DNA of 64,000 bases. Origin: an uncultured Candidatus Saccharibacteria bacterium. Lineage in GTDB: Bacteria > Patescibacteriota > Minisyncoccia > UBA6257 > JACOXY01. Both the position numbers and the translations under genes were made by a program. The stretch spans positions 2,602 to 66,601 of the forward strand of contig CAYHMC010000001.1 of the NCBI GenBank assembly GCA_964357615.1. The letters are read 5' to 3'. Shown here piece by piece: positions 1 to 64,000 of this stretch (position 1 is the stretch's first letter; each line of letters opens with the position of its first letter). The notes beneath the pieces were generated by a model that worked only from the letters and a program-made list of their open reading frames with translations, searched no databases and was not told where the DNA came from.

Positions 1-2
1 CT

Positions 3-1235
3 TTGGTTGATTTAATTATTAAAAATCAAAGCGGTAAATTTGCTGTGTTTGGTCCATCTGCAATTGGAAATCATGTTGACCATGTTATTACGAGGGATGT
101 TTGCAGAGATTTGTTTCTAAACGCAATTTATTTCGCAGATGTCCCATATATATTAAATAACCCTGAAGCAATTAATGAAGTTACTTTAGGTGAAATAGGG
201 ATTTGGGCAGGTGATTTAAAAAATAAAGAAAATATAATTAGGGGATATAAAACGCAGTTTAAGGCAATGTTTGGAGGCGGTTCCCCGTCCTTACCACAAG
301 AAATATTTTATATTAGAGAAATAATAGAAAAAAAACCAAAAGTTTCGGTTGGAATACCAGCATACAACGAAGAAGGAAATATCAAAGTTTTACTCGAGGC
401 AATACTTGCTCAAAAAGAAATAAATCATGAGCTTTTAGAGGTTTTGGTTGTATCAGATGGAAGTTCTGATAAAACGATTAAGCTAGCAAAATCAATTGGT
501 TCCTCAAAAATTAAAATATTTGATTATAGAAAAAGAAGAGGAGCAATGATTAGGCAAAATGAAGTCCATAAAATTTTTAATGGAGATATTTTGGTATTGC
601 TAAATGCAGATGTATTGCCTAAAGATAATTACTATATTGAAAATATGATTTTGCCGTTTTTAAGAAGTAATAAAATAGGTCTAGTTTCTAATAGAGGCAC
701 TACTATGCCAGCAGAAACATTTGTTGAAAAAATAATCAACTTTAGCGTTTCGATGAAAGTTGATATTCTAGAAATAGTTAATGGCGGAGATAATATTTAT
801 TTGTGTCATGGTCATAGTCGTTCCTTTTCAAGGTCATTTGCTAAAAGTGTTAAATGGCCAGAGGATGCGACTGCAGAGGACGCCTTTTCTTATTTACGAG
901 CAAAAGAACTTGGCTTCGAGTTTTTCTATCAGAAAAATGCAGAGATATATTTCAGATCACCTCAAAATATATTTGATCATATTAAGCAAAGTTCAAGATT
1001 CATTAACAGCAAAAAAGGTCTTTCAAAGTATTTTGATAAAAAAATAATTGACAAAAATTTTAAGCTACCAGCTACGCTTGTGGCTTTAATTTGCATTGAG
1101 TCATTCTTAAGACACCCTATTCTGTTTGTAAGTTATATTTGGATTCGCGTTATTGCTACACTCGATTCACTTGTAATAAATAGAGCAACTGTCGCCTGGG
1201 ATCCATCAAGTAGCTCAAAAATTTTAATAAAGTAA
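3..1235 (+). CDS. PIG-L/LmbE-like deacetylase C-terminal segment fused in-frame to a family-2 glycosyltransferase. The ORF is open to the window start, so it is 5-prime partial.
   Basis: The first ~100 aa end with GNHVDHVITRD, matching the C-terminal HxDH motif of PIG-L/LmbE deacetylases. From ~aa 112 the sequence KPKVSVGIPAYNEEGNIK...VVSDGSSDKT...DYRKRRGAM is a typical GT2 DxD-type N-terminal region. No stop codon separates the two parts. Confidence 0.6.
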   Translation: MVDLIIKNQSGKFAVFGPSAIGNHVDHVITRDVCRDLFLNAIYFADVPYILNNPEAINEVTLGEIGIWAGDLKNKENIIRGYKTQFKAMFGGGSPSLPQEIFYIREIIEKKPKVSVGIPAYNEEGNIKVLLEAILAQKEINHELLEVLVVSDGSSDKTIKLAKSIGSSKIKIFDYRKRRGAMIRQNEVHKIFNGDILVLLNADVLPKDNYYIENMILPFLRSNKIGLVSNRGTTMPAETFVEKIINFSVSMKVDILEIVNGGDNIYLCHGHSRSFSRSFAKSVKWPEDATAEDAFSYLRAKELGFEFFYQKNAEIYFRSPQNIFDHIKQSSRFINSKKGLSKYFDKKIIDKNFKLPATLVALICIESFLRHPILFVSYIWIRVIATLDSLVINRATVAWDPSSSSKILIK

Positions 1236-1248
1236 AAAAATAAAAATT

Positions 1249-1998
1249 ATGAAAAATCCTAATGAAATATATGAAAACGAAATAGTGTTTGGTAGCAAGA
1301 AGCAATGCGACGATAACCCTAAACGATGGGAACATGCTAGAGATATGATCTTAAAGCTTGGATATGATCCAAAAAAAGTTTTAGATATCGGCTGTGGTGA
1401 TGGGTTTATTTCTCAAAGTATAAAAAACATTTACCCTAACGCTGAAGTCTTTGGAATTGATATTTCAAAAACTGCAATTGCAATAGCTCAAAATAAATAC
1501 CCTATAATTAATTTTCAAACAGCAAACGCGGAAGAGAAATTACCATTCGAAGACAATTTTTTTGATTTGGTATTTTCTGGAGAGCATATCGAACATATAA
1601 AAGACACTGATACCTACTTGGAGGAGATAAATAGAGTTATGAGAAAAGGTGGAGTTTTTATTATCACTACGCCAAATCTCGCATACTGGGTTAATAGGTT
1701 ATTGTTATTGTTTGGATTCCAGCCATTTAGTTGCGAAGCCAGTCTTAAAAGAAAATTTCCACTTTTTACTATTTTTGGCAAGAACATTCCAGATAACTCA
1801 AATTTTCCACCAGCGGGTCATTTAAGAATTTTCACACCAAACAATTTAAAAATGCTTTTGGAGTTCTATGGTTTTAAGTCAATCCAAATGAAAGGTTCTA
1901 GTTTATTAAAAAAACCAATAATCAGAGAAATCGACTTTTTTCTTTCGATGTTACCAAGTTTGGCACATAATATTATTTTAAAGACTGAAAAAAAATAA
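1249..1998 (+). CDS. Class I SAM-dependent methyltransferase
   Basis: VLDIGCGDGFIS (SAM-binding motif I), then IDIS...A and DLVFSGEHIEH..., a Methyltransf_11-like architecture. It sits 14 nt after the upstream stop. Confidence 0.75.
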   Translation: MKNPNEIYENEIVFGSKKQCDDNPKRWEHARDMILKLGYDPKKVLDIGCGDGFISQSIKNIYPNAEVFGIDISKTAIAIAQNKYPIINFQTANAEEKLPFEDNFFDLVFSGEHIEHIKDTDTYLEEINRVMRKGGVFIITTPNLAYWVNRLLLLFGFQPFSCEASLKRKFPLFTIFGKNIPDNSNFPPAGHLRIFTPNNLKMLLEFYGFKSIQMKGSSLLKKPIIREIDFFLSMLPSLAHNIILKTEKK

Positions 1999-1999
1999 A

Positions 2000-3181
2000 A
2001 TGAACCCCTCTTATGCAAAAGTTATTCATGCGATAGTGAGTGAATTCTATCCTCATGTTGGCGGAGTGGAAACGAATACCCTCGAGGTTTATAGTTCTCT
2101 AGTTAAAAAAGGATGGGAGGTTACCATTCATACATCAAAATTAACTTCACAAAATGAAGAAATACTGTTGGTAGATGAATCGTATAGAGGATTGCGAATT
2201 AAAAGATATAAAACATCATTATTTGGTTTTAAGCCAAATATTTCATGGGGTTCTGCAAATTTGATTGCTATTCATGGTTGGGGTCTTTGTAATTTAAGAC
2301 ATTTTTTTTACAGTTCCTATCTAAAAGTACTTAAAAGAAAAAAATTTATGCTTATTTTTACTCCTCATGGGGGATTTAATTTCGAGGCTCCTAATTCTTT
2401 TTATATTTCTAATATAATTAGAAATATATTCTATAGGGTAATAGGAGCGCCACTCGTGAATTATGTAGTGGATGGGATTAGGGCCGTATCTCATTGGGAG
2501 AAAGAAGTGCTAATCAAAAAAAGAGTCCACGAGGGAATAATTGAGGTAATCACAAATGGCATTGAAAATGAAGCATATCTAGACCTCGAACTCTTAGCAT
2601 CTTCTGAAACAAAAAATATAGCGAAAAATCTCAAAGATTATATTATTCAGATTGCAAGAATTGATCCAGTAAAAAATTTTGAAACCCCAATTAGGGCGCT
2701 TAGTAAGATTTCCTCAAATGTTAAATTTCTTATAATGGGTCCCGTAGGGGATTATAACTACTTTAATCGTCTTAGGATGCTGGTAGATGAACTTAATTTA
2801 CAGAAAAGAGTGATATTTCTTGGAGTCAAAAATGGAGTAGATAAATATTATTTAATAAAAAAAGCAAAGATAATGGTACATATGGCAACATCGGAAAGTT
2901 TTTGTAATTCCGTTCATGAAGGATTAAGCCAAGGTCTTCCATGTGTAGTGGCCAATAATACAGCCTTACCGTTTCTTGTAAAAGAAGGAGTTAGTGGATA
3001 CTGTATTAATCCGAATGATTCAGATTTATTAGCAGAAAAAATAAATTTCTTACTTCAAAACTACGACACCGACGAGTTGAAAAATATGCAAAACTTTAAT
3101 AAAAAAATTGGCAAAGAAAATTCGTGGCAAAAGACAGCTGAGCGCGTGGAATTTTTTTATAAAAAGTTACTTTGTGTATAA
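2000..3181 (+). CDS. Glycosyltransferase family 4 (GT-B, RfaG-like)
   Basis: C-terminal ESFCNSVHEGLSQGLPCVVANNTALPFLVKEGVSGYCI matches the GT4 E-x7-E/nucleotide-sugar-binding region. Its start lies 2 nt after the upstream stop. Confidence 0.75.
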   Translation: MNPSYAKVIHAIVSEFYPHVGGVETNTLEVYSSLVKKGWEVTIHTSKLTSQNEEILLVDESYRGLRIKRYKTSLFGFKPNISWGSANLIAIHGWGLCNLRHFFYSSYLKVLKRKKFMLIFTPHGGFNFEAPNSFYISNIIRNIFYRVIGAPLVNYVVDGIRAVSHWEKEVLIKKRVHEGIIEVITNGIENEAYLDLELLASSETKNIAKNLKDYIIQIARIDPVKNFETPIRALSKISSNVKFLIMGPVGDYNYFNRLRMLVDELNLQKRVIFLGVKNGVDKYYLIKKAKIMVHMATSESFCNSVHEGLSQGLPCVVANNTALPFLVKEGVSGYCINPNDSDLLAEKINFLLQNYDTDELKNMQNFNKKIGKENSWQKTAERVEFFYKKLLCV

Positions 3182-3200
3182 CTGTTTCAATAAATAAAAC

Positions 3201-4106
3201 ATGAATACAACCCTAAAAACAGTAACCGTAGCACTAAGCGCTCTAAATGAAGAAGGTAATATTTTAAATTTTCTAAAATCAGTTTTAGCTCAAAAAGAAG
3301 AAGGATTTATATTAGAAAAAATTTTGGTAATTTCAGATGGCGGAACAGATAGGACAGTAGAATTAGCAAGGTCATTAAACTCTAATAAAATTGAAGTTAT
3401 AGAACAAAAGGAAAGAGCTGGAAAGGCGCAAAGATTAAACGAAATTTATAAGTTACTCACGAGTGATATTTTAGTTCAATCAGATGCCGATGTTATCTTT
3501 GAAAATGAATTTGTAATTAGAAATTTAATAAAGCCGATTATAGAAAACGATAAAGTTGGCTTGTGCGCTGGAAATCCTATTCCTATGAAGGGAAAAACAT
3601 TTACAGAAAGAGCAGTCAATTGTACGGTTTTGGCATATGCACCACTTAAAAAAATAAGAAACATTTCTTCTGCGGACGGTAAATTATTAGCTTTTAAAAA
3701 GGAATTTGTTAAAAAAATGAAAATACCAAATACAATGGCAGACGATGCTTATGCTTATTTTGCCTGTATTAGAGAGGGCTATGATTATAAATTTGTAGAA
3801 AGTGCAGTAGTAAATTATAGGTCACCACAGAGTTTGGCGGATCAAATAAAACAAAATACAAGATTTATTTCAATTCACGCAAATATGGATAAGTTTTTTA
3901 GTAAAGAAATTGTAGAAAGAGAATATAAGCTAGACTCAAAAATAATTTACAAGCTTATGGCAAAACAATTTTTAAAGCACCCAATACTTAGTGCTTATAT
4001 ATTTGTTGTGAATCGTTATTGTAAGTTCCGAACCGTTTATTTTGTGGGTGAGATGAATTCGAAATGGAGCGTAGTGGAGTCCACAAAAAACTTAGAAAAC
4101 TCTTAA
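3201..4106 (+). CDS. Glycosyltransferase family 2, paralog of the GT2 domain in ORF 3..1235
   Basis: VTVALSALNEEGNI...ISDGGTDRTVELA...QSDADV. It aligns along its whole length with aa ~110-410 of ORF 3..1235, including the C-terminal YRSPQSLADQIKQNTRFIS versus FRSPQNIFDHIKQSSRFIN. Confidence 0.75.
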   Translation: MNTTLKTVTVALSALNEEGNILNFLKSVLAQKEEGFILEKILVISDGGTDRTVELARSLNSNKIEVIEQKERAGKAQRLNEIYKLLTSDILVQSDADVIFENEFVIRNLIKPIIENDKVGLCAGNPIPMKGKTFTERAVNCTVLAYAPLKKIRNISSADGKLLAFKKEFVKKMKIPNTMADDAYAYFACIREGYDYKFVESAVVNYRSPQSLADQIKQNTRFISIHANMDKFFSKEIVEREYKLDSKIIYKLMAKQFLKHPILSAYIFVVNRYCKFRTVYFVGEMNSKWSVVESTKNLENS

Positions 4107-4995
4107 GGCGTCTCTTGATTGATTTGGGGGCCATATGAGCAATCCAAGTTGCATAGCTTGTGCGATATTGTTGGTCTTCTAAAAATTCAACCGCGTCGTG
4201 CAAGTTTACAATATTCCATTTCTTAGTTAGATAATCCATATTTGGTTTGCCGTCTTCAACTTTCCAAATAAATTTACGAAAAGGAATTTCATCTTTGTAT
4301 ATTGGCGGTGGATTATAAAAATTTACACGCGACGCTGGTTCAAACACTATGGGGACATTGTGGTGAAGTAAGGCGATTGAAAAATCAATTGGCTCGTGAA
4401 CAGTTAGTTTTTCATCAAACGGTCCAATGATGTCAAAAACACTTCGTTTAAAGAGCGCAGTATGAACTTCTATTGCATATATTTGTTCTCGTTTTCTTGC
4501 GCGCCACCTTTTATTTACTTCTTTGATTCCCTCAAAATATTCATAAAATTTCTTCCCGTCTTTTATAAAAGATTTTATAGTAACTATATTTTTATCGTGG
4601 TGAACTTTTAGGCGAATTGTCATTCCCTCGAGTAATAGTGGAACTGCAACTCCAGCAGGAAATTCTTCACATGCGCTTATTAATTTTGAAAGCCAGTTAT
4701 TTCTTACCATGCAATCGTTTTCCACAAGAGCAATATAGTCATCTTTAGAGTTTTTAACTATTAAATTTCTTGATTGATTTTGAGTTAAATAATTATCAGT
4801 GTGAATAACTTTTACATTGGGTTTATTTTTCAAAACAGCCATCATTTGGTCTAAATATTTTTTTGGAATATTGCAATCTATAACAATTAAATTAAAGGGG
4901 ATATGGGTGTTTTTAAAAATCGCTTTTAGCGATTTTGGAGCCAAATTAAACCTTTCTCTGGGTAAAAAACCTATTGTTACGGATGGGTAATTCAT
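3988..4995 (-). CDS. Glycosyltransferase family 2
   Basis: PFNLIVIDCNIPKKY...ALVENDCMV is a GT2 Rossmann-like N-terminal region with a DxD-like motif. It is convergent with 3201..4106, and the two 3-prime ends overlap by 119 nt. Confidence 0.65.
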   Translation of the reverse strand: MNYPSVTIGFLPRERFNLAPKSLKAIFKNTHIPFNLIVIDCNIPKKYLDQMMAVLKNKPNVKVIHTDNYLTQNQSRNLIVKNSKDDYIALVENDCMVRNNWLSKLISACEEFPAGVAVPLLLEGMTIRLKVHHDKNIVTIKSFIKDGKKFYEYFEGIKEVNKRWRARKREQIYAIEVHTALFKRSVFDIIGPFDEKLTVHEPIDFSIALLHHNVPIVFEPASRVNFYNPPPIYKDEIPFRKFIWKVEDGKPNMDYLTKKWNIVNLHDAVEFLEDQQYRTSYATWIAHMAPKSIKRRLKSFLSFLWTPLRSISNSSHPQNKRFGTYNNDSQQIYKH

Positions 4996-5052
4996 TGAGG
5001 TATTTATAGCATATTTACCCTATAATGTCAATTTATGGGGATATTTAGATAT

Positions 5053-5080
5053 TGCAATTTTATCTGTTTTATGTTATAAT
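5053..5080 (+). promoter_or_regulatory. Sigma70-like promoter (TTGCAA-N16-TATAAT) upstream of CDS 5126
   Basis: ttgcaattttatctgttttatgttataat, a near-consensus -35/-10 pair. It lies in the divergent intergenic region between 4995(-) and 5126(+). Confidence 0.5.
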
Positions 5081-5125
5081 TATCGTATTGTAATTAAGGT
5101 ATTTTGCCGAAATAGTGATATTAAA

Positions 5126-6823
5126 ATGAATTCCAAAATAAAAAATTTATTGGCTATATTATTTATAGTTCTATTTTCATCTACCTTATATGTTTTGACT
5201 TTAAGGGGTCAGTATGGAAATCCTAATCCAGAGACAATGAGAGAGGAGCTTGCTAAGGATTTTAAGTCAATGGAACTTTCTCCTGAAAGGGGACGTTTTG
5301 CGCATGTAATTTCACTTGCAGAAAACGGCACCTACGAACTATCCAGCGCCTTGGTTGATTTTGTTTATCCAGATGTAGGATTTATAAAAGATAAATATTA
5401 CAGTTATTTTGCGCCTGGAATATCTCATATTGCAGTGCCATTTTATAACTTTGGAAAGCAATTTAATTTAGCTCAAGTTTTTTCATTCGCACTAATCTCA
5501 TTGTTTAGTATTGGTGCAATGATATTTATATATTTAATCGCTAGACAAATTTTTGAGTTGCCTGTGTGGGCATCAATTTTGGCTCCAATATTTTACGCTT
5601 TTAGCTCTTCAGCTTGGAGTTATGCAATAACTTTCTATCAGCATCATCTTACTGTTTTTTTCTTTGTAGCGGGTTTTTATTCGGCTTGGCAATTTGGCAG
5701 AAATAAAAAATGGTCTTGGGTTTGGGGTTTTATTCCTTGGATTTCTTATGCATCTGCTTTTACAGTGGATTATCCAAATCCATTATTTTTGCTTCCGATG
5801 ATGATTTATTTTTTCTGGCAGGCATGGAATGTGCGATTAACTGATGATGTGTGGCGTATTAGTTTTAGAACTTCATTTATTTTTGTTTCAATTGGTTTTT
5901 TTGTTATTACAGCATGGCATTTAAATTTGAACGCTACTCATTTTGGTGGTTGGCAAAAATTAGCCGGAGGATTAACAAGCTATAAAAAATTGGAAGTTAG
6001 GCCAATCTTAGACACAAGTATAACTGCTACTACAACAACATTTTACACTACAACAACGGTTGCCACGGCTGAAGCTCCAGAGCCAGGCATTACTACAGTG
6101 AACACAGCAACTTCAACCACCATAACTACTATTAGCATAGCAACAACAACTTCTAACACCACGACATTTGTTATCGCCACAGAGATAAGGGTTATTGGAT
6201 TAAAAAAAGAGAAGCCAAAAGATATTGTTGGATTTTTCGTCGAGAGAAGATTGCCTTATAGTGGATATATTTTATTTGCGTCACCCGAACGAGGACTACT
6301 TATTTTTTGGCCACTATGTATCATAGGTTTTATTGGTTTGTATAGTGCTTTTAAACACAAACCAGTTGAGGTTTCAACATTGTTTGGAGGAGTTTTTATA
6401 AATATGTTTCTTTATTTTAGCTGGGGTGATCCATGGGGAGGGTGGGCGTTTGGTCCTAGGTATATGATTTTATCTATAAGCATATTATCTATATTTGTTG
6501 CATATTGGGTGGCAAAGGGTGAGCTTTGGAAACGCATAGTTGTATTCGAGCTATTCCTCTACTCTTCTTTTATAAGCTTAGCTGGAGCATTAACTACAAA
6601 TGCGGTGCCTCCTAAAGTTGAGGCGATACCACTTGGCGCAGAATATACTTATTTTAGAAATATTGATTTTCTTTTTGAGGGTAAAAGCGGAAGTTTCTTT
6701 TATAATAGTTATGCAATTCAAAATATGTCTCTTTTAGAATATGCATTTCTAATATATATATGTTTAGTTTTGGTTGTAGCGTTACTAATATTTGTATTTC
6801 CAAAATTTAAAAATGACAATTAA
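5126..6823 (+). CDS. Polytopic membrane glycosyltransferase, GT-C fold (ArnT/PMT_2-like), with an internal Thr-rich low-complexity insert
   Basis: More than 10 predicted TM helices. The first extracytoplasmic loop has PERGRFAHV, resembling the ArnT/PMT DEARFA-type motif. It lies within the glycosylation cluster. Confidence 0.5.
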   Translation: MNSKIKNLLAILFIVLFSSTLYVLTLRGQYGNPNPETMREELAKDFKSMELSPERGRFAHVISLAENGTYELSSALVDFVYPDVGFIKDKYYSYFAPGISHIAVPFYNFGKQFNLAQVFSFALISLFSIGAMIFIYLIARQIFELPVWASILAPIFYAFSSSAWSYAITFYQHHLTVFFFVAGFYSAWQFGRNKKWSWVWGFIPWISYASAFTVDYPNPLFLLPMMIYFFWQAWNVRLTDDVWRISFRTSFIFVSIGFFVITAWHLNLNATHFGGWQKLAGGLTSYKKLEVRPILDTSITATTTTFYTTTTVATAEAPEPGITTVNTATSTTITTISIATTTSNTTTFVIATEIRVIGLKKEKPKDIVGFFVERRLPYSGYILFASPERGLLIFWPLCIIGFIGLYSAFKHKPVEVSTLFGGVFINMFLYFSWGDPWGGWAFGPRYMILSISILSIFVAYWVAKGELWKRIVVFELFLYSSFISLAGALTTNAVPPKVEAIPLGAEYTYFRNIDFLFEGKSGSFFYNSYAIQNMSLLEYAFLIYICLVLVVALLIFVFPKFKNDN

Positions 6824-8459
6824 TTTTAGTATAAAAATTTCCAGTTTAAAGAAAATTGGTGCTCTCTTGCACAAGATTACTACCGAAAGAACGATATTTT
6901 TAATCGCCTTAATAATGGCTATTTCAAGCACGGCTTGGTTTTATAGCACAGATACAATTGTGGCCTACGGTGATGCTGAATCTCACTTAAATATTGCTAA
7001 GCGTGTTATTAGTTCTATAACACCAGGACTTGCTCAGCTTGGCGGAATTTGGCTTCCTCTTCCACATATTTTAATGATTCCTTTTGTGTACTTTGATTTT
7101 TTATGGCGCACTGGTCTTGCTGGTTCTATCGTAAATGGTATTGCTTATATTATTTCTGCGTTATTTATTTTTAAAATTGGTAAGTTACTTTTAAAAGACC
7201 CAAGCGCCTCTTTTGTTGCTTCATTAGTGTTTATGTTCAATCTAAATATTCTATATCTTCAAGCCACACCAATGACCGAACTTACACTTATCGTGTTCTT
7301 TATTCTTTCAACTTACTTCTTTATAAAATATCTTTCACACGAAAAAACGCCTAATCTTGTTTTGGCAGCTTTGTTTGGTTTTTGTGCATCACTTTCTAGA
7401 TATGATGGTTGGTTTTTTGTTGGTATTGAAGCGATGATTTTGGCTCTATTTTATAATCCATTTAAAAAAATACCACATAGTTTTAATGAAATCTTGAGCG
7501 CATGGGATTCTAAGAAATGGTTTAAAATGGAAGGTACTGTTTTGATGTTTATTACATTGGGTTTTCTTGGAATTTTTATTTGGCTAGGTTGGGATTTTCT
7601 AATTTTGGGAGACCCACTTTATTTTACGCACAGTGAATTTTCTGCAAGCTCACAACAGCAGGGGTGGTTATCTCGTGGCCAACTTCCAACATATCATAAT
7701 GTTTGGCTGTCATTTTTGTATTATTTTCTTACTGCTATGAATGGCACCGGTATTTTGCTATTTTTCGCATCAATTTTTGGATTTTTTGCATATCTTTCTA
7801 ATAAAGAAAATAAAAACAGATTTCTTATCGGGCTCTTAATTTTCAATATATTTATTTTTTATGTACTAACTCTTTTTATGGGTCAGTCTGTAATTTTTAT
7901 CCCTCATATCACACCCGCAAATTTTGACTGGAATTTATTTAATGTGCGCTACGGCATAATGATGGTTCCTTTTGTTGCTATTTATTTCGGTTATTTATTT
8001 GGAAAATTTAAATTAGCTGGAAAGTTTTTGCTTTTAATTTTATTTGCTTCACAATTTGGTTTGTATGCAATTGGATATAGTCAGGCATTATCTTATCACG
8101 ATGGAATCGAAGGTCTTTCTTCTTCAAAAAGATTAGACGCTGAAAAATGGTTTAAGGTTAACTATGATGGGGGATTAGTTTTAGAAGATGATTTTTCTAG
8201 ACAACTTTCAATCGTGCGCAGTGGTGTACCAATGCAAAATGTAATTTATATTGGAAATAAACCTTATTGGGAAGAGTCGCTCGTTGAACCAGAAAAATAT
8301 GTTCGTTGGATAATAGTTCAGCAAAACGACACGATTGATAAGAAAATTTATCAGCCACCAGCAATGAATGGCCGTCTTTTCAAATACTTTAAATTAGCCT
8401 ATACCTCACCAGAAATTCTAATATTCCAAAGGAACGACTTGCCAGCTGGCTCACAGTAG
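6792..8459 (+). CDS. Polytopic membrane glycosyltransferase, GT-C fold (ArnT/PMT_2-like)
   Basis: More than 10 TM helices. The loop YGDAESHLNIAKRV resembles the D-x-E-x4-IA-R/K acceptor-loop motif of ArnT/PMT-family enzymes. It overlaps the upstream gene by 32 nt. Confidence 0.5.
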   Translation: MYFQNLKMTINFSIKISSLKKIGALLHKITTERTIFLIALIMAISSTAWFYSTDTIVAYGDAESHLNIAKRVISSITPGLAQLGGIWLPLPHILMIPFVYFDFLWRTGLAGSIVNGIAYIISALFIFKIGKLLLKDPSASFVASLVFMFNLNILYLQATPMTELTLIVFFILSTYFFIKYLSHEKTPNLVLAALFGFCASLSRYDGWFFVGIEAMILALFYNPFKKIPHSFNEILSAWDSKKWFKMEGTVLMFITLGFLGIFIWLGWDFLILGDPLYFTHSEFSASSQQQGWLSRGQLPTYHNVWLSFLYYFLTAMNGTGILLFFASIFGFFAYLSNKENKNRFLIGLLIFNIFIFYVLTLFMGQSVIFIPHITPANFDWNLFNVRYGIMMVPFVAIYFGYLFGKFKLAGKFLLLILFASQFGLYAIGYSQALSYHDGIEGLSSSKRLDAEKWFKVNYDGGLVLEDDFSRQLSIVRSGVPMQNVIYIGNKPYWEESLVEPEKYVRWIIVQQNDTIDKKIYQPPAMNGRLFKYFKLAYTSPEILIFQRNDLPAGSQ

Positions 8460-8523
8460 TTGCATAGAGCATTTTGGCTAAAATTGGTTTTGACTTGAGC
8501 TATTTATATGTTATAAAAAATAT

Positions 8524-11130
8524 ATGATTAACAAAAAACATATAGGAATTTACTTGGGAATAGCAGTTTTCTTAGGCCTTTTCTTTGCTATAACTCTAAT
8601 AAAGAGTGGTTTTTTGGGGATGATTAAAGAGGTTATAAGCGAGCCAATTGTAATCGAAGGTTACAAAAGCATAGTTTATAACAAAAGTGAGCTTGAAGCT
8701 GGAGTTTTATCAAATAAAAAATCTATTGTATTTAGCTATGATTTGCACGGAGTTTGTCTTTTGGGGGGACCTGCATCTGCCATTACCTTAATTGCAAAAG
8801 ATGAAAAAAAGTATAGTGTTTCACTTTCAGACTATGGTATAAACTGTGCATTTGGTGACCAAGATGCAAAAATATCGCTTAAGGATTTTGGAATTGATCA
8901 GCCACTAGCTAATATTAAATACATCGAAACAAATTTTTGGTATCCAACAACTTATAAATTTGAAATAAAAAGAATCACACTATATAAAACTACAGCAGGT
9001 TTTTTGTATAGCGCTACCAAAAATCTTTTCGCTTCTTTTGGCCTTGGCTCAAGGGTTAGTATTTCTGAATTATCAAGAATTGCTCAAGTATCAACTTCAA
9101 ATTCTACACCAACGCCAATTGTATCGCCAACACCCTTACCAACAACTACATATTACATTGGAGAATATTGGAATACACCTGGACAATTTTCTAATCCAAA
9201 ATTTCCAACCTCAACCCCAACTTTTACAAGAAACGATAATGCTATAAATTTTGTATGGAATCTTGGTTCACCTAACACGGCGATTAGCGTAGATCATTTT
9301 GTTGTTCGCTGGAGTAGGAATGTATTATTTGAAGAGGGAACATATAGATTTTCAGCAACTGTTGATGACGGAGCGCGCGTTTATATAGATAATGAGCTTG
9401 TTATAAATAGGTGGAAAGATCAGCCATCAACTTCATATAAAGCTAACAGGAATATGACAGCAGGTGTTCATTCTATTAAGGTAGAATATTTTGAAAATGC
9501 AGGAGGGGCAGTTATGAAATTTGATTTTCAAAAAATCTCTAGCACAGCTACTCCTACGCCAACACCAACTCCCACACCTACTCCTAAACCAATAATACCA
9601 ACGCCTACGCCAGTAGTTCCTACACTCACGCCAACACCAGTTTTGCCAACGCCTATCCCAACGCCAGTTCCAATTTCTACGCCATTACCACTTGCAACTT
9701 ATTACTTGGGAGAATATTGGAATATACCCGGACAATTTTCAAGCCCAATATTTCCAACTACAGCCCCAATTTTTACGAGAAATGATAGTGCAATAAATTT
9801 TGTTTGGAATGATCTATCGCCGAACTCAACTATAAATGTTGAACATTTTGTGGCTAGATGGCAACGAAATACTCTTTTTGAAGATGGGACTTATAAGTTT
9901 AGTGTTACTTCGGATGACGGAGTGCGCGTCTATGTAGATAATTCTATTATTATAAACCAGTGGAGAGACCAAGGGTCACTTAGCTATTCTGCAGAAATAA
10001 CAATGTCTGCAGGTGCGCATACAATTAGAGTTGAATACTACGAAAATGCAGGAGGCGCTGTTATGAAATTTGATTTTCAAAAAACTTCGCCATCATTTTC
10101 GCCTATACCAACCCCGACTCCAACACCAACGCCTGTTGTGCCAACACCAACTCCTGTTTTGCCAACGCCCACACCAGTAGTAGTGCCAACACCAACTCCA
10201 GTGCTCGGTGGAACTGGAACAGCTCCTCTTTGGTCAATTCGTAGCGTGTCTAGCATGAAGGAAACTAAAGATAAAATTTGTAATCAAGATTCTGCCACAA
10301 CTATAAATTCTTGGGTTAATAGAGCGGTTGAACTTGGAGTTAATTATGTAGCAGTTGAAACTCCATATGATAACCCAGCCTGCGGAAGTAGTGTACTTTA
10401 CACAAAAGCATGGGTTGATGCGATACGCGCAAGGGGGTTAAATGTTTGGCACAGGCATGCGCCTCTTGCATTCGAAGGCATTTATGACACACAAAAAAAT
10501 AGTTCTATAAATTTCCTCAATTTAATTTCGGATTATATTAAAGCAAATCCAACTTTTTTCCGTGCTGGCGATATATTTTCTCCAATACCAGAACCACAAA
10601 ATGGAGGTATAGCTGGTATAACTTATTGTCCACAAAACATTTGTATTTTCTCGGGCGCAGCCAATTTTAATAAATGGCTTCGTGACGCCATGATAGTTTC
10701 TGAATCTGCATTTAGCGAAATAGGACTTGGTGGAAAAATAAAAATTGGATATTACGGTTTCGATGGTTTTGTGGCTTGGGGCGATAATAATCCTGACTGG
10801 AATGGAATTTTAGAGAATTCCACAATTCAAGCAATGGGCAATATTACAATAGACCATTATCCAGAAATTGTTGGTGATACAATGGAAAATGATTTAAATG
10901 AATTGCAGTCTATATATCCTGGTGTTCCAATTATAATTGGTGAATGGGGAACAATAACCGGCGGTGATATAGTTTCGAGTGTTACAAGGTCAATGCAAGC
11001 ATCAGTAAGACCTAGCGTTATTGGTTTTAATTATTGGCATATGGGAATGGGTGGTAATGAAGCTTTGATTAATAGTGATTTTACAAAAAGAGCAAATTTT
11101 GACGCAGTAAAGGCGTTTTTTAGCCAATGA
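8524..11130 (+). CDS. Secreted/anchored surface protein with 2 PA14 domains, Pro/Thr linkers and a C-terminal TIM-barrel glycoside-hydrolase-like domain
   Basis: An N-terminal TM/signal segment is present. Two ~125-aa repeats (YY[IL]GEYWN.PGQF...DDG.RVY.DN...VEY.ENAGGAVMKFDFQK) fit PA14. Linkers are of the PTPTPTP type. The C-terminal region has GEWGT and is paralogous to CDS 11127..12383. Confidence 0.65.
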   Translation: MINKKHIGIYLGIAVFLGLFFAITLIKSGFLGMIKEVISEPIVIEGYKSIVYNKSELEAGVLSNKKSIVFSYDLHGVCLLGGPASAITLIAKDEKKYSVSLSDYGINCAFGDQDAKISLKDFGIDQPLANIKYIETNFWYPTTYKFEIKRITLYKTTAGFLYSATKNLFASFGLGSRVSISELSRIAQVSTSNSTPTPIVSPTPLPTTTYYIGEYWNTPGQFSNPKFPTSTPTFTRNDNAINFVWNLGSPNTAISVDHFVVRWSRNVLFEEGTYRFSATVDDGARVYIDNELVINRWKDQPSTSYKANRNMTAGVHSIKVEYFENAGGAVMKFDFQKISSTATPTPTPTPTPTPKPIIPTPTPVVPTLTPTPVLPTPIPTPVPISTPLPLATYYLGEYWNIPGQFSSPIFPTTAPIFTRNDSAINFVWNDLSPNSTINVEHFVARWQRNTLFEDGTYKFSVTSDDGVRVYVDNSIIINQWRDQGSLSYSAEITMSAGAHTIRVEYYENAGGAVMKFDFQKTSPSFSPIPTPTPTPTPVVPTPTPVLPTPTPVVVPTPTPVLGGTGTAPLWSIRSVSSMKETKDKICNQDSATTINSWVNRAVELGVNYVAVETPYDNPACGSSVLYTKAWVDAIRARGLNVWHRHAPLAFEGIYDTQKNSSINFLNLISDYIKANPTFFRAGDIFSPIPEPQNGGIAGITYCPQNICIFSGAANFNKWLRDAMIVSESAFSEIGLGGKIKIGYYGFDGFVAWGDNNPDWNGILENSTIQAMGNITIDHYPEIVGDTMENDLNELQSIYPGVPIIIGEWGTITGGDIVSSVTRSMQASVRPSVIGFNYWHMGMGGNEALINSDFTKRANFDAVKAFFSQ
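9148..9535 (+). repeat. PA14-domain coding repeat unit 1 (~70% aa identity to unit 2)
   Basis: This is an internal tandem duplication within CDS 8524..11130. Confidence 0.6.
9541..9700 (+). repeat. Low-complexity Pro/Thr linker-coding repeat (ccaacaccaactcc-type)
   Basis: An imperfect ACNCCN repeat encoding TPTPTPTPKPIIPTPTPVVPT... Confidence 0.6.
9697..10083 (+). repeat. PA14-domain coding repeat unit 2
   Basis: This is the second copy of the PA14-like unit; both units end in ENAGGAVMKFDFQK. Confidence 0.6.
10090..10205 (+). repeat. Low-complexity Pro/Thr linker-coding repeat
   Basis: Encodes PIPTPTPTPTPVVPTPTPVLPTPTPVVVPTPTPV. Confidence 0.6.
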
Positions 11131-12383
11131 TTTATCGAAAGAATTTAAAATTTTTCTTATTATTTACATTCTTAATTGCATTACCAAATCTTACTTACTC
11201 TGCATCTCCACGCAATATTTTTTGGCCAGTTCAAGCGGTTGATACTGTAAAATATTCAAGAGACTTAGCAAGGGAAAAATTAAATAACGAAAGTTTTGAC
11301 GCAGTTATAAATAAACAAGTTGTAAATATTGCATCGCTTGGTGCTACTCATATCGTAATTGCAACGCCATACGATAAAGAATTTTTTCCTTTTTTAAAGC
11401 GTTGGGTTAACGCAGGAAGAAAAAATAATCTTAAAATTTGGTTTCGTGGTAATTGGTCTGGCTGGGAGGGTTGGTTTAGTTATGGAGTCATAAGTAGAGA
11501 GGAGCACATAAGCAAAACAAAGAATTTCATTTTAGATAACCCAGACTTATTTGAGAGTGGTGATATTTTTACAGCGTGCCCAGAGTGTGAAAATGGCGGA
11601 CCTACTGGAGACCCGCGTTTTAGTGGCGATGTAGCTGGTCATCGAAAATTTTTAATTGACGAACATAATGTAATGGCCAGTTCTTTTAAGAAAATCGGCA
11701 AGAATGTGGTTTATAATTTTAATTCAATGAATGGAGATGTGGCTAGATTAATTATGGATAAAGCCACGACTAAAGCATTGGGCGGCGTAGTAACTATTGA
11801 CCATTATGTGAGAACATCAGAAAAGCTTGTTTCTGATATTAAAGACTTTTCTGAAAAAAGTGGGGGAAAGGTTGTTTTGGGTGAAATAGGTGTACCAATA
11901 CCAGATATTCATGGGCGTTTGAATGATAGCGAACAAGCAAAGTGGATGGATGACACTTTAAATAAATTAGTCAAAATGCCAGAAGTAATAGGCATAAATT
12001 ACTGGTTAAGTTATGGGGGATCTACAAGTTTGTGGAGTGAAAAAGGAAACATAAAACCAATAGCAGGAACTATAAAAAATTTTTATAAACCAAAATTACT
12101 AACTGGTTATATTATGGACGCACTAGATAAACCAATTTCTAACGCAAGCATTAAAAATGGATATGCGACATCAACCTCAGAGAGTAATGGATATTTTGAA
12201 ATTCCATATATATATTCCGAATCATCACTCAACTTAAATATTAGTGCTAATGAATATAATATTAAAAATATTGCAATAAAAAATCTGGGGGATATACAAG
12301 AAATCAAATTAGACAAAATTGATAGTGGCTTTTGGTTTAATGTAGTTAAATCCATTAGGAATTTTTTCGCTTTTTTATATTAA
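11127..12383 (+). CDS. Secreted TIM-barrel glycoside-hydrolase-like protein (paralog of the C-terminal domain of CDS 8524) with a C-terminal carboxypeptidase-regulatory-like beta domain
   Basis: WVNAGRKNNLKIWFRGNW...GDIFTACPECENGG...GEIGVP aligns with WVDAIRARGLNVWHRHAP...GDIFSPIPEPQNGG...GEWGT of the upstream gene. The C-terminal GYIMDALDKPISNASIKNGYATSTSESNGYFEIP resembles CarboxypepD_reg. There is a 4-nt ATGA overlap with the upstream gene. Confidence 0.55.
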   Translation: MIYRKNLKFFLLFTFLIALPNLTYSASPRNIFWPVQAVDTVKYSRDLAREKLNNESFDAVINKQVVNIASLGATHIVIATPYDKEFFPFLKRWVNAGRKNNLKIWFRGNWSGWEGWFSYGVISREEHISKTKNFILDNPDLFESGDIFTACPECENGGPTGDPRFSGDVAGHRKFLIDEHNVMASSFKKIGKNVVYNFNSMNGDVARLIMDKATTKALGGVVTIDHYVRTSEKLVSDIKDFSEKSGGKVVLGEIGVPIPDIHGRLNDSEQAKWMDDTLNKLVKMPEVIGINYWLSYGGSTSLWSEKGNIKPIAGTIKNFYKPKLLTGYIMDALDKPISNASIKNGYATSTSESNGYFEIPYIYSESSLNLNISANEYNIKNIAIKNLGDIQEIKLDKIDSGFWFNVVKSIRNFFAFLY

Positions 12384-12480
12384 GGAATAATTTTGAGGAT
12401 TAAATTATACCCTTGGCACATTGATAAAAATATTGATATTTATGCCATTTTTGCCTTATAAAGTAGCGCTAAATGGTTAT

Positions 12481-12509
12481 TTGACATATTCTAAATATTG
12501 TGATACAAT
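12481..12509 (+). promoter_or_regulatory. Near-consensus sigma70 promoter (TTGACA-N17-TACAAT with TGn extension) driving CDS 12596
   Basis: ttgacatattctaaatattgtgatacaat. It is about 85 nt upstream of the start, giving a long 5-prime UTR. Confidence 0.55.
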
Positions 12510-12595
12510 ATATACTAATTAAAGAACTGATCGAAAGCCCACTAAATTGAGCTTTTTATATAGGAAATTATTATTAATAATATAGATTATCGAAT

Positions 12596-14356
12596 ATGTT
12601 AAAAAATCTACACATAAAGAGAGTTGAATTCAGGAATATGATTATTATTAGCGTTGCAGTCGCTTATTTAGCGGTTTCTATAGTACTGAACCCAGCTCAA
12701 GTGTTTGCTGCAATAAATACTAAATTTTACCCAAATACTACATGCACAGGATCGGATGCAATATCATTTGTTCTAAGCACAGATGTATGTGTAAAATCTA
12801 CTGGTTTAGGAAGTAGCCATAATCATTTTATTAATATTTATAGTCCGTTAGATTCGGTAAATCCATTCACTAATTCAACAACTGGAACAGGCAATCGCGA
12901 AATTGCATTTCAGCCTAATGTTTGTGGAACATGGACAGCAAAAGTAATTAAAGAATCTGATAGTTCACTACAAGATTCAGCAACTTTTGCGGTAACTGGA
13001 TGTGTAACTCCAACACCATTTCCGTCTGCAACACCAACGCCAACTCCAGTAGTAAGTTCTACTCCAACACCATCTGCAACTCCAGTTGTATCTCCAACAC
13101 CAGAAATTACGCCAGCTTTAAGTCCAACACCAACTGCCGAACCAATTTCTACACCATCTGCAACACCAACCCCTACAATTGCACCAACTTCTACGCCAAC
13201 TCCATCTACAACCCCAACACCATTAGTTAACTTACATTTTATAAAAGTTTTGTGTCCGGCTTACTCTGATTTAACTGGAAACGCAGATGCAGATAAACAT
13301 GACGCAACTGGAGGTTTTTTCACAAATTTTATAAATTATATTTTATCAATTCCTCATTTTGCTAATCCATATGCGCTAAGTCCAATAGATCCATCTGAAA
13401 TCCCAGAAGTTTGTACAAGATTATCAGGTTGGAGTTTTAAACTTTCTTCTGATGAATCACAAACAGGCGATGTTCAAGTTGTTGGTGGAACTGATATTAA
13501 TGGTGAAATTAATATAACTTCTAATGATTTGAATGTAACATTAAAGAATCTTTTGCTTAGTAATAACAAAGTTTGGATAAGCGAAGTTCAAAATACTAGT
13601 GTGGCAAAATTTGGAGCAATTCGTTGCTATAAAGATGCTGTAAATGGAGATAATCTTGAGTACTTACAATTTAGTTCAGTTCCAAGTGATGTGTATTGTA
13701 TTGCATACAATGTGCCATTATCAACGCCTGTACCAACTCCATCTGCAACTCCAACTAATAGTCCAGCACCAGTAATAAGTTCAACTCCAAGTCCAATAGC
13801 TACACCAACCCCAGAAGTTTCTCCTACACCAAGCTCTTCACCAACAGCTACTCCAACTCCAGAATCAACACCAGCCAGTTCAGGCGGTGGAGGAGGTGGA
13901 AATGGCGGTGGAGGTAGTAATGGTGGAAGTAATAATCCTGGAATTGGATCACCTCAACCAGCAGAAGGATTCGTTGATTTTTCTGGTGGTCAGGTTGCAG
14001 GAGCAAATACTGGAGGAGAAGTACTTGGCGCATCAACAAACGCATGCACAAAATATATGGAGGATTATATAAAACTTGGCAAGAAAAATAGAATAGACCA
14101 AGTTATAAAACTTCAAACATTTTTGAATAGTCACATGAAAGCAAATCTTCCTGTAACTGGTTTTTATGGAAACATTACTGCTAAAGCTGTTAATGATTTC
14201 CAATTAAAATATTCAGAAGATGTACTTGCTCCTTGGGTGCCTCATGGACTTAAGTCGGCACAAACCCCAACCAGTTATGTTTATAAAACCACATTATGGA
14301 AAATAAATATGATAATGTGTCCTAGCTTGGGGATTGGTGAGCCAATGCTTCCATAA
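12596..14356 (+). CDS. Secreted Pro/Thr-rich surface protein with a Gly-rich tract and a C-terminal peptidoglycan-binding-like (PG_binding_1-like) region
   Basis: An N-terminal signal/TM is present, followed by long PTPTP/SPTP linkers and GGGGGGNGGGGSNGGS. The C-terminal VIKLQTFLNSHMKANLPVTGFYGNITAKAVNDFQ resembles a PG-binding helical repeat. Confidence 0.5.
   Translation: MLKNLHIKRVEFRNMIIISVAVAYLAVSIVLNPAQVFAAINTKFYPNTTCTGSDAISFVLSTDVCVKSTGLGSSHNHFINIYSPLDSVNPFTNSTTGTGNREIAFQPNVCGTWTAKVIKESDSSLQDSATFAVTGCVTPTPFPSATPTPTPVVSSTPTPSATPVVSPTPEITPALSPTPTAEPISTPSATPTPTIAPTSTPTPSTTPTPLVNLHFIKVLCPAYSDLTGNADADKHDATGGFFTNFINYILSIPHFANPYALSPIDPSEIPEVCTRLSGWSFKLSSDESQTGDVQVVGGTDINGEINITSNDLNVTLKNLLLSNNKVWISEVQNTSVAKFGAIRCYKDAVNGDNLEYLQFSSVPSDVYCIAYNVPLSTPVPTPSATPTNSPAPVISSTPSPIATPTPEVSPTPSSSPTATPTPESTPASSGGGGGGNGGGGSNGGSNNPGIGSPQPAEGFVDFSGGQVAGANTGGEVLGASTNACTKYMEDYIKLGKKNRIDQVIKLQTFLNSHMKANLPVTGFYGNITAKAVNDFQLKYSEDVLAPWVPHGLKSAQTPTSYVYKTTLWKINMIMCPSLGIGEPMLP
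13006..13235 (+). repeat. Low-complexity Pro/Thr/Ser/Ala linker-coding repeat
   Basis: Encodes PTPFPSATPTPTPVVSSTPTPSATPVVSPTPEITPALSPTPTAEPISTPSATPTPTIAPTSTPTPSTTPTP. Confidence 0.6.
13726..13870 (+). repeat. Low-complexity Pro/Thr/Ser linker-coding repeat
   Basis: Encodes PVPTPSATPTNSPAPVISSTPSPIATPTPEVSPTPSSSPTATPTPESTP. Confidence 0.6.
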
Positions 14357-14379
14357 TTCTTAAAATTAAGACTTAAAAT

Positions 14380-14410
14380 CCGTTCCGCCAGCTGGCGGAG
14401 CGGGTTTTTT
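14380..14410 (+). terminator. Rho-independent terminator after CDS 12596..14356
   Basis: A GC-rich hairpin, ccgttccgccagctggcggagcgg, followed by tttttt, in otherwise AT-rich DNA. Confidence 0.7.
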
Positions 14411-14526
14411 AGTATAGGGCTGTGTATATTGCAAAAAAACAAAATATGTGTTATAATATACACATGTAAATGGTATAATAAAAGAACCGGCAATTTGAAT
14501 CGAATTTAAGCAAATATATTAAAAAT

Positions 14527-15570
14527 ATGAGGAAAACCTTAAAAAAATACTTCATACCCCATAAGGAAAACGATCACAGGCCACATATCCTTCGTAAAGA
14601 AGCAACTTTATTTTTTATAGCAGTTATTTTTGTTATTGAGTTATTCTTTTTGGCTGGTGTAAATTATTCCCCAGAGTATAGGGGCTATTTTGCAAGCATA
14701 ATAAGAGGAGTTTTAGTTGACGAAACGAACATCAATCGCGTTAGGCAAAATTTAGAATCTCTAGAAACTAATCCGCTTTTAGAATTTGCGGCAGAGGAAA
14801 AAGCAAAAGATATGGCGCTAAAGGGATATTTTTCTCATGTTGGACCAGAAGGCAAAACACCGTGGCAGTGGTTAGGGGAAGCTGGATATGAATATAGTTA
14901 TGCTGGCGAAAATTTAGCTGTTAATTTTATAGACTCACAAGATGTTGTAAATGCATGGATGAATTCAGAAGGACACAGGGCAAATATTTTGAATGGCAAA
15001 TATACAGAAATTGGTATAGGTACCGCTACAGGAACATATAAAGGAAGAGAAACCGTTTTTATTGCTCAATACTTTGGAAAACCACTTGCTCGGCCAACAA
15101 TTAATGTTGCGCCAGTTATAAATGTTGCTAAGGCGGCATCTTCGTCAGAAATTACTAAAGTAAATTTGAGCACCGTATCAACTACAAAAGAAAATACAAG
15201 CAACGAAAGCAAAATTGTTCTAGGAGAAACCATAAATACTAATCAAAGTTCAACTGAAGAGTCTCATTTTTTAGCTATTGTAAACACAGAAGTGCCCGAA
15301 GAGCAATCAGAAATTAAGGTGAGCAGTGGAGCAGTGGTTAGGAAATCAAATATTATTAAGAAAACACTTTCTGCGCCAAAGTCAGTAGTAAACGACCTAC
15401 TTTCAGTTTTTGGTTTTATCATACTTCTAGCTTTGATACTAAAGATTTTTATAAAAGTAGAAATACAGCATCCAATATTAATTATGAATGGTGTGATTTT
15501 AATTACTTTAATTGTATCTGCGTTGTTTTTAAATAAATATATTGGTTATATAAATGCTCAAATATTGTAG
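14527..15570 (+). CDS. CAP/SCP/PR-1-like (YkwD-type) domain protein with a C-terminal membrane anchor
   Basis: HVGPEGKTPWQWLGEAGYEYSYAGENLAVNF...VVNAWMNSEGHRANILNGKYTEIGIG fits the CAP-domain signature. A hydrophobic C-terminal helix is present. Confidence 0.7.
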   Translation: MRKTLKKYFIPHKENDHRPHILRKEATLFFIAVIFVIELFFLAGVNYSPEYRGYFASIIRGVLVDETNINRVRQNLESLETNPLLEFAAEEKAKDMALKGYFSHVGPEGKTPWQWLGEAGYEYSYAGENLAVNFIDSQDVVNAWMNSEGHRANILNGKYTEIGIGTATGTYKGRETVFIAQYFGKPLARPTINVAPVINVAKAASSSEITKVNLSTVSTTKENTSNESKIVLGETINTNQSSTEESHFLAIVNTEVPEEQSEIKVSSGAVVRKSNIIKKTLSAPKSVVNDLLSVFGFIILLALILKIFIKVEIQHPILIMNGVILITLIVSALFLNKYIGYINAQIL

Positions 15571-15582
15571 TTTAAAATAAAA

Positions 15583-16812
15583 ATGATTTTACTAATTACT
15601 CTATCTTCTGCGATTATCGTAGTTGTTGGAATTATAAATATGGTGGAAGCTGCCTTATTTTCGTATCCACTTTATAAGGCAAGGTTAAATGTATCTCAAA
15701 ATAAATTTAATGCAAAAAGAGCCCTCGCAATTAGAGAAAATCCTTTTAAAACAATTGCAGCTGGTGTGATACTTTCTTCATCGGCTAATATTATTGGTAG
15801 CGTTATTGTGGGTTCTATAGCGGCTAGAGAATATGAAAGCATCGGAGTTGGAGTATTTGGAGCATTGCTTACATTTTTTACAATTACACTATCTGAAATT
15901 ATTCCTAAAAATATAGGTGAAAGATGGAGTCATGTTATATTTCCAATAGCCGCAACTCCACTTTATTGGCTTACCGTTATTCTTACTCCACTTGTATGGT
16001 TCTTTGAGACAATTTCTAAGCCATTTACTTTCGGCGTTTCACCATTTCTTACTTCTGAAGATGAGATTACTTTGCTTACAAAAGAAGGCGCCAAAGAAGG
16101 AACAATTGAGACACGCGAAGCAGAAATGATTCAGCGTGTTTTTAAGCTTAACGATGTTACAGCTGGAGATATGATGACCCCAAAACCATTTGTAAAGTTT
16201 ATTAATGGTGAAAAAACTATTCGTGAAATTAAAGATGATATATTTAAAATGGAGCACTCAAGAATTCCAGTTTATAAAGATGACACCAATCAGGTTACTG
16301 GTATTGTTCATCTTAAGGATTTGTTGAAAGCTATTGCGCTTGGAGATGTAGATAAAAAAGTTGTAACTTTGGCTCGCAAAGCCCTTACGGTATCTGACGC
16401 AAGAGTGGGAGATGATTTGTTAAATGATTTTCGTGAAAATAGATCGCATTTAGCATTGGTTATAAGTGAGTATGGAAACATTGTTGGCGTAGTTGGTCTT
16501 GAAGATGTCATAGAGGAACTTGTTGGTGAGATTATTGACGAGAAAGATGTGGTACCACAAACTATTAAGCGTATTTCGCGTAGCGAAGTCTTAGCTCATG
16601 GTCAAACAAAAATTTCTAATCTTAATCATTTTTTCAATCTAAACATACACTCAAAGAAAACATTGCATGGTTATTTATCGGAACAATTTGGCTATTTACC
16701 TAAGCAGGGTGAAAAAATTACTGCTGATGATTCAGATTTTCTGATTGAAGAAGTAATGGGTCATGAAATTACTAAAGTTCGCATTATTAAAAAAACTAAT
16801 CCTTTAAATTAA
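15583..16812 (+). CDS. CNNM/HlyC/CorC-family transporter (DUF21 TM domain, CBS pair and CorC_HlyC transporter-associated domain)
   Basis: The N-terminal region has 4 TM helices. The CBS pair includes GDMMTPKPFVKF and SRIPVYKDDTNQVTGIVHLKDLL. The C-terminal domain is ...GYLPKQGEKITADDSDFLIEEVMGHEITKVRI. Confidence 0.8.
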   Translation: MILLITLSSAIIVVVGIINMVEAALFSYPLYKARLNVSQNKFNAKRALAIRENPFKTIAAGVILSSSANIIGSVIVGSIAAREYESIGVGVFGALLTFFTITLSEIIPKNIGERWSHVIFPIAATPLYWLTVILTPLVWFFETISKPFTFGVSPFLTSEDEITLLTKEGAKEGTIETREAEMIQRVFKLNDVTAGDMMTPKPFVKFINGEKTIREIKDDIFKMEHSRIPVYKDDTNQVTGIVHLKDLLKAIALGDVDKKVVTLARKALTVSDARVGDDLLNDFRENRSHLALVISEYGNIVGVVGLEDVIEELVGEIIDEKDVVPQTIKRISRSEVLAHGQTKISNLNHFFNLNIHSKKTLHGYLSEQFGYLPKQGEKITADDSDFLIEEVMGHEITKVRIIKKTNPLN

Positions 16813-16833
16813 ATATTTAAAGCAAATTTAACT

Positions 16834-17181
16834 ATGAAAGAAAAAGATTTTGATTACGAAAGTAAGCCACCTGAATTTAGATATGAAATAAGTGATGCAA
16901 AATTGCAATCAATTCAAGCTGTAACTAAAAAATTTGAGATTGCATTAGAGTCAATGCATGAAAACTTATCTGAATTAAAAATAATATATAGCAGAAGCAA
17001 ATCGAAAAACGATAAAACTAAATTATCCGAAGAAATTACTAAATATGAAGAAGCAATAGAGACAAATAATAAAATTTTAAGAGAATTTTATAACGCAATA
17101 AATTATTGGGAAATTGAACTTGAAAAAGGCGCAACAGAAATATTGCTCAAATTTAAGATTGACGATATTTTGCCAAATTGA
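16834..17181 (+). CDS. Hypothetical coiled-coil protein
   Basis: ORF only; charged and helical. It may be the partner of the downstream small gene. Confidence 0.35.
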   Translation: MKEKDFDYESKPPEFRYEISDAKLQSIQAVTKKFEIALESMHENLSELKIIYSRSKSKNDKTKLSEEITKYEEAIETNNKILREFYNAINYWEIELEKGATEILLKFKIDDILPN

Positions 17182-17191
17182 AACTGCTATT

Positions 17192-17542
17192 ATGTTGCCA
17201 AAGTATTATTTTACAAAACACGCATTATACAAAATGAAATTTTATCGTTTGTCAGGACAAATGATTAAAGGAGTTATGGCAAGGCCAAAACGCACCGAAG
17301 AGGGTATTGCGCCAAAGACCGTCGTGTATATGAAACAGGTTGGCAACAAAACTAAACCTCATGAAATTTGGGTTATGGTTGCCAAAAGTGAAATGAAGAG
17401 AGAAAAAGATAATGTGTTTGAAAAAAATAGATTCAAATCAAGTATAATAAATATTGTTTCGGCTTGGAGATACCCAGGGGTTACCAAACCAGGCAAAGCA
17501 CTTCCAAAGGAAATTCTTCGTGAAATTGCAGAAGTTGAATAA
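17192..17542 (+). CDS. Hypothetical small protein, possibly DUF4258-like (toxin-like). Start trimmed to the internal Met after the upstream stop.
   Basis: FTKHALYKMKFYRLSGQMIKGVMARP resembles the hTKHAxERMxERGIsxxxI N-terminal signature of DUF4258. This is a weak, by-eye match. Confidence 0.3.
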   Translation: MLPKYYFTKHALYKMKFYRLSGQMIKGVMARPKRTEEGIAPKTVVYMKQVGNKTKPHEIWVMVAKSEMKREKDNVFEKNRFKSSIINIVSAWRYPGVTKPGKALPKEILREIAEVE

Positions 17543-17579
17543 TCTTTTGATTTTCAACTTATATAAGTCAGCTTCTTTG

Positions 17580-17605
17580 TTGCTTATATTTAGCTGTGGT
17601 ACAAT
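17580..17605 (+). promoter_or_regulatory. Possible extended -10 promoter (TGgTACAAT) upstream of pepN
   Basis: ttgcttatatttagctgtggtacaat. The spacer to the -35-like TTGCTT is only 14 nt, so the call relies on the extended -10. Confidence 0.3.
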
Positions 17606-17646
17606 GTAATCTTGCTTTAATTTTTGGTTAGAGGGCAAGAATTAAT

Positions 17647-20247
17647 ATGGTAAAAAAACTACTGGAACAATTATTTCTCCCAAACAACATAAAGCCTCTG
17701 GTTTATAAAATTACATTAACTCCAGATTTAGAAAGTCACACTTTTGATGGAAAAATAAATATCGCTTTAAATATATTAGAGGCAACTAATTGTATTATTT
17801 TGCATGCAAAAGATTTAAAAATAAAAAGTGTTTTTCTCGATATTGCTGGAAAACAGATTATCCCAAGTGAAATTATTCTCGACAAAGAAAATGAAAAACT
17901 AGCATTAATTTTTAGCGAAGATTTAAAACCCGGAGAAACATACCTTAATATTTTATATTCTGGTATATTAAACGACCAAATGTCAGGATTCTATAGAAGT
18001 ACTTATATAGTTGAAGGGGAAAATCGAATGATGGCAGTTACACAATTTGAAGATACTTCGGCTAGAATGGCGTTTCCGTGTTTTGATGAACCAAATATAA
18101 AAGCAAGATTTAAAGTAGAATTAATAGTTCCTAAAAATCTTGATGCATTATCAAATACTAAAATAGAAAAAGTAGTCTCAAATGGTTCGAGTAAAACAGT
18201 AACTTTTGAGGAAACGCCAATAATATCAACATATATATTAGCGTTTTGTGTTGGCGAGTTTGAATGCATTGAATCACTTGAACGAAAAGGGATGCCTAGG
18301 ATAAATGTTTATACAACCTCAAATAAAAAAGAACTTGGTCGCTTTGCCCTAGGGGTAGCAGAATCAATAATTGTAAGATGTAGCGAATATTTTGATCATC
18401 CCTACATGGGTACAAAGCTCGATCTTATTGCCATTCCTGATTTTGCCGCTGGAGCAATGGAAAATCTTGGTCTTATAACTTTTAGAGAAAGTGCAATTTT
18501 AATTGATGAGAAAAATTCTTCCAGAAGCGCCAAGCAAAATGTTGCTATAACTGTGGCGCATGAAATTGTTCATATGTGGTTTGGAAATCTTGTAACAATG
18601 AATTGGTGGGAAGAGCTTTGGTTGAATGAATCTTTCGCAACAGTCATGTCATATTATTTTGTAAATGAACTTTTTCCAGAATGGAATGCTTGGAATAAAT
18701 TTATGGTTTACGAATATTCTTCTGCATTAAACGATGATGCACTGCGTTCAACTCACTCAATTCAAATGCCAATTAAAGCAAAACATGACATTGGTCAAAA
18801 TTTTGACACTATAAGTTATGAGAAAGGAGGTTCTGTGCTTAGAATGATAAAGGGTTATCTTGGCGACGATATTTTTATGGCTGGGCTTCAGCTTTATATT
18901 TCACGCCATGCATACGGAAATGCTAAAACTAAAGATTTGTGGCAAGCGCTAGAAGATGCATCGGGTAAGCCAGTGCGCAAAATTATGGAAAGTTGGATTT
19001 CTCAGCCCGGATACCCATTACTTGAAATTTCAGAAAAAAATGAGAATGAAGTTGTCGTAAGGCAACATAGATTTTTATCAAGTGGTGAACCATTACAAGA
19101 GGAAGAAGATAATCAAATTTGGCTAATAGAAACCAATTATATAAATAGCGAAAAAAAAATTGAAGCAATAAAGTTAGAAAAAAAAGAGGAAATTGTTTCT
19201 ATATCCAAAAAAAATCAATGGGTTAAAATTAATAATCATCAGCTTGGTTTTTTTCGGGTTAAATATCCCGAAGAATTTTTAAATAAGCTAAAATCTGGAG
19301 TAGCAAAAAAAGAAATTTCTTCTATCGATAGAATGGGTATTGCTGATGACCTTTATGCGCTAACTAGAGCAGGATTTATTCCGGCAACACAATTTCTATC
19401 ATTTTTGGAATCTTATCAGAATGAAAACGAATATATTGTGTGGGCGAGTATTATTCAAAGCTTAAGTGAACTTGAAATACTTTTTGAGCATGATAAAAAA
19501 GCAACAGAAATATATCATATATTCGCTAGAAGTATAATTAAAAATATTGCAAAAAAAATAGGATGGGATGAGAAAAATAGTGAAAGTGATGACGATAAGT
19601 TTCTTAGGCCAATAGTGCTTGGCGCATATGGTCATTATGGCCATATAGAGACCATTACAAGGTCACGCGAATACTTTAGAGCATATTGTAGTGATGGGGA
19701 GGCAGTTAATCCAGATTTAAGGAATATGGTCTGTCGTATAGCTGCTAAACATGGAAATGAAGAAGACCATGACATTGTGCTTAATAGATATCGTCACGAA
19801 ACACATCCAGAAGAAAAATTAAGATTTCTTAGAACTTTAGGTGGTTTTCCTCATGACCATCTTGTTAAAAAAACATTGGAATTTGGTTTGGGCGGAGAAG
19901 TTAAATCGCAAGACCTGACTTCAATAATATATTCCACTGCGTTAAATGATAATCACGAAGCAGCAAAGTATACATGGTCATTTATAAAAAAGAATTGGGA
20001 TGAAATTCACAAGCGCCTTGGTCAAAGCATTGTTCTTTTAGAGCATACCGTAAAAGGGAGTGCGCATAGTTTAAATAGTCACGAAGAGGCGTTCGATTTT
20101 AAGAAATTTTTTGAAGCAAATCCAACTCCAAAAATTAGTAAAGCAATTTCGCAAACTTTGGAAATTATTAGCTCTCGCGCAAATTGGATTTCTCGCGATA
20201 GAGATAGCGCAACAAAATGGCTTCTAGACTGGTACAAGATGAAATAA
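17647..20247 (+). CDS. pepN: Aminopeptidase N, M1 family zinc metallopeptidase
   Basis: The GAMENLG exopeptidase motif and HEIVHMWFGNLVT-x18-E (HExxH plus distal Glu) are present. Length 866 aa. Confidence 0.92.
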   Translation: MVKKLLEQLFLPNNIKPLVYKITLTPDLESHTFDGKINIALNILEATNCIILHAKDLKIKSVFLDIAGKQIIPSEIILDKENEKLALIFSEDLKPGETYLNILYSGILNDQMSGFYRSTYIVEGENRMMAVTQFEDTSARMAFPCFDEPNIKARFKVELIVPKNLDALSNTKIEKVVSNGSSKTVTFEETPIISTYILAFCVGEFECIESLERKGMPRINVYTTSNKKELGRFALGVAESIIVRCSEYFDHPYMGTKLDLIAIPDFAAGAMENLGLITFRESAILIDEKNSSRSAKQNVAITVAHEIVHMWFGNLVTMNWWEELWLNESFATVMSYYFVNELFPEWNAWNKFMVYEYSSALNDDALRSTHSIQMPIKAKHDIGQNFDTISYEKGGSVLRMIKGYLGDDIFMAGLQLYISRHAYGNAKTKDLWQALEDASGKPVRKIMESWISQPGYPLLEISEKNENEVVVRQHRFLSSGEPLQEEEDNQIWLIETNYINSEKKIEAIKLEKKEEIVSISKKNQWVKINNHQLGFFRVKYPEEFLNKLKSGVAKKEISSIDRMGIADDLYALTRAGFIPATQFLSFLESYQNENEYIVWASIIQSLSELEILFEHDKKATEIYHIFARSIIKNIAKKIGWDEKNSESDDDKFLRPIVLGAYGHYGHIETITRSREYFRAYCSDGEAVNPDLRNMVCRIAAKHGNEEDHDIVLNRYRHETHPEEKLRFLRTLGGFPHDHLVKKTLEFGLGGEVKSQDLTSIIYSTALNDNHEAAKYTWSFIKKNWDEIHKRLGQSIVLLEHTVKGSAHSLNSHEEAFDFKKFFEANPTPKISKAISQTLEIISSRANWISRDRDSATKWLLDWYKMK

Positions 20248-20269
20248 CCTACAATTTCGGCATATTCAT

Positions 20270-21436
20270 TTATGCCTTGATGGCGTTTCTTAAAACTGAC
20301 ATTATTTCTGCATTAATTACTTGAGGGTCAAGAATTTTTCTTAGATTGTTAATCTGCCTAGGCAATATTTGTTGTCCACAAAGCTGTTTCACCCTCTCGG
20401 TGACTTTATTACTATCTTCAAATGAAATAACCATATTTTCCAAACCTGCTGTTTTTAAGATTTCTGCGCATCCCATATTTTCACTTACTAATACTGGAAT
20501 ACCCATACAAACTGCTTCCATTGGGACGTTCCCAAATGTTTCAAATGTTGATGGGCATATAATTAAACCTTGAGAGGAATAGAATTTTAATAGTTCGCTA
20601 TGCGTCATCGGTGCTAGTCTGTTCATTGTTTTTGGAATTTGTTTTATTATTTGATCATTTGTTACAAAAAACGCTTCATGTCTCCACTTTTCTTTTAATA
20701 AAAGCTTGTGTATTTTAAAGAATTCTGGGAAATTTTTAATTTTATCCCATCTACCCACAGCAGCAATTCTTCTTTCTACATTTTTAGAAACCTGATATTT
20801 TTCAGGAATATTAAATGGGTTTGGTATTATGAAAGATTTTTCTATCGGTTTATTAAGTATTTCATTTTCAACCATATCTTTACACAAGCGAGAAGGAAAT
20901 ATAAAGTAATCAACTCTTTTCTGGAATGATTTCTCTATTGCATTAAAAAACTTCTTAGCTTTTGGTTTTGAATTTTCTGTTTCTTTTGAATATACCCCTG
21001 CATATCTTAAAACGATTGGAATGTTTAATTCATAAGCTGCAATTGAAATTAACCACGGAATATAATAGGTCCCATTTAAAAAAACCACATCAGGTTTACT
21101 TTGCATTAGTAATTTTTTGACTATCTTAATTATTGGCCTATATTTTATCTCCAAATCCTTAATTGATTTTGAGGAATATATTGATTCGAATATGGGGATA
21201 TCGTGTATATTTATTATATTGTGATCAAACCACTCTGAAGAAAGGTGTTGGAAAACTACTGGTCCTCGCATATACCTTCTGACGTTTAATTCAATACCAA
21301 CAACACCACTACCATTTCCATGGTAAAAATCTAAAAAACTTATATTTGATCGAGTAATACCACCAATGTATTCTCTGGTTACATTTGTTGCAATTTTCAT
21401 TATATATATCATAACACAAAACAATAAACTTTTCAA
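20270..21436 (-). CDS. Glycosyltransferase family 4
   Basis: C-terminal PSTFETFGNVPMEAVCMGIPVLVSENMGCAEIL fits the GT4 sugar-nucleotide-binding region. Its 3-prime end is convergent with pepN. Confidence 0.7.
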   Translation of the reverse strand: MKSLLFCVMIYIMKIATNVTREYIGGITRSNISFLDFYHGNGSGVVGIELNVRRYMRGPVVFQHLSSEWFDHNIINIHDIPIFESIYSSKSIKDLEIKYRPIIKIVKKLLMQSKPDVVFLNGTYYIPWLISIAAYELNIPIVLRYAGVYSKETENSKPKAKKFFNAIEKSFQKRVDYFIFPSRLCKDMVENEILNKPIEKSFIIPNPFNIPEKYQVSKNVERRIAAVGRWDKIKNFPEFFKIHKLLLKEKWRHEAFFVTNDQIIKQIPKTMNRLAPMTHSELLKFYSSQGLIICPSTFETFGNVPMEAVCMGIPVLVSENMGCAEILKTAGLENMVISFEDSNKVTERVKQLCGQQILPRQINNLRKILDPQVINAEIMSVLRNAIKA

Positions 21437-21524
21437 GTTTCTATCTAAGCGTAGAATGGGTCATATTTTTTAAATAAAATCACTACTTTTCAAAATCGCT
21501 AAACTTTAGTATTATTTATCCATT

Positions 21525-22523
21525 ATGAAATTAAGTCTTGGTATAGTTGGTCTTCCAAATGTTGGTAAATCCACGCTTTTTAAAGCTTTAACAAAAATTG
21601 ATATAACAATCGCAAATTATCCTTTTGCGACAATAGATCCTAATGTTGGTATAGTTACGGTTCCTGATGAACGAGTAAATAAACTCGCAGAGCTCTCAAA
21701 ATCTAAAAAGAAAATTCCTGCAGTAGTTGAGTTTTATGATATAGCGGGTTTGGTTAAGGGTGCGTCTTCTGGTGAGGGGCTTGGCAATCAGTTTTTGTCT
21801 CATATTCGTGAGGTGCAGGCAATTGTTCATGTTGTAAGGTGTTTTGATGGAGGAGACATTATACATGTTGAAAGTTCAGTAGATCCAATTCGTGACATTG
21901 AAACAATAAATACAGAACTTCAACTTAAAGATTTGGAAACTGTAGGCAGAAGGTTACATAGCGCCGAAAAAGAGTCTCGCGCAGGAATTAAAGAAGCTAC
22001 GGCGATTTTAGACACATTAAAGATAGCTAAAGATAGACTTGAAAAAGGTGAAATGCTCCGTGAGTTAAAAGATAATACTACAATTAAAGAATTACAGCTC
22101 TTAACAGCAAAAGAGATGCTTTTTCTTTTTAATGGTACCGAAAGTGATATTCAAGAAAATTTAAAAGAAAAAATAAAAAGTTTGGGTTATTCATATCTAG
22201 TAGGAGATTTGAGTGATTCAAATTTTGATTTAGCTCCACTTGTTCGAAAGGCTTATGAAATCTTGGATTTAATTAGTTTTTTTACAACCGGAGAAGATGA
22301 AACTCGTGCTTGGACAATAAGACGAGGTGCAAAAGCACCAGAAGCCGCTGGAACAATACATACTGATTTTGAAAAGAAATTTATTCGTGCTGAAGTTGTG
22401 CCTTATGTTAAATTAATTGAGGCAAAGACTTGGTCTGGGGCAAAACAAAAAGGATGGTTACGCCTTGAAGGTAAAGAATATGTTATGCAAGATGGTGACA
22501 TTGTTGAAATAAGACATGGTTAG
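21525..22523 (+). CDS. ychF: Ribosome-binding ATPase/GTPase YchF (Obg family)
   Basis: N-terminal GIVGLPNVGKSTLFKALT (P-loop), DIAGLVKGAS (G3) and a C-terminal TGS-like region. Confidence 0.9.
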   Translation: MKLSLGIVGLPNVGKSTLFKALTKIDITIANYPFATIDPNVGIVTVPDERVNKLAELSKSKKKIPAVVEFYDIAGLVKGASSGEGLGNQFLSHIREVQAIVHVVRCFDGGDIIHVESSVDPIRDIETINTELQLKDLETVGRRLHSAEKESRAGIKEATAILDTLKIAKDRLEKGEMLRELKDNTTIKELQLLTAKEMLFLFNGTESDIQENLKEKIKSLGYSYLVGDLSDSNFDLAPLVRKAYEILDLISFFTTGEDETRAWTIRRGAKAPEAAGTIHTDFEKKFIRAEVVPYVKLIEAKTWSGAKQKGWLRLEGKEYVMQDGDIVEIRHG

Positions 22524-22691
22524 TTTATAAAGATTTAACTTTGTTGACTAATTAAATAAAAATTCATATGCTATTGTAGTTAATAAAGGCACTTCTAAGT
22601 AGTATATTTTGTAGCCTAAAAAGCCTATACACTGACCTTAAAATTTGCGATTGTAAAAAGCCGAGATTGACTCGGTATTTCTTATGAAATT

Positions 22692-23234
22692 ATGTTAAAA
22701 CTTTTCACCAAAATACTAAAAACTCCTAGAAATACGATATCTATAGATGAAATTAATAATGAGCATGCGGAAGTGTTGGCAGTCGGTCAGAAAATACATG
22801 AAAAAGTAAAGCGTTTATTTAGAGGCTCTCTTGCTATTAGGCAAGTAGATGCGGGATCAGACAATGCTTGTGAGCAGGAATTAGTAGCACTTTCCAATGC
22901 TTTTTACGATATAGAGCGTTTTGGAATACATTTTGTAGCGTCACCCAAACACGCGGACATGTTAATGGTGACTGGCCCAGTAACTAGAAATATGGCTGAA
23001 GCTCTAAAGAGAGCATACGATGCAACACCAGATCCAAAGATTATCGTAGCTCTAGGAGACGATGCGATAGATGGGGGAATTTTTAAATCATCTTATGCGG
23101 TTCTAGATGGCGTTAAAGAAGTAATCCCAGTAGACTACAGTATTCCTGGTGACCCACCCACACCAAAGGTAATTCTCAATCATCTTTTGAAAATATTAGA
23201 AGTTATTGATGAGAAGTCATTAAAGTCAAAGTAA
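22692..23234 (+). CDS. NuoB/HycG-like small-subunit homolog of group-4 [NiFe] hydrogenase / complex I. It is degenerate, with 3 of 4 FeS-cluster Cys ligands replaced.
   Basis: The backbone ...FGIHFVASPKHADMLMVTGPVTRNM...DPKIIVALG..IPVDYSIPG.PP aligns with NuoB/HycG. At the ligand positions it reads DAGSDNACEQE, GDDAIDGG and PGDPP, where canonical sequences have C(G)xC..C, GxC..GG and GCPP. Confidence 0.75.
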   Translation: MLKLFTKILKTPRNTISIDEINNEHAEVLAVGQKIHEKVKRLFRGSLAIRQVDAGSDNACEQELVALSNAFYDIERFGIHFVASPKHADMLMVTGPVTRNMAEALKRAYDATPDPKIIVALGDDAIDGGIFKSSYAVLDGVKEVIPVDYSIPGDPPTPKVILNHLLKILEVIDEKSLKSK

Positions 23235-23235
23235 C

Positions 23236-25281
23236 ATGCTAGAAATATTTGCTTCATCACTTAGTTTTTTCGTTCTCCTATTCTTATTTTCCATTGGCGC
23301 AATTGGCTCTTTGGTTTTACGAAAAAATGATTGGATGGCAAATGGCTGGAGTAGTTTATTTGCAATTTCAGGTTCTATTTGGGGATTACTTTTATCAATT
23401 TCAATTTTTATAATGGGATCAGGAAAATCAATCTCACTTGGAAGATTTTCTTACCCGCTTCTAAATATTTCGTTTAATATAGATTTACTCTCAGTATTTT
23501 TTATATTTCTAATTTCCTTAATTACACTTTTCTGTTCAATATATGGAATTGGATATGTAAGACATTATTATAAAAAATATAACCTTGGTGTTCTAGGATT
23601 TTTTTACAACCTATTTATATTAGGCATGTACTTGGTTGTGACTGCGAGTAACGGATTACTTTTTTTAATTGCGTGGGAAGTTATGGCTCTAGCATCATAT
23701 TTTCTAGTAATTTATGACAGCAATGACCAAGAAAATATTAAAGCAGGATTCCTATATTTAGTAATGACTCATATTGGAACTGTCTTTATTACTATTTCAT
23801 TTTTGATGCTTTATAAATTTACTGGTTCATTTGATTTTGAAGCAATTAAAATTGGTTTGCCGTTTGTTCCACTTTACGCTAAAAATATTGTTTTTATTTT
23901 AGCTGTGCTTGGATTTGGAATGAAAGCCGGAATAATACCTTTGCATGTTTGGTTGCCCAAAGCTCATCCTGCCGCACCCTCCCATGTTTCTGGGCTGATG
24001 TCAGGCGTAATGATAAAAACTGGCATTTATATGATGATTAGAATGTTTATGGATATCCTCCAGCCAATTCCAGAATGGTGGGGATTTACATTAATGATAA
24101 TTGGTTCCGTTACAGCATTACTCGGAGTTCTTTATGCATTGGCTGAAAATGATATCAAAAGACTTCTAGCTTACTCCAGCATTGAAAATGTAGGTATTAT
24201 TTTGCTTGGATTGGGTAGCTCGCTTTCGTTTTATTCATTGGGCATGCATTCACTCGCGCTTCTTGGTTTAGTTGCGGCGCTATTCCACACTTTAAATCAC
24301 GCTATATTTAAGTCTCTTTTATTTTTGGGAGCAGGCTCTGTTATTTCGGAAACACATACTAGAAATATGGAAAACTATGGTGGACTTATAAAATACATGC
24401 CACAAACCGCATTATTTTTCTTAGTAGGTTCAATGGCTATATCATCTTTACCACCTCTTAATGGATTTTTTAGTGAGTGGATGACATTCCAAGCCATTTT
24501 TCAAGGAATAGCAACTCTGGGTATTTCTACAAGATGGGTATTTATTATTGCCGGAAGCTCACTTGCATTTACGGGTGGCTTAGCGCTTGCGTGTTTTGTA
24601 AAGGCATTTGGAACTATATTTTTAGCTCGACCAAGAAGTAGTGAAGTTAATCACGCCAGAGAATCTTCTATTTATTTGAAGATGAGCATGGGTTCGCTTG
24701 CGATTTTATCGCTACTTTTCGGATTGCTCTCTGGATTTGTATCGGCGTCAATTGAAAAAGTTGGTCGTGGCCTAAGTATTTTCAATGAAGTATCTTCTTT
24801 TGTATCAGTTTCACCATTTGGAAATATATCTGCCGGAAATTTGCCTTCGATCTCGGGTCCGTTAATGTTTGGTTCTCTAGTTGTAATAATATTAGGTGTT
24901 TTATTTGCAACAAAATATTTTGTTTATGGAGAGCAAAAAATAAAAATTGGAAACACTTGGGATTGCGGAATTGATTTAACTCCAAGAATGGAAATTACCT
25001 CAGCGGGATTTGCACACTCAATCATTACAATATTTAAAGGGGTGCTAAAACCAAGCTTACAACATGATGTTGAGTATCATGATGCAGATATCAGATATTT
25101 ACCAGAAACGAGAACTGTTACATTGAGTGTGAGAGATGTTTATCATCAATATTTATACAGACCACTAAATATTTTGGTAGAAGTATTATCAAAGAAAGCC
25201 AAAAAAATTCAAAGCGGAAATATTAATGCTTATATTCTTTATATTTTCATTGCATTATTAGTGGCATTGTATTTTGTATAA
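23236..25281 (+). CDS. NuoL/MrpA/HyfB-like antiporter-type membrane subunit
   Basis: About 16 TM helices. GIIPLHVWLPKAHPAAPSHVSGLMSGVMIKTGIY is the conserved NuoL/HycC proton-pumping motif region. It starts 2 nt after the upstream gene. Confidence 0.8.
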   Translation: MLEIFASSLSFFVLLFLFSIGAIGSLVLRKNDWMANGWSSLFAISGSIWGLLLSISIFIMGSGKSISLGRFSYPLLNISFNIDLLSVFFIFLISLITLFCSIYGIGYVRHYYKKYNLGVLGFFYNLFILGMYLVVTASNGLLFLIAWEVMALASYFLVIYDSNDQENIKAGFLYLVMTHIGTVFITISFLMLYKFTGSFDFEAIKIGLPFVPLYAKNIVFILAVLGFGMKAGIIPLHVWLPKAHPAAPSHVSGLMSGVMIKTGIYMMIRMFMDILQPIPEWWGFTLMIIGSVTALLGVLYALAENDIKRLLAYSSIENVGIILLGLGSSLSFYSLGMHSLALLGLVAALFHTLNHAIFKSLLFLGAGSVISETHTRNMENYGGLIKYMPQTALFFLVGSMAISSLPPLNGFFSEWMTFQAIFQGIATLGISTRWVFIIAGSSLAFTGGLALACFVKAFGTIFLARPRSSEVNHARESSIYLKMSMGSLAILSLLFGLLSGFVSASIEKVGRGLSIFNEVSSFVSVSPFGNISAGNLPSISGPLMFGSLVVIILGVLFATKYFVYGEQKIKIGNTWDCGIDLTPRMEITSAGFAHSIITIFKGVLKPSLQHDVEYHDADIRYLPETRTVTLSVRDVYHQYLYRPLNILVEVLSKKAKKIQSGNINAYILYIFIALLVALYFV

Positions 25282-25287
25282 CAAATT

Positions 25288-26220
25288 ATGATTATTTCTA
25301 CTACATTAATTCAATTAATTGTTACACCAGCGCTTTCCCCATTGGGTATTGGACTGATTAGAAAGATAAAAGCCAAGCTTCAGAATAGACAAGGAGCAAG
25401 TATCACACAACCGTATAGAGATTTATGGAAGCTTTTTCATAAAGACGAAGTGATAAGCAAAGATGCATCTTGGATTTTTAAATACGCGCCATATTTTGTT
25501 TTTGCGACCACAATTGTAGTTGGTTCTTGTATTCCATATATAGATTCCTTAGGACGAAGTATTTTAGCTCCAGACATGTTGGTTATTATTTATACTTTAG
25601 CAACAGGCACATTTTTTTTAGCATTGGCTGGAATGGATACCGGCGGTGGTTTCGGTGGTTTTGGATCTAGTCGTGAAATGACTATATCAGCCCTAGCTGA
25701 AGGGGGACTCATATTTTCATTTTTAACTTTATCAATAATTAGCCACACTACAAATTTACTCGAAATGGCAAATGGAATAAATTTAGCGTACGGAAATTTT
25801 TCCTTACCAATATTATTGGCTTTTTCAGGATATTTTATTGTGTTGCTTGCAGAAACATCAAGATTTCCATTCGATAATCCAGCGACTCATTTGGAACTTA
25901 CAATGATTCACGAAGCTATGATACTAGAATATTCTGGTAAAAAATTAGCCCTAATGGAATGGTCTGCCGCTAATAAGCTTTTTATTTTTGCTGTATTGGG
26001 TTCTAATTTATTTTTTCCTTGGTGGATAGCTTCTGGTGCAAGTATTTATTCTATTATTCAAGAGGTTATTGTTTTATTTATCAAACTATTACTCATCTAT
26101 ACCTCGATTGCATTATTAGAATCAAGCATCGCAAAATTTAGATTTTTTAGATTGCCAGATTTATTAATTATTTCATACATTCTTAATATTATTGCGATAG
26201 GATTAATAAATTACATATGA
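25288..26220 (+). CDS. NuoH/HycD-like membrane subunit
   Basis: 310 aa with 8 TM helices. Size and N-terminal region (TQPYRDLWKLFHK) match HycD/NuoH. Confidence 0.65.
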   Translation: MIISTTLIQLIVTPALSPLGIGLIRKIKAKLQNRQGASITQPYRDLWKLFHKDEVISKDASWIFKYAPYFVFATTIVVGSCIPYIDSLGRSILAPDMLVIIYTLATGTFFLALAGMDTGGGFGGFGSSREMTISALAEGGLIFSFLTLSIISHTTNLLEMANGINLAYGNFSLPILLAFSGYFIVLLAETSRFPFDNPATHLELTMIHEAMILEYSGKKLALMEWSAANKLFIFAVLGSNLFFPWWIASGASIYSIIQEVIVLFIKLLLIYTSIALLESSIAKFRFFRLPDLLIISYILNIIAIGLINYI

Positions 26221-26864
26221 TGATAATTTCTGAACAACTTTTGTTAACTCTATTTTTTGCAACAATTGTTTATTTTCATGTTGCGAAAAAAAATTATGGC
26301 GTTGCGATAACATATGGTATCCAGTCTTTTATTGTTGTCTTGTTGTTATTAAATTCATTCATGGAAACAAATTCAGTATCTCTACTTTTGATTGCATTTA
26401 TAGTTTTGATAGTAAAAGTGATTTTAACTCCTCTATTTATTATACAGCTGATTAAAAAACATGAATTAAAATTTTTAGTTAGTAGTTATACAAATACACC
26501 AATAACTCTTATCGTGGTTGCGATGCTTACCGCAGTTGCACATCTAAATATTTTTAAATCCCTGGTTAATATTGTTCCAGGCAACCAATCATTATTATTA
26601 CTAGCGCTATCGTCATTACTCATATCTTTATTTTTAATTGTAAACCGTAAGGGCGCATCTTCGCAGATTATTGGGATACTTTCGCTCGAAAACAGTATTG
26701 TGGTTTTTGCATTTTTTGCAGGCTTAGAGCAAGCAACCGCGCTTCAGATAGGCATTATATTTGATCTTTCTGTTTGGATAATAACGGCAACCGTTTTTAT
26801 GTCTATGATATATAGACATTTTGGTTCGCTCGATGTTACAGAAATGAAAAATTTAAAAGATTAA
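26217..26864 (+). CDS. HyfE-like small membrane subunit of hydrogenase-4-type complexes
   Basis: 215 aa with ~6-7 TM helices, the same size as E. coli HyfE. It sits between the NuoH-like and NuoN-like genes and overlaps the upstream gene by 4 nt. Confidence 0.5.
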   Translation: MMIISEQLLLTLFFATIVYFHVAKKNYGVAITYGIQSFIVVLLLLNSFMETNSVSLLLIAFIVLIVKVILTPLFIIQLIKKHELKFLVSSYTNTPITLIVVAMLTAVAHLNIFKSLVNIVPGNQSLLLLALSSLLISLFLIVNRKGASSQIIGILSLENSIVVFAFFAGLEQATALQIGIIFDLSVWIITATVFMSMIYRHFGSLDVTEMKNLKD

Positions 26865-26868
26865 AAAT

Positions 26869-28311
26869 ATGGAACTTACAATTATTTTAATATCAACATT
26901 AGCAACTGCTATCATTTGCTTAGCGTCAAGACAAAGATTAATTATTGAATTCGCGTCTGTTATTTCTGCTTTTGTCACATTATTTGAATCTACACTTGTT
27001 GCGTTAAAAGTTTCTTCATTCGGGACATACACTCCTTATAAATTTATAACAATTGATTCATTGGGGGCAATCGTTATGCTTATCATTTCTCTTGTTGGGT
27101 CTGCAGCGGTGATGTATTCGGTTGCCTATCTTAGAGAAGAAACAAAAAAACAAATTATTGGATTCACTCGGGTAAAACAGTATTTCGTATTGCTAAATCT
27201 TTTTTTAGCCGCAATGTTTTTAGCTGTCGCATCAAATAATCCCATTCTTACTTGGATTTCAATTGAAGCCACCACACTTTCAACAGCTTTCTTAATTAGT
27301 TTTTATAATAAACCAACATCACTAGAAGCAGCGTGGAAGTATTTGGTAATTAATTCTGTTGGCTTACTTTTGGGATTTTTTGGAACTTTACTTTATTTTA
27401 CTTCCTTTAAGTTGGTTGGCGAAGCGAATACAATTTCGTGGAATACCTTACTTTTGAATGCTGGTTATCTTGATCCAATGATTGCAAAAATAGCATTTGT
27501 TTTTGTACTTATAGGTTATGGTACAAAAATTGGTTTTGCTCCTATGCACACATGGCTTCCAGACGCTCACAGCAAGGCGCCTGCGCCAATTAGCGCGTTA
27601 CTCTCTGGAGTGTTGCTTAATGTTGCCTTTATTGCAGTTTTGCGGTTTAAATTAGTTACTGATGCGGCTGTTGGAATTGATTTTTCTAGAAACTTATTAA
27701 TTATTTTTGGTCTGCTTTCAATATTTGTAGCTTCGCTTATAATTTTCACGCAAAAGAATTACAAACGTATGCTGGCTTACTCAAGCATAGAGAATATGGG
27801 AATTATCGCGCTTGGTTTTGGTTTCGGAGGATTGGGAAGTGTCGCTGCTTTGCTTCATATGATCTATCATTCTTTACTTAAGTCTTCATTGTTTTTTTCT
27901 GCAGGAAACATATTTCTTAAATATAGTTCAACAAAAATTGATAAAATTAAGGGAACAATGAAAGCTTTACCAATCACTGCGGTACTATTTCTTATGGGAT
28001 TTTTCGCGATAACTGGTACGCCACCATTTGGTGTTTTTCTCACTAAAATATATATTTTATCAGCAGGCATGAGTGCACATCCAATAGTAACCGTTATTTC
28101 TTTTGTGCTTATGTCTTTGGTATTTGTAGGATTTTTTCAGAAAGCTGCAGCGATGACATTTGGTGAAAAACCACAAGGTATTGATTCTGGAGAAAATAAT
28201 GTTTGGCTTATTATTCCTTCGATGGCATTTATAACAATTGTAGTTTGTTTAAGTTTTTATATCCCACCATTTTTAATCAATTTATTAAACAGCACAGCTT
28301 CACATTACTAA
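26869..28311 (+). CDS. NuoN/NuoM/HyfF-like antiporter-type membrane subunit
   Basis: GFAPMHTWLPDAHSKAPAPISALLSGVLLNVAFIAVLRF; about 14 TM helices. Confidence 0.8.
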   Translation: MELTIILISTLATAIICLASRQRLIIEFASVISAFVTLFESTLVALKVSSFGTYTPYKFITIDSLGAIVMLIISLVGSAAVMYSVAYLREETKKQIIGFTRVKQYFVLLNLFLAAMFLAVASNNPILTWISIEATTLSTAFLISFYNKPTSLEAAWKYLVINSVGLLLGFFGTLLYFTSFKLVGEANTISWNTLLLNAGYLDPMIAKIAFVFVLIGYGTKIGFAPMHTWLPDAHSKAPAPISALLSGVLLNVAFIAVLRFKLVTDAAVGIDFSRNLLIIFGLLSIFVASLIIFTQKNYKRMLAYSSIENMGIIALGFGFGGLGSVAALLHMIYHSLLKSSLFFSAGNIFLKYSSTKIDKIKGTMKALPITAVLFLMGFFAITGTPPFGVFLTKIYILSAGMSAHPIVTVISFVLMSLVFVGFFQKAAAMTFGEKPQGIDSGENNVWLIIPSMAFITIVVCLSFYIPPFLINLLNSTASHY

Positions 28312-28312
28312 T

Positions 28313-29884
28313 ATGCAAAAGGAAAAAATTCAAAAATATATACCAGTAAATTCGAAAGCAGAATTTCTTAAAAATTCAGTACAATTTGAGGTTGAGTCAT
28401 TGGAAATATTAAAAATAGTGTCAAACTTGAAACACGAGCATAACTTAAGTTTAAAGCTAGTCACTGCTACGGATGAACAAAAAGAGCTAGGATGTTTTAG
28501 GATTTGGTACATTTTTGGAGTGCCCGATGAAGATGCTTTTGTTATTCCATATATTACGGTTAAGGATGCAAATGAATTTCCATCTATTACATCAATTTGC
28601 GGTGAGGCTATGGGGTATGAAATGAAGATTAGAACATTTTTTGGACTAAAACCAATTGGACACCCAGATTTTAGACAGACCATCCTGCATGAAAATTGGC
28701 CTGAAAATATACATCCACTTAGAAATGACTTCAAATGGGATAAGAGGCCAGAATTAGCACATGGGACATATAAGTTCCAAAAAGTTAATGGTGAGGGTAT
28801 TTATGAAATTCCAGTTGGACCAATACATGCTGGCATTATTGAACCTGGACACTTTAGATTTAGCGTTGCTGGTGAGAGGATTATGCTTTTAGAACCACGC
28901 CTAGGTTTTGTCCATAAAGGAAGTGAAAAGCTTTTTGAAATTCTTCCGATAGATCAAAAAATAAAGTTATCGGAAAAAATTTCTGGCGATAGCTCATTTA
29001 GTCATTCATTGGCATTTTGTGAGGCATTGGAGCAATTGAGTGACACTATAGTATCAAGTCGAGCAAAATATTTGAGAGTTATATTTGCAGAACTAGAAAG
29101 ACTCGCAAATCATTTTGGAGATATTGGTGCAATTATGATAGATACTGGTTTTAATTTTGGCGGAAGTAATGGGTCACGATTGCGCGAGATAATAATGCAG
29201 ATTAATGAGCGTCTTACTGGTAGCAGGTTCTTGCGTGGCGTAAATAAAATTGGCGGTGTTTCAAAAGATTTAAATAATGAAGAAAAGTCTCTTTTATCCT
29301 CTGATTTGGATAGAATACTAAAAGATTTTGGTGAAGTTATAAATGTTGCAGAAAATAGCGTGTCATTATTAAACAGATTAAAGGGGACTGGAGTCATAGC
29401 AAAAGAAGTTGCACAATTGAATGGCGTGATGGGGGTTGCGGGACGTGCTACTGGAATTGTTAGTGATGCAAGAATTGATTATAAATATGCAGCATATGGT
29501 GAAATTACTCCATTTGATATTGCGGTTGAGAATGACGGGGATGTATTTGCAAGATTTAATGTGCGCATTAAAGAAGTTCGCACATCGCATAAAATTATAA
29601 AAAATGCGTTGAAGAATTTACCTGAAGGCTCTATTAGAAGCGATGAGATGAATTCTGAATTTAAAGCGAATTCTCTCGCGATTAGTATTGTTGAGGGTTG
29701 GCGAGGAGAAATTGTTTACTTCGTAACAACCGATTCACATGGGAATATAAGTAGAGTCGTGCCTCGTGATCCGTCACAAATGAATTGGTCTGTACTTAAA
29801 GATGCTGGTTTTGATAATGTTGTACCAGATTTTCCATTAATAAATAAAAGCTTTAACTTATCATACTCTGGAAACGATTTATAA
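28313..29884 (+). CDS. Fused NuoC-NuoD / HycE-like large-subunit homolog of group-4 [NiFe] hydrogenase. All four Ni-Fe-binding Cys are absent.
   Basis: The N-terminal ~150 aa are NuoC-like (YEMKIRTFFGLKPIGHPDFRQTIL). Next comes VGPIHAGIIEPGHFRFSVAGE, which is HycE-like rather than NuoD-like. At the L1 position it reads KISGDSSFSHS where canonical sequences have RxCGxCxxxH. The C-terminus reads DFPLINKSFNLSYSGNDL where canonical sequences have DAPLIxxSLDPCxSCTDR. Confidence 0.8.
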   Translation: MQKEKIQKYIPVNSKAEFLKNSVQFEVESLEILKIVSNLKHEHNLSLKLVTATDEQKELGCFRIWYIFGVPDEDAFVIPYITVKDANEFPSITSICGEAMGYEMKIRTFFGLKPIGHPDFRQTILHENWPENIHPLRNDFKWDKRPELAHGTYKFQKVNGEGIYEIPVGPIHAGIIEPGHFRFSVAGERIMLLEPRLGFVHKGSEKLFEILPIDQKIKLSEKISGDSSFSHSLAFCEALEQLSDTIVSSRAKYLRVIFAELERLANHFGDIGAIMIDTGFNFGGSNGSRLREIIMQINERLTGSRFLRGVNKIGGVSKDLNNEEKSLLSSDLDRILKDFGEVINVAENSVSLLNRLKGTGVIAKEVAQLNGVMGVAGRATGIVSDARIDYKYAAYGEITPFDIAVENDGDVFARFNVRIKEVRTSHKIIKNALKNLPEGSIRSDEMNSEFKANSLAISIVEGWRGEIVYFVTTDSHGNISRVVPRDPSQMNWSVLKDAGFDNVVPDFPLINKSFNLSYSGNDL

Positions 29885-29910
29885 TGCTAAAGCATTGTAA
29901 ATATATTAGG

Positions 29911-29940
29911 ATATAAAAATAGGCCACCACAGGGCCATTT
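29911..29940. terminator. Weak bidirectional hairpin between the hydrogenase-like operon (+) and the 29949 gene (-)
   Basis: aaaataggccaccacagggccatttt; the GC stem is short. Confidence 0.25.
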
Positions 29941-29948
29941 TAATATAG

Positions 29949-30287
29949 TCAGTCTTTTTCTACGAAACTAATACCATCGAAATCAACAAATACTGGAATA
30001 ACTGGAATTTTGCTTAAGGATACCGGGCCAAATTTCTCAACGACCTGCTTAGCGATGACTAAATCATTTAGTATTTTTTCTTTCGGTGTATTGCCGTATG
30101 CGCCACAAGTTTCATGAGCCATAAGAACTATTCTCGGAGGATGATGTAGTTCAATGGTTCGCTTGATTTGCTTGAGGACATAAATTCTATCGCTTTCATG
30201 TTCAGGGCTTGCTAAGTCTTTTGCGCCACCAGCAATCGTAATTCGATCAACTTTATCAATTTCAAGAATGGTTTTAAGTTCGGTCAT
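29949..30287 (-). CDS. Hypothetical conserved small protein immediately downstream of atpC
   Basis: 112 aa; contains the motif LMAHETCGAYG (HxxCG). No family could be assigned by eye. Confidence 0.4.
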   Translation of the reverse strand: MTELKTILEIDKVDRITIAGGAKDLASPEHESDRIYVLKQIKRTIELHHPPRIVLMAHETCGAYGNTPKEKILNDLVIAKQVVEKFGPVSLSKIPVIPVFVDFDGISFVEKD

Positions 30288-30370
30288 ACCCCTTTTAAAT
30301 CTTCTATCTAGGCACCATAAAAAAGTTGCGCCAACAGTATAGTGTTCTTTTGAGAGATGCTCTCCAAATC

Positions 30371-32033
<1,663 letters not shown>

Positions 32034-32094
32034 TTATTTCAATAAACGACTTTGTATTGTTTTTCATCATATATTTATAAAATGCGATCGCGGC

Positions 32095-32119
32095 TTCGTA
32101 CGGGATCATCCCGTACGAA
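32095..32119. promoter_or_regulatory. Perfect 12-1-12 palindrome (TTCGTACGGGAT-c-ATCCCGTACGAA) inside the atpG-atpD intergenic gap; a candidate operator or RNA hairpin
   Basis: It is flanked by related copies: tcatcccgaacgaa at 31986-31999 and tacgggatca at ~32218-32230. It is also flanked by the palindromes agatcgcgatct (32002-32013) and gcgatcgc (32083-32090). Confidence 0.5.
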
Positions 32120-32225
32120 ATAGGACGCGAACATTTTTTATTATCTACATTGTTTACTAATTATTATTAAGCTTTTATTAATCATTGTCATTATCATATA
32201 TGCGTGTCCGCTATTTCATACGGGA

Positions 32226-33155
32226 TCATGTGTTTGAATTTACTCCGGCAGATATTTCAGATAACTCTTGAGTAATAGCTGCTTGACGAGATTTATTAAA
32301 AATAAGTTGTAAATTATCTTTTAAGTCTGCGGCATTGTCTGACGCGCTCTTCATTGCTACCATTCTTGCTGAATGTTCTGAAGCATTAGATTCGAGTATT
32401 AAGTGATATATTACCATTTCTACTAGGTGTTTGGTTAAATCATTTAAAAGTTTCTGCGCTTCTTCTTTTGATGATGGCTCTGTAATATATTCAAAATGGT
32501 CGCTTAAAATTGATTTTGAATCATTGGCTTCTGAAAAACGACCATATTCTGGCACAAGTTCTTTAATATCTTCTTCAATTTTTTCAAAACTAATGGGAAG
32601 TAATTCACGAATCAAGACATCTTGACGAAGAGTTGTTTTAAAATGTGTGCTAATGGTTATAACTTTTGACCATTTACCACTCAAGAAACCATCAATAACA
32701 AAGTCAGCAAAATCTTGTGTGTGTTGTGGTGTGGCATAATCTCCAAACTTAGTAAACGATTTTTCTGTTCTTAAATTTTTGCGAACCAAATAATCTTCAG
32801 ATTTTTTACCTACTGCCGCATAAAGATATTTGTCAGAATCATCGGTAAAACTTTTCTCAAATTTTCTAAGTACGTTGCTGTTTAGTGATCCCGCGAGCCC
32901 TTTGTCTGCTGAAATAAGAATCACTAATGTTTTTCCGGACTCGCCTGACTCTACCATAAGAGCTGATTTGTGAGGAGAACGTTTTGAAATTTCACGCAAA
33001 ATTTCCATACCTGCAATTGCATATGGTCTGGAATTTAGCGCTAAAACCTGCGCTTTGCGCATTTTGTTGCTCGCAACCATTTCCATCGCCTTAGTAATTT
33101 GCTCGGTATTCCCAACTGATTTTATTCTTCTTTTAATTGATTGAGTAGATTCCAT
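32226..33155 (-). CDS. atpG: F-type ATP synthase gamma subunit
   Basis: 309 aa; the N-terminal IKRRIKSVGNTEQITKAMEMVA and C-terminal ...ITQELSEI match gamma. Confidence 0.88.
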   Translation of the reverse strand: MESTQSIKRRIKSVGNTEQITKAMEMVASNKMRKAQVLALNSRPYAIAGMEILREISKRSPHKSALMVESGESGKTLVILISADKGLAGSLNSNVLRKFEKSFTDDSDKYLYAAVGKKSEDYLVRKNLRTEKSFTKFGDYATPQHTQDFADFVIDGFLSGKWSKVITISTHFKTTLRQDVLIRELLPISFEKIEEDIKELVPEYGRFSEANDSKSILSDHFEYITEPSSKEEAQKLLNDLTKHLVEMVIYHLILESNASEHSARMVAMKSASDNAADLKDNLQLIFNKSRQAAITQELSEISAGVNSNT

Positions 33156-34678
33156 TATAGTGTGTTCTTAAAATTTTGAATTGCCAATTTTAATTTCTCT
33201 TCAATTTCTGTTGTCAGTTCTTTGGTGGTTCTTATGGGTTCTAATAAGTCGACGTCATGTCGCCCTCGCATATATTCCAAATATTTATTTTCAATATTTT
33301 TAAGATTTTGTACTGCCACATCATCAAAATAACCATTAATTGTTGCATAAAACACTAGCACCTGACTTTCAAATGGAAGAGGAGATGCATCATTCTGTTT
33401 CAATATTTCAGTTATCATTTGACCTCGTTTAATTTTATTTTTTGTCCCTTCGTCTAGATCTGATGCAAATTGAACAAATGCTTGTAATTCTCTAAACTGT
33501 GCCAATTCAAGACGAAGTTTACCAGAAACTTTTTTCATAGCTTTTGTTTGAGCTGAAGATCCTACGCGAGAAACAGAAAGTCCTGCGTTAATTGCTGGTC
33601 TAATACCCTGATAGAAAAGATCTGCCTCTAAATAAATTTGACCATCTGTAATAGAAATAACGTTGGTTGGAACATAGGCAGATACATCGCTTAGTTGAGT
33701 CTCTATTATTGGAAGCGCTGTTAAGGAGCCACCCCCTTTTTCTTTGCTTAATTTTGCAGAGCGTTCAAGAAGCCTAGAGTGGAGATAAAAAATATCTCCA
33801 GGATAAGCTTCTCTACCAGGAGTGCGTCGCAAGAGTAAAGAAATTTGTCTGTATGCAGTGGCGTGCTTTGAAAGGTCGTCATAGATAATCAATGAATCTT
33901 GACCTTGATCCATAAAATATTCTCCAATTGCACACCCCGCATATGGCGCTAAATACCAAAAAGATGCAGGGGAAGAAGCACCTGCCACAACTACAATTGT
34001 GTATTTCATGGCACCGGCCGCTTCAAGCTCTGATATTATTTTTGCAACATTTGATTCTTTTTGACCAATTGCAACATAAATACAAATCGGAATTTTCTGT
34101 CCTTTCTCATTTTGCTGATTAACAATCGTATCAATAGCTATTGCTGTTTTGCCAGTTTGGCGGTCGCCAATAATTAGCTCGCGTTGGCCTCGTCCTATTG
34201 GAATCATAGAATCTATTGCTTTAATTCCAGTATGAATTGGTGATTTTACTGACTCACGTTCAAGAACTGAAGGGGCCCGCTTTTCAATTGGGTAATTGGC
34301 TGGCTTAGCGCCTTTCCATATATCTCCTTTGCCATCAATAGGCTCTCCAAGGGGGTTAATAACCCTTCCAATGAGTTCTGGTCCCACTTTAATACTTAAC
34401 ACCTCTCCAGTGCTCTTTACCTCATCTCCGGCTTTAATTTTCTTAAAATCACCAAGAACAATTGCTCCAATTGATGATTCTTCTAAATTTAACGCCACAG
34501 CTTTAATGGACCCATCCTTGGTTTCGATGCTTAACATTTCTTGGCTCATTGCATTACTTAACCCCTGAATTTTAACTACGCCATCGGCAACCTCGATAAT
34601 ATTACCTATTTTAGAAATTAAAACATCACTCTTTGCGTTTTCAATTTCCCTTTTGAGTTTTTCAATTATTTCAAACAT
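33155..34678 (-). CDS. atpA: F-type ATP synthase alpha subunit
   Basis: [15 protein letters not shown] (P-loop) and ...[14 protein letters not shown]; 507 aa. Confidence 0.93.
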
Positions 34679-35040
34679 TTTAGTCTGTTCTGCAATGAGC
34701 TATCGATAGACAGCTCATCGTTAATTGTTATTTTTATACCAGCAATAAGTTTCTTGTTTATTTTAAAAGTCACATCACTATTTTTATTAAAAGAATTTTT
34801 AACTTTATCTATGAGTGGCTTACTTAATTCTCGAGCCGTTTCAATTTTAATTATTGAAATATTTTCCTTTGAGGCGATATTTTTTTTTATTTCATTGAAT
34901 ATTTTATTTGAATCTTTAATTGCCCCATGCTTTTTTAAGACAGAAGTAAAATTATTACACAGTTCATTATATTGGCTTTCTGGTGTTTTGAGTAACACTT
35001 CGCAAAATGCTTTAGCGAAAATTGTTGGTGAATATTGCAT
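34666..35040 (-). CDS. atpH: F-type ATP synthase delta (OSCP) subunit, short form
   Basis: It lies between atpF and atpA. The N-terminal [11 protein letters not shown] resembles the delta N-terminal YAKALFE motif. At 124 aa it is shorter than the usual ~180 aa. Confidence 0.6.
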
Positions 35041-35549
35041 TAGGATATATTGTTTTTACGCAAATTAGTGACGGTTTGCTCAATTAGTTTTTCATCTATG
35101 GCGCTAGGGGATAGCAGAACGGTTTTCTCTATTGCTAATTTAACAAATTCTAAAGCTTCACTGTAAAATTTAGCTTTTTCTTTTAATATTTCTTCGTTGC
35201 CTCTTGCCACAGCTCCCAAAAGCAATTCATCGCCTTTTTTGCGAGCAACTTCCAATAATTCGACTTCTTGTGCTTTTGTTTTTATTTGCATTGCTCCCAG
35301 TATATTAAGCGATTCTTTTTCAGCTTCGGACAGCTTTTCCGCCTTTATTCTCTCTGACGCTTCAAGTTCTTTTTTAGCAAGTTCCGCATCTTCTATACCT
35401 TTTTGTATTTTATTTCTCCTTAATTCAAGAATGCTAAGTAGTGGTTTGTAAACTGTAAATCGTAATATTATTAGTACAATCAAAAAATTAATTGCTTGAA
35501 CAGCAAGTAATTTGAAGTTAACACCCAATTGTGAAAATAATTCAGACAT
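35040..35549 (-). CDS. atpF: F-type ATP synthase subunit b
   Basis: A single N-terminal TM helix followed by a long charged coiled coil (KAEKLSEAEKES...); assigned partly by position. Confidence 0.75.
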   Translation of the reverse strand: MSELFSQLGVNFKLLAVQAINFLIVLIILRFTVYKPLLSILELRRNKIQKGIEDAELAKKELEASERIKAEKLSEAEKESLNILGAMQIKTKAQEVELLEVARKKGDELLLGAVARGNEEILKEKAKFYSEALEFVKLAIEKTVLLSPSAIDEKLIEQTVTNLRKNNIS

Positions 35550-35564
35550 ACCTTAACTTACTTA

Positions 35565-35792
35565 TTATACGAATTTTAATATAAGCGCTACGACTAATGC
35601 GTAAATAGCGATTGCTTCAGCAAAAGCGATAGCTAATATCATTGCTGTTTGAACTTTTGGTGCTGCTTCTGGGTTTCTTCCAATTGCTTCTGCTCCTCTT
35701 GAACCAATAAGTCCAATCGCTATAGCTGGGCCAATAGTACCAAGTGCCATTATAATTCCAATCGCTAACATTTTCATTGTTTCTGCGTCCAT
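35565..35792 (-). CDS. atpE: F-type ATP synthase subunit c
   Basis: 75 aa hairpin protein with IGRNPE in the loop and [12 protein letters not shown] carrying the conserved carboxylate. No Na+-type Q/ES/T residues are present, so it is probably H+-coupled. Confidence 0.9.
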
Positions 35793-35861
35793 CCCGTTAG
35801 AGGTCCCGTTTCGTAGGCTGTTCTGATAGTTTTATTATCGAGTACATACCTCTAATGGGAT
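35791..35861. promoter_or_regulatory. Imperfect inverted repeat (atcccgttagaggt ... acctctaatgggat) in the atpB-atpE intergenic region
   Basis: The arms match at 13 of 14 positions and are separated by ~43 nt. It shares the ATCCCGT k-mer with the atpG-atpD palindrome. Confidence 0.35.
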
Positions 35862-35916
35862 CCATTTTATTTTTAATAATTTTAATTAATATTAATGTTT
35901 CGACCAAGTTTTAATT

Positions 35917-36660
35917 TCAGTGACTTTCTTCAATCGTTGCGATTGTTATAAATACCAGCGTTAGCATTGCAAATACGAATGCCTGAATAAATCCAACGAA
36001 TATCTCAAGCAGTATAAATGGTAGCGGTGCTATAAGCGGCAGAAGGAAAACAATAATAATTAGTAATACTTCTCCAGCAAATACATTACCAAACAACCTA
36101 AATGAGAACGAGATTATTTTAGCAATTTCTGAGATTAATTCAAGTATTCCAATAAAAAACCCAATCGGACTTTTAAAATTTATAAATTTTTTAAAATGAG
36201 AAATCGCACCAATTGCACTAATTCCAAAAATATTAACTCCAATCACTGCGATAAGAGCAATGGCAATAGTAAAGTTTAAGTCCGCTGCTGGAGCTCGGAA
36301 TAGTGGAATTAGTTGGGTTTCTTCTCCGTGAGTCTCGTAGAGGCCAATAGATCCAATTCCAGGGAGTAGTCCAAGCCAGTTTGAAATAAGAACAAAAAAG
36401 AAAATTGTTGCGACCAGCGGGAAGTATTTTTTAGTTTTTTCTTCATCATTTATGACGGAGTTACATAGCGAAAGCATTCCCTCAAAAGCAAACTCTAAGA
36501 AATTTTGAAATTTACCTGGAATTAAAGTAAGTCTATTTTTAAAAAATATTCCTAAAACAATAAGAATAGCTGAAGTTATAAATGCTAAAGCTACTGAATT
36601 TGTTATATCCAAGCCCCAAAAATAGAATAAATGCTCTGCTTTGATTGAAATTTCTGGCAT
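35917..36660 (-). CDS. atpB: F-type ATP synthase subunit a
   Basis: 247 aa with 5-6 TM helices. The C-terminal region ...RLFGNVFAGEVLL contains the conserved R in the penultimate helix. Confidence 0.88.
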   Translation of the reverse strand: MPEISIKAEHLFYFWGLDITNSVALAFITSAILIVLGIFFKNRLTLIPGKFQNFLEFAFEGMLSLCNSVINDEEKTKKYFPLVATIFFFVLISNWLGLLPGIGSIGLYETHGEETQLIPLFRAPAADLNFTIAIALIAVIGVNIFGISAIGAISHFKKFINFKSPIGFFIGILELISEIAKIISFSFRLFGNVFAGEVLLIIIVFLLPLIAPLPFILLEIFVGFIQAFVFAMLTLVFITIATIEESH

Positions 36661-36725
36661 AAAAAATATGCCTACATTGTAACAGGGAAGTGTTGAAAAA
36701 TAAAGCGATTTAGTAAAATAACCTT

Positions 36726-37052
36726 TTAGTTTAAGGCCCTCAATAATTCATTGTATTGATTTATTGAAGCAACTCCCAACCAAAGCATTAGAGCTATAGA
36801 AAAAATTGTAAGAACTAAAGATGCTACGCCAATCATTCTGGCTTTTGGATCTGACTGCCGAATATATTTAACTGTATAGCCTAGTCCAAACGGAGCTAAA
36901 AAGAAACTTACCAGATAAATAATTATTTGTTTATTGGTAGATGTGTTGATTGGAGTTACCCTAATATTAAATCCGCAACGCGGACAAAAATAAGCACCTG
37001 CTGGCACTGTCGTTCCACAAGAGGAACAAGCCGTTTCAGTTAGAGTGTTCAT
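36726..37052 (-). CDS. Zinc-ribbon protein with two C-terminal TM helices, at the position usually occupied by atpI/atpZ
   Basis: N-terminal CSSCGTTVPAGAYFCPRCGF (CxxC-x11-CxxC) followed by 2 hydrophobic helices. Confidence 0.45.
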   Translation of the reverse strand: MNTLTETACSSCGTTVPAGAYFCPRCGFNIRVTPINTSTNKQIIIYLVSFFLAPFGLGYTVKYIRQSDPKARMIGVASLVLTIFSIALMLWLGVASINQYNELLRALN

Positions 37053-37177
37053 ATAGTTCTAGTATATCAAGGTAATTGTAAATTCAGAAATAGTAAAATT
37101 TAGAGCAGATACATTAAAAATAAAAAGCCACTAATAGGGTAGTAGCTTTTTATAGAAAACAGATAATAATTCTTGTT

Positions 37178-37876
37178 TTAGTGAGAGCTAGAAGTTGCAG
37201 TTCTTGGAATCGAAATATCTCTCACAATTTGTGCTGAAATTGTGCTACTTACATTTGTGCCCCAAACTCGAAGCGTATCTCCGCTTTGGATATCAGAAAT
37301 TAGAATTGGCAAATAATTTTTATTGAATATTTTCGCACCCGAAACAATGCTTACAGAAAACGCAACATTTTTTTCGGTTAGCGTAAATCCAGATCCTGTT
37401 ATCGTGGTGACTTTGCCTTCATAGTTACGGGGCGTGGCATTTTTCATTAGTTCTTTTACTACTTCCTTATTTTCTTTTTTGGTTTTAGCTAATTCTTCTT
37501 TGTAGCTCCAATTTCTAATAAGCGTTGCGTTAATTGTCCACGGTGAACTGTCAGAAATTTTTCCTTGAATTCCAACAAAGTCATCTTTAGCAAAGTTCGC
37601 AATATCTTTATTGGGCAATATTTTTGTACTGGACCCAATATTTATTGTCCAATTACCGCCCCAGCTTTTTACTACAAGCGAACCACTTGCATTGCTTATA
37701 ACCGTTCCACGAAGCAATGTACCACCCCTTGGTCCTATTTCAATAACCATTGGATTTGTAGTTCTGGTGTTGTTATTTGTAGCTATGGTGGAGCTATTAT
37801 TAGCACTTGCAATAAGTGTTATCGCTAAAATAGATCCGCCAGTAATGATTCCCGTTATAATTTTATTTAGTTTCAT
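37178..37876 (-). CDS. Secreted hypothetical protein with two repeated beta-rich domains
   Basis: Signal peptide (MKLNKIITGIITGGSILAITLIASA). It has an internal duplication, and its C-terminus GDTLRVWGTN...AQIVRD resembles the C-terminus of CDS 42645. Confidence 0.45.
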   Translation of the reverse strand: MKLNKIITGIITGGSILAITLIASANNSSTIATNNNTRTTNPMVIEIGPRGGTLLRGTVISNASGSLVVKSWGGNWTINIGSSTKILPNKDIANFAKDDFVGIQGKISDSSPWTINATLIRNWSYKEELAKTKKENKEVVKELMKNATPRNYEGKVTTITGSGFTLTEKNVAFSVSIVSGAKIFNKNYLPILISDIQSGDTLRVWGTNVSSTISAQIVRDISIPRTATSSSH

Positions 37877-38039
37877 GTTATTACTTAAATTAATAAGCGA
37901 CCTTTTGCTCTATGTATTATTTGACGCAATAAGAAATAATCTCTTACATAATCCATTAGCAAGTTTTTTATTGGAATAAAACTAAAACTAGCTACCCAAT
38001 TTAGGTAGCTAGTAATAAAAGCTAATTTATTAAGAAAGC

Positions 38040-38684
38040 TTAATAACTTACAAAATATGAAACGCTTGCTTTTGCTCGAAGTTCCGTCAATAAATTGTCT
38101 GTTTCAATACCGATCTTTTGATTTGTAAGTTCATCTTTTACTTTGGCTTTGAATGTTGCTTCTTGGCCCTTTGGTATGACTATTTTATTCTCTTTAATAT
38201 AGGCAGTAATATCAGCATCAGTAATGACCACTTTGTCGTCTAACAGTTTTTTAATCTCTAATTGAAGACGAATTCTTCTTTTAATATCTTTCATATTGAT
38301 ATTTTTGGTTTCCATTAAATTCTCAAGCGTTTCACCCTGTGCAACAATTTGTCCTTCAAGAACTTTTACCTCAGCTTCAATTTCTTCAGTTGTTACTTTT
38401 ATGCCTTTGTTGACTGCTTCTTCGTGAATTAGTTTTTCGCTTATTAGTGCATCAAGAATATCTTTACCCGATTCTTTTTCAAGTTCTTTCATGACCGACA
38501 AGCGCCAAATATAACTGCCATTAACTGAAGCAGCAATTAGTACACTTTTCATTGAATAGGCAAGCGCTCCTAAAATTAATATAAAAGCAATAATAATAGC
38601 TGTTTTTGCATTGAATTTAGATTTTGGAGCAGTAGCTAAATTTTGATTGTCGATTCCAGGGGAATCATAACTTTTATCTTCCAT
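38040..38684 (-). CDS. Membrane-anchored SurA/PrsA N-terminal-domain-like chaperone fragment (no parvulin domain)
   Basis: N-terminal TM helix, then IWRLSVMKELEKESGKDILDALISEKLIHEEAVNKGIKVTTEEIEAEVK, which resembles the SurA_N/PrsA foldase N-terminal domain. Confidence 0.4.
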   Translation of the reverse strand: MEDKSYDSPGIDNQNLATAPKSKFNAKTAIIIAFILILGALAYSMKSVLIAASVNGSYIWRLSVMKELEKESGKDILDALISEKLIHEEAVNKGIKVTTEEIEAEVKVLEGQIVAQGETLENLMETKNINMKDIKRRIRLQLEIKKLLDDKVVITDADITAYIKENKIVIPKGQEATFKAKVKDELTNQKIGIETDNLLTELRAKASVSYFVSY

Positions 38685-38796
38685 ATTTTTATATATTAAT
38701 AATAATTTATATTTTTTAAATTGATAATAATCTCAGAGTCGACCATTAAACAAATAATAATTTTCTCTAATAATAGCTTTTGAAGCTTATTTAATT

Positions 38797-39519
38797 TTAA
38801 TCGAATTTGGCACTAGTTTGCAACCTTGTATCAAGCAATAATTTCAAATAACTTTTTCCAACTATGTATCCAGCAATTGAACCATATATAATTCCAGCCA
38901 AAAAATCAGATAACCAATGCGCTCCAATTACTGCAACCCCAATTCCAACATAGAGAGCAAATATCATTACTGCGGTTTGAATGAATCTATTTTTCGTAAA
39001 AAGATTTAGCATTGCAACAGAAATTGCAAACGCAACGGATGTGTGTGAAGACGGCCACCCCCAAAAAACTCCACCTTTTAAAAAACCAAAACGAAATACA
39101 TTACTTATGTCAATCGATTCATATGTACCAAATAAATCCGGAGGCACTCTTCCAGTTAGTGATTTATAAAAGAATGAAATTAAAAGTCCAAGTATAGCTG
39201 CTTGAATTATTGCTGAAGCAGTAATTATTAAAATTTTACTCTTAGACATCATGCCAAAAAAAAGCAAAAAAAGAGGTATAAGAATTGGAAAGAGCGCACC
39301 AATTACTAGCGAAGAAAAAAAATAATGTGAAGCACCTGACTTGTGAGTTACTAAATAGAAATTCCAATCAGTTCCGTTTGAAACCAGAATCCAAGTTAAG
39401 ATTATTGCTAATATGTGTAGTGGCAATATAGAAAATCTAAAACAAGAGATTAAATTTTTTATAAAGTCATGAAATAGTGTATTGGTTAAACCAAAAGCAC
39501 CTTTGCTATCATAAGGCAT
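38797..39519 (-). CDS. PAP2-superfamily membrane phosphatase (PgpB/undecaprenyl-diphosphatase-like)
   Basis: Motifs WPSSHTSVAF (PSGH-like) and GAHWLSDFLAG (SRxxxxxHxxxD-like); about 6 TM helices. Confidence 0.75.
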   Translation of the reverse strand: MPYDSKGAFGLTNTLFHDFIKNLISCFRFSILPLHILAIILTWILVSNGTDWNFYLVTHKSGASHYFFSSLVIGALFPILIPLFLLFFGMMSKSKILIITASAIIQAAILGLLISFFYKSLTGRVPPDLFGTYESIDISNVFRFGFLKGGVFWGWPSSHTSVAFAISVAMLNLFTKNRFIQTAVMIFALYVGIGVAVIGAHWLSDFLAGIIYGSIAGYIVGKSYLKLLLDTRLQTSAKFD

Positions 39520-39581
39520 AAAATATTATAGCATAATCATTTCTTGATTATTGGTCTATCAACCCCCAATTTTTGATTAAC

Positions 39582-39845
39582 CTACTGTTTTTTAAGAAGT
39601 TCGTTAAATTTTAACTTGATAACAAAAAATAAATAAATAATTTCCAAAATGCCAGCTGTGTTTAAAATGAGCATCAAAATAAACCAATTATCATCGCCTT
39701 TTCTACTTGAGTGCCAAAGCGCAAGTCCTTTCCAAAAAATACTCCAAATTACCAAAATGATTAGAAGAGGAGCAAATGTCATCATCCAAGAGGGCAACCC
39801 TCCTTGCATAAATGATTTTGAATAAAAATAATTCATATTTTTCAT
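39582..39845 (-). CDS. Small hypothetical membrane protein (2 TM)
   Basis: ORF plus hydrophobicity only. Confidence 0.35.
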   Translation of the reverse strand: MKNMNYFYSKSFMQGGLPSWMMTFAPLLIILVIWSIFWKGLALWHSSRKGDDNWFILMLILNTAGILEIIYLFFVIKLKFNELLKKQ

Positions 39846-39946
39846 TATATGACAGTTTGCTTTTTAATCAATGATCTAATTAAGCTAAATTAAAATTTGA
39901 GTTATCTATTGACAATTAAAAATAAATGTAATATAATTACTATATA

Positions 39947-40510
39947 ATGAATAACTTTAAAAGAGGTGACTTTAGAGATAACAGAGGTGACTCTGGAGGT
40001 CGCCCAAAATTTGGCAATAGATTTGGCGGAGGAGGAGGTAGGAGAGATGGGGGTGATAGGGGCGATAGGCAAAGGAGAAGCCCAGAGCTTTTTCAAGCGG
40101 TTTGTGCAGAGTGTAGAAAACAATGCCAAGTTCCTTTTAAACCAACTGGTGATAAACCGGTCTATTGTCGCGACTGTTTTAATAAGCAGGGATATAAACC
40201 AGGACGAAATTCAAACGGCGCCGACGGTCCTCGCCCAGATTTTCGTAGAGAATTTGCTCCAGCCCACAATGAGCAAAGAGAATTTTCACAACCACAAAGC
40301 AATCCACAAAGCAATCCCCAAAGCAATATAGGAGTTGAAGCTCTTTACCGAAAACTTAGTTCTCTTGAAGCAAAGGTAAATCAAATTTTTGATATTTTAA
40401 ATAAAAAACCAGTCGTTTTGCCAGTTCCCAAGGCTGAAAAAGTTATTCCACTAGCAACAAAAAAACTAAAAGCAAAAATCTCTAAAGCGAAAATAAGTAA
40501 AAAGAAATAA
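39947..40510 (+). CDS. RGG/Arg-Gly-rich protein with a CxxC-x17-CxxC zinc ribbon and a QSNP tandem repeat
   Basis: N-terminal GDFRDNRGDSGGRPKFGNRFGGGGGRRDGGDRGDRQRR, then CAECRKQCQVPFKPTGDKPVYCRDCF, then QSNPQSNPQSNI. Confidence 0.5.
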   Translation: MNNFKRGDFRDNRGDSGGRPKFGNRFGGGGGRRDGGDRGDRQRRSPELFQAVCAECRKQCQVPFKPTGDKPVYCRDCFNKQGYKPGRNSNGADGPRPDFRREFAPAHNEQREFSQPQSNPQSNPQSNIGVEALYRKLSSLEAKVNQIFDILNKKPVVLPVPKAEKVIPLATKKLKAKISKAKISKKK

Positions 40511-40551
40511 AAAAGCTGACTTAATAAGTCAGCGAGTGTTCGTCCATTTTA

Positions 40552-40905
40552 TTAGATTCCCAAAATAAAACGGTTATAAAGTGCAAATGGAACAATTTGG
40601 TATCGACATAAAAAATATTCAGAACTTACGATAGATCCAAATGGAGTATCGTTGTCTAAACACCAACGTTCAATTTCGTCGCAAAGCACCGCGATTAACG
40701 CATTTCGCATTCCAAAAGAGAATGTGGCTGTAAAATCATGAAATTCCTCGACTGAACAAATGTCAGTACCTGGTCGTTTAAAAGCAGACAAAAAAGATTC
40801 CTTCCAAGATGCGTTCTCTTCTATCGCTCTATATAAACCGCCTAAGCTTCTATTGATTTCATCCGAAGCTACTAACTGACCATTTTCAGTTTTTATCCAA
40901 CCCAT
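40552..40905 (-). CDS. Hypothetical protein (start trimmed to MGWIK; the ORF track gives 40552..41031)
   Basis: It lies in a GC-elevated patch. It may be a second gene, or a frameshifted continuation of 40967..41344. Confidence 0.3.
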   Translation of the reverse strand: MGWIKTENGQLVASDEINRSLGGLYRAIEENASWKESFLSAFKRPGTDICSVEEFHDFTATFSFGMRNALIAVLCDEIERWCLDNDTPFGSIVSSEYFLCRYQIVPFALYNRFILGI

Positions 40906-40966
40906 AGTTAGAATTTGCTCTACAACTGAAGTCTCTGTCATGCAGCTCGCCCTTTCCTTTCTTGAT

Positions 40967-41344
40967 CTAGAAGCAATAAGTTTGGCGTAGTGCAGAAAGT
41001 CCAGTTTCGGGAAGAAGTTCTCCGTCTGCAAATTTGTAATTTACCCTATTTTGAATTTCGCCGGTTGTTTTATTTCTACTAAGTAGAAAAACACCCCTTG
41101 GTCCATGACCAGATCCATCATCCGTCCAGTGTGCTTTGCCACTTGAAAAGAGAAGTTCAATATCTCCAACTTCTATAACATTGCATGCAAGGGCAGTAAT
41201 GTTGTATCCGGCTCTAGTTAGAATGTCTTGCCATTTCTCTATGGTAGGCCCCCAGTTAAACGAATACTTAATTCCAAGAATTCTTAGTGTTACGATAAAT
41301 CGTCGAAACTCGCTATCGGCATTTGAGATTCTGTCCTCGTTCAC
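40967..41344 (-). CDS. Hypothetical protein with a GTG start, in a GC-elevated patch
   Basis: 125 aa. ...VIEVGDIELLFSSGKAHWTDDGSGHGPRGVFLLSRN... has no family assignable by eye. It overlaps the downstream ORF out of frame. Confidence 0.35.
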   Translation of the reverse strand: MNEDRISNADSEFRRFIVTLRILGIKYSFNWGPTIEKWQDILTRAGYNITALACNVIEVGDIELLFSSGKAHWTDDGSGHGPRGVFLLSRNKTTGEIQNRVNYKFADGELLPETGLSALRQTYCF

Positions 41345-41562
41345 TTTCCTTCCTTGTTTCGATGCTTATAAATTACTAAAAGATAAAATATCACAGGATA
41401 TCTATTATGTCAAATATAATATATAAAACTATACTTAAGATTAAGTTTCTTTTTAAAATTTAAATAGATACTTGCGGTTGGTATATATTTATTAATGTTC
41501 GTAGATATTAATGAATAATAGTTTACTATTACATTTTTTATATTTATAAATTCAATTAAATT

Positions 41563-41591
41563 ATTGACTAGAAATAATATAATTGTTAGTA
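41563..41591 (+). promoter_or_regulatory. Sigma70-like promoter (TTGACT-N17-TAGTAT) followed by an AGGAG RBS, for small ORF 41622
   Basis: ttgactagaaataatataattgttagtat, then aaaggagc 9 nt before the ATG. Confidence 0.45.
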
Positions 41592-41621
41592 TGGGGTAAG
41601 TTTTAGAAAGGAGCTACATCA

Positions 41622-41828
41622 ATGGTGCGAGTTTGGACTAAAGATGAAATTCTAAAAATGTGGCCCCAAGCGGAAGGGGAATTAATTGTATTTCAGAGAG
41701 TACTTGAAGCTAAATCAGGGCTTACAGCATCCCAACTTGGAATGGCACTTCAGCTTGCAAGAGCAGAGTTTGGAAAAATTAAGAGTGAAGAACCCACTGG
41801 CGTTCTCGATTGCTTTCTGGAGAGCTAA
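41622..41828 (+). CDS. Small hypothetical protein (68 aa)
   Basis: It has a good promoter, an RBS and a terminator hairpin, and its GC content is above the local background. Confidence 0.45.
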   Translation: MVRVWTKDEILKMWPQAEGELIVFQRVLEAKSGLTASQLGMALQLARAEFGKIKSEEPTGVLDCFLES

Positions 41829-41837
41829 ATTTATATA

Positions 41838-41882
41838 AGGTCCATTTAAGGGACCTCGCTAACCGAGAACGGTTATTTTTTA
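41838..41882. terminator. Bidirectional terminator region (two hairpins, then a T-run) between 41622(+) and the sigma factor gene (-)
   Basis: aggtccatttaagggacct and aaccgagaacggtt followed by attttttat. Confidence 0.5.
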
Positions 41883-41918
41883 TAAATAAAAAGATTCGAT
41901 AATATTTTTTATGATTAT

Positions 41919-42434
41919 TTACGCACTAGGATATATAAGTTTAAGTTTTTCTAATCCTCGGTGGGCAAGTACTGCCATAGAATTTTTTGATTGGCCTGTT
42001 ATTAATGACATTTCTTTGAGTGACAAATCTTGCACATATTTCATTCGCATCACTTTCTGATATTTTAAAGGAAGACGCGCTATCAATAGAAGGGCTGCCT
42101 TGCCGTCTAAAATTTTAAGTAATTTTTCGGAGTCATTAATCTTTGGTTCAAAACCCTTTTCAAACATAACATCAAGCGATGTTGTTTTATGCTTTCTATA
42201 CTCATCTATTATAAGATTATTTAAAACATGGTAAAGAAATGCTTTCATTATTTCAATTTTACCGCCTTTTACAAGATAAACCCATGTTTTTAAGAAAGTG
42301 TCTTGAACTAATCCTTCGCCAAGTTCTCGGTTATTTAGCTTAAAGAAAGCATGAGAATTAAGCCCCTTTTCATAATCATGGTGGGCGGAAGTTATTGCTT
42401 TATTTTGTTTCGAATTTTTCTGCTCTTGTTCCAT
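41919..42434 (-). CDS. ECF-type RNA polymerase sigma factor (sigma-70 family, regions 2 and 4)
   Basis: ...LVQDTFLKTWVYL... fits region 2. ...LPLKYQKVMRMKYVQDLSLKEMSLITGQSKNSMAVLAHRGLEKLK fits the region 4 HTH. Confidence 0.85.
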   Translation of the reverse strand: MEQEQKNSKQNKAITSAHHDYEKGLNSHAFFKLNNRELGEGLVQDTFLKTWVYLVKGGKIEIMKAFLYHVLNNLIIDEYRKHKTTSLDVMFEKGFEPKINDSEKLLKILDGKAALLLIARLPLKYQKVMRMKYVQDLSLKEMSLITGQSKNSMAVLAHRGLEKLKLIYPSA

Positions 42435-42644
42435 TGGTATTATGCCGAGTTTATGCTGGTTTTATTACACTAGAATTACAGTAAAGCTATAACATTAAAA
42501 TCAGCCCCGCTATTATCAGGGTTTTTAATAACTAGTTATGTAAAGGTTCATTACAGAAATATTACAGGAGTGTAGTATATGAGGAAGTAACTTGCCTTGT
42601 TCTCAACATAGCACAGTGAGTTTTTTAATACAAATATGCAATAA

Positions 42645-43202
42645 ATGCAGTTGATATACGGCAGTATGTGTATGAAAAAAGAAAATAAAAGTATTTCAGG
42701 AAATATGAGTTTGAAAAATTATAGTGTATATATAGTAATTTCAATTCTATCGCTTTTTTTGTTTGGCATGATTCTCTACCGCGCAAATGCAGATTTTATG
42801 AGCGATAAGTATCCTAGCGCAATAACGGCGACAATCTATAAAAATGATGTGATTCGTGATAATCCAAATGTAGAAATGATAGCAGGCGTTTCTAGACCAA
42901 TTAAAGAGCCAACATCCGAAGTTCATATTGCCAATAATGGCTTAATGCTTTTGCGTGGAACGCGAGTTATTTCAGTTGATAACAGTTCCAATTTTAATAG
43001 TATTATCCGCGTAATAATATCGTGGGGTTCAATTGATTCTATTTGGGAAGTGAATACAAATTTGTCTACTGAGCTTATAAAGTCAGATGGCAAAACTGGA
43101 ACAATGAGCGATATAGAAGTTGGGGATATAGTTACTGTAACTGGTAATTTAGTTAGAAATGGACCAGAGCCAATAATAAGCGCCGTATTTATCAGGAAGT
43201 AA
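42645..43202 (+). CDS. Membrane-anchored hypothetical protein with a C-terminal beta domain
   Basis: TM helix, then GDIVTVTGNLVRNGPEPIISAVFIRK, similar to the C-terminus of CDS 37178. It is divergent from the sigma factor gene, so it is not a canonical anti-sigma partner. Confidence 0.4.
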   Translation: MQLIYGSMCMKKENKSISGNMSLKNYSVYIVISILSLFLFGMILYRANADFMSDKYPSAITATIYKNDVIRDNPNVEMIAGVSRPIKEPTSEVHIANNGLMLLRGTRVISVDNSSNFNSIIRVIISWGSIDSIWEVNTNLSTELIKSDGKTGTMSDIEVGDIVTVTGNLVRNGPEPIISAVFIRK

Positions 43203-43247
43203 ATTGAATATTTTGTAATAATTAATAATAACTTTCGGCTTAAATTT

Positions 43248-43841
43248 ATGAACACAAACATTAATAATACAGAGTCAAATAAGGCAGAAGCATTTGTGAT
43301 GCCTTCTGGTAATGAATTCTTGGGTCGTTTTTGGGAGCAAAGTTGGACATATCTTAAGACGGTAGTAGACGTCGTTCGAGAACCAATTTTGGTTTTAGAT
43401 AAAGATCTTTGCGTGATGGCAGCTAATGAAGCTTTTTATAAAATGTTTCAGGTTGAAAAGGAAGATACAGAGAAAAAAAATATTTATAAATTAGGCAATG
43501 GTCAGTGGAATATTCCTGCGCTATGTAAATTACTTGAAGATATTTTGCCTAAGAATACCTTTTTTAAAGGATTTGAAGTTACACACGAGTTTCCGCATAT
43601 TGGACGAAAAGTAATGATTTTAAATGCTAGAAAAATTCATTTTGAAAAAGATTTTGCAACAGACGCTTTTCCTCCAATAATTTTACTTGCTATAGAAGAT
43701 ATAACAGAAATGATGGTTGTTGCTGAGACTCTTGCTAGTCACGCAAATCAATTAGAGGTTAAGTTAACAGAGCGAACAGCAAAATTGGAAATTCATATTA
43801 AGAAATTAGAAAAAGAAATTAAAGAACTTAAAAATAAATAA
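43248..43841 (+). CDS. PAS-domain protein with a C-terminal coiled coil
   Basis: VVDVVREPILVLDKDLCVMAANEAFYKMFQ...GRKVMILNARKI has a PAS-like pattern, followed by a heptad-repeat tail. Confidence 0.5.
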   Translation: MNTNINNTESNKAEAFVMPSGNEFLGRFWEQSWTYLKTVVDVVREPILVLDKDLCVMAANEAFYKMFQVEKEDTEKKNIYKLGNGQWNIPALCKLLEDILPKNTFFKGFEVTHEFPHIGRKVMILNARKIHFEKDFATDAFPPIILLAIEDITEMMVVAETLASHANQLEVKLTERTAKLEIHIKKLEKEIKELKNK

Positions 43842-43955
43842 GTTTTTGTAATTTTCTTAGATTAATAACGGCTTTATTTATGATGGTATAGTCGATAATC
43901 CATAAAATAATTCCCGTTGTTTACACAGCTAATTTTAAACTAAAAATAAAAACAT

Positions 43956-44204
43956 ATGGGAATTATTTTATGGATTATATTCGGAGCATTAGTTGGTTGG
44001 GTCGCGTCTTTGATAATGAAAACCGACGGGGAACAGGGGACTGTTTTAAATGTTCTTGTTGGAATTCTAGGTGCCGTTATCGGTGGTTGGTTGATGAACA
44101 TGCTTGGTGAGGGTGGAGTTCAAGGGCTTAGTTTGTATAGTTTTCTGGTCGCGTTGCTTGGGGCTTGTTTACTTATAGCAATGGTAAAAATATTAAGGCG
44201 TTAA
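43956..44204 (+). CDS. GlsB/YeaQ/YmgE-family transglycosylase-associated membrane protein
   Basis: MGIILWIIFGALVGWVASLIM...GILGAVIGGWL...; 82 aa, a typical family signature. Confidence 0.8.
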   Translation: MGIILWIIFGALVGWVASLIMKTDGEQGTVLNVLVGILGAVIGGWLMNMLGEGGVQGLSLYSFLVALLGACLLIAMVKILRR

Positions 44205-44221
44205 GCTAAATATAAATTATT

Positions 44222-44404
44222 ATGGATTCAAATAAACTACCTACCACTAAATATTTACTTAAAAAGTATAAAAAATTAAATTCGCAATATAAGAAATTAA
44301 ATGCACGCAAGGGTTATGTAAGCTGGAAATTCAAAAAAATAAATTGGAAAAAAGAATTAGCAAATTCACAAAACAAGATCAATAAATTATTTAAAGATCT
44401 TTAA
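44222..44404 (+). CDS. Small basic hypothetical protein (60 aa)
   Basis: ORF only; Lys-rich. Confidence 0.25.
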   Translation: MDSNKLPTTKYLLKKYKKLNSQYKKLNARKGYVSWKFKKINWKKELANSQNKINKLFKDL

Positions 44405-44448
44405 GTTAAAAATTAAATTATTAAAAAATATTATTAAAATAAAATAAA

Positions 44449-44805
44449 ATGGATTCATATAATTCACCAACAACAAAATCACTATTTAAAGGAACTCAAA
44501 TCGTATGGTATGTCGTTTCTGTTCTTTCGGTAGTACTTGCATTTCGTTTTGTACTAAAACTAACAGGAGCAAACCCAAATGCAGGATTTACAAATTTCAT
44601 CTATTCAATAACATGGCCATTCGCAGCTCCTTTCAATGCAGTATTTCCAAAAACCATTGTTGAGGGCAGTATTTTTGAATGGACAACACTCTTGGCAATA
44701 ACAGTATATTGGATGGTTGCCATTGCAATAGTGCAACTTTTTTTGATGAGCAAAACAGTTTCAATACCAGAGGCTGCGTCTGGTCTAAAAGATCAGGAAA
44801 GTTAG
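44449..44805 (+). CDS. YggT/Ycf19-like small membrane protein
   Basis: 2 TM helices; ...VLAFRFVLKLTGANPNAGF... resembles the YggT family FxLR motif region. Confidence 0.45.
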   Translation: MDSYNSPTTKSLFKGTQIVWYVVSVLSVVLAFRFVLKLTGANPNAGFTNFIYSITWPFAAPFNAVFPKTIVEGSIFEWTTLLAITVYWMVAIAIVQLFLMSKTVSIPEAASGLKDQES

Positions 44806-44987
44806 AAAATATATAAATGTAATATTTTTATCTTTGAGACGGCCTTGTTAATAGAGGTATATACATAATACATAAGTGGGTCGAGTGTACAAGACGAATG
44901 AAGGTGAGGATGTACTGAGACCAGAAGGTCGAATGTAAAAATTACACAATAAAAATATCAAAAATTAAATCAAAAAAATAAAATAAA

Positions 44988-45665
44988 ATGAACAAAATAA
45001 AATCTTACTTTCTTTTTGGGGGAGTGGTAGTGACGGCATTCGTCTTCTCATTCTTCGCGGTTTCAAATTCATACGCGATGATATCTAGCTCTTTAGATTT
45101 GGGCTCAACGGGTTCTCAAGTCACAGAACTTCAAACATATCTTTCTACTAATGTTAATATTTATCCACAAGGGATAATATCAGGATATTTTGGTCTTCTT
45201 ACTCAATCGGCCGTCCAGCGTTTTCAGACTGCCCAAGGAATAGTCTCAAGTGGTAGTCCAGCTACTACGGGCTACGGTAGAGTAGGACCAATGACAAGAG
45301 CAAGAATTAATAGTCTTTTGGGTTTTGGTGTCCAACAATCATGGGATACAGTACCAACACTTAGTAATCCTGTGGTTACTTATACAAATACCACTGCTAC
45401 TTTTACATGGACTACTAATGAATTAACACAAGGACAAGTTTATTGGAGCCTAACTCCATTACAATTTACTGAAGAAGATGAATCACGCCAGCAATCATAT
45501 GTAGGTGGTATATTAGCGCTTGATGCCGGTGGTTTACAAGTAAATCACACAGTTACGGTTTCAAATCTTCAGGCAAATACAACTTACTATTATCTCGTTA
45601 GGTCTATTGATATCGCGGGAAATGTGAGTATTGTATGGCCAAGCTTCTTTCACACCAATCAATAA
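44988..45665 (+). CDS. Secreted protein with a peptidoglycan-binding domain (PG_binding_1) and an Fn3-like domain
   Basis: Signal/TM, then GSTGSQVTELQTYLSTNVNIYPQGIISGYFGLLTQSAVQRFQTAQGI (PG-binding repeat), then TFTWTTNE...YYYLVRSIDIAGNVS (Fn3-like). Confidence 0.65.
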   Translation: MNKIKSYFLFGGVVVTAFVFSFFAVSNSYAMISSSLDLGSTGSQVTELQTYLSTNVNIYPQGIISGYFGLLTQSAVQRFQTAQGIVSSGSPATTGYGRVGPMTRARINSLLGFGVQQSWDTVPTLSNPVVTYTNTTATFTWTTNELTQGQVYWSLTPLQFTEEDESRQQSYVGGILALDAGGLQVNHTVTVSNLQANTTYYYLVRSIDIAGNVSIVWPSFFHTNQ

Positions 45666-45683
45666 TTGAGTTCGATATTGATT

Positions 45684-45711
45684 TAAAAATCACCGCAATA
45701 CCGGTGATTTT
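45684..45711 (+). terminator. Rho-independent terminator after CDS 44988..45665
   Basis: aaaaatcaccgcaataccggtgattttt. Confidence 0.65.
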
Positions 45712-45792
45712 TAGACAGCTGATATTCAAATACTATATTACTTAAAGCATTCAATAAAAGGTCGTATTAAAAATTAAATTATTCAAAATTTT

Positions 45793-45981
45793 ATGACAAA
45801 CAAAAATGACAATTATGATCAAGAAGCGGAAGGAGCAAAAACACAAATTCCAACTGCACCAGCAGATAATGAAAAAATAAATGTTGTAACTCCACCGTTA
45901 TCCTCAATTCCTTCGTTAGATGATAAAAAAGAGAAGAAGGAACCTTCGGTTGTTACAGCAGATTCATCCTCAATGCAATAA
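45793..45981 (+). CDS. Small hypothetical acidic protein (62 aa)
   Basis: ORF only; followed by a strong hairpin. Confidence 0.25.
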   Translation: MTNKNDNYDQEAEGAKTQIPTAPADNEKINVVTPPLSSIPSLDDKKEKKEPSVVTADSSSMQ

Positions 45982-46008
45982 TTATTTCTATAAGAAATAA
46001 TTAATAAA

Positions 46009-46042
46009 CTAAAACTCACCGCTTTATAGTGGTGAGTTTTAG
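46009..46042. terminator. Bidirectional terminator hairpin between 45793(+) and 46069(-)
   Basis: ctaaaactcaccgctttatagtggtgagttttag, a 12-bp stem. Confidence 0.65.
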
Positions 46043-46068
46043 TTTATTATAATATCGCTTTTAAGGGT

Positions 46069-46740
46069 CTATCTATAATTTCTTCCATCGCCACTTACTG
46101 GTATTTGATCTCCAAGATATTTTGGTTTTCTTCTAAATATCAAATCCAATACAGCTTTTTCATTTGCAAATATTTCACGAACATAATTACGAGTAAGTAG
46201 GTGACCTACATCAGCGTTTACTCCGTATGATGTAATACCCAGTGCGTGAGCAATAAATATTGCGCGGGGTAAATGAAATGATTGGGTTACAATAAGTATT
46301 GAGGTGACGCGGAAAATATCACGTGCACGGTAGACCGTGCTGTAGGTATCAAATCCCGCATGATCAAGAAAAATATCTTCATCTAAAACACCATTTTGGA
46401 TAAGATATTTGCGGACAGGATTTACCTCATTGTAATTTAATGTGCTATTGTCACCGGAAACTAGAATCTTTTTTACTTTATTTATTTTGTAAAGCTTTAT
46501 AGCCATGTCCGCACGATCTTCAAAAACAGGGGAAAGAGAGCCATTGATTTTTATAGCAGCACCTGGAATAAGGGCAACCTCTGCACTAGGCGCTTCCGAA
46601 GCACTATTATAAATATAGGACCTAGTTGTTAGATGAATTATCACATTTATAAAAAAAATAATAAGAATAACAAATCCAATGCACACGAAGGTATAATAAA
46701 AAAATTGCTTCCAGATTTTAATATTATTTAGTTTTATCAT
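46069..46740 (-). CDS. SanA/YdcF (DUF218) family membrane-anchored protein
   Basis: ALIPGAAIKINGSLSPVFEDRADMAIKLYKINKVKKILVSGDNS...DTYSTVYRARDIF matches the DUF218 core. Confidence 0.75.
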   Translation of the reverse strand: MIKLNNIKIWKQFFYYTFVCIGFVILIIFFINVIIHLTTRSYIYNSASEAPSAEVALIPGAAIKINGSLSPVFEDRADMAIKLYKINKVKKILVSGDNSTLNYNEVNPVRKYLIQNGVLDEDIFLDHAGFDTYSTVYRARDIFRVTSILIVTQSFHLPRAIFIAHALGITSYGVNADVGHLLTRNYVREIFANEKAVLDLIFRRKPKYLGDQIPVSGDGRNYR

Positions 46741-46769
46741 ATTAGAAGAAACCTATTTTTAAATAATAG

Positions 46770-48002
46770 CTAAGCATTGCTTCCTGCTATATAACCGGTT
46801 GTCCAGCATAATTGAAGTGAATACCCACCAGAGGGTCGACTAATGTGTAGTAAATCTCCTGTTATGAATAAATTGCTATATAGCTTAGATTGCATTGTGC
46901 GAGTATCTATTTCCTTAAGAGAGACGCCACCGTCTGCAACTACTGCACGGTCATAACCCATAAGACCAGTTATTGTTATGGGTAACGCCTTTAGCATATT
47001 AACAATTTCCCGCTTTTTGTCTTTGGTGATGCTGTGTATTTTAATGTTTGAATCCATTTCATTTAAGAGTGGCAATAAGGCGTGTCCAGTTCCAAGTGGA
47101 GCAATCTCGTTCCACACATTTTTAAGAGTTTTATTTTTATTTAAGTCAAAAATTGAAGTAATTTTTTTAGTAAGAGAGCCAATATCGTTTTTTGGATATG
47201 TATCAATTTGTGCTGTAACAATTCCAGCATGCAATAAATCGGCAATCTTTCCAGCCGTATTTAAAATAAGTGGTCCAGACATGCCAAAATGTGTGCATAA
47301 AATATTTCCACTTAGTGAAATCTTCTTTTTCCCATCTAGAAAAAAATTAATACTCACATTAGAAAGTGTGGTTCCTGCAAGTTTTTTTACCCACTCGTCT
47401 TTGACTGCTAGTGGTACAATGGTCGGAGTTGGTTTTTTAATTGTATGACCCAGTCTTTTTAACCATGCAAAACCATCTCCTGTAGAACCAGTTTCTGGGT
47501 GTGACATACCACCTGTCGCCAAAATAAAAGAAGTGGCGGTAATTTTTTTACCGTCTAAAATTATATCGCTAATATTAGAATTATGGCCATTTATTTTTGA
47601 TACATTTGCTTTGGTGTGTATTTGAACCCCATTCCTTCTAATGTATTCTTGAAGCACCCTAAAGACATCAATTGCTTTTTCTGTTTTAGGAAATACTCTT
47701 TTGCGGGCTTGCACTACAAGTGGTAATTTGCGAGATTCAAAAAAAGAAAAAGTATTTTGAATTCCAAATTGAGAAAAAGGGGAGTGTAAAAACGATTTTT
47801 CTTTACCATAATTTGACAAAAATATTTGCTCATCTTTTTCAGCATTTGTGATATTGCATCTGCCACCTCCGGTAATTTTAAGTTTAGCTCCAAGAACGGA
47901 GTTTTTTTCAAGTAATAAAACTTTTTTACCAAGCTCTCCGGCTCGTCCTGCCGACATCATGCCAGATGCACCTCCACCAATTACAATAACATCATAATTC
48001 AT
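46770..48002 (-). CDS. HI0933-like (BaiN/aminoacetone-oxidase-family) NAD(P)/FAD-dependent flavoprotein
   Basis: N-terminal YDVIVIGGGASGMMSAG (FAD GxGxxG) and TGGGRCNITN, the family signature. Confidence 0.85.
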   Translation of the reverse strand: MNYDVIVIGGGASGMMSAGRAGELGKKVLLLEKNSVLGAKLKITGGGRCNITNAEKDEQIFLSNYGKEKSFLHSPFSQFGIQNTFSFFESRKLPLVVQARKRVFPKTEKAIDVFRVLQEYIRRNGVQIHTKANVSKINGHNSNISDIILDGKKITATSFILATGGMSHPETGSTGDGFAWLKRLGHTIKKPTPTIVPLAVKDEWVKKLAGTTLSNVSINFFLDGKKKISLSGNILCTHFGMSGPLILNTAGKIADLLHAGIVTAQIDTYPKNDIGSLTKKITSIFDLNKNKTLKNVWNEIAPLGTGHALLPLLNEMDSNIKIHSITKDKKREIVNMLKALPITITGLMGYDRAVVADGGVSLKEIDTRTMQSKLYSNLFITGDLLHISRPSGGYSLQLCWTTGYIAGSNA

Positions 48003-48074
48003 AGAATTTTATACTAACAAGTTGCGATAATTTACAGACCAATTTATTTTCTTACTACAGTTATTTGGTTCAAA

Positions 48075-49142
48075 TCAGGATAGATTCTTATCTAAAAATT
48101 GCTTTAAGCCATCTAAGTCATTTTTATCATTATTATAATGAAATGTAACTATTCCCAAAGACCTAGCGCTTTCTATTGCATCGGTTCTGTGCTCAAAGTA
48201 AATCACATTATTTTTGTTTAGTTTAAAATAGTCAAAAACTTTTTTGTAGTATTCTGGATTTGTTTTATCAGGTTTATGTTTTAAAGTAAAAAGCTCGTAT
48301 GGCAAATTAACTAAATTAAATTTCGTAATCTCTTCGTCGTTGGCGTTTGTAAGAATAATTTTTCTATTAGAATAATTCTCTAAAAGATTAAACATTTCTT
48401 TGTTTACACCAAAGACCCCATCGTTTTTTATTATAAAAGTGTGCAATGCATCAACCAAAATTACCTTATCTTTTTTTCTTAAAGGTAGCTCTAGTATGCA
48501 GAGGTCATACTTTTTTTGAAGTAGTTCAATGGTGTCCTTAAGTTTATTATATTTCGCTTCTACACCTTCCTTTATTTCTAGAGCTTCTTTAAAATTTTCA
48601 TCTTTTTTTAATTCCTTTAAAACTTTATTTTTTGCCATTTCTTCCACTTTTTCTTTGGGCCAATCACGAATCATATCTTCAAGTTCTTTTTTCTTTTGCT
48701 GAAGTAGCTGTTTAATATCATTACACCCATCCTGATCTTTATCGTTATTATTTTTTAATTTTTTTGTAAGTTTTATGCCTAACATTCCCAGAAGAGCTAA
48801 GGTAGCAATTGAGATAATCGCAATTATAGTAAAGTTGTTTTTAGTAGAAATAGCTGTTATTTCTGGCGTGGCAAGTGGTAGTAAATTCAATGGAGAATCC
48901 TGCGGAGTTATTTTCGGTATGGCTTGTTTTGTAATACTAGGAACGGTTGTTGTTGTTCTAACCTCCGAAACTGTACTTGTTGTACTTGGGCTTGGATTAG
49001 GTACAGAGTCTACTTTTTGTTCTGTAATGCTAGGAGTCGACTGGGTTGCGTCGCTTGAAGTAGGCGCTTCTCTCGTTTGACCAAATACAAAATAAAAAGG
49101 AACGAAGAACAAAATCAAAATCAATTTTATTGGCCGTTGCAT
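48075..49142 (-). CDS. Membrane-anchored protein with a Ser/Thr/Pro-rich linker and a C-terminal HAD-like hydrolase domain (start trimmed to MQRPIKLIL)
   Basis: Signal/TM, STTS linker, second TM, and a coiled coil. The C-terminal region (ILVDALHTFI...ILTNANDEE...KPDKTNPEYYKKVFD) resembles a HAD core; the nucleophile motif is not clear. Confidence 0.4.
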   Translation of the reverse strand: MQRPIKLILILFFVPFYFVFGQTREAPTSSDATQSTPSITEQKVDSVPNPSPSTTSTVSEVRTTTTVPSITKQAIPKITPQDSPLNLLPLATPEITAISTKNNFTIIAIISIATLALLGMLGIKLTKKLKNNNDKDQDGCNDIKQLLQQKKKELEDMIRDWPKEKVEEMAKNKVLKELKKDENFKEALEIKEGVEAKYNKLKDTIELLQKKYDLCILELPLRKKDKVILVDALHTFIIKNDGVFGVNKEMFNLLENYSNRKIILTNANDEEITKFNLVNLPYELFTLKHKPDKTNPEYYKKVFDYFKLNKNNVIYFEHRTDAIESARSLGIVTFHYNNDKNDLDGLKQFLDKNLS

Positions 49143-49155
49143 CGTTAGTAATATT

Positions 49156-50190
49156 TTAAATATTAGTTGTATGTCTTGGAAAACGCGATTGATTATAGGC
49201 CTCAATTTCACTAAGTTTAAGAAGAGTAGTGGTATTTCCGGTTCGTATATAAAATTTTTCATCCCCATCAATTTTAAGATAAACTGGTCGATTGCTCTCT
49301 AGTGATTGGACAACGCACACCTCAACACCATCAATTTGATGGAATGATGCCGAAATTAAATGTCGAAACTCTGGCCCAATCATAGAATTAAAAACTTGAG
49401 TTAAATGGTTTTCAAATCCATCAGCATTTGGATGTTGGAGATGTGGGTAGTCGGCGTTAAGTCCAACTAGTTTTTTTTCATTGTTTATGCCGATAACCAA
49501 ATAGCCTCCTTTAGAATTTAAAAAACCAGCAATAGTTTTCATAGCTGTTTTCTCAAGATCTCGATTTATTTTGCCAGTTTTGTGGTCAAATCGAAGCGAA
49601 GACTTAAATTCTAGCTCATCGTTTTCATCATTAGAAAGAAGTTTTATTATGCTTGGTTTTTCGTCAAATGATTTTTTTATTATATTTTGCGCCTCAAAAG
49701 AGTGCGCTAAATTGCCTTCAATGGCTTGTTGAATGGTTTGTAAAAAAAGTTTAGGTTTAGAAATAGTATTTATGATTAATGCATTTTTGGTCGTGCTATT
49801 TTCAATGTACAGCGAACCGTAATGTAATAGTTTACCAAGGGGACTAATCGAGGCGGTTATAATTGCACCCTCTTTAAAATTAATTATTTTTTCTTTTTTA
49901 TATAAAACACCCCAAGAATGAGTTATAACACTTGGTTCTATGGAATATGTTTCCCGATACCAACTTAAAAACGCATAAATAGTAATAAAAAGTTGTGCGA
50001 GCGGTAGGAGTAATAATTTCAATGATTGATATGTAAAACTTTCAGAAAAGGGAAGTTGCGCATAAAGCTGATATTTATAAGAATCTAATGTGGTTCCAAA
50101 TAAATAAAGCGCAATAACTACTCCTTCGATTACAACTAGTGTTCGAATTAAAACAATTGGGCTACGCTTTGTAGTTACAGAATTTACCAT
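49156..50190 (-). CDS. Membrane-anchored AlbA_2 (PF04326, formerly AAA_4/Schlafen-like) putative DNA-binding domain protein
   Basis: N-terminal TM region, then ELEFKSSLRFDHKTGKINRDLEKTAMKTIAGFLNSKGGYLVIGINNEKKLVGL, the AlbA_2 signature. Confidence 0.6.
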   Translation of the reverse strand: MVNSVTTKRSPIVLIRTLVVIEGVVIALYLFGTTLDSYKYQLYAQLPFSESFTYQSLKLLLLPLAQLFITIYAFLSWYRETYSIEPSVITHSWGVLYKKEKIINFKEGAIITASISPLGKLLHYGSLYIENSTTKNALIINTISKPKLFLQTIQQAIEGNLAHSFEAQNIIKKSFDEKPSIIKLLSNDENDELEFKSSLRFDHKTGKINRDLEKTAMKTIAGFLNSKGGYLVIGINNEKKLVGLNADYPHLQHPNADGFENHLTQVFNSMIGPEFRHLISASFHQIDGVEVCVVQSLESNRPVYLKIDGDEKFYIRTGNTTTLLKLSEIEAYNQSRFPRHTTNI

Positions 50191-50379
50191 GCAAAAATAG
50201 TCTACTATAGAAATAGATTGCTTTAAAGTCTATAAAATTACCTCGTATTTTTTATTTATTGATTCTTAAGAATCTTTTAAAACTAAAAAAACATAACTTA
50301 ACTTGAGAAGGGTTAATATGAAGAATATATTATTTAGGTATATTTGCCTAAGTAATATGTTCTGATATAATATTTTTAT

Positions 50380-51624
50380 ATGAATAACAATACAAAAATA
50401 GCAGGAGTGGCAGCGGTAGCAATTGTTGCTGGAATAATTATTTTTTTGCAAAATTTTGATGCAGGAAAAGTTGCGTGCGAAGATATTGCAGAAGCCCGAG
50501 CCAGTTTGCAGTCAGCGTACGATACAGGAGTATCTGCGAGTGTAGAGGTATATGCAGACGAAAAAGCGGCGATAGATGAGCGTCTAAGTGAGTGTCTAAG
50601 CGCTAAGCCGATTGATCCTTGTGCTGATGCGCAAAAAACACGAGATGCAGCCGTAGAAGCTTTTAACGGAATTCCTTCACCGCCGGACAATGCACCGCAC
50701 TCGGAATTTCAAACATATTTTAAGAAGCGTGATGATGCCTATAACAACTATAAAAAAGCAAAAGACGCTTTAAGTGAGTGCCGTGCGGCAAATCCGCCAA
50801 AACCCGACGTACCATATGAAAAATCTGATGCTAAAGCTTGTTTTGACGCTTACGACGCTGGAGTTGAAACAATCAGGAATACATTCGAGACCAATACGCA
50901 GGCAATGAAGACAGCGCTAAAAGCGGCGCTTACAGCATTAGACGCACGAGAGAAAGCATGTAACCCCCCAACCGGAAAAGAAAAGTTCACGGAATCCATT
51001 GGTGGCGACACATCTGGTAATGGTGATTCATCACAAACAAGCGTTCCAACAGAGATTTTAAACTGCAGGCCCATTAATGAAAATTTGGATACAGAATTGC
51101 TTGCACTGCGCCAAAGGGCGGCAGCTATTCCTGGTGAGATTCAGGCAGTGCAAACTAGCATAGACAATATAAAAAAGCGAATGAGCCCATTACAGCGTGA
51201 TTTGGGGGAAGTTGATACATACATTCCACCCGAGAGTACAAAGACACAGTTTGAGGGTGCGCTAAACGCTCTTCGAGCAGAACGCAAGGTATCTATTGAA
51301 TCGGCCCTTGAATTTTATAAGAACCTACTTACAAGAAAAGAAGCAGAAAAAGCTAAGCTACAAGAAGAATTGAGTGATTTAGAGGTTAAAATTAGGGCAC
51401 GTCTTCTGCAAATAAGGAAAGAAAATGAGACGAGAGCAAGAAGCTTCCCAACCAATGTGCACCTCGCAAAGCCAGATAAATGTGAGTACTATCATTGCCA
51501 TGGAATGCTTTGTGGACGGCCGGATCCTGAGCAGGATGGTTGTGGTCATGGAGCAACTACCCAAGATGATGTTGATTGTAAGAAATTTATTGATTCGTAC
51601 CTAAAAGCTGCTGGAGCAAATTAA
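50380..51624 (+). CDS. Membrane-anchored coiled-coil protein with a Cys-rich C-terminus
   Basis: N-terminal TM helix, long Ala/Glu-rich helices, and a C-terminal CEYYHCHGMLCGRPDPEQDGCGHG. Confidence 0.4.
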   Translation: MNNNTKIAGVAAVAIVAGIIIFLQNFDAGKVACEDIAEARASLQSAYDTGVSASVEVYADEKAAIDERLSECLSAKPIDPCADAQKTRDAAVEAFNGIPSPPDNAPHSEFQTYFKKRDDAYNNYKKAKDALSECRAANPPKPDVPYEKSDAKACFDAYDAGVETIRNTFETNTQAMKTALKAALTALDAREKACNPPTGKEKFTESIGGDTSGNGDSSQTSVPTEILNCRPINENLDTELLALRQRAAAIPGEIQAVQTSIDNIKKRMSPLQRDLGEVDTYIPPESTKTQFEGALNALRAERKVSIESALEFYKNLLTRKEAEKAKLQEELSDLEVKIRARLLQIRKENETRARSFPTNVHLAKPDKCEYYHCHGMLCGRPDPEQDGCGHGATTQDDVDCKKFIDSYLKAAGAN

Positions 51625-51647
51625 AAACTGAATTGCAATTAAATCGT

Positions 51648-51684
51648 AAAAAAATAATACCCGACGGGTATTATTTTTTATTGT
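51648..51684. terminator. Bidirectional rho-independent terminator between 50380(+) and 51808(-)
   Basis: aaaaaataatacccgacgggtattattttttatt, a perfect stem. Confidence 0.65.
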
Positions 51685-51807
51685 TTGTACAGTCTTTTGT
51701 TTATTTTTTTTGTTCCATTAATGCTACTGAAATTTTTAGTTCTTTTCCTTGCCAATAGGCTGTATTTATGGCCATACTAATCGTGTTATTTATTGATTAA
51801 GTTATAT

Positions 51808-53274
51808 TTATTTTACTAATTTTTTGACTTCTAGGAGTAAGCGTTCGATTTCTTCAATTTTTCGATTAACTTGCGCTTTGCTATCTCCTTCTTTTATAGT
51901 TGGGATTAAACCTTTTGAAATAAATGATTTTAGTTCACTTTCGTTTTTCATATCTACTACTACATTTGTTCTTGTGTTTAGTAATACGGTTGAGGCAATG
52001 CCAGCGGCGTCGTGTGGAATTATCGAAAGGAGCCAATATAAATCATCACCAATTTTTATTGGTCTTGGCTCTGAGAGATTAAATATATTCCAGTCATAGG
52101 TCGGAAATTCTTTTTTAATATAATCTGCTGCCGCAATTGGTCCAGTGAGCTGAGATTTTGCATCATACTCAATTATTTCTCGCTTGCCAGTTGTGGCATC
52201 AAAAATAAAAATCTTGTAAATGCCATATGATTGGCCATAAGGCTCTGCTACTACAAGTTGTTTAAATCCTTCAGTTGTTGCTACATGAAAAATATTCTCA
52301 TCTCCCGGGAGACTTACGATTTCTGTTTGATTTTCATGTAAAAACCATTTATTTATAAGGCCACCCAAATACGCGTATGAATGCGAATAGAATTCTACAA
52401 TTTCTTTCGGATGAATTCTGTTACCCTTCAAATAGCTAATGTTGCTTGCTTCCTCTGGAGACAAATCATCAATTTTACCATCACCGTGAACAACCATCAC
52501 GCCAGCCCAATATGGTACTCGAAAAATAATTCCGCGATATGAAATGTAGGGCACAATAGTTACCCATTCCTTTTCATCATTTTTAATAAATATTGGTTCT
52601 TTGCTGTAACTGACAAAATATTTTTTAAGTGGAAGTTGAAAATAAATATTATCAAAAATTCCTATTCCGTCAGCATATTTAAATTCTGCGTTTTCAATGT
52701 CTACTTTTCTTTCTAGCGTATCAACATCAACCGTTACAAAGCCACTAAGTTTTTTTAGAAAATAAAGTATTCCACCATCTGGAAGTCTAGGGAATATGCG
52801 CTTAAGTTTGCCATCTACAAGAATAATTTGTGAATCACCTAGGTATTCTTGTGGATTCTGAAATGTGTCATCAGCATATCGTTTTGCCACTGCTTTTGGG
52901 GTGAGCCGTAGTGGTTCAAATTTAGGAACATCGGCACGCTTTTCATATTTGATATTGTTTGCGGTTATTGAAAAGAGAATTTCACTTTCAAGGCTCAAAA
53001 GCATAGATAGGGTTAGTAGTGCAATTACATACAACTTAGCCGAATTATTATTTCGAGGTGGAATTCTAAGCGTATAATTATTTTCTCCATTTTTTTCGAA
53101 AAATATTCCAATTTTAACAAAAAAACGCCAAATACTATAAAGAAGTGTTAAAATAAAAATAAAACGAAGTGGACTAGAAACTAACACCATTACAATTGGA
53201 TGAAAAAAAGGTCTAAGTAGCCAGCCCATAATAAATAGAGTAATAATTGGAATTAAAAATTTATATTTTTTCAT
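51808..53274 (-). CDS. Hypothetical membrane-anchored protein (488 aa)
   Basis: 2-3 N-terminal TM helices and a large extracytoplasmic domain; no family recognised. Confidence 0.4.
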   Translation of the reverse strand: MKKYKFLIPIITLFIMGWLLRPFFHPIVMVLVSSPLRFIFILTLLYSIWRFFVKIGIFFEKNGENNYTLRIPPRNNNSAKLYVIALLTLSMLLSLESEILFSITANNIKYEKRADVPKFEPLRLTPKAVAKRYADDTFQNPQEYLGDSQIILVDGKLKRIFPRLPDGGILYFLKKLSGFVTVDVDTLERKVDIENAEFKYADGIGIFDNIYFQLPLKKYFVSYSKEPIFIKNDEKEWVTIVPYISYRGIIFRVPYWAGVMVVHGDGKIDDLSPEEASNISYLKGNRIHPKEIVEFYSHSYAYLGGLINKWFLHENQTEIVSLPGDENIFHVATTEGFKQLVVAEPYGQSYGIYKIFIFDATTGKREIIEYDAKSQLTGPIAAADYIKKEFPTYDWNIFNLSEPRPIKIGDDLYWLLSIIPHDAAGIASTVLLNTRTNVVVDMKNESELKSFISKGLIPTIKEGDSKAQVNRKIEEIERLLLEVKKLVK

Positions 53275-53283
53275 AATAGTTTC

Positions 53284-54174
53284 TTAACCATTGTACGCTT
53301 CTTCTAGTTTTTTAATATCAAACTTTTTCATTTTAAGAAAAGCTTGAGTCACTTTTTCAATTTGTTCTTTGCTTCCGTTCGCCATCATATCATTCATTGC
53401 AGTTGGAACAATTTGCCAAGAGACGCCAAACTTGTCTTTCAACCAGCCACACTGTTCTGCTTCTGGTATTGCTGACAATTTGCCCCAATAGTTATCAATT
53501 TCTTCTTGGGTATCGCAGTTAATGATAAAAGATATCGCTTCATTAAAAACAAATTCATGCGGACCAGAACTATCCATTGCCATAAAGTTTTGACCAGCGA
53601 GTGTAAAGCGTGAGTGCTTAATAAATCCTTCTTTGTCACCTTCGCCAGCGGCATAGGGCACAGTCATTTCTATTTTTGAATCTGGAAAAATACTCGTATA
53701 CATATCCATTGCTTCTTTGGCTTTTCCTGCGTGTTCTTTTGTAAACATAAGCATGGGAGTAATTTTCTGGGTCATTTGATGATTATCGCTCCATGAAAGT
53801 TGCCATGTTAGGCCGTATTTATCTTGTAGCCAACCGTATTTTTTTGCCCATGGATAAGTATCGTATGGCATCAAGGCTTTACCGCCCTCAATTAGTTTAT
53901 TCCAAACGGTTTCAATATCTTTCTCGTTATCAAAAATCGTAAACATTGATATTGAAGGATTTATTTTAAAATATGGCCCTGCGCTAATAGCCATAAAATC
54001 TTGACTAGCAAGTTTAAAAGTTACAATGTCGCAGTCGCCGGACGGTGTGCCTGTGATTGTTTTTGTGTTAATAATTTTTGAATCAGAAAAAAGCGAAACA
54101 TAAAAAGCCGTAGCTTCCTTTGCTTCTTTATCAAACCAAAAATGAGTAAGTATTTTTTGTTTACCCTGAATCAT
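53284..54174 (-). CDS. Tandem PhnB-like / VOC-superfamily protein (two 3-demethylubiquinone-9 methyltransferase-like domains)
   Basis: Both halves carry ...FW.D.EA.EA..FY.S.F.DSKI...YGWLQDKYGLTWQL / CGWLKDKFGVSWQI. Confidence 0.7.
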   Translation of the reverse strand: MIQGKQKILTHFWFDKEAKEATAFYVSLFSDSKIINTKTITGTPSGDCDIVTFKLASQDFMAISAGPYFKINPSISMFTIFDNEKDIETVWNKLIEGGKALMPYDTYPWAKKYGWLQDKYGLTWQLSWSDNHQMTQKITPMLMFTKEHAGKAKEAMDMYTSIFPDSKIEMTVPYAAGEGDKEGFIKHSRFTLAGQNFMAMDSSGPHEFVFNEAISFIINCDTQEEIDNYWGKLSAIPEAEQCGWLKDKFGVSWQIVPTAMNDMMANGSKEQIEKVTQAFLKMKKFDIKKLEEAYNG

Positions 54175-54307
54175 ATTGAAGGGTTACCATGAATTTGTTG
54201 AATGGGCATATTAATATATTTTATTAATTTAATAATTAGTTTATCAAGAAATAAGTATATATACCACAAGCTATCCAAGGCTACACAAAATGGTATTATT
54301 AGTATAA

Positions 54308-54865
54308 ATGGCTAATTTTGAAATAAAACAATCTAATGAAGGCGACGATTCAAATCCAATAGAAAATAGAAACGAGGCTCTTGTGGTCCCTGAAAATATT
54401 ACAGATACTCCTCTCGAAGAAAAATCACCAGAAGAAAAATTGGTTACAGATGATTTTAGATTGGCTACAGAAGGCAAGTCTTTTGAAGAGGGGCGCGATG
54501 CTTTGTTTGAATTGTTGAATAAAATTGGGGAAATAAAAGGAAAAAGCGGATATTATACCGCGGAGCAGTTAAAAGATAGAATTAACAAAGTTTTTAGTGG
54601 CGAGCTTAATGTTGGCTCTATTACGCGCTTCGGTGATTTAAGGGGAGTGGTGGGGACACTTTTTGTAAAGAAACTTGAGGAAACCAGAATAGAAAAATTA
54701 AAAGAAGAAATTGTAGGAGAACCAAGTAATGTAGCGCAAAGAGAAGAAAGAATTTCCCCACAAGAATTATTTAAAGGAGAAGACGAAGCGCACGAAAGAG
54801 AACTATTAGAATTAAAGTCTAGGGAAAGGCCTTCATTATTAGAGCGCTTTAAAAAACTATTTTAA
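54308..54865 (+). CDS. Hypothetical acidic protein
   Basis: ORF only. Confidence 0.35.
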   Translation: MANFEIKQSNEGDDSNPIENRNEALVVPENITDTPLEEKSPEEKLVTDDFRLATEGKSFEEGRDALFELLNKIGEIKGKSGYYTAEQLKDRINKVFSGELNVGSITRFGDLRGVVGTLFVKKLEETRIEKLKEEIVGEPSNVAQREERISPQELFKGEDEAHERELLELKSRERPSLLERFKKLF

Positions 54866-55098
54866 GTTGGATTTAAGAAATTCTAAAGTTTTCGCCCAGG
54901 CGTCTTTTGTTTCGTTTGGTGCATAGTTTGCGCCAGATGGATTTGCAAAGGCATGACCAAAAATATATAAAGTTAAAGTTTTTTTATTCATAATTTATTT
55001 ATTATAACACAAAACCCACTAGCTTTATAAAAAACAAAGAGTTCGCTTTCGCAAACCCTTTGTAATAATAAAATCTATTTAGAATTTAACACACTTTA

Positions 55099-56217
55099 TT
55101 ATGGCTTTGTCTTGAAAGTTACAATACTTCCACGAACAACACCATATTCATTTTGTGCTGCAACTCGATAGAAATATTTAGTGTCTTTTTTCAAGCCTGT
55201 AATTTCTAGTGATACTTTTGTATTTCCATCATTCGCATCAAGCGAGTCGGTAGGGGATTCGGTACCAATAATTATTGTAAGAAGTGCGTCTGTTCCGTAT
55301 TCAAACCAATATGTGGTTGGTGCACCATTTGGATTAACCCGGCCATTAACCTTGGTTGATGTAGATGAAATGTTTGTAGCTGCATCGGTGCTTACTATTG
55401 GTTGATCTGGTGCCGGCGGTCCTTTGGTAGTAAAGCTTAAAACTGATCCTACTACTGTACCGTATTGGTTTTGTGCATTAAGCCGGAAGTAATATTTCGT
55501 AAGGGGTCTAAGATTAGTTAGTGGTATCGAAACATTAGTTGCAGTATTTCCATCACCTACTGATCTAAGCTCTGTCACGTTTCCAAAATTTGCAGTCTTG
55601 TCATATTCAAACCAATATGTGGTTAGTGATCCGCGAGGATTTACTTGGCCATTCACATCTGCACTGTTGCGTTCAACTTCAGTTGCGGCATTAGTACGTG
55701 CTGTTGGCACTGTTGCTTGTGGTGGGGGATTGTTATTGGTTTTAAAGCTATAGGTTGCTCCGTTTACTGTGCTGTACTGATTTTTTGCACTTAAACGAAA
55801 ATAATAAGTTACATTTGCTTTAAGGCCGGTAATGTATCCTGGTGCCGGAATTGAAATAAATCCGGAACCTAAAACCTGAGTGGCGGTGCGAGTGCCAAGA
55901 GCCGTGCTTTCTCCATATTCATACCAGTATTCTGTCGAGGCTCCACTTGGAGTTACACGACCGGTCACAACCGCAGTAGAGTTTGATGGAGTTGCTTTTG
56001 AATCGGTTTCTACTTTGGGTGCTTCTGCTATTGGTGGTGGAGGCGGTATTTTTGTTGACGGCGAAAGAATTGTAGTTTCTGGTGAAGTTGACGTTTCTGG
56101 TAATGGAGAAACCCGCAGTGTTTCATCAATGGGCATCATTCCATTATTCATGTAAACAAATAGTAATGCCAGAATGGCAACTACTATGACTGAACTATAA
56201 ATTAAATTTTTATTCAT
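55099..56217 (-). CDS. Secreted protein with three Fn3-like repeats
   Basis: Signal peptide and three ~95-aa repeats, each with T(E/T)YW(Y/F)EYG...YYFR...N(Q/E)YG.V.G...FKT. Confidence 0.6.
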   Translation of the reverse strand: MNKNLIYSSVIVVAILALLFVYMNNGMMPIDETLRVSPLPETSTSPETTILSPSTKIPPPPPIAEAPKVETDSKATPSNSTAVVTGRVTPSGASTEYWYEYGESTALGTRTATQVLGSGFISIPAPGYITGLKANVTYYFRLSAKNQYSTVNGATYSFKTNNNPPPQATVPTARTNAATEVERNSADVNGQVNPRGSLTTYWFEYDKTANFGNVTELRSVGDGNTATNVSIPLTNLRPLTKYYFRLNAQNQYGTVVGSVLSFTTKGPPAPDQPIVSTDAATNISSTSTKVNGRVNPNGAPTTYWFEYGTDALLTIIIGTESPTDSLDANDGNTKVSLEITGLKKDTKYFYRVAAQNEYGVVRGSIVTFKTKP

Positions 56218-56269
56218 ATTTTTTTGTAATTAATTATATTTTTCCGACCTTTTATTTCTGATTCTGAAT

Positions 56270-57619
56270 TTATTGTAAACGTGCTCTGGTAATTGGACCA
56301 AAATATCCTGTTGTTGGAATTCCATAAGCCTTTTGATATTCAATAAGAGCAGTTTTTGTTAAAGAGCCAAAATACCCGGTTGCACCGGACTTTGAAAGTA
56401 GAATTGCGGCCGGACCCCTATTTGCTTTTATGAGTAATTCTTGAAGCAATTTAACATCATTGCCTTCTGCTCCGATTTCAAGATCGCGATTTAATGAAGT
56501 TGAAGTAGTTGTACTGCTTACTGTAGAATTCAGAATACTTGTATTCAATTTTATTGACCCATTGGTTAAGAGATAAATAAAATGTTCTCTGGTTAGTGGT
56601 CCAAAATTTCCACTTGAAGGGACAATAACAACCGCAGTTTGATATTCAGCCAATGCTGATTTTGTTAGTGACCCAAAATATCCGGTTATTCCTGTTCTAG
56701 TTAATAATCTGCCGTAAGGGCCAACGGCAGTTTTAATTAAAAATTCTTGCAATAATTTTACGTTTGTTCCCGAAGAGCCAAAAGGCATTTCTTTTTTAAG
56801 AAGTGCAATTTGCCCAACCACTTTAGCTTCTTCAAAAACTTTTAAAATCATAGACGGCAAGGCGATATTAGATTTTTGTGCCTCAAGAAAAAGATTTTTT
56901 TCCTCAATAATTAATTTTTGTGCTAAAGCATGCGCATCATCAGAGCCATTCAAAATTCTATTCAAAGAGTCAATTTTTTCGGCAAGAGAGAATTCTAAAG
57001 TAAGACGCGGAAATGGGTTTATGGCTGTGCCTCTAGCATAAATGCCAAAGTGCAAATGAGTTGGTCCACCAGCTGCGTTTCCGGTGTTGCCAACATAACC
57101 GATAAGATCGCCGGTTTTTAGAATCTGTCCGGATTGTATGTTTTTAGGAATGGCATCAAGATGAGCGTAGTAATATCTTTCTCCTCCCGCAGTATAAGTG
57201 TATACATAATTACCACCATTGCTTCCATATCCAGTTCTACCTACAACTGCGTCTACAGGAGAAACTATAAATGCTCCGCGTGGGGATAAGATGTCTGTTC
57301 CTTCGTGAGTTCTGCCGTTTGCGCGCGCATCTCCCCAAGTATCATAAATATCTCTTAACGATACATTTAGTAATATTGGAATACGAATGTTTGAAGCTGG
57401 GCTACTGCCAAGAGAATTCATTTTATTTCTTAAGTCGTTATTTATCTGGAAACTAGAAGAATTTCTCTCTTCGTCCGGATTTGGCGGAGTAACAGGTGTT
57501 GGGGTGTTTGATTGGGCATTGGTTTTTATATAACCAAAAAAAGCCAGCAATATTAGAAATATAGCTAAAAATTGATAGACCATGAATTTAGGTCTTTTTT
57601 CAAAAAAACGTATAAGCAT
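56270..57619 (-). CDS. M23-family metallopeptidase (LytM/lysostaphin-like) with two C-terminal PG_binding_1 domains
   Basis: GRTHEGTDI (HxxxD), ...YYAHLD... and GPTHLHFGIY (HxH). Two repeats of G..G.NVKLLQE.LIK.....LL...G.TGYFGSLTK.AL.EYQ follow. Confidence 0.85.
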   Translation of the reverse strand: MLIRFFEKRPKFMVYQFLAIFLILLAFFGYIKTNAQSNTPTPVTPPNPDEERNSSSFQINNDLRNKMNSLGSSPASNIRIPILLNVSLRDIYDTWGDARANGRTHEGTDILSPRGAFIVSPVDAVVGRTGYGSNGGNYVYTYTAGGERYYYAHLDAIPKNIQSGQILKTGDLIGYVGNTGNAAGGPTHLHFGIYARGTAINPFPRLTLEFSLAEKIDSLNRILNGSDDAHALAQKLIIEEKNLFLEAQKSNIALPSMILKVFEEAKVVGQIALLKKEMPFGSSGTNVKLLQEFLIKTAVGPYGRLLTRTGITGYFGSLTKSALAEYQTAVVIVPSSGNFGPLTREHFIYLLTNGSIKLNTSILNSTVSSTTTSTSLNRDLEIGAEGNDVKLLQELLIKANRGPAAILLSKSGATGYFGSLTKTALIEYQKAYGIPTTGYFGPITRARLQ

Positions 57620-57705
57620 ATCTTATTATGTATAATATATGACGAAACAAATCATATTATATGACATAAGCCCTAATGAGAGTTTTTGTCCTGCTATTAC
57701 TTAAG

Positions 57706-58419
57706 TTAATATCCTGTAAATTCCTCGCTTCTTATATCGTTATCGTTTATGCCGGCATCACTTAAAACTTTTCTCATGGCAAAAACCATAACTGCTGGAC
57801 CAGACATGTAATAAATTGGAGAATTTAAATCTGGAAGATATTTCATAAGCATTTCTTTATTAATGTATCCGGTCTCACCGCTCCACGATTCTTTAGAATC
57901 TTCCATATTGGTCATTGTGGCAATCAATTTAAAGTTTTTATTTTTTTCTTCAAGTTCTTTTAATTCTGTTAGAAATACAGCATCTTCTGGGCGACGATTT
58001 GAATAAAAAAGAAAAAGTTTATGTGGTAAATTACGAATTGTTGCGTCCACTATCATTGACCTAATTGGTGTAACACCAACTCCACCAATAAGAAATACTG
58101 CGGGTCGTGAAGTATTATTTTGAAGTGTAAAATCGCCAAACGGACCTTCCAAAGTTAGGGGATTACCATCTGGTAATTTCTGTAGCACTCGCTTAAAAGC
58201 CGTATCTCTTAGTCTTGTTGTAATTTTGAGATAGTCTTCTTCTGGTGCGCTTGAAAGCGAATAAGCTCTTTTATTTCCTTCCGCATCTGTCTCTGGTGGG
58301 TTAATAAGAAAAAGATCAATCGATTGACCTGCTTTATAAATAAATCCTTCTGGTTTTTTTAAATAAACAGAAAGCGTTCCTTCTGCTTCCATTTCTTTTT
58401 TAATAATTTGTGTATCCAT
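57706..58419 (-). CDS. Ferredoxin-NADP reductase-like FAD/NAD(P)-binding oxidoreductase
   Basis: RAYSLSS (RxYS FAD motif), GGVGVTPIRSMI (NAD(P) GGxGxxP) and YMSGP. Confidence 0.7.
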   Translation of the reverse strand: MDTQIIKKEMEAEGTLSVYLKKPEGFIYKAGQSIDLFLINPPETDAEGNKRAYSLSSAPEEDYLKITTRLRDTAFKRVLQKLPDGNPLTLEGPFGDFTLQNNTSRPAVFLIGGVGVTPIRSMIVDATIRNLPHKLFLFYSNRRPEDAVFLTELKELEEKNKNFKLIATMTNMEDSKESWSGETGYINKEMLMKYLPDLNSPIYYMSGPAVMVFAMRKVLSDAGINDNDIRSEEFTGY

Positions 58420-58471
58420 ATTTTAGATTAATTTTAATTATTATACCCTAAAAAATAACATCGCAAGGGTG

Positions 58472-60271
58472 TTATTTTTTAGTTAATACCTTTTCTAAAA
58501 ACTCAACAACTTTAGGATATGCATCTAATCTATTTTTTAATTTTGAAAGACCATGGCCTTCATCTAGGTAAATTAATAGCTCCACAGCTTTACCATGTTC
58601 TTTAAGTTTAGTTTCAATTTGCTCGGCTTCCGAGAGTGGAACTCGTGGATCATTTGCCCCATGTATTACTAAAAGTGGAGCTTTAATTTTATCTAATGAA
58701 TTAATTGGCGAGATTGATTTAAGAAACTCTCTATTTTTTTCTAATGATCCATATTCAGCTTCTCTATTTGCTCTGCGATATGGGGCAGTATTCTCTAGGA
58801 ATGTAATAAAGTTGGCTACTCCAACTATATCTACTCCAGCGGCCCAAAAATCGGGATAAAATGCCATACATGCCAAAACCATAAAGCCACCATAACTGCC
58901 ACCCATCGCAACTAATTTATTTCCGTCTACTTCTGGAATATTTTTTAAATATTCACTTAATGCAACAATATCCTTAACCGAATCCATTCTTTTTTCTACA
59001 TTGTCTAGTGCCATATATGTTTTTCCATATCCTGAACTTCCGCGAATATTAGGCGCTACAACAATATATCCAGCATAAACAAAATATTGTGTAAGAAGAG
59101 CTAAGCTGGGTTTATATTGTGATTCTGGGCCTCCATGAATATTTATTATTGTTGGTAATTTTTTGTGAGCTTCTATATTTTTAGGTTTATAAATAAAGGC
59201 GGGGATTTCTAAACCATCAAAAGATTTAAAGTGAAAGAGCTCTGGTTCTACTAGAATATCTTGTGGCACTCCTTGGGGCGTATCCGTTAGTTGCTCTGTC
59301 TTCCCGGTTTCCATATCGGCGATAAAGATATTTGTTGTTCTCTTAGAGTCGCCCAAACCAAAAGTCATATATTTACCATTCGCAGAGAAACTTAAACCTT
59401 CGATTTCGCCAGATGGCAGATTGTATGGAATTGGTTTTAAAGTGTAAGGTTCATAAATTGTTAGCTTGTTATATCCATCTTCATTAATTGCTATACCAAA
59501 ATATTTCCCACCGCGATGCATGGCTAATCCAATAATGTCCCAGTTTGGTTTTATAACATATTCAAATTTCTTAGTATTCAATGAATATTTAGCAAGACTT
59601 TCGAATTCCAAATCATAATTTGTTGCGATATAAAACGAAGATTCATCCGGTAGCCAGCGTGGAGCTCCATAAGAAACATTGTTATCGTGAGGGGTAATGT
59701 GTTCAGTTTCGTTGGTCTCCAAATTAAATAAGTAGAGGTCATTATTTTCGTTTGAATAAAATCTGCTTATTGCAAGATATTTACCGCTTGGAGAAAAACC
59801 AGCTGAGCTACAAGAATCACCTAAATCGAAAACACACCGCTTTTCCTTGGTTTTAAGATTCATTATGTAAACATCAAAGTCTTTGCCGTTTCTTTCATTA
59901 GAAGCATAGGAAATAAATTTACCATCATAAGAAAACGAACCAAGCTGATATTTTACTTCTGGTTTATTAGTCAGTTCTGTAATTTCTTTGGTATTTGAAT
60001 CAATTAAATAAATTTGATTTTTTTCACTACCGCCCTCTGACTTCGAAAACGCGATTAAGTTTTCTCTAGGCGAAAAAATCATGCCCTCTATAAAATCAGG
60101 AAAATCTGTAAGCTGAGTTGCATCACCGCCATCTATAGACATTAAATAAATCTGAGTTGTACCAGTTAGATTAGATAAGTATGCAATTTTAGATGCATCT
60201 GGGCTAAACCTTGAGCCAAAAGATGTCTTAACTTTCAAGAAATCAGCTATTGTATATTTGTTGTTTTCCAT
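58472..60271 (-). CDS. S9-family serine peptidase (prolyl oligopeptidase/acylaminoacyl-peptidase-like) with an N-terminal beta-propeller
   Basis: N-terminal TolB-like propeller repeats. The C-terminal region has AMGGSYGGFMV (GxSxG) and ...IHGANDPRVP...H, giving the catalytic triad. Confidence 0.88.
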   Translation of the reverse strand: MENNKYTIADFLKVKTSFGSRFSPDASKIAYLSNLTGTTQIYLMSIDGGDATQLTDFPDFIEGMIFSPRENLIAFSKSEGGSEKNQIYLIDSNTKEITELTNKPEVKYQLGSFSYDGKFISYASNERNGKDFDVYIMNLKTKEKRCVFDLGDSCSSAGFSPSGKYLAISRFYSNENNDLYLFNLETNETEHITPHDNNVSYGAPRWLPDESSFYIATNYDLEFESLAKYSLNTKKFEYVIKPNWDIIGLAMHRGGKYFGIAINEDGYNKLTIYEPYTLKPIPYNLPSGEIEGLSFSANGKYMTFGLGDSKRTTNIFIADMETGKTEQLTDTPQGVPQDILVEPELFHFKSFDGLEIPAFIYKPKNIEAHKKLPTIINIHGGPESQYKPSLALLTQYFVYAGYIVVAPNIRGSSGYGKTYMALDNVEKRMDSVKDIVALSEYLKNIPEVDGNKLVAMGGSYGGFMVLACMAFYPDFWAAGVDIVGVANFITFLENTAPYRRANREAEYGSLEKNREFLKSISPINSLDKIKAPLLVIHGANDPRVPLSEAEQIETKLKEHGKAVELLIYLDEGHGLSKLKNRLDAYPKVVEFLEKVLTKK

Positions 60272-60335
60272 TTTATTTTAGTTCCTAGAATCATATCTGA
60301 AATAAATAACACCGCAATAGCGTGGCTACACTTTT

Positions 60336-60803
60336 TTATTTAGTTTTTTTGAGGCGTTTAGGGAGATGTTTATTTTGCCACTTGCGTTCGCGGTCGTGTT
60401 TGGCTATCCCTACGGCTTTTAGGGCATACATTGCAGCTCCAGGGGCATGAGTTGCAACATGTGCTACTGCAACTGCTTGGCCTGCAGAGCGTGCTGAAAA
60501 TCGTGCTGGGCTATCTTCTTTCGCACTTCGTGCCGCCGCATGAGCATCAAGTGAGGCTTTGCGGATTACTGCCATTTTAAAAATTCCAGTTCTTGCCCAT
60601 TTGCGACATGCTTTGATTGCTTCACGAGGGCGTTTATCTTTGGGAAATTCTTTTTCAAAATAGTGCAAAACATGCTCTGCGCAATCTGCAGCCCAAAGAG
60701 CCAATAACTTTTGGTCATCTTTAGTTACTTTTTTTAAATTGATTAAATTTAATTCAACTTCTTTTTTGAGGGTTATCAAAGAAATTGGACTAGAGTTTTG
60801 CAT
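60336..60803 (-). CDS. Hypothetical alpha-helical protein with an Ala-rich C-terminal half; locally GC-rich
   Basis: ...WAADCAEHVLHYF...AAARSAKEDSPARFSARSAGQAVAVAHVATHAPGAAMYALKAV. GC is ~50% across 60390-60590 against a ~30% background. Confidence 0.4.
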   Translation of the reverse strand: MQNSSPISLITLKKEVELNLINLKKVTKDDQKLLALWAADCAEHVLHYFEKEFPKDKRPREAIKACRKWARTGIFKMAVIRKASLDAHAAARSAKEDSPARFSARSAGQAVAVAHVATHAPGAAMYALKAVGIAKHDRERKWQNKHLPKRLKKTK

Positions 60804-60834
60804 TTACTAAGGTTAAAATATTATTTGTGGCCAA

Positions 60835-61455
60835 TCAATTTTTAATCTCAGAATTTTCTAAGAGGGAGAGCGCTAAGCTACTCATCGCTAAATATTGATA
60901 TGCTCTAATGGGATCATTAATTCTTGAGTCGGAAGTGTGACTTTTTTCATTTCTAAACATGTCAATAGCCATAGTAAGGAATTTGACTGCTTGATTAAAA
61001 TCTCCATCAACATTAGAAGCAGAAGCTCCTTTTATGTGTAACTTTCCTTTTCCAAAAGCTTCTGAACCTGTTTCATACCCAGTTAATTCTCGCAACTTAT
61101 CTCTTACGATTTTAAAACTTTTTTCTACGGCTTCGGCATATTCTTTCGACAAATATAAGGAGGTGCACTTTTCCTTTATCAGTGGGTGTATGTGAGAAAA
61201 TTCTTTTTCTATTGTTTTTGTATCTTTTTTTATGTGATTGGTTCTTTGTATATATTCATATAAACCTGCTTTCTTACGCCTTGTGAGAAACTTTTTTGCA
61301 CGCAACAATGCAACACCCATCTGCATTGAATTGAAATTGTTACCCCATGATTCCAGTTTTTTCAAAATTGCAGATGAGGTCCGCCAATTTCTAAAGAAGC
61401 CATCTTGCCAAAGAATCTTTAAACCATCGGATGAATTTTCTACAGATTTTTTCAT
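60835..61455 (-). CDS. HEPN-like protein (TIGR02391-type) with a C-terminal Rx4H motif
   Basis: ...NQAVKFLTMAIDMFRNEKSHTSDSRI... The R-x4-H sits in a helical C-terminal region. The gene overlaps the upstream gene by 1 nt. Confidence 0.5.
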   Translation of the reverse strand: MKKSVENSSDGLKILWQDGFFRNWRTSSAILKKLESWGNNFNSMQMGVALLRAKKFLTRRKKAGLYEYIQRTNHIKKDTKTIEKEFSHIHPLIKEKCTSLYLSKEYAEAVEKSFKIVRDKLRELTGYETGSEAFGKGKLHIKGASASNVDGDFNQAVKFLTMAIDMFRNEKSHTSDSRINDPIRAYQYLAMSSLALSLLENSEIKN

Positions 61456-61862
61456 TATTTACTTAATTCGTTTTCTACATATTGTTCTCCGGTAGATGTC
61501 AGAACCCATGACTTTTTTCCATTTTTCTTTTCTTCCGTTTCCATCATATGCGCATTTTTTATATTCATATTAACCTTATCGTTTATGTTGGCAGGTGCGG
61601 GATATTTAGCTGCAATAAAACCCTTCTTTAGATCATCTGCATTAACAGATTCAGTTTTTTCTACATGTTCTAAAAAGTAAGCAATTGCTACTGTTCGCTT
61701 TACGTCATCATTAATTTTTTTACCTAACAAAAATTCTTTAATAGACATTTTCTTTTTAGAATCTAAAACAATGCTGTCAAATGGTCCAGGTGATTTTATT
61801 TGTTCTAATTTATTAACTCTATCCTCCAAAGATGAGATTCTTTTTTCAATATGTTCATTCAT
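61455..61862 (-). CDS. Hypothetical protein (N-terminal coiled coil, possibly a C-terminal winged-helix-like region), translationally coupled to the HEPN-like gene
   Basis: 135 aa; ...GKKSWVLTSTGEQYVENEL at the C-terminus. It is 2 nt from the upstream gene. Confidence 0.4.
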   Translation of the reverse strand: MNEHIEKRISSLEDRVNKLEQIKSPGPFDSIVLDSKKKMSIKEFLLGKKINDDVKRTVAIAYFLEHVEKTESVNADDLKKGFIAAKYPAPANINDKVNMNIKNAHMMETEEKKNGKKSWVLTSTGEQYVENELSK

Positions 61863-61864
61863 AA

Positions 61865-62248
61865 TTATTTTTTAAAACGAGCGATTACTTGTGAAAGTTT
61901 ATAGTTTGGTAGATAGTAACGACTATTTTCTGACTTTATATCTTTTGACTCGAGAAGATTTTTTAGGGTTATTTTTACACTTCCCTCAGGGGCAATTTCC
62001 ATTTTTATTATTTCTGAAGGCGTTATTCTGTCTTCTGTGCCGAGTATTAGACTTCTAGCTTTTATTCCAGCTAGGACAAGAAGAATTCTTTCAGCGTTGG
62101 GAAGTTCCCAAAAGCCACCTGAAAACTCAAGAGTCTTCGATTCTTTATTTATTAATAGGTAAGGTTTTAAAAGATCAGCCAAGCCAACTTTGTCTATTGT
62201 TTGGGATTCGCTTACTAGTAAACTTGCCAATGGATCTTGATTGTTCAT
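61865..62248 (-). CDS. Hypothetical protein, first gene of a 3-gene coupled module
   Basis: 127 aa; no recognisable motif. Confidence 0.4.
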   Translation of the reverse strand: MNNQDPLASLLVSESQTIDKVGLADLLKPYLLINKESKTLEFSGGFWELPNAERILLVLAGIKARSLILGTEDRITPSEIIKMEIAPEGSVKITLKNLLESKDIKSENSRYYLPNYKLSQVIARFKK

Positions 62249-62547
62249 AATTGTAGTTTATAAATTACTTATAATAACTACTATTATAAACTATTCAAAT
62301 TAAAATGCAAGAGAAAGTGAAGTTTTTGGAGTATTATTTAGTCTATTATTTTAGTAATTTTTAAACTAGTCTAAATTTATCCTTATTTTAAAGCTTATTT
62401 CCTCATAATAAGAAAATATTTTTGTCGTGAATAAAAACTAATATATGCAATACATACTTATATTTATCCATATGAAAATGTTCCTTGCATTTTATACAGA
62501 ATAACTTGGTGATTGAAAGTTGTATTAAAAGGTGAAATAATTAAAAA

Positions 62548-62745
62548 ATGATAAGTTCCATTAGTCCAAAAGACGAATTAAATAAAAGTTTGGTGCGCAG
62601 AGACGACTCAGAAGAATTCAAAAAAGAAATGAAAAAACGAGAGAGTGATTATGCTAAGGACCTCGATTCTCTTAGTTTAGATTCCAAGAAAGACAAAAAA
62701 TTATCTGGACAAAAATCTCTAAAGCAAAAAAAAGACCGCAGATAA
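62548..62745 (+). CDS. Small charged ORF; probably the N-terminal exon-like part of the downstream DGQHR gene, separated by an apparent frameshift at an A8 tract
   Basis: ATG with an upstream AGGTGA. It ends 3 codons after an A8 run at 62726-62733. The +1 frame is open from 62723 to the window end. Confidence 0.35.
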   Translation: MISSISPKDELNKSLVRRDDSEEFKKEMKKRESDYAKDLDSLSLDSKKDKKLSGQKSLKQKKDRR

Positions 62746-64000
62746 AGCTTTTGAAGACAGGGTTTGGCTCTTGTTCGCCAATCTTGGAGCATCATTTTTA
62801 AACAAAGAAAATTCGAAATTATTCTTAGATATAAAAAAGACAAAACAAATTGATGTTATTGCTAAAATTGATGATCTAATTTTTGTTGTTGAGTGTAAAT
62901 ATTCAGAAAAAAAATCTAGATCACTAAGAAAAGATTTAGCTGAAACATCTAAATTAAGACGCCCAATAACAGAACTTTTTATAAATAATTGGCCAGAGGC
63001 AAGAGTAATTTTTGTTTATGCTCTTGAAAAAATAGAATTATCAGAATCTGATGAAAGAGACGCTTCAAATTACGGCATAAAGGTTTGGGATTCAAGCATA
63101 ATTTCTTATTTTGAAGATTTGGAAAATAGATTAGGTGACGCCGCAAAGTATCAAGTTTTTGCAGAATCACTTGAAGACGAGGAAATTGGTTCTTATTCGC
63201 CCAGAGTTCCTGCGATAAAGAGTGATTTTAACGGAGTTCCATTTTATTATTTTCTCGCACGACCAGAATCCTTGTTAAAAATAGCATATATTTTTCATAG
63301 GAAATTAAGAATTGGAGATCAGCACGAAAATCCATATCAAAGAATGGTAAACAAAAGAAGAATTGAGGACATTAGAAACTTCGTGGCTTCTAAGGGCTAT
63401 TTTTCAAATAATGTGATTGCAAACTTCAAACAATCACCAAAATTTAATAAAACTGATATTATAGAGGGTATTGAATACGGTGTTTTGACACTTCCAATTT
63501 TTTATCAGTCATTATGGATTATAGACGGACAGCATCGCTTATTTGGTTATTCAAATACAGGCGAAGCTAAAGACCACCTTATTCCAGTTCTTGCATTTCA
63601 GGGTCTTAATGAGGAAAAACAAGGCAAATTATTTATTGATATAAATTACAATCAAAAAAGTGTTGATCAAAATTTATTATGGGATTTGTATAGTGATATA
63701 TACTATCAAAGCAGAGATCCTGAAGAAAGACTGCTCTATGTGATAAGCATGATAGGTAAGAAACTAAATTCTAATAAAAGTTCTCCATTTTTTAACTACG
63801 TTTATATTCCAAGCATGAATGAATCTGGTCCGGGCGTAAATATTAAACTTACAACTTTTGGCGTACGGCTACAAAAGGGCAGTTTCTTAAAGGGGCAGAA
63901 AGATTTATTTAAAGAAAATAATGAGAATACTATAGATTTTGCTACAAAAAGAATAATCGAATATTTTAATATACTCAAAAGCTTTAACTCTAAAGATTGG
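62723..64000 (+). CDS. DGQHR-domain (DndB/DpdB-like, ParB-fold) protein with an N-terminal PD-(D/E)xK-like region. It is 3-prime partial (open to the window end) and is not in the supplied ORF track.
   Basis: 426 codons with no stop. The motif IIDGQHRLFGYS (63524-63538 encodes DGQHR) is followed by KLFIDINYNQK, a DndB-like FxDxN motif. Upstream, IDVIAKIDDLIFVVECKYSEK gives a D...ExK pattern. There is no in-frame ATG for ~200 codons, so the start is either TTG at ~62771 or an upstream ATG at 62548 reached via a frameshift. Confidence 0.6.

What the first reader, a model, noticed from the sequence alone, without database searches (positions are those of the whole stretch)
60336..64000. Putative defence islet: a HEPN-containing coupled gene module divergent from a PD-(D/E)xK + DGQHR (DndB/DpdB-like) gene
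The last 3.7 kb differs in character from the housekeeping genes upstream. On the minus strand, three small genes of 127, 135 and 206 aa are translationally coupled, with gaps of 2 nt and -1 nt. The distal gene carries a C-terminal HEPN-type Rx4H motif. A fourth ORF follows with GC content far above background.

A 300-bp AT-rich intergenic region separates these from a divergent long ORF. That ORF combines a restriction-endonuclease-like D...ExK segment with a DGQHR ParB-fold domain. The DGQHR domain is the hallmark of DndB and DpdB, which are tied to phosphorothioate and 7-deazaguanine DNA-modification and defence systems. The ORF continues beyond the window.

HEPN RNase modules next to DNA-modification or nuclease-like genes are typical of phage-defence islands. 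I do not recognise this particular combination, with two unknown partner proteins, as a named system.
Basis: partly seen in the sequence, partly recalled or inferred. Interest (0 to 1): 0.8.

Follow-up and report, generated by a model that had tools for sequence, protein, structure and literature searches.

The report
Modular winged-helix/HEPN module beside broken nuclease
The end of this window holds a three-gene operon (two small winged-helix proteins plus an RNase-type HEPN effector) from an unnamed family found in many uncultured bacteria and archaea with interchangeable nuclease effectors, and it sits next to an unrelated orphan immunity gene and an unrelated, frameshift-broken multi-nuclease gene.

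Summary
However, the region holds three unrelated elements, not one system.

1. **Genes A (127 aa), B (135 aa) and C (206 aa).** These form a translationally coupled operon.
   - A and B are winged-helix (wHTH) proteins with no Pfam, NCBIfam or PADLOC family.
   - C is a small N-terminal adaptor domain plus a Ymh-type HEPN domain carrying the motif RNEKSH.
   - The A-B pair recurs in 68 other loci across Patescibacteria, Proteobacteria, Chloroflexota and archaea.
   - The downstream effector varies: PLD-like (18 loci), an unknown 'E2' family (27), other (8), and Ymh-HEPN (this window only).
   - In at least 4 loci the module sits inside a type I R-M operon.
   - Fused proteins exist: A+B, B+Ymh-HEPN, and HEPN-like+B.
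   - Best reading: an unnamed effector-swapping abortive-infection or toxin-antitoxin-like module.

2. **ORF D.** This is an orphan Imm5-like immunity gene found next to A-B nowhere else.

3. **The DGQHR gene.** It belongs to a roughly 750-aa family with PD-ExK, DGQHR and Swt1-like HEPN domains.
   - It is not DndB or DpdB.
   - No dnd or dpd partner genes lie beyond the window, which continues into an ABC transporter.
   - In this window the gene is split by a net 32-nt deletion.

Nothing here has been tested for function.

The parts
61865..62248 (-). Gene A (127 aa). A small N-terminal alpha/beta element followed by a winged helix-turn-helix. First gene of the conserved module.
   Evidence: - ORF.
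- No Pfam, NCBIfam, PADLOC or PHROG family.
- 49 homologues of 127-133 aa.
- Sits directly upstream of B in 52 of 69 loci.
61455..61862 (-). Gene B (135 aa). N-terminal helix (residues 2-23), a disordered linker, then a MarR/PadR/HrcA-like wHTH. The most conserved gene of the module.
   Evidence: - ORF.
- 46 close homologues.
- A profile search gives 702 cluster representatives at E<=1e-10, nearly all 130-150 aa.
- Fused to A in P0300, and to a Ymh-HEPN domain in P0336.
60835..61455 (-). Gene C (206 aa). An adaptor N-terminal domain (residues 1-85, window 61201-61455) plus a Ymh-family HEPN domain (residues 88-201, window 60853-61194), with RNEKSH at 60937-60954. Predicted RNase effector.
   Evidence: - Pfam PF09509 at 9.3e-14 and TIGR02391 at 2.8e-21.
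- The N-terminal domain is shared with the third genes of L007, L009, L011, L025, L031 and L051. Their C-terminal domains differ.
- The HEPN part is 60-82% identical to about 48 metagenomic proteins that have other N-termini.
60336..60803 (-). ORF D (155 aa). An Imm5-like immunity-type protein. It is adjacent to the A-B-C module but not part of it. GC is 0.42, rising to 0.50 in the 3' half.
   Evidence: - Pfam PF21805 at 4e-43.
- Absent from all other A-B loci and from all Ymh-cassette loci.
- GC values.
62249..62547 (.). A 299-bp AT-rich (GC 0.20) divergent intergenic region. Presumed to hold promoters for both gene sets.
   Evidence: - GC.
- Promoter-like sites are no more frequent than in shuffled sequence (10 against 9.4±3.3).
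- A 16-nt inverted repeat lies at 62254-62269 / 62353-62368.
62548..62745 (+). A 65-aa ORF that is the detached N-terminal segment of the DGQHR-family gene.
   Evidence: It aligns with the N-termini of full-length 745-760-aa homologues, for example P0097 at 85% identity. It is called as a separate gene in three assemblies.
62726..62745 (+). Frameshift zone: an A8 run followed by the stop codon of the 65-aa ORF. The window lacks 22 + 10 = 32 nt relative to intact relatives.
   Evidence: DNA alignment with L158 and L159. Sequence.
62732..64000 (+). Main reading frame of the PD-(D/E)xK + DGQHR (+ C-terminal Swt1-like HEPN, beyond the window) gene.
- It is open from 62732, and the called start is TTG at 62771.
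- Motifs: FEDRVW at 62750-62767 (upstream of any start codon), QIDVIAK at 62846-62866, ECK at 62891-62899, DGQHR at 63524-63538.
- It continues to 669 aa in L001.
   Evidence: - Sequence and ORF.
- TIGR03187 match at 2.7e-38.
- Invariant columns E70, D71, W74, D103, E116, C117, DGQHR 327-331, and near-invariant R708 and H713.

Best explanation
The 3.7-kb tail is a small cluster of three independent conflict-type elements.

**(1) Genes A, B and C.** These are one operon of an unnamed modular family.
- A and B are small winged-helix proteins that act together. This is shown by conserved adjacency and by A+B fusion proteins.
- C is the effector. Its N-terminal adaptor domain ties it to the module, and its Ymh-family HEPN domain is a predicted metal-independent RNase.
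- *Inferred mechanism:* A and B bind nucleic acid and/or the effector and keep C silent. An invasion or stress signal then frees or activates C, which cuts cellular RNA and arrests growth. This is abortive-infection or toxin-antitoxin logic.
- Across the family the effector is exchanged while A-B stays constant. The alternatives are PLD-like, 'E2', DUF4145-HEPN and Ymh-HEPN.

**(2) ORF D.** This is an orphan Imm5-like immunity gene.

**(3) The divergent gene.** It is a split copy, probably inactivated or N-terminally crippled, of a roughly 750-aa single-protein nuclease family.
- The family carries PD-ExK, a ParB-like DGQHR domain and a Swt1-like HEPN domain.
- Elsewhere it pairs with a Dam-like methyltransferase or stands alone.
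- It is not DndB or DpdB.
For: **Shown**
- Operon structure and coupling.
- Ymh/HEPN membership with the Rx4H motif (PMC3710099).
- wHTH folds for A and B.
- A-B conservation in 68 other loci from many phyla. B-family size.
- Variable effectors:
  - E1 matches the MITD1 PLD-like domain at E 0.0017, and PADLOC PDC-S05 at 1e-10.
  - DUF4145 in L038.
  - E2 is an unknown family with conserved 'RNNRxVxH'.
- Embedding between hsdM and hsdS/hsdR in L010, L011, L030 and L052.
- Rosetta-stone fusions: P0300 = A+B, P0336 = B + Hypoth_Ymh (2.4e-33), P0261 = HEPN-like + B.
- The E2 C-terminal domain is probably A-like (hhalign 86%, E 4.7e-6).
- ORF D and the DGQHR gene are independent of the module.
- The DGQHR gene is split, and the 65-aa ORF aligns to homologue N-termini.
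- No dnd or dpd neighbours. A Dam-like MTase is adjacent in 7 related loci.

**Supporting context**
- A PDC-S05 representative reduced plating of T7 and T5 about 1000-fold (bioRxiv 10.1101/2024.09.26.614923).

**Inferred only**
- Inhibition and release of C by A and B.
- The trigger.
- RNA as the target.
Against: - There is no experimental or structural evidence for an A-B-C complex.
- PADLOC has no model for A, B or C, so a defence role rests on context alone.
- Only 4-6 of 69 loci are R-M-embedded, and many neighbours are housekeeping genes.
- The exact N-terminal-domain + Ymh combination is seen only in this groundwater population.
- wHTH folds are generic, so A and B could simply be autorepressors.
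- Gene calls in related loci are my own simple ORF calls and home-made HMMs.
- The split DGQHR gene might still yield a partly functional 669-aa product from the TTG start.
Confidence: 0.55

Rival explanations
1. A classical tripartite type II toxin-antitoxin addiction module. C is the toxin. A and/or B are DNA-binding antitoxins or autorepressors that neutralise C by direct binding. The module has no dedicated anti-phage sensing role and mainly stabilises the mobile DNA that carries it.
For: - Tight translational coupling and small gene sizes.
- wHTH folds typical of antitoxins and regulators.
- Association with IS elements, serine recombinases and composite-transposon-like flanks.
- HEPN domains are common TA toxins (PMC3710099).
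Against: - Two conserved wHTH partners plus extra A-like, B-like and X accessory genes are more than a simple TA pair needs.
- The module is embedded inside type I R-M operons at the position typical of Abi or anticodon-nuclease genes.
- It is absent from 72,556 plasmids.
- This reading overlaps with the best explanation, and the present data cannot separate the two.
Confidence: 0.28
2. The HEPN trio and the PD-(D/E)xK + DGQHR gene are parts of one defence system related to the Dnd/Dpd DNA-modification systems.
For: - Divergent arrangement around a shared 299-bp intergenic region.
- DGQHR domain present.
- ParB-like + HEPN associations are known in general (PMC3632139).
Against: - No co-occurrence in 68 A-B loci, nor in 5 loci fetched by encoding contig and 7 full-length viral loci of the DGQHR family.
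- DndB and DpdB equivalog scores are far below cut-off.
- No dnd or dpd genes in the 5.5-kb extension.
- The DGQHR gene is frameshifted while the trio is intact.
Confidence: 0.04
3. A and B are ordinary transcription factors, or DNA-partition or centromere-binding proteins like TubR/AspA, of an integrated element. C is an RNA-processing enzyme. There is no conflict function.
For: - Many loci lie among housekeeping genes, for example after rpoD in Afipia L061.
Against: - No partition NTPase is linked.
- The third gene is swapped among nuclease or toxin-type domains while A-B stays constant.
- Patchy cross-domain distribution.
- R-M embedding.
- Fusion of B directly to HEPN domains.
Confidence: 0.08

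Closest known systems
Ymh-family (PF09509/TIGR02391) HEPN proteins of R-M-linked and Abi-type systems, as catalogued by Anantharaman et al. 2013 (PMC3710099)
   Same: - C's C-terminal domain is a bona fide member, scoring above both curated cut-offs and carrying the Rx4H motif.
- Family members are described as solo proteins or as fusions to variable N-terminal domains, and as lying in operons with R-M. This matches the cassette-like behaviour seen here.
   Different: - The described fusion partners are paraMORC, AbiJ-NTD1/2 and AbiTii.
- Here the N-terminal domain is a different ~85-aa domain shared with other effectors of A-B modules.
- The protein also depends genomically on two wHTH genes that are not described there.
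R-M-embedded suicide RNases such as PrrC (EcoprrI) and RloC
   Same: - The position between the hsd genes of type I R-M operons in L010, L011, L030 and L052.
- A HEPN-type RNase effector, with the presumed logic of a latent RNase.
   Different: - PrrC and RloC are single ABC-ATPase-HEPN proteins regulated by the R-M complex.
- This module has no ATPase and brings its own two wHTH partners.
- Most of its copies, including this window, are not next to R-M genes.
HEPN-MNT and other type II TA pairs; AbiE (wHTH antitoxin AbiEi + NTase toxin)
   Same: Small, translationally coupled operon that pairs a wHTH protein or proteins with a toxin-type enzyme.
   Different: - No MNT or nucleotidyltransferase is present.
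- There are two (sometimes three or four) distinct wHTH-type accessory genes.
- The effector is exchanged among unrelated folds.
PADLOC candidate PDC-S05
   Same: The PLD-like C-terminal domain of the E1 effector variant matches PDC-S05 models at 1e-10. A PDC-S05 gene gave phage resistance in E. coli.
   Different: - PDC-S05 is a single-gene candidate, and the tested example carries a RhuM domain.
- The window's own effector is HEPN, not PLD-like.
- A, B and C have no PADLOC hit.
DndB / DpdB and DUF262/GmrSD-type ParB-like defence nucleases (for the divergent gene)
   Same: - A ParB-fold DGQHR domain (TIGR03187).
- Fusion of ParB-like domains to PD-(D/E)xK and HEPN domains has been noted in comparative genomics (PMC3632139; PMC3710099, ParB + Swt1-like HEPN 'Saro_3948').
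   Different: - It fails the DndB and DpdB equivalog thresholds.
- It has no dnd or dpd neighbours.
- The three-nuclease-domain, ~750-aa architecture is linked elsewhere to a Dam-like MTase or a radical-SAM gene, or stands alone.
- The copy in this window is split by a 32-nt deletion.

Membership tests
HEPN superfamily, Ymh family (PF09509 / TIGR02391) - gene C | Profile match above the curated cut-off | tested here: met
   Pfam 51.8 bits against 25, and NCBIfam 75.9 bits against 39.45, covering residues 88-201.
HEPN superfamily, Ymh family - gene C | Conserved Rx4-6H catalytic motif | tested here: met
   RNEKSH at residues 168-173. The motif is conserved in close cassette homologues.
HEPN superfamily, Ymh family - gene C | Alpha-helical HEPN fold and RNase activity | not tested
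DndB (TIGR03233) / DpdB (NF041060) - divergent gene | Equivalog HMM score at or above the curated cut-off | tested here: not met
   DndB 19.7 against 328, DpdB 68 against 300, DGQHR_dnd_1 64.5 against 450.
DndB / DpdB - divergent gene | Genomic linkage to dndACDE or dpdA/dpdC-K genes | tested here: not met
   - The 5.5-kb extension holds ABC_tran, FtsX, EamA and GSDH genes.
- Related loci show MTase, radical-SAM or housekeeping neighbours only.
DGQHR domain family (TIGR03187, ParB-like) - divergent gene | Domain model above cut-off and an invariant DGQHR motif | tested here: met
   132.3 bits against 58.85. D327-G-Q-H-R331 is invariant in 16 sequences.
PD-(D/E)xK nuclease fold - divergent gene, N-terminal region | Conserved E...D...(D/E)xK residues in the expected order, and a recognisable fold | tested here: inconclusive
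   - E70, D71, D103 and E116 are invariant or nearly so; the following K118 is K in most sequences but R in P0179 and P0214.
- Pfam hits are only weak (NERD 0.041, Hjc 0.25).
- There is no PDB sequence hit and no structure model.
HEPN_Swt1 (PF18731) - divergent gene, C-terminus (beyond the window) | Profile match and the Rx4H motif | tested here: inconclusive
   - RKRIKH is present, and R708 and H713 are near-invariant.
- PF18731 is precomputed for at least 12 homologues.
- There is no Pfam hit at E<=1 on the window's own protein.
Imm5-like immunity proteins (PF21805) - ORF D | Profile match above cut-off | tested here: met
   146.8 bits against 25.
Polymorphic toxin-immunity pair - ORF D | An adjacent cognate toxin gene (deaminase or CdiA-CT type, per PMC3482391) | tested here: not met
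   The neighbours are the HEPN gene C and an S9 peptidase. D never accompanies Ymh cassettes or A-B modules elsewhere.
Any named or candidate system in PADLOC-DB v2.0.0 - genes A, B, C | HMM hit to a system component | tested here: not met
   No family at E<=1 for A, B, C or D. Later database releases and DefenseFinder could not be run.
Type II toxin-antitoxin / abortive-infection module - genes A-B-C | Toxic effector neutralised by co-encoded partner(s), released on a trigger | not testable with these tools
   Context only: coupling, effector swapping, R-M embedding and fusions.

The most novel reading that the evidence does not exclude
The A-B winged-helix pair, with optional A-like, B-like, X and adaptor-domain accessories, would be the constant sensor/scaffold of a new, widespread defence-system family.
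- The family has about 700 clusters at E<=1e-10.
- It plugs in interchangeable nucleases: Ymh-HEPN, DUF4145-HEPN, PLD-like and the unknown E2 and E3 domains.
- It is especially common in Patescibacteria and also occurs in archaea. These are small-genome lineages in which few defence systems are recognised.
- The three wHTH units (A, B and the effector's adaptor domain) may assemble in trans into a nucleic-acid-reading head that gates the nuclease.
Probability: 0.35. Interest if true: 0.75.

Novelty: new variant of a known kind. Interest (0 to 1): 0.58.

Why it matters
**The A-B-effector family**
- If it is a real defence or addiction system, it adds a compact, ATPase-free architecture of two winged-helix partners plus a swappable nuclease.
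- The B component alone has hundreds of sequence clusters and no family name in Pfam, NCBIfam or PADLOC.
- It is concentrated in ultra-small uncultured bacteria, whose immune repertoire is poorly known.
- The natural fusions (A+B, B+HEPN) and the effector swaps give clear, testable hypotheses about who binds whom.

**The DGQHR result**
- It is a useful correction. The gene is not evidence of Dnd/Dpd-type DNA modification in this genome, and it is broken.
- Its intact relatives are often adjacent to a Dam-like methylase or a radical-SAM gene, and may themselves be an uncharacterised restriction-type family.

Tried and rejected
**Searches that found nothing**
- Pfam, NCBIfam, PADLOC and PHROGs on A and B gave no family.
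- Sequence-profile searches of the PDB gave nothing significant for A, B, E2, the C N-terminal domain and the DGQHR family.
- tblastn of B against 72,556 plasmids and 50,697 phage records gave no match. Only 1 of 2.9 million viral contigs carries a B relative.
- Rfam and tRNA scans of the whole window found nothing.
- Promoter-like sites in the region are no more frequent than in shuffles (10 against 9.4±3.3), and no terminator-like site was found.

**Ideas tested and rejected**
- *ORF D (Imm5-like) is the cognate immunity protein of the Ymh-HEPN.* Rejected: D is absent from about 48 loci with a near-identical HEPN cassette and from all other A-B loci.
- *A and B are paralogues.* Not supported (hhalign probability 0.2%).
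- *All effector adaptor domains are homologous.* Not supported, except that the E2 C-terminal domain resembles A.
- *The A8 run is a programmed slippage site or a sequencing error.* Rejected in favour of a real lesion. Intact relatives carry 32 more nucleotides there, and three assemblies share the split.
- *The window's DGQHR gene lost a partner MTase that survives elsewhere in the window.* No MTase or radical-SAM homologue is present in the 64 kb. The closest intact relatives are also solo, so 'orphaned restriction gene' remains only a possibility.

**Not achieved**
- The NCBI 143-kb contig and the organism name could not be retrieved.
- A HEPN identity for E2 could not be established.

Full report
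**1. Checking the observation**

The minus strand carries four ORFs: 61865-62248 (A, 127 aa), 61455-61862 (B, 135 aa), 60835-61455 (C, 206 aa) and 60336-60803 (D, 155 aa).
- The A/B junction is TAA-TT-ATG, a 2-nt gap.
- The B/C junction is TAATG, a 1-nt overlap.
- C contains RNEKSH (Rx4H) at residues 168-173.

The intergenic region 62249-62547 is 299 bp with GC 0.20.

ORF D has GC 0.42, rising to 0.50 in its 3' half. The window mean is 0.341 (sd 0.037). D is in the top 3.7% of equal-sized windows but below the window maximum of 0.464. It is elevated, not extreme.

On the plus strand a long frame carries QIDVIAK...ECK and DGQHR and runs off the window.

All the stated features are therefore present.

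**2. Extending the sequence**

An ENA groundwater contig (Hainich well H41, 0.1-µm fraction, going by its record name) is the reverse complement of window 50835-64000. It has 2 mismatches and extends 5.5 kb further (L001).
- The DGQHR gene is called there as 669 aa.
- Beyond it lie a convergent ABC-transporter ATPase, a MacB/FtsX permease, a 247-aa unknown, EamA and a glucose/sorbosone dehydrogenase fragment.
- There are no dnd, dpd, TGT-like, helicase or ATPase partner genes.

**3. The A-B-C operon**

*C.* It matches Hypoth_Ymh (PF09509, 9.3e-14, 51.8 bits against 25) and TIGR02391 (2.8e-21, 75.9 bits against 39.45) over residues 88-201. Anantharaman et al. list Ymh as a HEPN family with a conserved Rx4-6H motif. 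They describe it as solo or fused to variable N-terminal domains, and found in R-M operons (PMC3710099).

*A and B.* Neither has a hit in Pfam, NCBIfam or PADLOC, and PHROGs gave only two marginal hits for B.
- AlphaFold2 on family alignments gives confident models.
- Profile comparison gives no evidence that A and B are paralogues.

**4. The module elsewhere**

*Family sizes.*
- B has 46 close homologues, all about 135 aa.
- A has 49, all 127-133 aa.
- A B-family profile against 1.84 billion representatives finds 1800 proteins at E<=1e-3, 702 at <=1e-10 and 137 at <=1e-30. Almost all are 130-150 aa.

*Distribution.* Scanning one genome per GTDB species with the B alignment returned 67 loci.
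- About half are Patescibacteria (Saccharibacteria, Parcubacteria and others).
- About 17 are Proteobacteria, including the cultured Afipia sp. Root123D2.
- The rest include Chloroflexota, Nitrospirota, Planctomycetes, Acidobacteria, Bacteroidota and four archaea (Bathyarchaeia, Woesearchaeota, Nitrosopumilaceae and one unclassified).

*Gene order.* I used my own ORF calling, blastp clustering and HMMs. A sits directly upstream of B in 52 of 69 non-redundant loci.

*Downstream effector.* What follows B varies:

| Effector class | Loci | Notes |
|---|---|---|
| E2 (~250 aa) | 27 | No Pfam or PDB relative. Invariant R88, H109, D119, W129 and E133, and a 'DFRNNRxVxH' motif. HEPN-like but unproven. 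Its C-terminal domain is probably A-like (hhalign 86%, E 4.7e-6). |
| E1 (~260 aa) | 18 | N-terminal PadR-like wHTH plus a PLD-like domain. Profile against PDB MITD1 4a5z gives E 0.0017. HDR...G.S...K is invariant. PADLOC PDC-S05 hits at 1e-10. |
| C-type N-terminal domain + a different C-terminal domain ('LRKILEK...KFLGDTSAHN') | 8 | No Pfam hit. |
| C-type N-terminal domain + Ymh-HEPN | 1 | This window only. |
| Other or unrecognised | 15 | L038 has a DUF4145 (HEPN-clan) protein. |

Extra B-like, A-like, adaptor-only or ~190-aa 'X' genes are often inserted.

**5. Origin of C**

A metagenome scan with C found about 48 loci encoding a HEPN domain 60-82% identical to C residues 86-206. Those domains sit on proteins of 150-460 aa with unrelated N-termini, and none has A, B or Imm5-like neighbours. 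Only the same Hainich population carries the full C. C is therefore a chimera of the module-specific adaptor domain and a mobile, highly conserved Ymh cassette. This is what effector exchange would produce.

**6. Evidence that the parts work together and in conflict**

*Fusion proteins.*
- P0300 is A (my HMM, 6e-15) followed by B.
- P0336 is the B winged helix followed by Hypoth_Ymh (Pfam 2.4e-33).
- P0261 is an N-terminal domain with 'RNAAEH' followed by B.

*Genomic context.*
- In L010 the order is hsdM - A - B - C - hsdS - hsdR, and L011, L030 and L052 also carry all three hsd gene clusters around the module. The hsd genes carry N6_Mtase/HsdM_N, Methylase_S and ResIII/EcoEI_R_C domains respectively. 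Six loci have hsdS nearby.
- Other recurrent neighbours are serine recombinases (7 loci) and N6_N4 methylases (8 loci).
- In L003 the module lies between inverted IS copies.

*Absence from mobile-element collections.* The family is absent from the plasmid and phage collections and nearly absent from viral contigs.

*Indirect experimental link.* A PDC-S05 gene lowered T7 and T5 plating about 1000-fold in E. coli (bioRxiv 10.1101/2024.09.26.614923). This bears only on the E1 effector domain.

**7. Mechanism**

*Shown:* a conserved A-B pair, an exchangeable nuclease-type third component, an intact catalytic motif in C, and physical linkage in some relatives.

*Inferred:* A and B, which are nucleic-acid-binding winged helices, form a complex with the effector through its adaptor domain and keep it inactive. 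B has a helix suited to oligomerisation. A trigger such as foreign nucleic acid or loss of A/B then releases the HEPN RNase, and RNA cleavage stops growth.

Whether this is abortive infection or plain toxin-antitoxin addiction cannot be decided from sequence. I put about 0.55 on the sensor/scaffold-plus-RNase defence reading and about 0.28 on a pure TA reading.

**8. ORF D**

D matches Imm5_like (PF21805, 4e-43). Imm5 proteins are immunity proteins for DYW-deaminase and CdiA-CT toxins and often occur without a toxin gene (PMC3482391). D occurs next to no other A-B module or Ymh cassette. With its raised GC, it is best read as an independently acquired orphan immunity gene.

**9. The DGQHR gene**

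*Family membership.*
- It belongs to the DGQHR domain family (TIGR03187, 132 bits against 58.85).
- It fails the DpdB (68 against 300), DndB (19.7 against 328) and DGQHR_dnd_1 (64.5 against 450) thresholds.

*The split.*
- A search with a conceptual fusion of the 65-aa ORF (62548-62745) and the main frame returned 283 proteins. Full-length homologues are 745-760 aa and cover 97-100% of the fused query.
- In the alignment the 65-aa ORF matches their N-termini.
- Invariant or near-invariant positions are:
  - E70, D71 and W74 ('FEDRVW')
  - D103 and E116-C117 (the following K118 is K in most sequences, R in two)
  - DGQHR 327-331
  - R708 and H713 (Rx4H)
- At least 12 homologues carry a precomputed HEPN_Swt1 (PF18731) hit. 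Some also carry EVE, Mrr_N or AlbA_2 domains.
- DNA alignment with two intact relatives shows the window lacks 22 + 10 = 32 nt in the Lys-rich linker around an A8 run at 62726-62733. The gene is therefore frameshifted.
- There is no start codon between the stop at 62729-62731 and the TTG at 62771. Any product of the main frame would lack E70, D71 and W74.
- Three assemblies share the split.

*Context elsewhere.*
- A Dam-like MethyltransfD12 gene is directly adjacent in L126, L129, L130 and L132-L135.
- A homologous B12-binding-like radical-SAM gene is adjacent in L127 and in L128/L131.
- The closest intact relatives (P0097, and the EVE-fused P0099) are solo among housekeeping genes.
- No MTase homologue exists in the window.
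- Fusions of ParB-like DGQHR/DUF262 domains with PD-(D/E)xK and HEPN domains have already been noted (PMC3632139; PMC3710099).

This gene is a damaged member of a known kind of predicted restriction or suicide nuclease. It is unrelated to the A-B-C module.

**10. Verdict**

The interesting part is the A-B-effector family.
- It is unnamed in the libraries I could query.
- It is sizeable, modular and enriched in ultra-small bacteria.
- Its domains and logic are of known kinds, so I rate it a new variant of a known kind, with interest about 0.6.

*Caveats.*
- There are no experiments.
- The related-locus gene calls and effector classes rest on my own simple ORF calling and HMMs.
- E2 and the adaptor domain lack fold assignments.
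- Newer defence databases could not be checked.

Noticed in passing
L020:3094-5013 (-): A 640-aa protein combines LexA_DNA_bind, Peptidase_S24 and N6_N4 DNA methylase domains in one polypeptide. It lies next to an A-B module. A LexA-like self-cleaving repressor fused to a methyltransferase is unusual.
   Followed up: no
L126, L129, L130, L132-L135 (about 5200-5970 or 8130-8970); L127:9376-10422; L128:9297-10526 (= L131): Full-length relatives of the DGQHR-REase-HEPN protein have a Dam-like MethyltransfD12 gene directly adjacent in 7 loci. In 2 distinct loci (L127 and L128, the latter also recovered as L131) a homologous radical-SAM (CxxxCxxC, B12-binding-like) gene is adjacent. This suggests uncharacterised two-gene restriction or modification systems.
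   Followed up: partly
L076-L120 (match regions listed): The Ymh-HEPN domain of gene C is 60-82% identical across about 48 metagenome loci. In those loci it is attached to unrelated N-terminal regions (proteins of 150-460 aa). It behaves as a very conserved, cassette-like toxin domain.
   Followed up: partly
L003:5226-11966: The A-B-E1 module plus a Y1 transposase gene lies between two inverted copies of a 167-aa + rve-integrase gene pair. The arrangement resembles a composite transposon.
   Followed up: no
L016, L023, L035, L036, L039, L040 (between B and E2); L053, L056 (upstream of B); P0368: A further conserved ~190-aa accessory family ('X', with C-terminal 'GWTLTxPGLK') accompanies E2-type modules, several of which lack gene A. 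P0368 looks like B fused to X.
   Followed up: partly
window 62254-62269 and 62353-62368: A 16-nt inverted repeat (94% complementary, 83 nt apart) lies immediately upstream of gene A. It could be an operator for the winged-helix proteins, or chance in AT-rich DNA.
   Followed up: no
window 55200-56100: This stretch has GC 0.41-0.46, as high as or higher than ORF D. It lies within a 372-aa fn3/PhoD_N-like gene. ORF D's GC is therefore not unique in the window.
   Followed up: no
window 1-64000: No tRNA, tmRNA or Rfam family at gathering threshold anywhere in the 64 kb.
   Followed up: yes
L159:7001-9820 (P0099): A 76%-identical relative of the DGQHR protein carries an extra N-terminal EVE (modified-base reader) domain. 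It sits right after rpoB/rpoC. Other relatives carry Mrr_N or AlbA_2 domains. This hints at modification-dependent targeting in part of the family.
   Followed up: no

Follow-up and report, generated by a model that had tools for sequence, protein, structure and literature searches.

We found that three small genes on the minus strand of the window (the whole stretch of 64,000 nt analyzed here) are, with a probability of roughly 0.6, one copy of a widespread and unannotated modular conflict cassette, made up of two genes, A and B, and a slot for a toxic effector that is occupied here by the third gene, C. The conserved unit is the A-B pair and not the trio, the third gene being an interchangeable effector. 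Since A and B precede interchangeable toxins in about 100 genomes, often within restriction-modification (R-M) operons, this is probably an undescribed antiviral or toxin-antitoxin (TA) cassette; in biochemical terms that we infer, A and B would restrain or trigger an RNase in a system of the abortive-infection or TA-like kind. The first-pass annotation had proposed a candidate TA or abortive-infection module, a proposal that the present analysis supports: its HEPN call was right, and the genes are linked across genomes.

Gene A (62248..61865, 127 aa), gene B (61862..61455, 135 aa) and gene C (61455..60835, 206 aa), the variable effector slot, are all present at the positions first reported, and lie on the minus strand. 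Between the stop codon of A (TAA, 61867-61865) and the ATG of B there are 2 nt, also as reported, and the 1-nt overlap between B and C was confirmed, although its description as ATGA-type was slightly wrong, because the junction reads TAATG and is not a 4-nt ATGA overlap. The obligatory co-translation that had been claimed from this spacing is an over-statement; the spacing would be compatible with translational coupling. Similar distances are found in the related loci, where the gap between A and B falls between -23 and +12 nt in 74 of 91 cases and the next gene follows B within 19 nt in 77 of 87. The neighbors in the window are a gene with a DndB domain, which adjoins the cassette in divergent orientation, an Imm5_like gene (D) and a peptidase gene. 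Rfam, tandem-repeat and tRNA scans of positions 60000-63200 detected neither an RNA antitoxin-like element nor an integration-site tRNA.

Of 109 non-redundant B loci from unrelated genomic contexts, 91 have A immediately in front of B, and 9 of the 18 other loci are at contig starts. The order A-B-X, with tiny gaps, is kept in about 100 loci from at least eight phyla with unrelated flanks; the scenario that would have counted most against a module, the trio occurring elsewhere only as scattered single genes, does not hold, as the genes travel together in other genomes. Gene fusions tell of the same association: A is joined to B in one protein (P0293), the winged helix-turn-helix (wHTH) of B to a Ymh domain in another (P0335; PF09509, 2.4e-33), B to a GFF-type wHTH like the N-terminal domain of C in a third (P0365), and an N-terminal domain with an RNAAEH motif to B in a fourth (P0256). 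Short intergenic distances are common in compact genomes, those of Patescibacteria included, and the neighboring genes are co-directional, which would fit three unrelated small genes packed together by chance. However, neither the recurrence of A-B-X in about 100 loci nor the fusions linking A to B and B to Ymh is expected from fortuitous adjacency, a reading that we consider already refuted by the conserved A-B linkage (91/109) and the gene fusions and to which we leave almost no weight. Searches of IMG/VR viral contigs, GenBank phages and PLSDB plasmids with B turned up no relatives of A or B; hence, a phage- or plasmid-borne origin is not supported, and it is the varied contexts that would suggest mobility of the cassette.

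What follows the A-B pair is far less constant. Among the 76 loci in which the effector could be assessed, we found wHTH-PLD-like proteins in 28, HEPN-like proteins with a C-terminal wHTH in 15, GFF-wHTH proteins with a DUF4145-like domain in 12, Ymh proteins in 8 and others, including proteins with two transmembrane segments, in 13. At least six unrelated toxin families are represented downstream of the pair. The three HEPN-like classes together account for 31 loci, the HEPN label of two of them being drawn from motifs and sub-threshold DUF4145 matches (best E = 0.0074). Comparison by hhalign of the HEPN-like effector classes with one another and with Ymh gave no signal, and their HEPN labels therefore stay motif-based. 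The wHTH-Ymh architecture of the window is a minority form (4 of the 76 loci). The exchange can be followed between close relatives, since the locus nearest to that of the window (L052) has an A 89% and a B 73% identical to ours and yet a different effector architecture, and two other loci (L071 and L075), with A and B 94 and 93% identical, also differ in their effectors. The GFF-wHTH adaptor-like domain is found on effectors and on small partner proteins alike.

A second regularity concerns the place of the cassette in R-M operons. The specificity gene hsdS follows it in nine loci, and the order hsdM-cassette-hsdS was verified with Pfam in three, in one of them continuing with Fic and hsdR. 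A related cassette is found in a Dcm/Vsr R-M locus, and a TIR protein is encoded in yet another (L032). The embedding between hsdM and hsdS is seen in relatives, whereas the copy in the window is outside any type I hsd operon. None of the families in PADLOC-DB v2.0.0 matched A, B, C or D at E <= 1, which supports novelty and gives no independent annotation as a defense system. In the literature on the Ymh family, on HEPN in Patescibacteria and on Imm5 with HEPN, the only relevant work that we found was Anantharaman et al. 2013 (PMC3710099).

The two constant components are small winged-helix proteins according to their confident AlphaFold2 models. A, constant component 1 of the cassette, was modeled (pLDDT 88.9, pTM 0.81) with a beta-hairpin at residues 31-42 and a wHTH at residues 51-126. 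It has 49 close homologues with a mean column identity of 74% and an invariant YxLPNYK motif. In B, the second constant component, on which the family is anchored, the model (pLDDT 81.8) places a coiled-coil helix at residues 2-23, a disordered linker at 25-37 and a wHTH at 41-132, which bears out the coiled coil and winged helix that had been suspected in the middle protein. Neither protein has a match in Pfam, NCBIfam, PADLOC or PHROGs, and sequence searches of PDB with either one returned nothing meaningful. A profile of the B family retrieved 1815 representatives at 50% clustering, 706 of them at E <= 1e-10, from 1.84 billion proteins, with members in Patescibacteria, Proteobacteria, Chloroflexota, Nitrospirota, Planctomycetota and archaea. 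One B homologue (P0127) carries the JGI label "phage terminase small subunit," for which the libraries gave no support; the coiled coil may have given rise to a spurious match.

Foldseek searches against PDB retrieved generic wHTH regulators for A (E = 0.07-0.3), and the best matches of B were MepR/MarR, SSV1 F-93 and PadR (E = 0.01-0.2). Such generic fold matches (E >= 0.01) would equally fit plain transcription factors. Accordingly, A and B might be transcription factors only, a two-component controller comparable to BrxR/CapW or to the C-proteins of R-M systems, that time the expression of a downstream defense gene and leave the activity of C, a self-contained Abi protein, untouched. All structural neighbors of A and B are DNA binding (MarR/MepR, PadR, ArsR/CadC, the C-terminal domain of Crp/Fnr), a conserved promoter lies directly upstream of A, and a pair standing before many unrelated genes is what would be expected of a portable regulatory cassette. 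However, the winged helix of B shares one polypeptide with HEPN domains (P0335, P0256) and with an effector-type adaptor domain (P0365), fusions that are not expected of a purely trans-acting repressor. In addition, the region of its recognition helix is rich in Asn and Asp (P-x-N-I-N-D-K-V-N), the whole protein is weakly basic (net charge +2), and the cassettes embedded in R-M loci are found in the middle of the operon and not at its start. We thus consider a purely transcriptional role improbable.

The effector of the window, C, was assigned to the HEPN superfamily, TIGR02391 type, from the first, and the family models agree: it scores above the curated cutoffs of both TIGR02391 (2.8e-21, 75.9 bits against a cutoff of 39.45, model positions 1-122 of 125) and PF09509, Hypoth_Ymh (9.3e-14, 51.8 bits against a cutoff of 25, profile positions 2-118 of 119). 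The HEPN domain covers residues 88-198 (60862..61194, minus strand), with the Rx4H catalytic motif R168-N-E-K-S-H173 at 60937..60954 (minus strand) standing in the sequence ...AIDMFRNEKSHTSDSRI.... Among 35 aligned subfamily relatives, N169, K171 and H173 never vary, and the conservation of R168 is 90% or higher. Ymh is counted among the HEPN families, with Rx4-6H as its conserved motif and a known linkage to R-M systems, and PrrC, RloC and RNase L strictly require the R and H of this motif (PMC3710099). Considering the family assignment in the same work, we take C to adopt the HEPN fold, an all-alpha up-and-down bundle of four helices that carries the motif, and predict that it is a metal-independent endoRNase effector. 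The HEPN domain has 925 homologues, mostly from Patescibacteria, and a protein identical to C is encoded on a 143,628-nt NCBI contig and on contigs from Hainich groundwater. In PHROGs the sole match of C is phrog_6297, of unknown function (4e-5), and sequence searches of PDB with C, the Ymh profile and the profile of the DUF4145-like effectors gave nothing meaningful.

The first 85 residues of C (61201..61455, minus strand) form a strongly basic winged-helix-like adaptor domain (pI 10.3, net charge +11) with a "GFF" motif (LWQDGFF...). This domain is 48% identical to the N terminus of another effector (L003_C) whose C-terminal domain is unrelated. Local hhalign connected it with small coiled-coil/wHTH proteins of related cassettes, cc-GFF (88.6%), B2 (82%) and a 70-aa wHTH protein (75%), and through B2, which hhalign links in turn to B, we infer that it is itself a wHTH. 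In the gammaproteobacterial locus L024 the gene order is A-B-B2-effector. Given the winged helices modeled in A and B and the basic N-terminal domain of C, the system would therefore consist of three winged-helix modules and one nuclease domain. Ymh also has solo forms of about 160 aa (the A4 alignment), which are 55-69% identical to C, and a 67-aa gene stands before each of them in tight coupling. This 67-aa partner is not detectably related to the N-terminal domain of C, so that there is no support for C as a plain fusion of the small gene with a Ymh solo.

Gene D (60336..60803, minus strand, 155 aa) starts 31 nt downstream of C and codes for an Imm5_like putative immunity protein (PF21805, 4e-43). 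The arrangement of an Imm5 pair, with the Imm5_like gene directly downstream of the toxin gene, is thus present in the window and recurs once, in a locus (L077) where a homologue with 52% identity follows, at 35 nt, a related effector of the GFF-wHTH/DUF4145-like type. The strong match and these positions would agree with a functional pair formed by C and D, a HEPN toxin and its immunity protein, with A and B as no more than a neighboring module of their own. Against such a pair, D is missing from the other loci (about 15) that share the effector N terminus of the window and from the locus of P0004, and Pfam detected no secretion or delivery domain in C, whose N terminus is instead the 85-aa basic wHTH-like domain. 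Besides, D is very basic (pI 10.2), like the N-terminal domain of C, which is unusual for a nuclease inhibitor, and the linkage of A and B with the effector is far stronger (91/109 loci plus the fusions). We regard a C-D pair as very unlikely; D may instead be an optional fourth component, an accessory of the cassette. The G+C content of the D region is higher (0.41 versus about 0.33).

Upstream of A there is a promoter-like region (62249..62310, minus strand) with a TTGCAT (62310-62305), a 16-nt spacer and a TATAAT (62288-62283). In most related loci the corresponding position, 35-60 nt ahead of the ATG of A, is taken by CTTGAC-N17-TATAAT. A further weak match to a promoter, at 62298-62271, came from a consensus scan. 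The region also has an 11-nt inverted repeat, ATAGTTTATAA / TTATAAACTAC, at 62294-62284 and 62263-62253, whose left arm overlaps the -10 box and which L052, the closest relative, has retained (p = 0.05 in the window and 0.01 in L052 versus shuffles). Over the family as a whole, palindromic operators upstream of A show no enrichment (9 of 82 loci at p <= 0.05 versus shuffles), and the repeat as a putative operator is therefore only a hint.

These features bear on the possibility that the locus is a classical type II TA addiction module, in which A, B or both would be a labile antitoxin that represses the operon and neutralizes C, serving to stabilize a genomic island rather than to defend against phages. 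Several observations go in this direction: small proteins with a DNA-binding fold (A and B, both wHTH) are encoded upstream of the HEPN toxin gene and tightly coupled to it (+2 and -1 nt), the operon has its own promoter-like region with the inverted repeat over the -10 box both in the window and in its closest relative, HEPN domains are established TA toxins (PMC3710099), and the A4 solos, about 63% identical, form with their 67-aa gene a typical two-gene TA layout. However, there are two conserved upstream proteins and not one, and A is conserved (74% on average) in front of toxins of at least six unrelated families, which is hard to reconcile with antitoxins that bind a cognate toxin specifically. 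The lack of enrichment of palindromic operators in the family and the frequent position between hsdM and hsdS, which points to defense, also speak against an addiction module, and we give it a minor share of the probability, though the largest among the alternatives to a defense cassette. TA and abortive-infection readings overlap mechanistically, and sequence alone cannot separate them.

For the conflict cassette that we favor, a plausible course of events would be as follows. A, B and C, tightly spaced, would be co-transcribed from their own promoter-like region. B would dimerize through its coiled coil, bind A and, as the fusions suggest, dock onto the effector, and this docking would keep the HEPN domain inactive, most simply by blocking HEPN-HEPN dimerization. 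In the HEPN RNases studied, this dimerization builds the composite Rx4H active site. Some cue associated with an invader would then release C, candidates being a nucleic acid or protein recognized by the winged helices, the decay of the two constant proteins once the host has been shut off or, where a copy is embedded in an R-M locus, the inactivation of the type I R-M complex. Once free and guided by its basic N-terminal domain, C would be expected from its family to cut cellular or viral RNA without metal, leaving 2',3'-cyclic phosphate ends. Translation would stop and the cell would become dormant or die, as in abortive infection, with D perhaps as an optional extra safeguard.

A further claim, which we hold tentatively and at slightly less than even odds, is that A and B are the undescribed, widespread and enzyme-free sensor/regulator core family of an abortive-infection defense. 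The logic would be unusual, since a constant part of two winged-helix proteins of about 130 aa would have to detect some signal and control at least six unrelated toxic effectors. The adaptor-like winged helix common to effectors and small partners suggests a simple and possibly re-engineerable recognition rule. Patescibacteria (CPR) have small genomes, and we found almost no literature on their immune systems; if confirmed, the cassette would be among the first multigene defense systems characterized chiefly from CPR bacteria. It is common in this group, and cultivable Proteobacteria such as Afipia sp. Root123D2 (locus L044) have it too, which provides a tractable experimental entry point. 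The recurrent insertion between hsdM and hsdS would extend the paradigm of PrrC, in which an R-M system keeps an RNase latent, to a much larger gene set, a second line of defense in the same sense built from winged-helix adaptors instead of an ATPase. Whatever their role, A and B are two sizeable families without a Pfam, NCBIfam or PADLOC model that can be defined from the present alignments.

Among known systems, the closest for C is the Ymh family of Anantharaman et al. 2013 (PMC3710099), of which its C-terminal domain is a full-length member with the Rx4H motif. Relatives stand alone, carry various N-terminal domains or lie in R-M operons, all as described there. The N-terminal fusions reported in that work are pMORC, AbiJ-NTD1/2 and AbiTii, whereas C has the basic "GFF" winged-helix-like domain, and the A-B partner genes go unmentioned. 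PrrC is a HEPN anticodon nuclease whose gene is part of a type Ic R-M operon, and in the related loci with a cassette between hsdM and hsdS both position and logic are those that the same survey gives for prrC (PMC3710099). Like PrrC of EcoprrI and RloC, our cassette would have a latent HEPN RNase as effector. In contrast to both, C has only 206 aa and no ABC-ATPase domain (no Pfam match), so that two separate winged-helix proteins would have to provide the regulation. It also differs from PrrC in that the copy of the window is outside an hsd operon and in that the effector slot also takes PLD-like and membrane proteins.

With HEPN-MNT pairs (e.g., DUF86 plus a minimal nucleotidyltransferase), the trio shares a HEPN domain with Rx4-6H and a tightly coupled small operon. 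The first-pass annotation had seen no MNT partner in it and was right: A and B have no Pfam or NCBIfam match at E <= 1, and since they lack both the nucleotidyltransferase signature (GSx10DxD) and any match to such an enzyme and fold as winged helices in their AlphaFold models, membership of this group is excluded. AbiE-type systems (AbiEi/AbiEii) and other type II/IV TA systems whose antitoxin is a winged-helix protein have an upstream winged-helix protein and a downstream toxin, are linked to abortive infection and are expected to be autoregulated. Here, the toxin is a predicted HEPN RNase and not a nucleotidyltransferase, there are two upstream proteins, and neither resembles AbiEi in sequence (no Pfam match). 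Defense systems with a constant sensor and a swappable effector likewise combine one conserved core with many alternative toxic effectors, the difference being that the A-B core consists of two winged-helix proteins, with no NTPase, cyclase or other enzyme. Finally, Kaur et al. in 2020 are said to have set out an adaptor logic of "effector-associated domains," and by analogy the GFF-wHTH may act as a homotypic adaptor.

On the minus strand, the three genes of the cassette follow one another in tandem: A (62248..61865, 127 aa), B (61862..61455, 135 aa), and C (61455..60835, 206 aa). The stop codon of A is separated from the ATG of B by 2 nt, and the stop of B overlaps the ATG of C by one base; the first-pass annotation had this 1-nt overlap right, but its "ATGA-type" label was wrong, as the sequence reads TAATG. 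A fourth co-directional gene, D (60803..60336, minus strand, 155 aa), starts 31 nt past C. Neither intrinsic terminator-like sites nor Rfam families, tRNAs, or notable tandem repeats were found in 60000-63200. A Shine-Dalgarno (GGAGG-like) sequence was not recognisable before the ATG of A, B, C, or D in the minus-strand stretches inspected (62249-62265, 61863-61880, 61456-61475, and 60804-60830, respectively). The 5' leader of A ends in (A)TAAAC(T)NNAATT-ATG, a motif common to many related Patescibacteria loci. An 11-nt inverted repeat, ATAGTTTATAA / TTATAAACTAC, with a 20-nt spacer (62253-62294, minus strand), extends across the -10 box, its end lying 4 nt from the ATG of A; it is kept in the closest related locus, L052, and a counterpart pattern is absent family-wide. 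Divergently transcribed from the cassette are an adjoining 65-aa ORF rich in lysine and serine (62548-62745, plus strand) and, 25 nt behind it, a gene for a 669-aa protein with a DndB domain (ParB-superfamily, DNA-sulfur-modification-associated) (62771-64000, plus strand, running past the window end). No further dnd genes were found near it; therefore, it may act alone as a DndB-type defence gene and, together with the cassette, make up a small defence island.

Comparison with related loci points to A-B as the conserved unit. Word-based searches recovered 49 homologues of A and 46 of B, several sharing contigs, and in their neighbourhoods the third gene after A-B differs each time and the surroundings are unrelated. 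A B-family profile matched 1815 representatives at 50% clustering among 1.84 billion proteins (706 at E <= 1e-10), 335 relatives in JGI metagenomes (80 of them fetched for context), and 35 loci in species-representative genomes, mostly Patescibacteria, with others in Gamma- and Alphaproteobacteria, Dehalococcoidia, Nitrospirota, Planctomycetota, and archaea. Viral, phage, and plasmid collections yielded no B relatives. After duplicate removal, A lay directly upstream of B in 91 of 109 loci, and in 9 of the 18 others the contig starts there. The A-B gap is between -23 and +12 nt in 74/91, and the next gene follows B within 19 nt in 77/87; most loci have their own promoter (CTTGAC-N17-TATAAT) 35-60 nt ahead of A. 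Chance adjacency of A, B, and C is excluded. One locus from an isolate, Afipia sp. Root123D2 (L044 4896-6021, NZ_LMDP01000001.1), has B and a HEPN-like/wHTH effector directly downstream of rpoD, with no detectable A gene; being in a cultivated alphaproteobacterium, it is a possible experimental model. On a 38-kb contig (L009 242-6290), A-B sits between a Bro-N gene and a set comprising a Dcm methylase, a 350-aa protein (endonuclease), and Vsr, with a REP_ORF2-G2P replication-initiator gene further along, which suggests that the pair is carried there on a small mobile element.

Neither A nor B matched anything in Pfam (2025 copy), NCBIfam (r20), PADLOC (2.0), or PHROGs, or in the PDB by sequence search; the first three hold no model of either family, and we found no published description of them in the literature. 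Confident AlphaFold2 models built on the family alignments predict a beta-hairpin and then a winged helix-turn-helix (wHTH) for A (pLDDT 88.9, pTM 0.81) and a long N-terminal helix (2-23) joined by a disordered linker to a wHTH (41-132) for B (pLDDT 81.8). Foldseek against the PDB returned solely generic wHTH regulators (E = 0.01-0.3), among them MepR/MarR, SSV1 F-93, PadR, CadC, and the Crp/Fnr C-terminal domain; thus, the predicted fold is clear for both proteins and a specific family is not.

The effector, i.e., the gene after A-B, is polymorphic. For the 76 loci whose effector could be assessed, clustering of the downstream proteins gave 28 with a winged helix and a PLD-like domain carrying an HDR(F/Y)...GxSxKD motif (PLDc_2 7e-5 and MIT_C 2e-3, both under Pfam cutoffs), 15 with an RNxRxVxH-motif domain, HEPN-like by motif only, and a C-terminal winged helix, and 12 in which the GFF N-terminal domain found in the window precedes a DUF4145-like domain (FLGDTSAHNP; weak DUF4145 matches in 6/12, best E = 0.0074). 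Four carry the window architecture, GFF-wHTH plus Ymh, and another four a different N-terminal domain plus Ymh (PF09509 1e-32); the other 13 include small two-TM proteins and a 325-aa unknown. In 18 loci B and the effector are separated by a B-like paralogue with a coiled coil and a wHTH, and in some others by a different small wHTH protein. The window and L052 share 89% identity in A and 73% in B, yet their effector architectures differ, as do those of L071 and L075 (94% and 93%); judged by these identities, effectors have been swapped recently compared with the divergence of A-B. In a proteobacterial cassette, the wHTH-HEPN-like effector is followed by a TIR-domain protein (TIR_2 8.5e-15; L032 6723-7430), so some cassettes may carry two effectors. 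A 183-aa protein encoded at L003 5606-6157, 530 nt downstream of a cassette whose effector is HEPN-like, has two H-x-T-x motifs (LHITL...PHITV) and is by eye reminiscent of 2H phosphoesterases, enzymes that act on 2',3'-cyclic phosphate RNA ends. A classical addiction toxin-antitoxin module would have most steps in common with the defence or Abi-like system that we consider probable (about 0.6); it is nevertheless rather unlikely, because a single, highly conserved A-B pair is combined with six or more unrelated toxin families and because operator palindromes show no enrichment.

In the window, C passed the curated cutoffs of TIGR02391 (2.8e-21, 75.9 bits, cutoff 39.45) and Pfam PF09509 Hypoth_Ymh (9.3e-14), both over residues 88-201, and its sequence thereby identifies it as a HEPN protein of the Ymh family. 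Anantharaman et al. 2013 (PMC3710099) count Ymh among the HEPN families that conserve an Rx4-6H motif and report its members as solos, together with variable N-terminal domains, and within R-M operons. The Rx4H motif of C is R168-NEKS-H173; across 35 aligned relatives, H173, N169, and K171 never vary and R168 shows at least 90% conservation. A distinct, strongly basic domain spans residues 1-85 (pI 10.3, net +11). It shares 48% identity with the N-terminus of effectors with an unrelated C-terminal domain; hhalign related it to small coiled-coil/winged-helix proteins of sister cassettes (probability 75-89%), and it is probably a winged helix. A full-length C homologue (P0004, 60% identical) is preceded by two small proteins instead of A and B, both ending in a GFF-type domain like that at the N-terminus of C.

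Physical linkage of the components is suggested by natural fusions: A (residues 3-137, 2e-14) to B (165-266) in P0293, the B winged helix (6-109) to a Ymh domain (PF09509 2.4e-33) in P0335, B to a GFF-type winged helix (1e-4) in P0365, and an RNAAEH-motif domain to B in P0256. That A and B are transcription factors only is improbable, being weakened by the covalent B-HEPN fusions.

D matches PF21805 (Imm5_like) strongly (4e-43), is very basic (pI 10.2, net +18), and has a G+C of ~0.41 vs ~0.33 around it. It could form a toxin-immunity pair with C, since a homologue recurs once, in L077 (52% identical, 35 nt behind a GFF-wHTH/DUF4145-like effector); its absence elsewhere makes such a pair very improbable, and two occurrences are too few for D to be counted as part of the system.

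If the cassette is a defence system, B would dimerize through its coiled coil and, with A, keep the effector inactive until an invader-linked cue liberated it; candidate cues would be a ligand recognised by the winged helices, or the loss of either A and B or an R-M complex. The freed HEPN domains would pair into a composite Rx4H site, as in the HEPN RNases studied, and cut RNA, leading to growth arrest.

Some related cassettes are embedded in R-M operons: hsdS comes after the cassette in nine loci, with Pfam-confirmed arrangements hsdM-A-B-(2-TM protein)-hsdS-Fic-hsdR (L016), hsdM-A-B-(NTD-Ymh)-hsdS (L091), and hsdM...A-B-wHTH-B2-effector-hsdS (L062; B2 is a B-like second protein). What looks like a separate two-gene Ymh module consists of Ymh solos (~160 aa, ~63% identical in their alignment) preceded at 2-4 nt by a conserved 67-aa protein (L131 2793-3480 and L134 2795-3519), one pair closing a type I R-M operon (hsdR-hsdM/S) and the other following an AAA_15/AAA_21 ATPase and a weak DUF4145 protein. 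The R-M-linked position is where PrrC and other HEPN proteins associated with R-M are known to lie (PMC3710099). The effector family and the latent HEPN toxin logic, often R-M-linked, are already known; what appears to be new, on solid comparative genomics, is an enzyme-free core of two winged-helix proteins with a swappable effector.

Follow-up and report, generated by a model that had tools for sequence, protein, structure and literature searches.

Reading frames and the frame break

The 3′ end of the window, the whole 64,000-nucleotide stretch of DNA that was analysed, carries two reading frames on the forward strand. The first, ORF1 (62548–62745), begins with an ATG at 62548, ends with a TAA at 62743–62745 and encodes 65 amino acids. 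A Shine-Dalgarno-like AGGTGA (62530–62535) is located 12 nt 5′ of this ATG and is not kept in the orthologous loci L002 or L003. A consensus scan gave a promoter-like site on the same strand at 62513–62541 (TTGAAA, a 17 nt spacer and TG-AATAAT; 10 of 12 matches), a pattern match of a kind that is no commoner than in shuffled sequence. The second frame, the main reading frame of the gene, is bounded on its 5′ side by a TAA at 62720–62722 and stays open between 62723 and the edge of the window at 64000, giving a run of 426 codons in which a codon check revealed no stop. The remainder of the gene was supplied by L001, which matches the window at 99.98% identity and places the stop approximately 780 nt past the window end, at the equivalent of position 64780. 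The first ATG of the downstream frame is codon 208 (63344), and the sole earlier start-type codon (ATG, GTG or TTG) is the TTG at 62771–62773, which is preceded by a weak AGGG only. This TTG is the start used in the source annotation, where the 669-residue product P0002 begins MFANLGAS. The sequence-only reading had called the long frame unannotated; it is indeed absent from the ORF list, because ORFs that leave the window end are unlisted there, but the source annotation does contain it from the TTG onwards.

A single-base change can join the two frames only within the 20-nt zone 62723–62742, delimited by the TAA at 62720–62722 and the ORF1 stop, and the A8 homopolymer at 62726–62733 on the forward strand is the sole slippery element within this zone. 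When one A is removed from the tract, ORF1 and the downstream frame are read as an uninterrupted product of 743 codons, with SLKQKKTADKAFEDR as the junction peptide of the frame-restored (bypass) product. ORF1 as it stands contains 62 N-terminal residues of the DGQHR-nuclease gene, followed by three out-of-frame codons (DRR) and the TAA. The sequence-only reading had reported the ATG-initiated 65-residue ORF with its upstream AGGTGA, the exact position of the A8 run, the 426 open codons, the lack of an ATG over the first ~200 of them, the DGQHR motif encoded at 63524–63538 and the fusion of the two frames in a tract one A shorter, and all of these were recovered.

ORF1 and the downstream frame are one gene, not two, and ORF1 is its true N-terminus. 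The comparison with orthologous loci that had been proposed gave a continuous ORF, as the two close orthologues P0001 (754 aa, 86% identity) and P0003 (704 aa, 83% identity) are continuous and align along the entire fused query (100%), ORF1 included. An in-frame N-terminal segment of 65–90 residues is present in 118 of 120 homologues, and the other homologues examined are all continuous at the break site. It is the position of the frame break, within a gene whose two halves match single continuous homologues, that exceeds chance. P0006 (684 aa) was considered as a second N-terminally truncated member and rejected, being an intact ORF of 740 residues whose start was called late. The AF2 model of P0001 has a structured α/β N-terminal segment (mean pLDDT of 72–93 over 10-residue blocks) with a β-hairpin at residues 58–72 that is naturally missing in a Saccharibacteria homologue, and conservation within the family is lowest in this N-terminal segment, where the column mean is 0.35. 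Protein searches returned no intact protein of more than 86% identity and no JGI protein of more than 55% identity. A scan of the genome contig collection with the single protein found no relative, which places the source genome outside the GTDB species representatives, and a scan with the family alignment found distant relatives only, with identities of at most 42%, so these scans yielded no further close orthologues for dating the frameshift.

Domain architecture and related systems

The protein of ~743 residues consists of a small N-terminal α/β segment, a PD-(D/E)xK nuclease, a DGQHR domain and a predicted C-terminal HEPN domain, with AF2 modelling (mean pLDDT 89.4) in support of the fold and architecture. 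A PD-(D/E)xK fold had been suspected in the N-terminal region, where both the restriction-endonuclease-like fold and the conserved D...(D/E)xK core of the superfamily were found; the core consists of D102 (62852–62854) and E115-C116-K117 (62891–62899), within 62852–62899 of the forward strand. The DGQHR domain is ParB/Srx-like, probably NTP-binding, and is encoded on the same strand at 63212–63994. It contains YQR (63335–63343), DGQHR and FxxxN (63632–63646; F362 and N366), all of them invariant in 65 homologues, and scores 120.7 bits with TIGR03187 (cutoff 58.85; E = 9.3e-35) and 50.1 bits with PF14072 (cutoff 29.1). The predicted HEPN domain is of the Swt1 type with an Rx4H motif and is encoded past the window end; some homologues have SLFN/AlbA_2 in its place. 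Searches with PADLOC gave a DpdB-like match on the middle domain (E = 1e-21) and a PDC-M34B match on the C-terminus (E = 5e-15).

With the DndB superfamily (TIGR03187/PF14072) the gene shares a matching ParB/Srx-like fold and the QR pair, the DGQHR pentapeptide and FxxxN, which are signature motifs (PMC4619093). The protein is neither DndB nor DpdB. Its score with the profile of the dnd-associated DGQHR protein (TIGR04172) was 60.4 bits, against an equivalog cutoff of 450, and with that of DpdB (NF041060) 58.5 bits, against a cutoff of 300, the PADLOC match to DpdB being confined to the middle domain. No dnd or dpd genes were found nearby, and no TGT-family gene is among the listed neighbours in L001, L002 and L008. 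Unlike DndB and DpdB, the gene is solitary and adds the N-terminal PD-(D/E)xK domain and the predicted Swt1-type HEPN domain. The Type IV proteins GmrSD, BrxU and SspE (DUF262 ParB-like NTPase with a nuclease) share with it a ParB/Srx fold, a DGQ(Q/H)R motif and a nuclease in a single polypeptide (PMC4619093, PMC3632139), as well as a stand-alone, patchy and defence-like distribution. They differ in having a C-terminal HNH/DUF1524 nuclease, where the gene described here has an N-terminal PD-(D/E)xK and a predicted HEPN domain. Fusions of ParB-like COG1479/DGQHR domains to PD-(D/E)xK and HEPN nucleases have been described previously (Makarova et al., 2013; PMC3632139).

The family was identified in more than 590 species representatives of bacteria and archaea, among them members of CPR and DPANN lineages as well as cultured Bradyrhizobium, Devosia and Enterococcus. 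The gene at this locus is solitary, with small hypothetical genes and an ABC transporter as neighbours. We infer that the family consists of stand-alone, horizontally spread genes of a defence type, the members of which, by analogy with GmrSD, BrxU and SspE, probably attack foreign nucleic acid as NTP-dependent nucleases. To our knowledge no member of this PD-(D/E)xK, DGQHR and HEPN family has been tested.

The A8 tract and the history of the gene

The A8 tract was found in five contigs, namely the NCBI contig of 143.6 kb, Hain_H41_01um R1, R2 and R3, and one Logan assembly, the state of the NCBI contig being deduced from its exact 65-residue product and not from a display of the contig itself. 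These contigs differ from the window by 0–5 SNPs, all derive from one groundwater well and have a coverage of 2–4x per assembly. The SNPs were considered as a population signal and rejected, as they were too few, or clustered at a contig end and error-like. These data bear on two of the explanations offered by the sequence-only reading. A homopolymer sequencing error is effectively excluded by the recurrence of A8 in five contigs, whereas a genuine frameshift is upheld by the same allele in five contigs and three replicate samples, with ORF1 as a bona fide N-terminus.

The A8 run is unremarkable in itself and belongs to the background composition of a genome with 34% G+C. There are 18 A/T runs of at least 8 in the window, approximately 15 of them inside intact long ORFs, and a further A8 run of this gene (62907–62914, forward strand), 175 nt downstream and in frame (SEKKSRS), was assembled and is tolerated without a frame break. 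Tracts of A8 are 3.3-fold rarer than in dinucleotide shuffles, with 20 observed compared to 66.9 ± 14.3. Another A8, at 1988–1995, was examined as a possible second frameshift and rejected, as it lies at a normal gene end ('...TEKK*') and is followed by the ATG of the next gene. When the orthologous loci were aligned, the A8 run matched ATAAAAAA (A6, L002) and TTGAAAAA (A5, L003) without gaps, and both orthologues are in frame there. The surrounding Lys-rich linker shows net deletions of 32 nt and 41 nt in the window relative to the orthologues. A single contiguous deletion relative to L002 or L003 was rejected, since the best single-gap alignments leave 12–14 mismatches in 30 nt, and two-gap alignments of the linker (22 + 10 nt) fit better. 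With a linker that differs by a net 32 or 41 nt and an A-run that aligns gap-free, the mutational cause is less clear than one extra A, and no A of the tract is put forward here as an inserted base. L003 carries lesions of its own, an additional A in an A-run (A5 to A6) and a premature TAA close to the 3′ end. Two of three close orthologues are broken at A-runs.

The downstream frame contains no further lesion and has a dN/dS of approximately 0.05, with 28/13/113 window-specific changes at the three codon positions and 31 amino-acid changes on the window branch, compared to 26 and 37 in the orthologues. The corresponding changes in ORF1 are 6/7/9, a near-neutral pattern that differs from the rest of the gene with a Fisher P of 0.005, and ORF1 has 14 window-specific amino-acid changes compared to 2 and 5 in the orthologues (Fisher P = 0.006); both values come from small numbers, 53–66 codons in three taxa. 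The nine codons K66–L74 (KAFEDRVWL; 62744–62770, forward strand), which form the first half of nuclease helix α1 and lie upstream of the only available start, show zero window-specific substitutions in 27 nt (Poisson P ~0.01–0.04 if neutral). Within them E69, D70 and W73, shared by at least 90% of 65 homologues, are still perfectly kept in the downstream frame. The openness of ORF1 was tried as a clock and discarded, as it is uninformative under random substitution (P = 0.12–0.29). The acceleration of the N-terminal segment could point to an ancient uncoupling of ORF1, with function retained in the remainder of the gene, and would then contradict a recent break. It may be reconciled with one through an earlier in-frame loss of the β-hairpin seen in P0001 (residues 58–72).

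Interpretation of the frame break

The explanation that we favour, as somewhat more probable than all others together, is a recent frameshift, inactivating or severely truncating, that is fixed or dominant in the sampled Parcubacteria (CPR) population; the locus would most likely be a young pseudogene or a crippled allele of a dispensable defence gene. An ordinary indel mutation in the A-rich, Lys-rich linker would have broken the frame, for which the smallest repair is the loss of one A from 62726–62733. Translation from the true ATG stops after 65 residues, and the remaining 685 codons offer no start before the TTG at 62771, a position already within the first nuclease helix. A start at this TTG would be damaging because it cuts off the near-invariant E69, D70 and W73. 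The recency of the break is suggested by the lesion-free downstream frame, its low dN/dS and the unchanged stretch 62744–62770, and the lesions of L003 provide a precedent in the same clade. The independent TTG start that had been offered as the alternative is the one used in the source annotation; it would strip the first nuclease helix of near-invariant residues.

A sequencing or assembly artefact, with a real genome of A7 and an intact gene, is extremely unlikely. Homopolymers are error-prone on some platforms and the coverage of each assembly is low, but A8 recurs in the NCBI MAG contig, an independent Logan assembly and the three replicate read sets, each assembled separately, and approximately 15 further A/T runs of 8 or 9 within the window leave the reading frame intact. 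Relative to the orthologues the window moreover differs in length by 32 nt and 41 nt and not by a single base, and the relaxation of ORF1 in this lineage is a footprint of biological origin. That same relaxation is what an old frameshift would predict, in which ORF1 is a decaying remnant and the 669-residue protein from the TTG a functional, N-terminally truncated variant, its translation being one that termination-reinitiation 26 nt past the ORF1 stop could start. The excess of amino-acid changes in ORF1, the strong purifying selection on the downstream frame, the low conservation of the N-terminal segment and the hairpin-free Saccharibacteria homologue are all consistent with such an old split. 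It is nevertheless unlikely, given the loss of the three conserved helix residues, the constancy of KAFEDRVWL, which is unexpected if untranslated, the weak AGGG before the TTG and the occurrence of a natural start at the TTG position in 0 of 120 homologues; the openness of ORF1 lends it nothing.

The tract might alternatively be functional, with replication slippage as an ON/OFF switch, or slippage of polymerase or ribosome, throttling a potentially self-toxic defence protein of three nuclease domains in a CPR bacterium with a tiny genome, and taken as a whole this is quite improbable. Poly(A) frameshifts rescued by transcriptional slippage occur in Buchnera and Blochmannia. An expression-level bypass at this locus, by RNA polymerase slippage on A8 (-1 or +2 A) or a +1 ribosomal slip on CAA-AAA-AAA-G, would yield some full-length protein at a low, possibly beneficial level. 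Re-pairing of tRNA-Lys or of the nascent RNA in the required frame is possible on the A-run, the reading frame ahead of the TTG is kept and the downstream frame is constrained. [quoted passage not shown] As in tssM1, a poly-A run precedes a premature stop by a few codons, with the rest of the gene in another frame (PMC4256274). The run here is only 8 nt in length, however, compared to 10–11 nt or more, and would need -1 or +2 where +1 is favoured; single-base insertions dominate and deletions are seldom tied to homopolymers (PMC5574713). No stimulatory RNA structure was found in the 100 nt downstream of A8 (MFE z = +0.98 compared to shuffles), the zero-frame codon after the run is GAC, with no in-frame stop or obvious pause codon, and no SD-like stimulator lies upstream. 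Neither the two close orthologues nor any other homologue shares the break, which is therefore not a conserved recoding site, and a bypass does not predict a relaxed N-terminal segment. The programmed slippage raised by the sequence-only reading accordingly finds neither a conserved site nor a stimulatory element, and the bypass is very unlikely. Homopolymer contingency loci are found in restriction-modification and surface genes of Haemophilus, Neisseria, Campylobacter, Helicobacter and Mycoplasma. The anatomy of the gene is classical for such a locus, with an early mononucleotide run in a defence-type coding sequence and a frame restored by a 1-nt change, so that replication slippage could turn a costly gene on (A7 or A10) or off (A8), and A-run indels recur in the gene clade, as in L003. 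What separates it from contingency loci is that tract-length polymorphism, tract conservation and enrichment of tracts are all lacking. All five contigs and three replicate samples are A8, no product of A5, A6, A7, A9, A10 or A11 was present in a collection of 15 billion proteins, and the protein search gave no more closely related intact protein. At the tract site the orthologues have A6 and A5, runs as long as A8 are common in intact genes of the window, and long A-runs are depleted genome-wide and not concentrated in particular genes. Phase variation, which had been suggested from the position of the tract, is therefore highly doubtful.

The break in this population is ordinary and of low interest. 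For annotation, the 669-residue protein from the TTG and a separate 65-residue 'hypothetical' misrepresent one frameshifted gene, and the N-terminal segment, with its near-invariant nuclease-helix residues, is part of the protein. The locus also exemplifies the erosion of accessory defence genes at A-rich Lys linkers, which behave as hot spots for indels in AT-rich CPR genomes. Should the A8 run throttle expression after all, this would be the first homopolymer-controlled expression of a defence gene in Patescibacteria. Apart from the frameshift, the family, with PD-(D/E)xK, DGQHR and HEPN or AlbA_2 domains in ~750 residues, appears to be a widespread single-protein defence candidate.

Reading frames and reality of the break

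Two forward-strand frames overlap at a run of eight A residues (A8, 62726-62733). ORF1 starts with ATG at 62548 and ends after 65 codons in a TAA at 62743-62745, while the downstream frame is bounded by a TAA at 62720-22, remains open for 426 codons up to the window edge and contains the DGQHR codons at 63524-63538. Its first ATG is codon 208, and the sole earlier start-type codon is TTG 62771. These readings agree with the sequence-only reading, which had reported both frames, the A8 run and the lack of ATG in the first ~200 codons; its claim that one A fewer would fuse the frames held on computation, giving a single continuous product of 743 aa. The long frame is absent from the mechanical ORF list solely because ORFs running off the window end are unlisted. 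A near-identical ENA contig, with 2 mismatches and 0 gaps across 11,230 nt, placed the gene end 780 nt past the window edge.

A search with the fused sequence revealed P0001 (754 aa, 86% identity) and P0003 (704 aa, 83%), close relatives that both spanned 100% of the query including the ORF1 part. Their N-termini (MKNLLSPKDELNKTLVRKDNSEEF...) aligned to ORF1 (MISSISPKDELNKSLVRRDDSEEF...), giving the continuous orthologous frames that had been suggested as a check. In 118 of the 120 best homologues 65-90 residues precede the FEDRVW helix and DGQHR lies near residues 325-345. Judged by these alignments, the locus is a single gene whose N-terminus is encoded by ORF1. The alternative TTG start does exist at 62771 and is used by the source annotation (P0002, 669 aa, 100% identity), but it would cost the near-invariant residues E69, D70 and W73. 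The one other short protein, a 684-aa database entry (P0006), was rejected as a second truncated family member: at its locus, L008, the reading frame runs unbroken for 740 aa, so the database call starts 56 codons too late. This Saccharibacteria gene (GCA_964484655.1, 5833-8055) follows a tRNA-Ser(gct) gene (5671-5758) at a distance of 75 nt, a typical island insertion point.

The exact 65-aa product was recorded on five contigs: an NCBI contig of 143.6 kb, three ENA contigs and one Logan assembly (ERR3858121). The ENA contigs are separately assembled replicates (R1, R2 and R3, well H41; coverage 2-4x), and record names give the sample as 0.1-um-filtered Hainich groundwater. A8 was present in all four contigs whose sequence was read, with 0-5 substitutions and no indels relative to the window. 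About 15 of the 18 window runs of at least 8 A or T fall within intact long ORFs, among them four within a single gene and another 175 nt further along the DGQHR gene itself; the data therefore handle such runs correctly. Homopolymer sequencing error, one option previously raised, is thus effectively excluded, and the shared A8 of the replicates, together with ORF1 as the N-terminus, bears out a genuine frameshift. The four runs within one gene (A8/A9, within ~400 nt at 19151-19558, all in frame) lie in an aminopeptidase-N-like ORF (17632-20247) and suggest a Lys-rich insert. The A8 at 1988-1995, within a 17-nt overlap of the stop-to-stop open frames of methyltransferase-like and glycosyltransferase-like genes, was rejected as a second frameshift candidate, being an ordinary gene end (…TEKK, TAA) with the next ATG at 2000.

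Domain architecture and genomic setting

The central DGQHR domain scored 120.7 bits against TIGR03187 (cut-off 58.85) and likewise exceeded the PF14072 cut-off, and its YQR, DGQHR and FxxxN motifs were invariant across 65 homologues. Identity as DndB or DpdB was rejected on equivalog scores of 60 bits versus 450 and 58.5 bits versus 300, respectively, and no dnd or dpd neighbours were found at any of four loci examined. Fold matches of the middle domain were ParB/Srx (PadC 7.6, ParB-N 6.5, sulfiredoxin 6.0) and those of the C-terminus were HEPN proteins (AbiF 10.6, Swt1 6.7), with which a C-terminal RKRIKH motif and weak PF18731 and PADLOC PDC-M34B matches are consistent. SLFN/AlbA_2 replaces HEPN in some homologues. 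At least 90% of homologues share residues E69, D70, W73, D102 and E115, and C116 is invariant; adding K117, which the window has and the conserved-column lists lack, yields an E...D...ExK pattern. The PD-(D/E)xK fold that had been predicted was upheld.

Fusions of ParB-like COG1479/DGQHR domains to PD-(D/E)xK and HEPN nucleases were described by Makarova et al. (2013; PMC3632139), and analysis of GmrSD tied DGQHR to the DGQQR motif in the NTPase domain of these Type IV enzymes (PMC4619093). By analogy with GmrSD-type enzymes, we infer an NTP-dependent nuclease that would act in defence. The family occurs at no fewer than 591 loci of species-representative genomes, solitary at every context seen, and ranges from Saccharibacteria, Roizmanbacteria, Woesearchaeota and Micrarchaeota to cultured Bradyrhizobium, Devosia, Pseudovibrio and Enterococcus. 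The locus is a damaged member of this known, widespread family of putative DGQHR/ParB-like nuclease fusions.

The neighbours of the orthologue at L002 are entirely different from those in the window. Divergent from the DGQHR gene, four small genes lie tightly packed (60336-62248, minus strand). One encodes an Imm5-like immunity protein (PF21805, E = 4e-43), another a Hypoth_Ymh/TIGR02391 protein, and the remaining two encode proteins of 135 and 127 aa that gave no family matches; the quartet may represent a small islet for conflict or defence. The best named relatives of AtpD are Ca. Harrisonbacteria, Portnoybacteria and Liptonbacteria, and the host is a Parcubacteria/Paceibacteria-type CPR bacterium. 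At 23224-29884 and 30624-34699, a cluster of Hyf/Mrp/complex-I-like membrane subunits, which includes a NuoD-like large subunit and resembles a group-4 hydrogenase, adjoins genes for the alpha and beta subunits of F1Fo ATP synthase. AtpD of this genome groups with the Parcubacteria. The energy-conserving hydrogenase-like module may be relevant to CPR physiology.

Origin and age of the break

The sequence-only reading had also raised phase variation and programmed slippage, for which tract variants, conservation and RNA structure gave no positive evidence. Products of A5, A6, A7, A9, A10 and A11 alleles were absent among ~15 billion proteins, against five contigs with the A8 product, and the protein search found no intact protein above 86% identity. 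The tract is unconserved in orthologues, folding of the next 100 nt does not exceed that of shuffled sequence (z = +0.98), and no stop or obvious pause codon follows the A8. Restoring the frame requires one A fewer or two more; according to published transcriptome data, single-base insertions dominate in A/T runs and deletions are seldom tied to homopolymers (PMC5574713). The well-studied slippage case tssM1 has an A11 run (PMC4256274), compared with A8 here. Across both strands of the 64-kb window there are 20 A8 runs versus 66.9 +/- 14.3 in dinucleotide-preserving shuffles (3.3-fold rarer), a deficit that would fit selection against long runs of A or T even at 34% G+C; A8 runs are background here. 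A phase-variation switch at A8 is considered very unlikely, a programmed slippage site equally so, and control of defence-gene expression by a homopolymer in a CPR bacterium quite unlikely.

Single-base repair is possible only within 62723-62742, where A8 is the sole slippery element. The Lys-rich linker is a net 32 nt shorter in the window than in L002 and 41 nt shorter than in L003, both differences being 2 mod 3. The deletion takes out much of a beta-hairpin (residues 58-72 of the P0001 model) that is naturally missing in a Saccharibacteria homologue. One single deletion fails to account for the difference from L002 or L003, and the A-run region aligns ungapped to ATAAAAAAG (L002) and TTGAAAAAG (L003) in the downstream frame; the claim is therefore limited to position, the break lying at or immediately beside A8 and having arisen in a fast-changing A-rich linker.

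Age was examined by three-taxon comparisons of the window, L002 and L003, which gave opposing signals. Lineage-specific amino-acid changes numbered 14, 2 and 5, respectively, in the N-terminal piece and 31, 26 and 37 in the remaining protein (Fisher P = 0.006), and window-specific nucleotide changes by codon position were 6/7/9 versus 28/13/113 (P = 0.005), indicating a relaxed N-terminal piece in the window lineage. The remainder, with dN/dS ~0.05 and no further lesion, is constrained as strongly as in the relatives. The 27 nt of the KAFEDRVWL codons (62744-62770) carry zero window-specific changes (P ~0.01-0.04 under neutrality); lying upstream of the TTG, they would be untranslated if it were the start. 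If the split were long-standing and the TTG-start protein functional, the relaxed piece would be accounted for, but this reading leaves the constrained remainder and the unchanged KAFEDRVWL codons unexplained, demands the loss of E69, D70 and W73, and is judged unlikely. That ORF1 is still open (P = 0.12-0.29 under random substitution) is uninformative for age. Both signals are accommodated by a two-step reading, in which the N-terminal subdomain would have lost constraint earlier, for example following hairpin loss, and the frameshift itself would be recent.

The 83%-identical orthologue L003 (Logan contig SRR32573209_283701, 2150-2260) carries separate lesions close to its 3' end. One additional A makes A6 of the window genome's A5 run and shifts the frame, and the continuing frame meets a premature TAA at the position of a Ser codon in the window genome, so that the HEPN Rx4H motif is cut off. 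Two of three close copies are therefore broken, both at A-runs, as would be expected if a defence gene is dispensable and its genome rich in AT and Lys.
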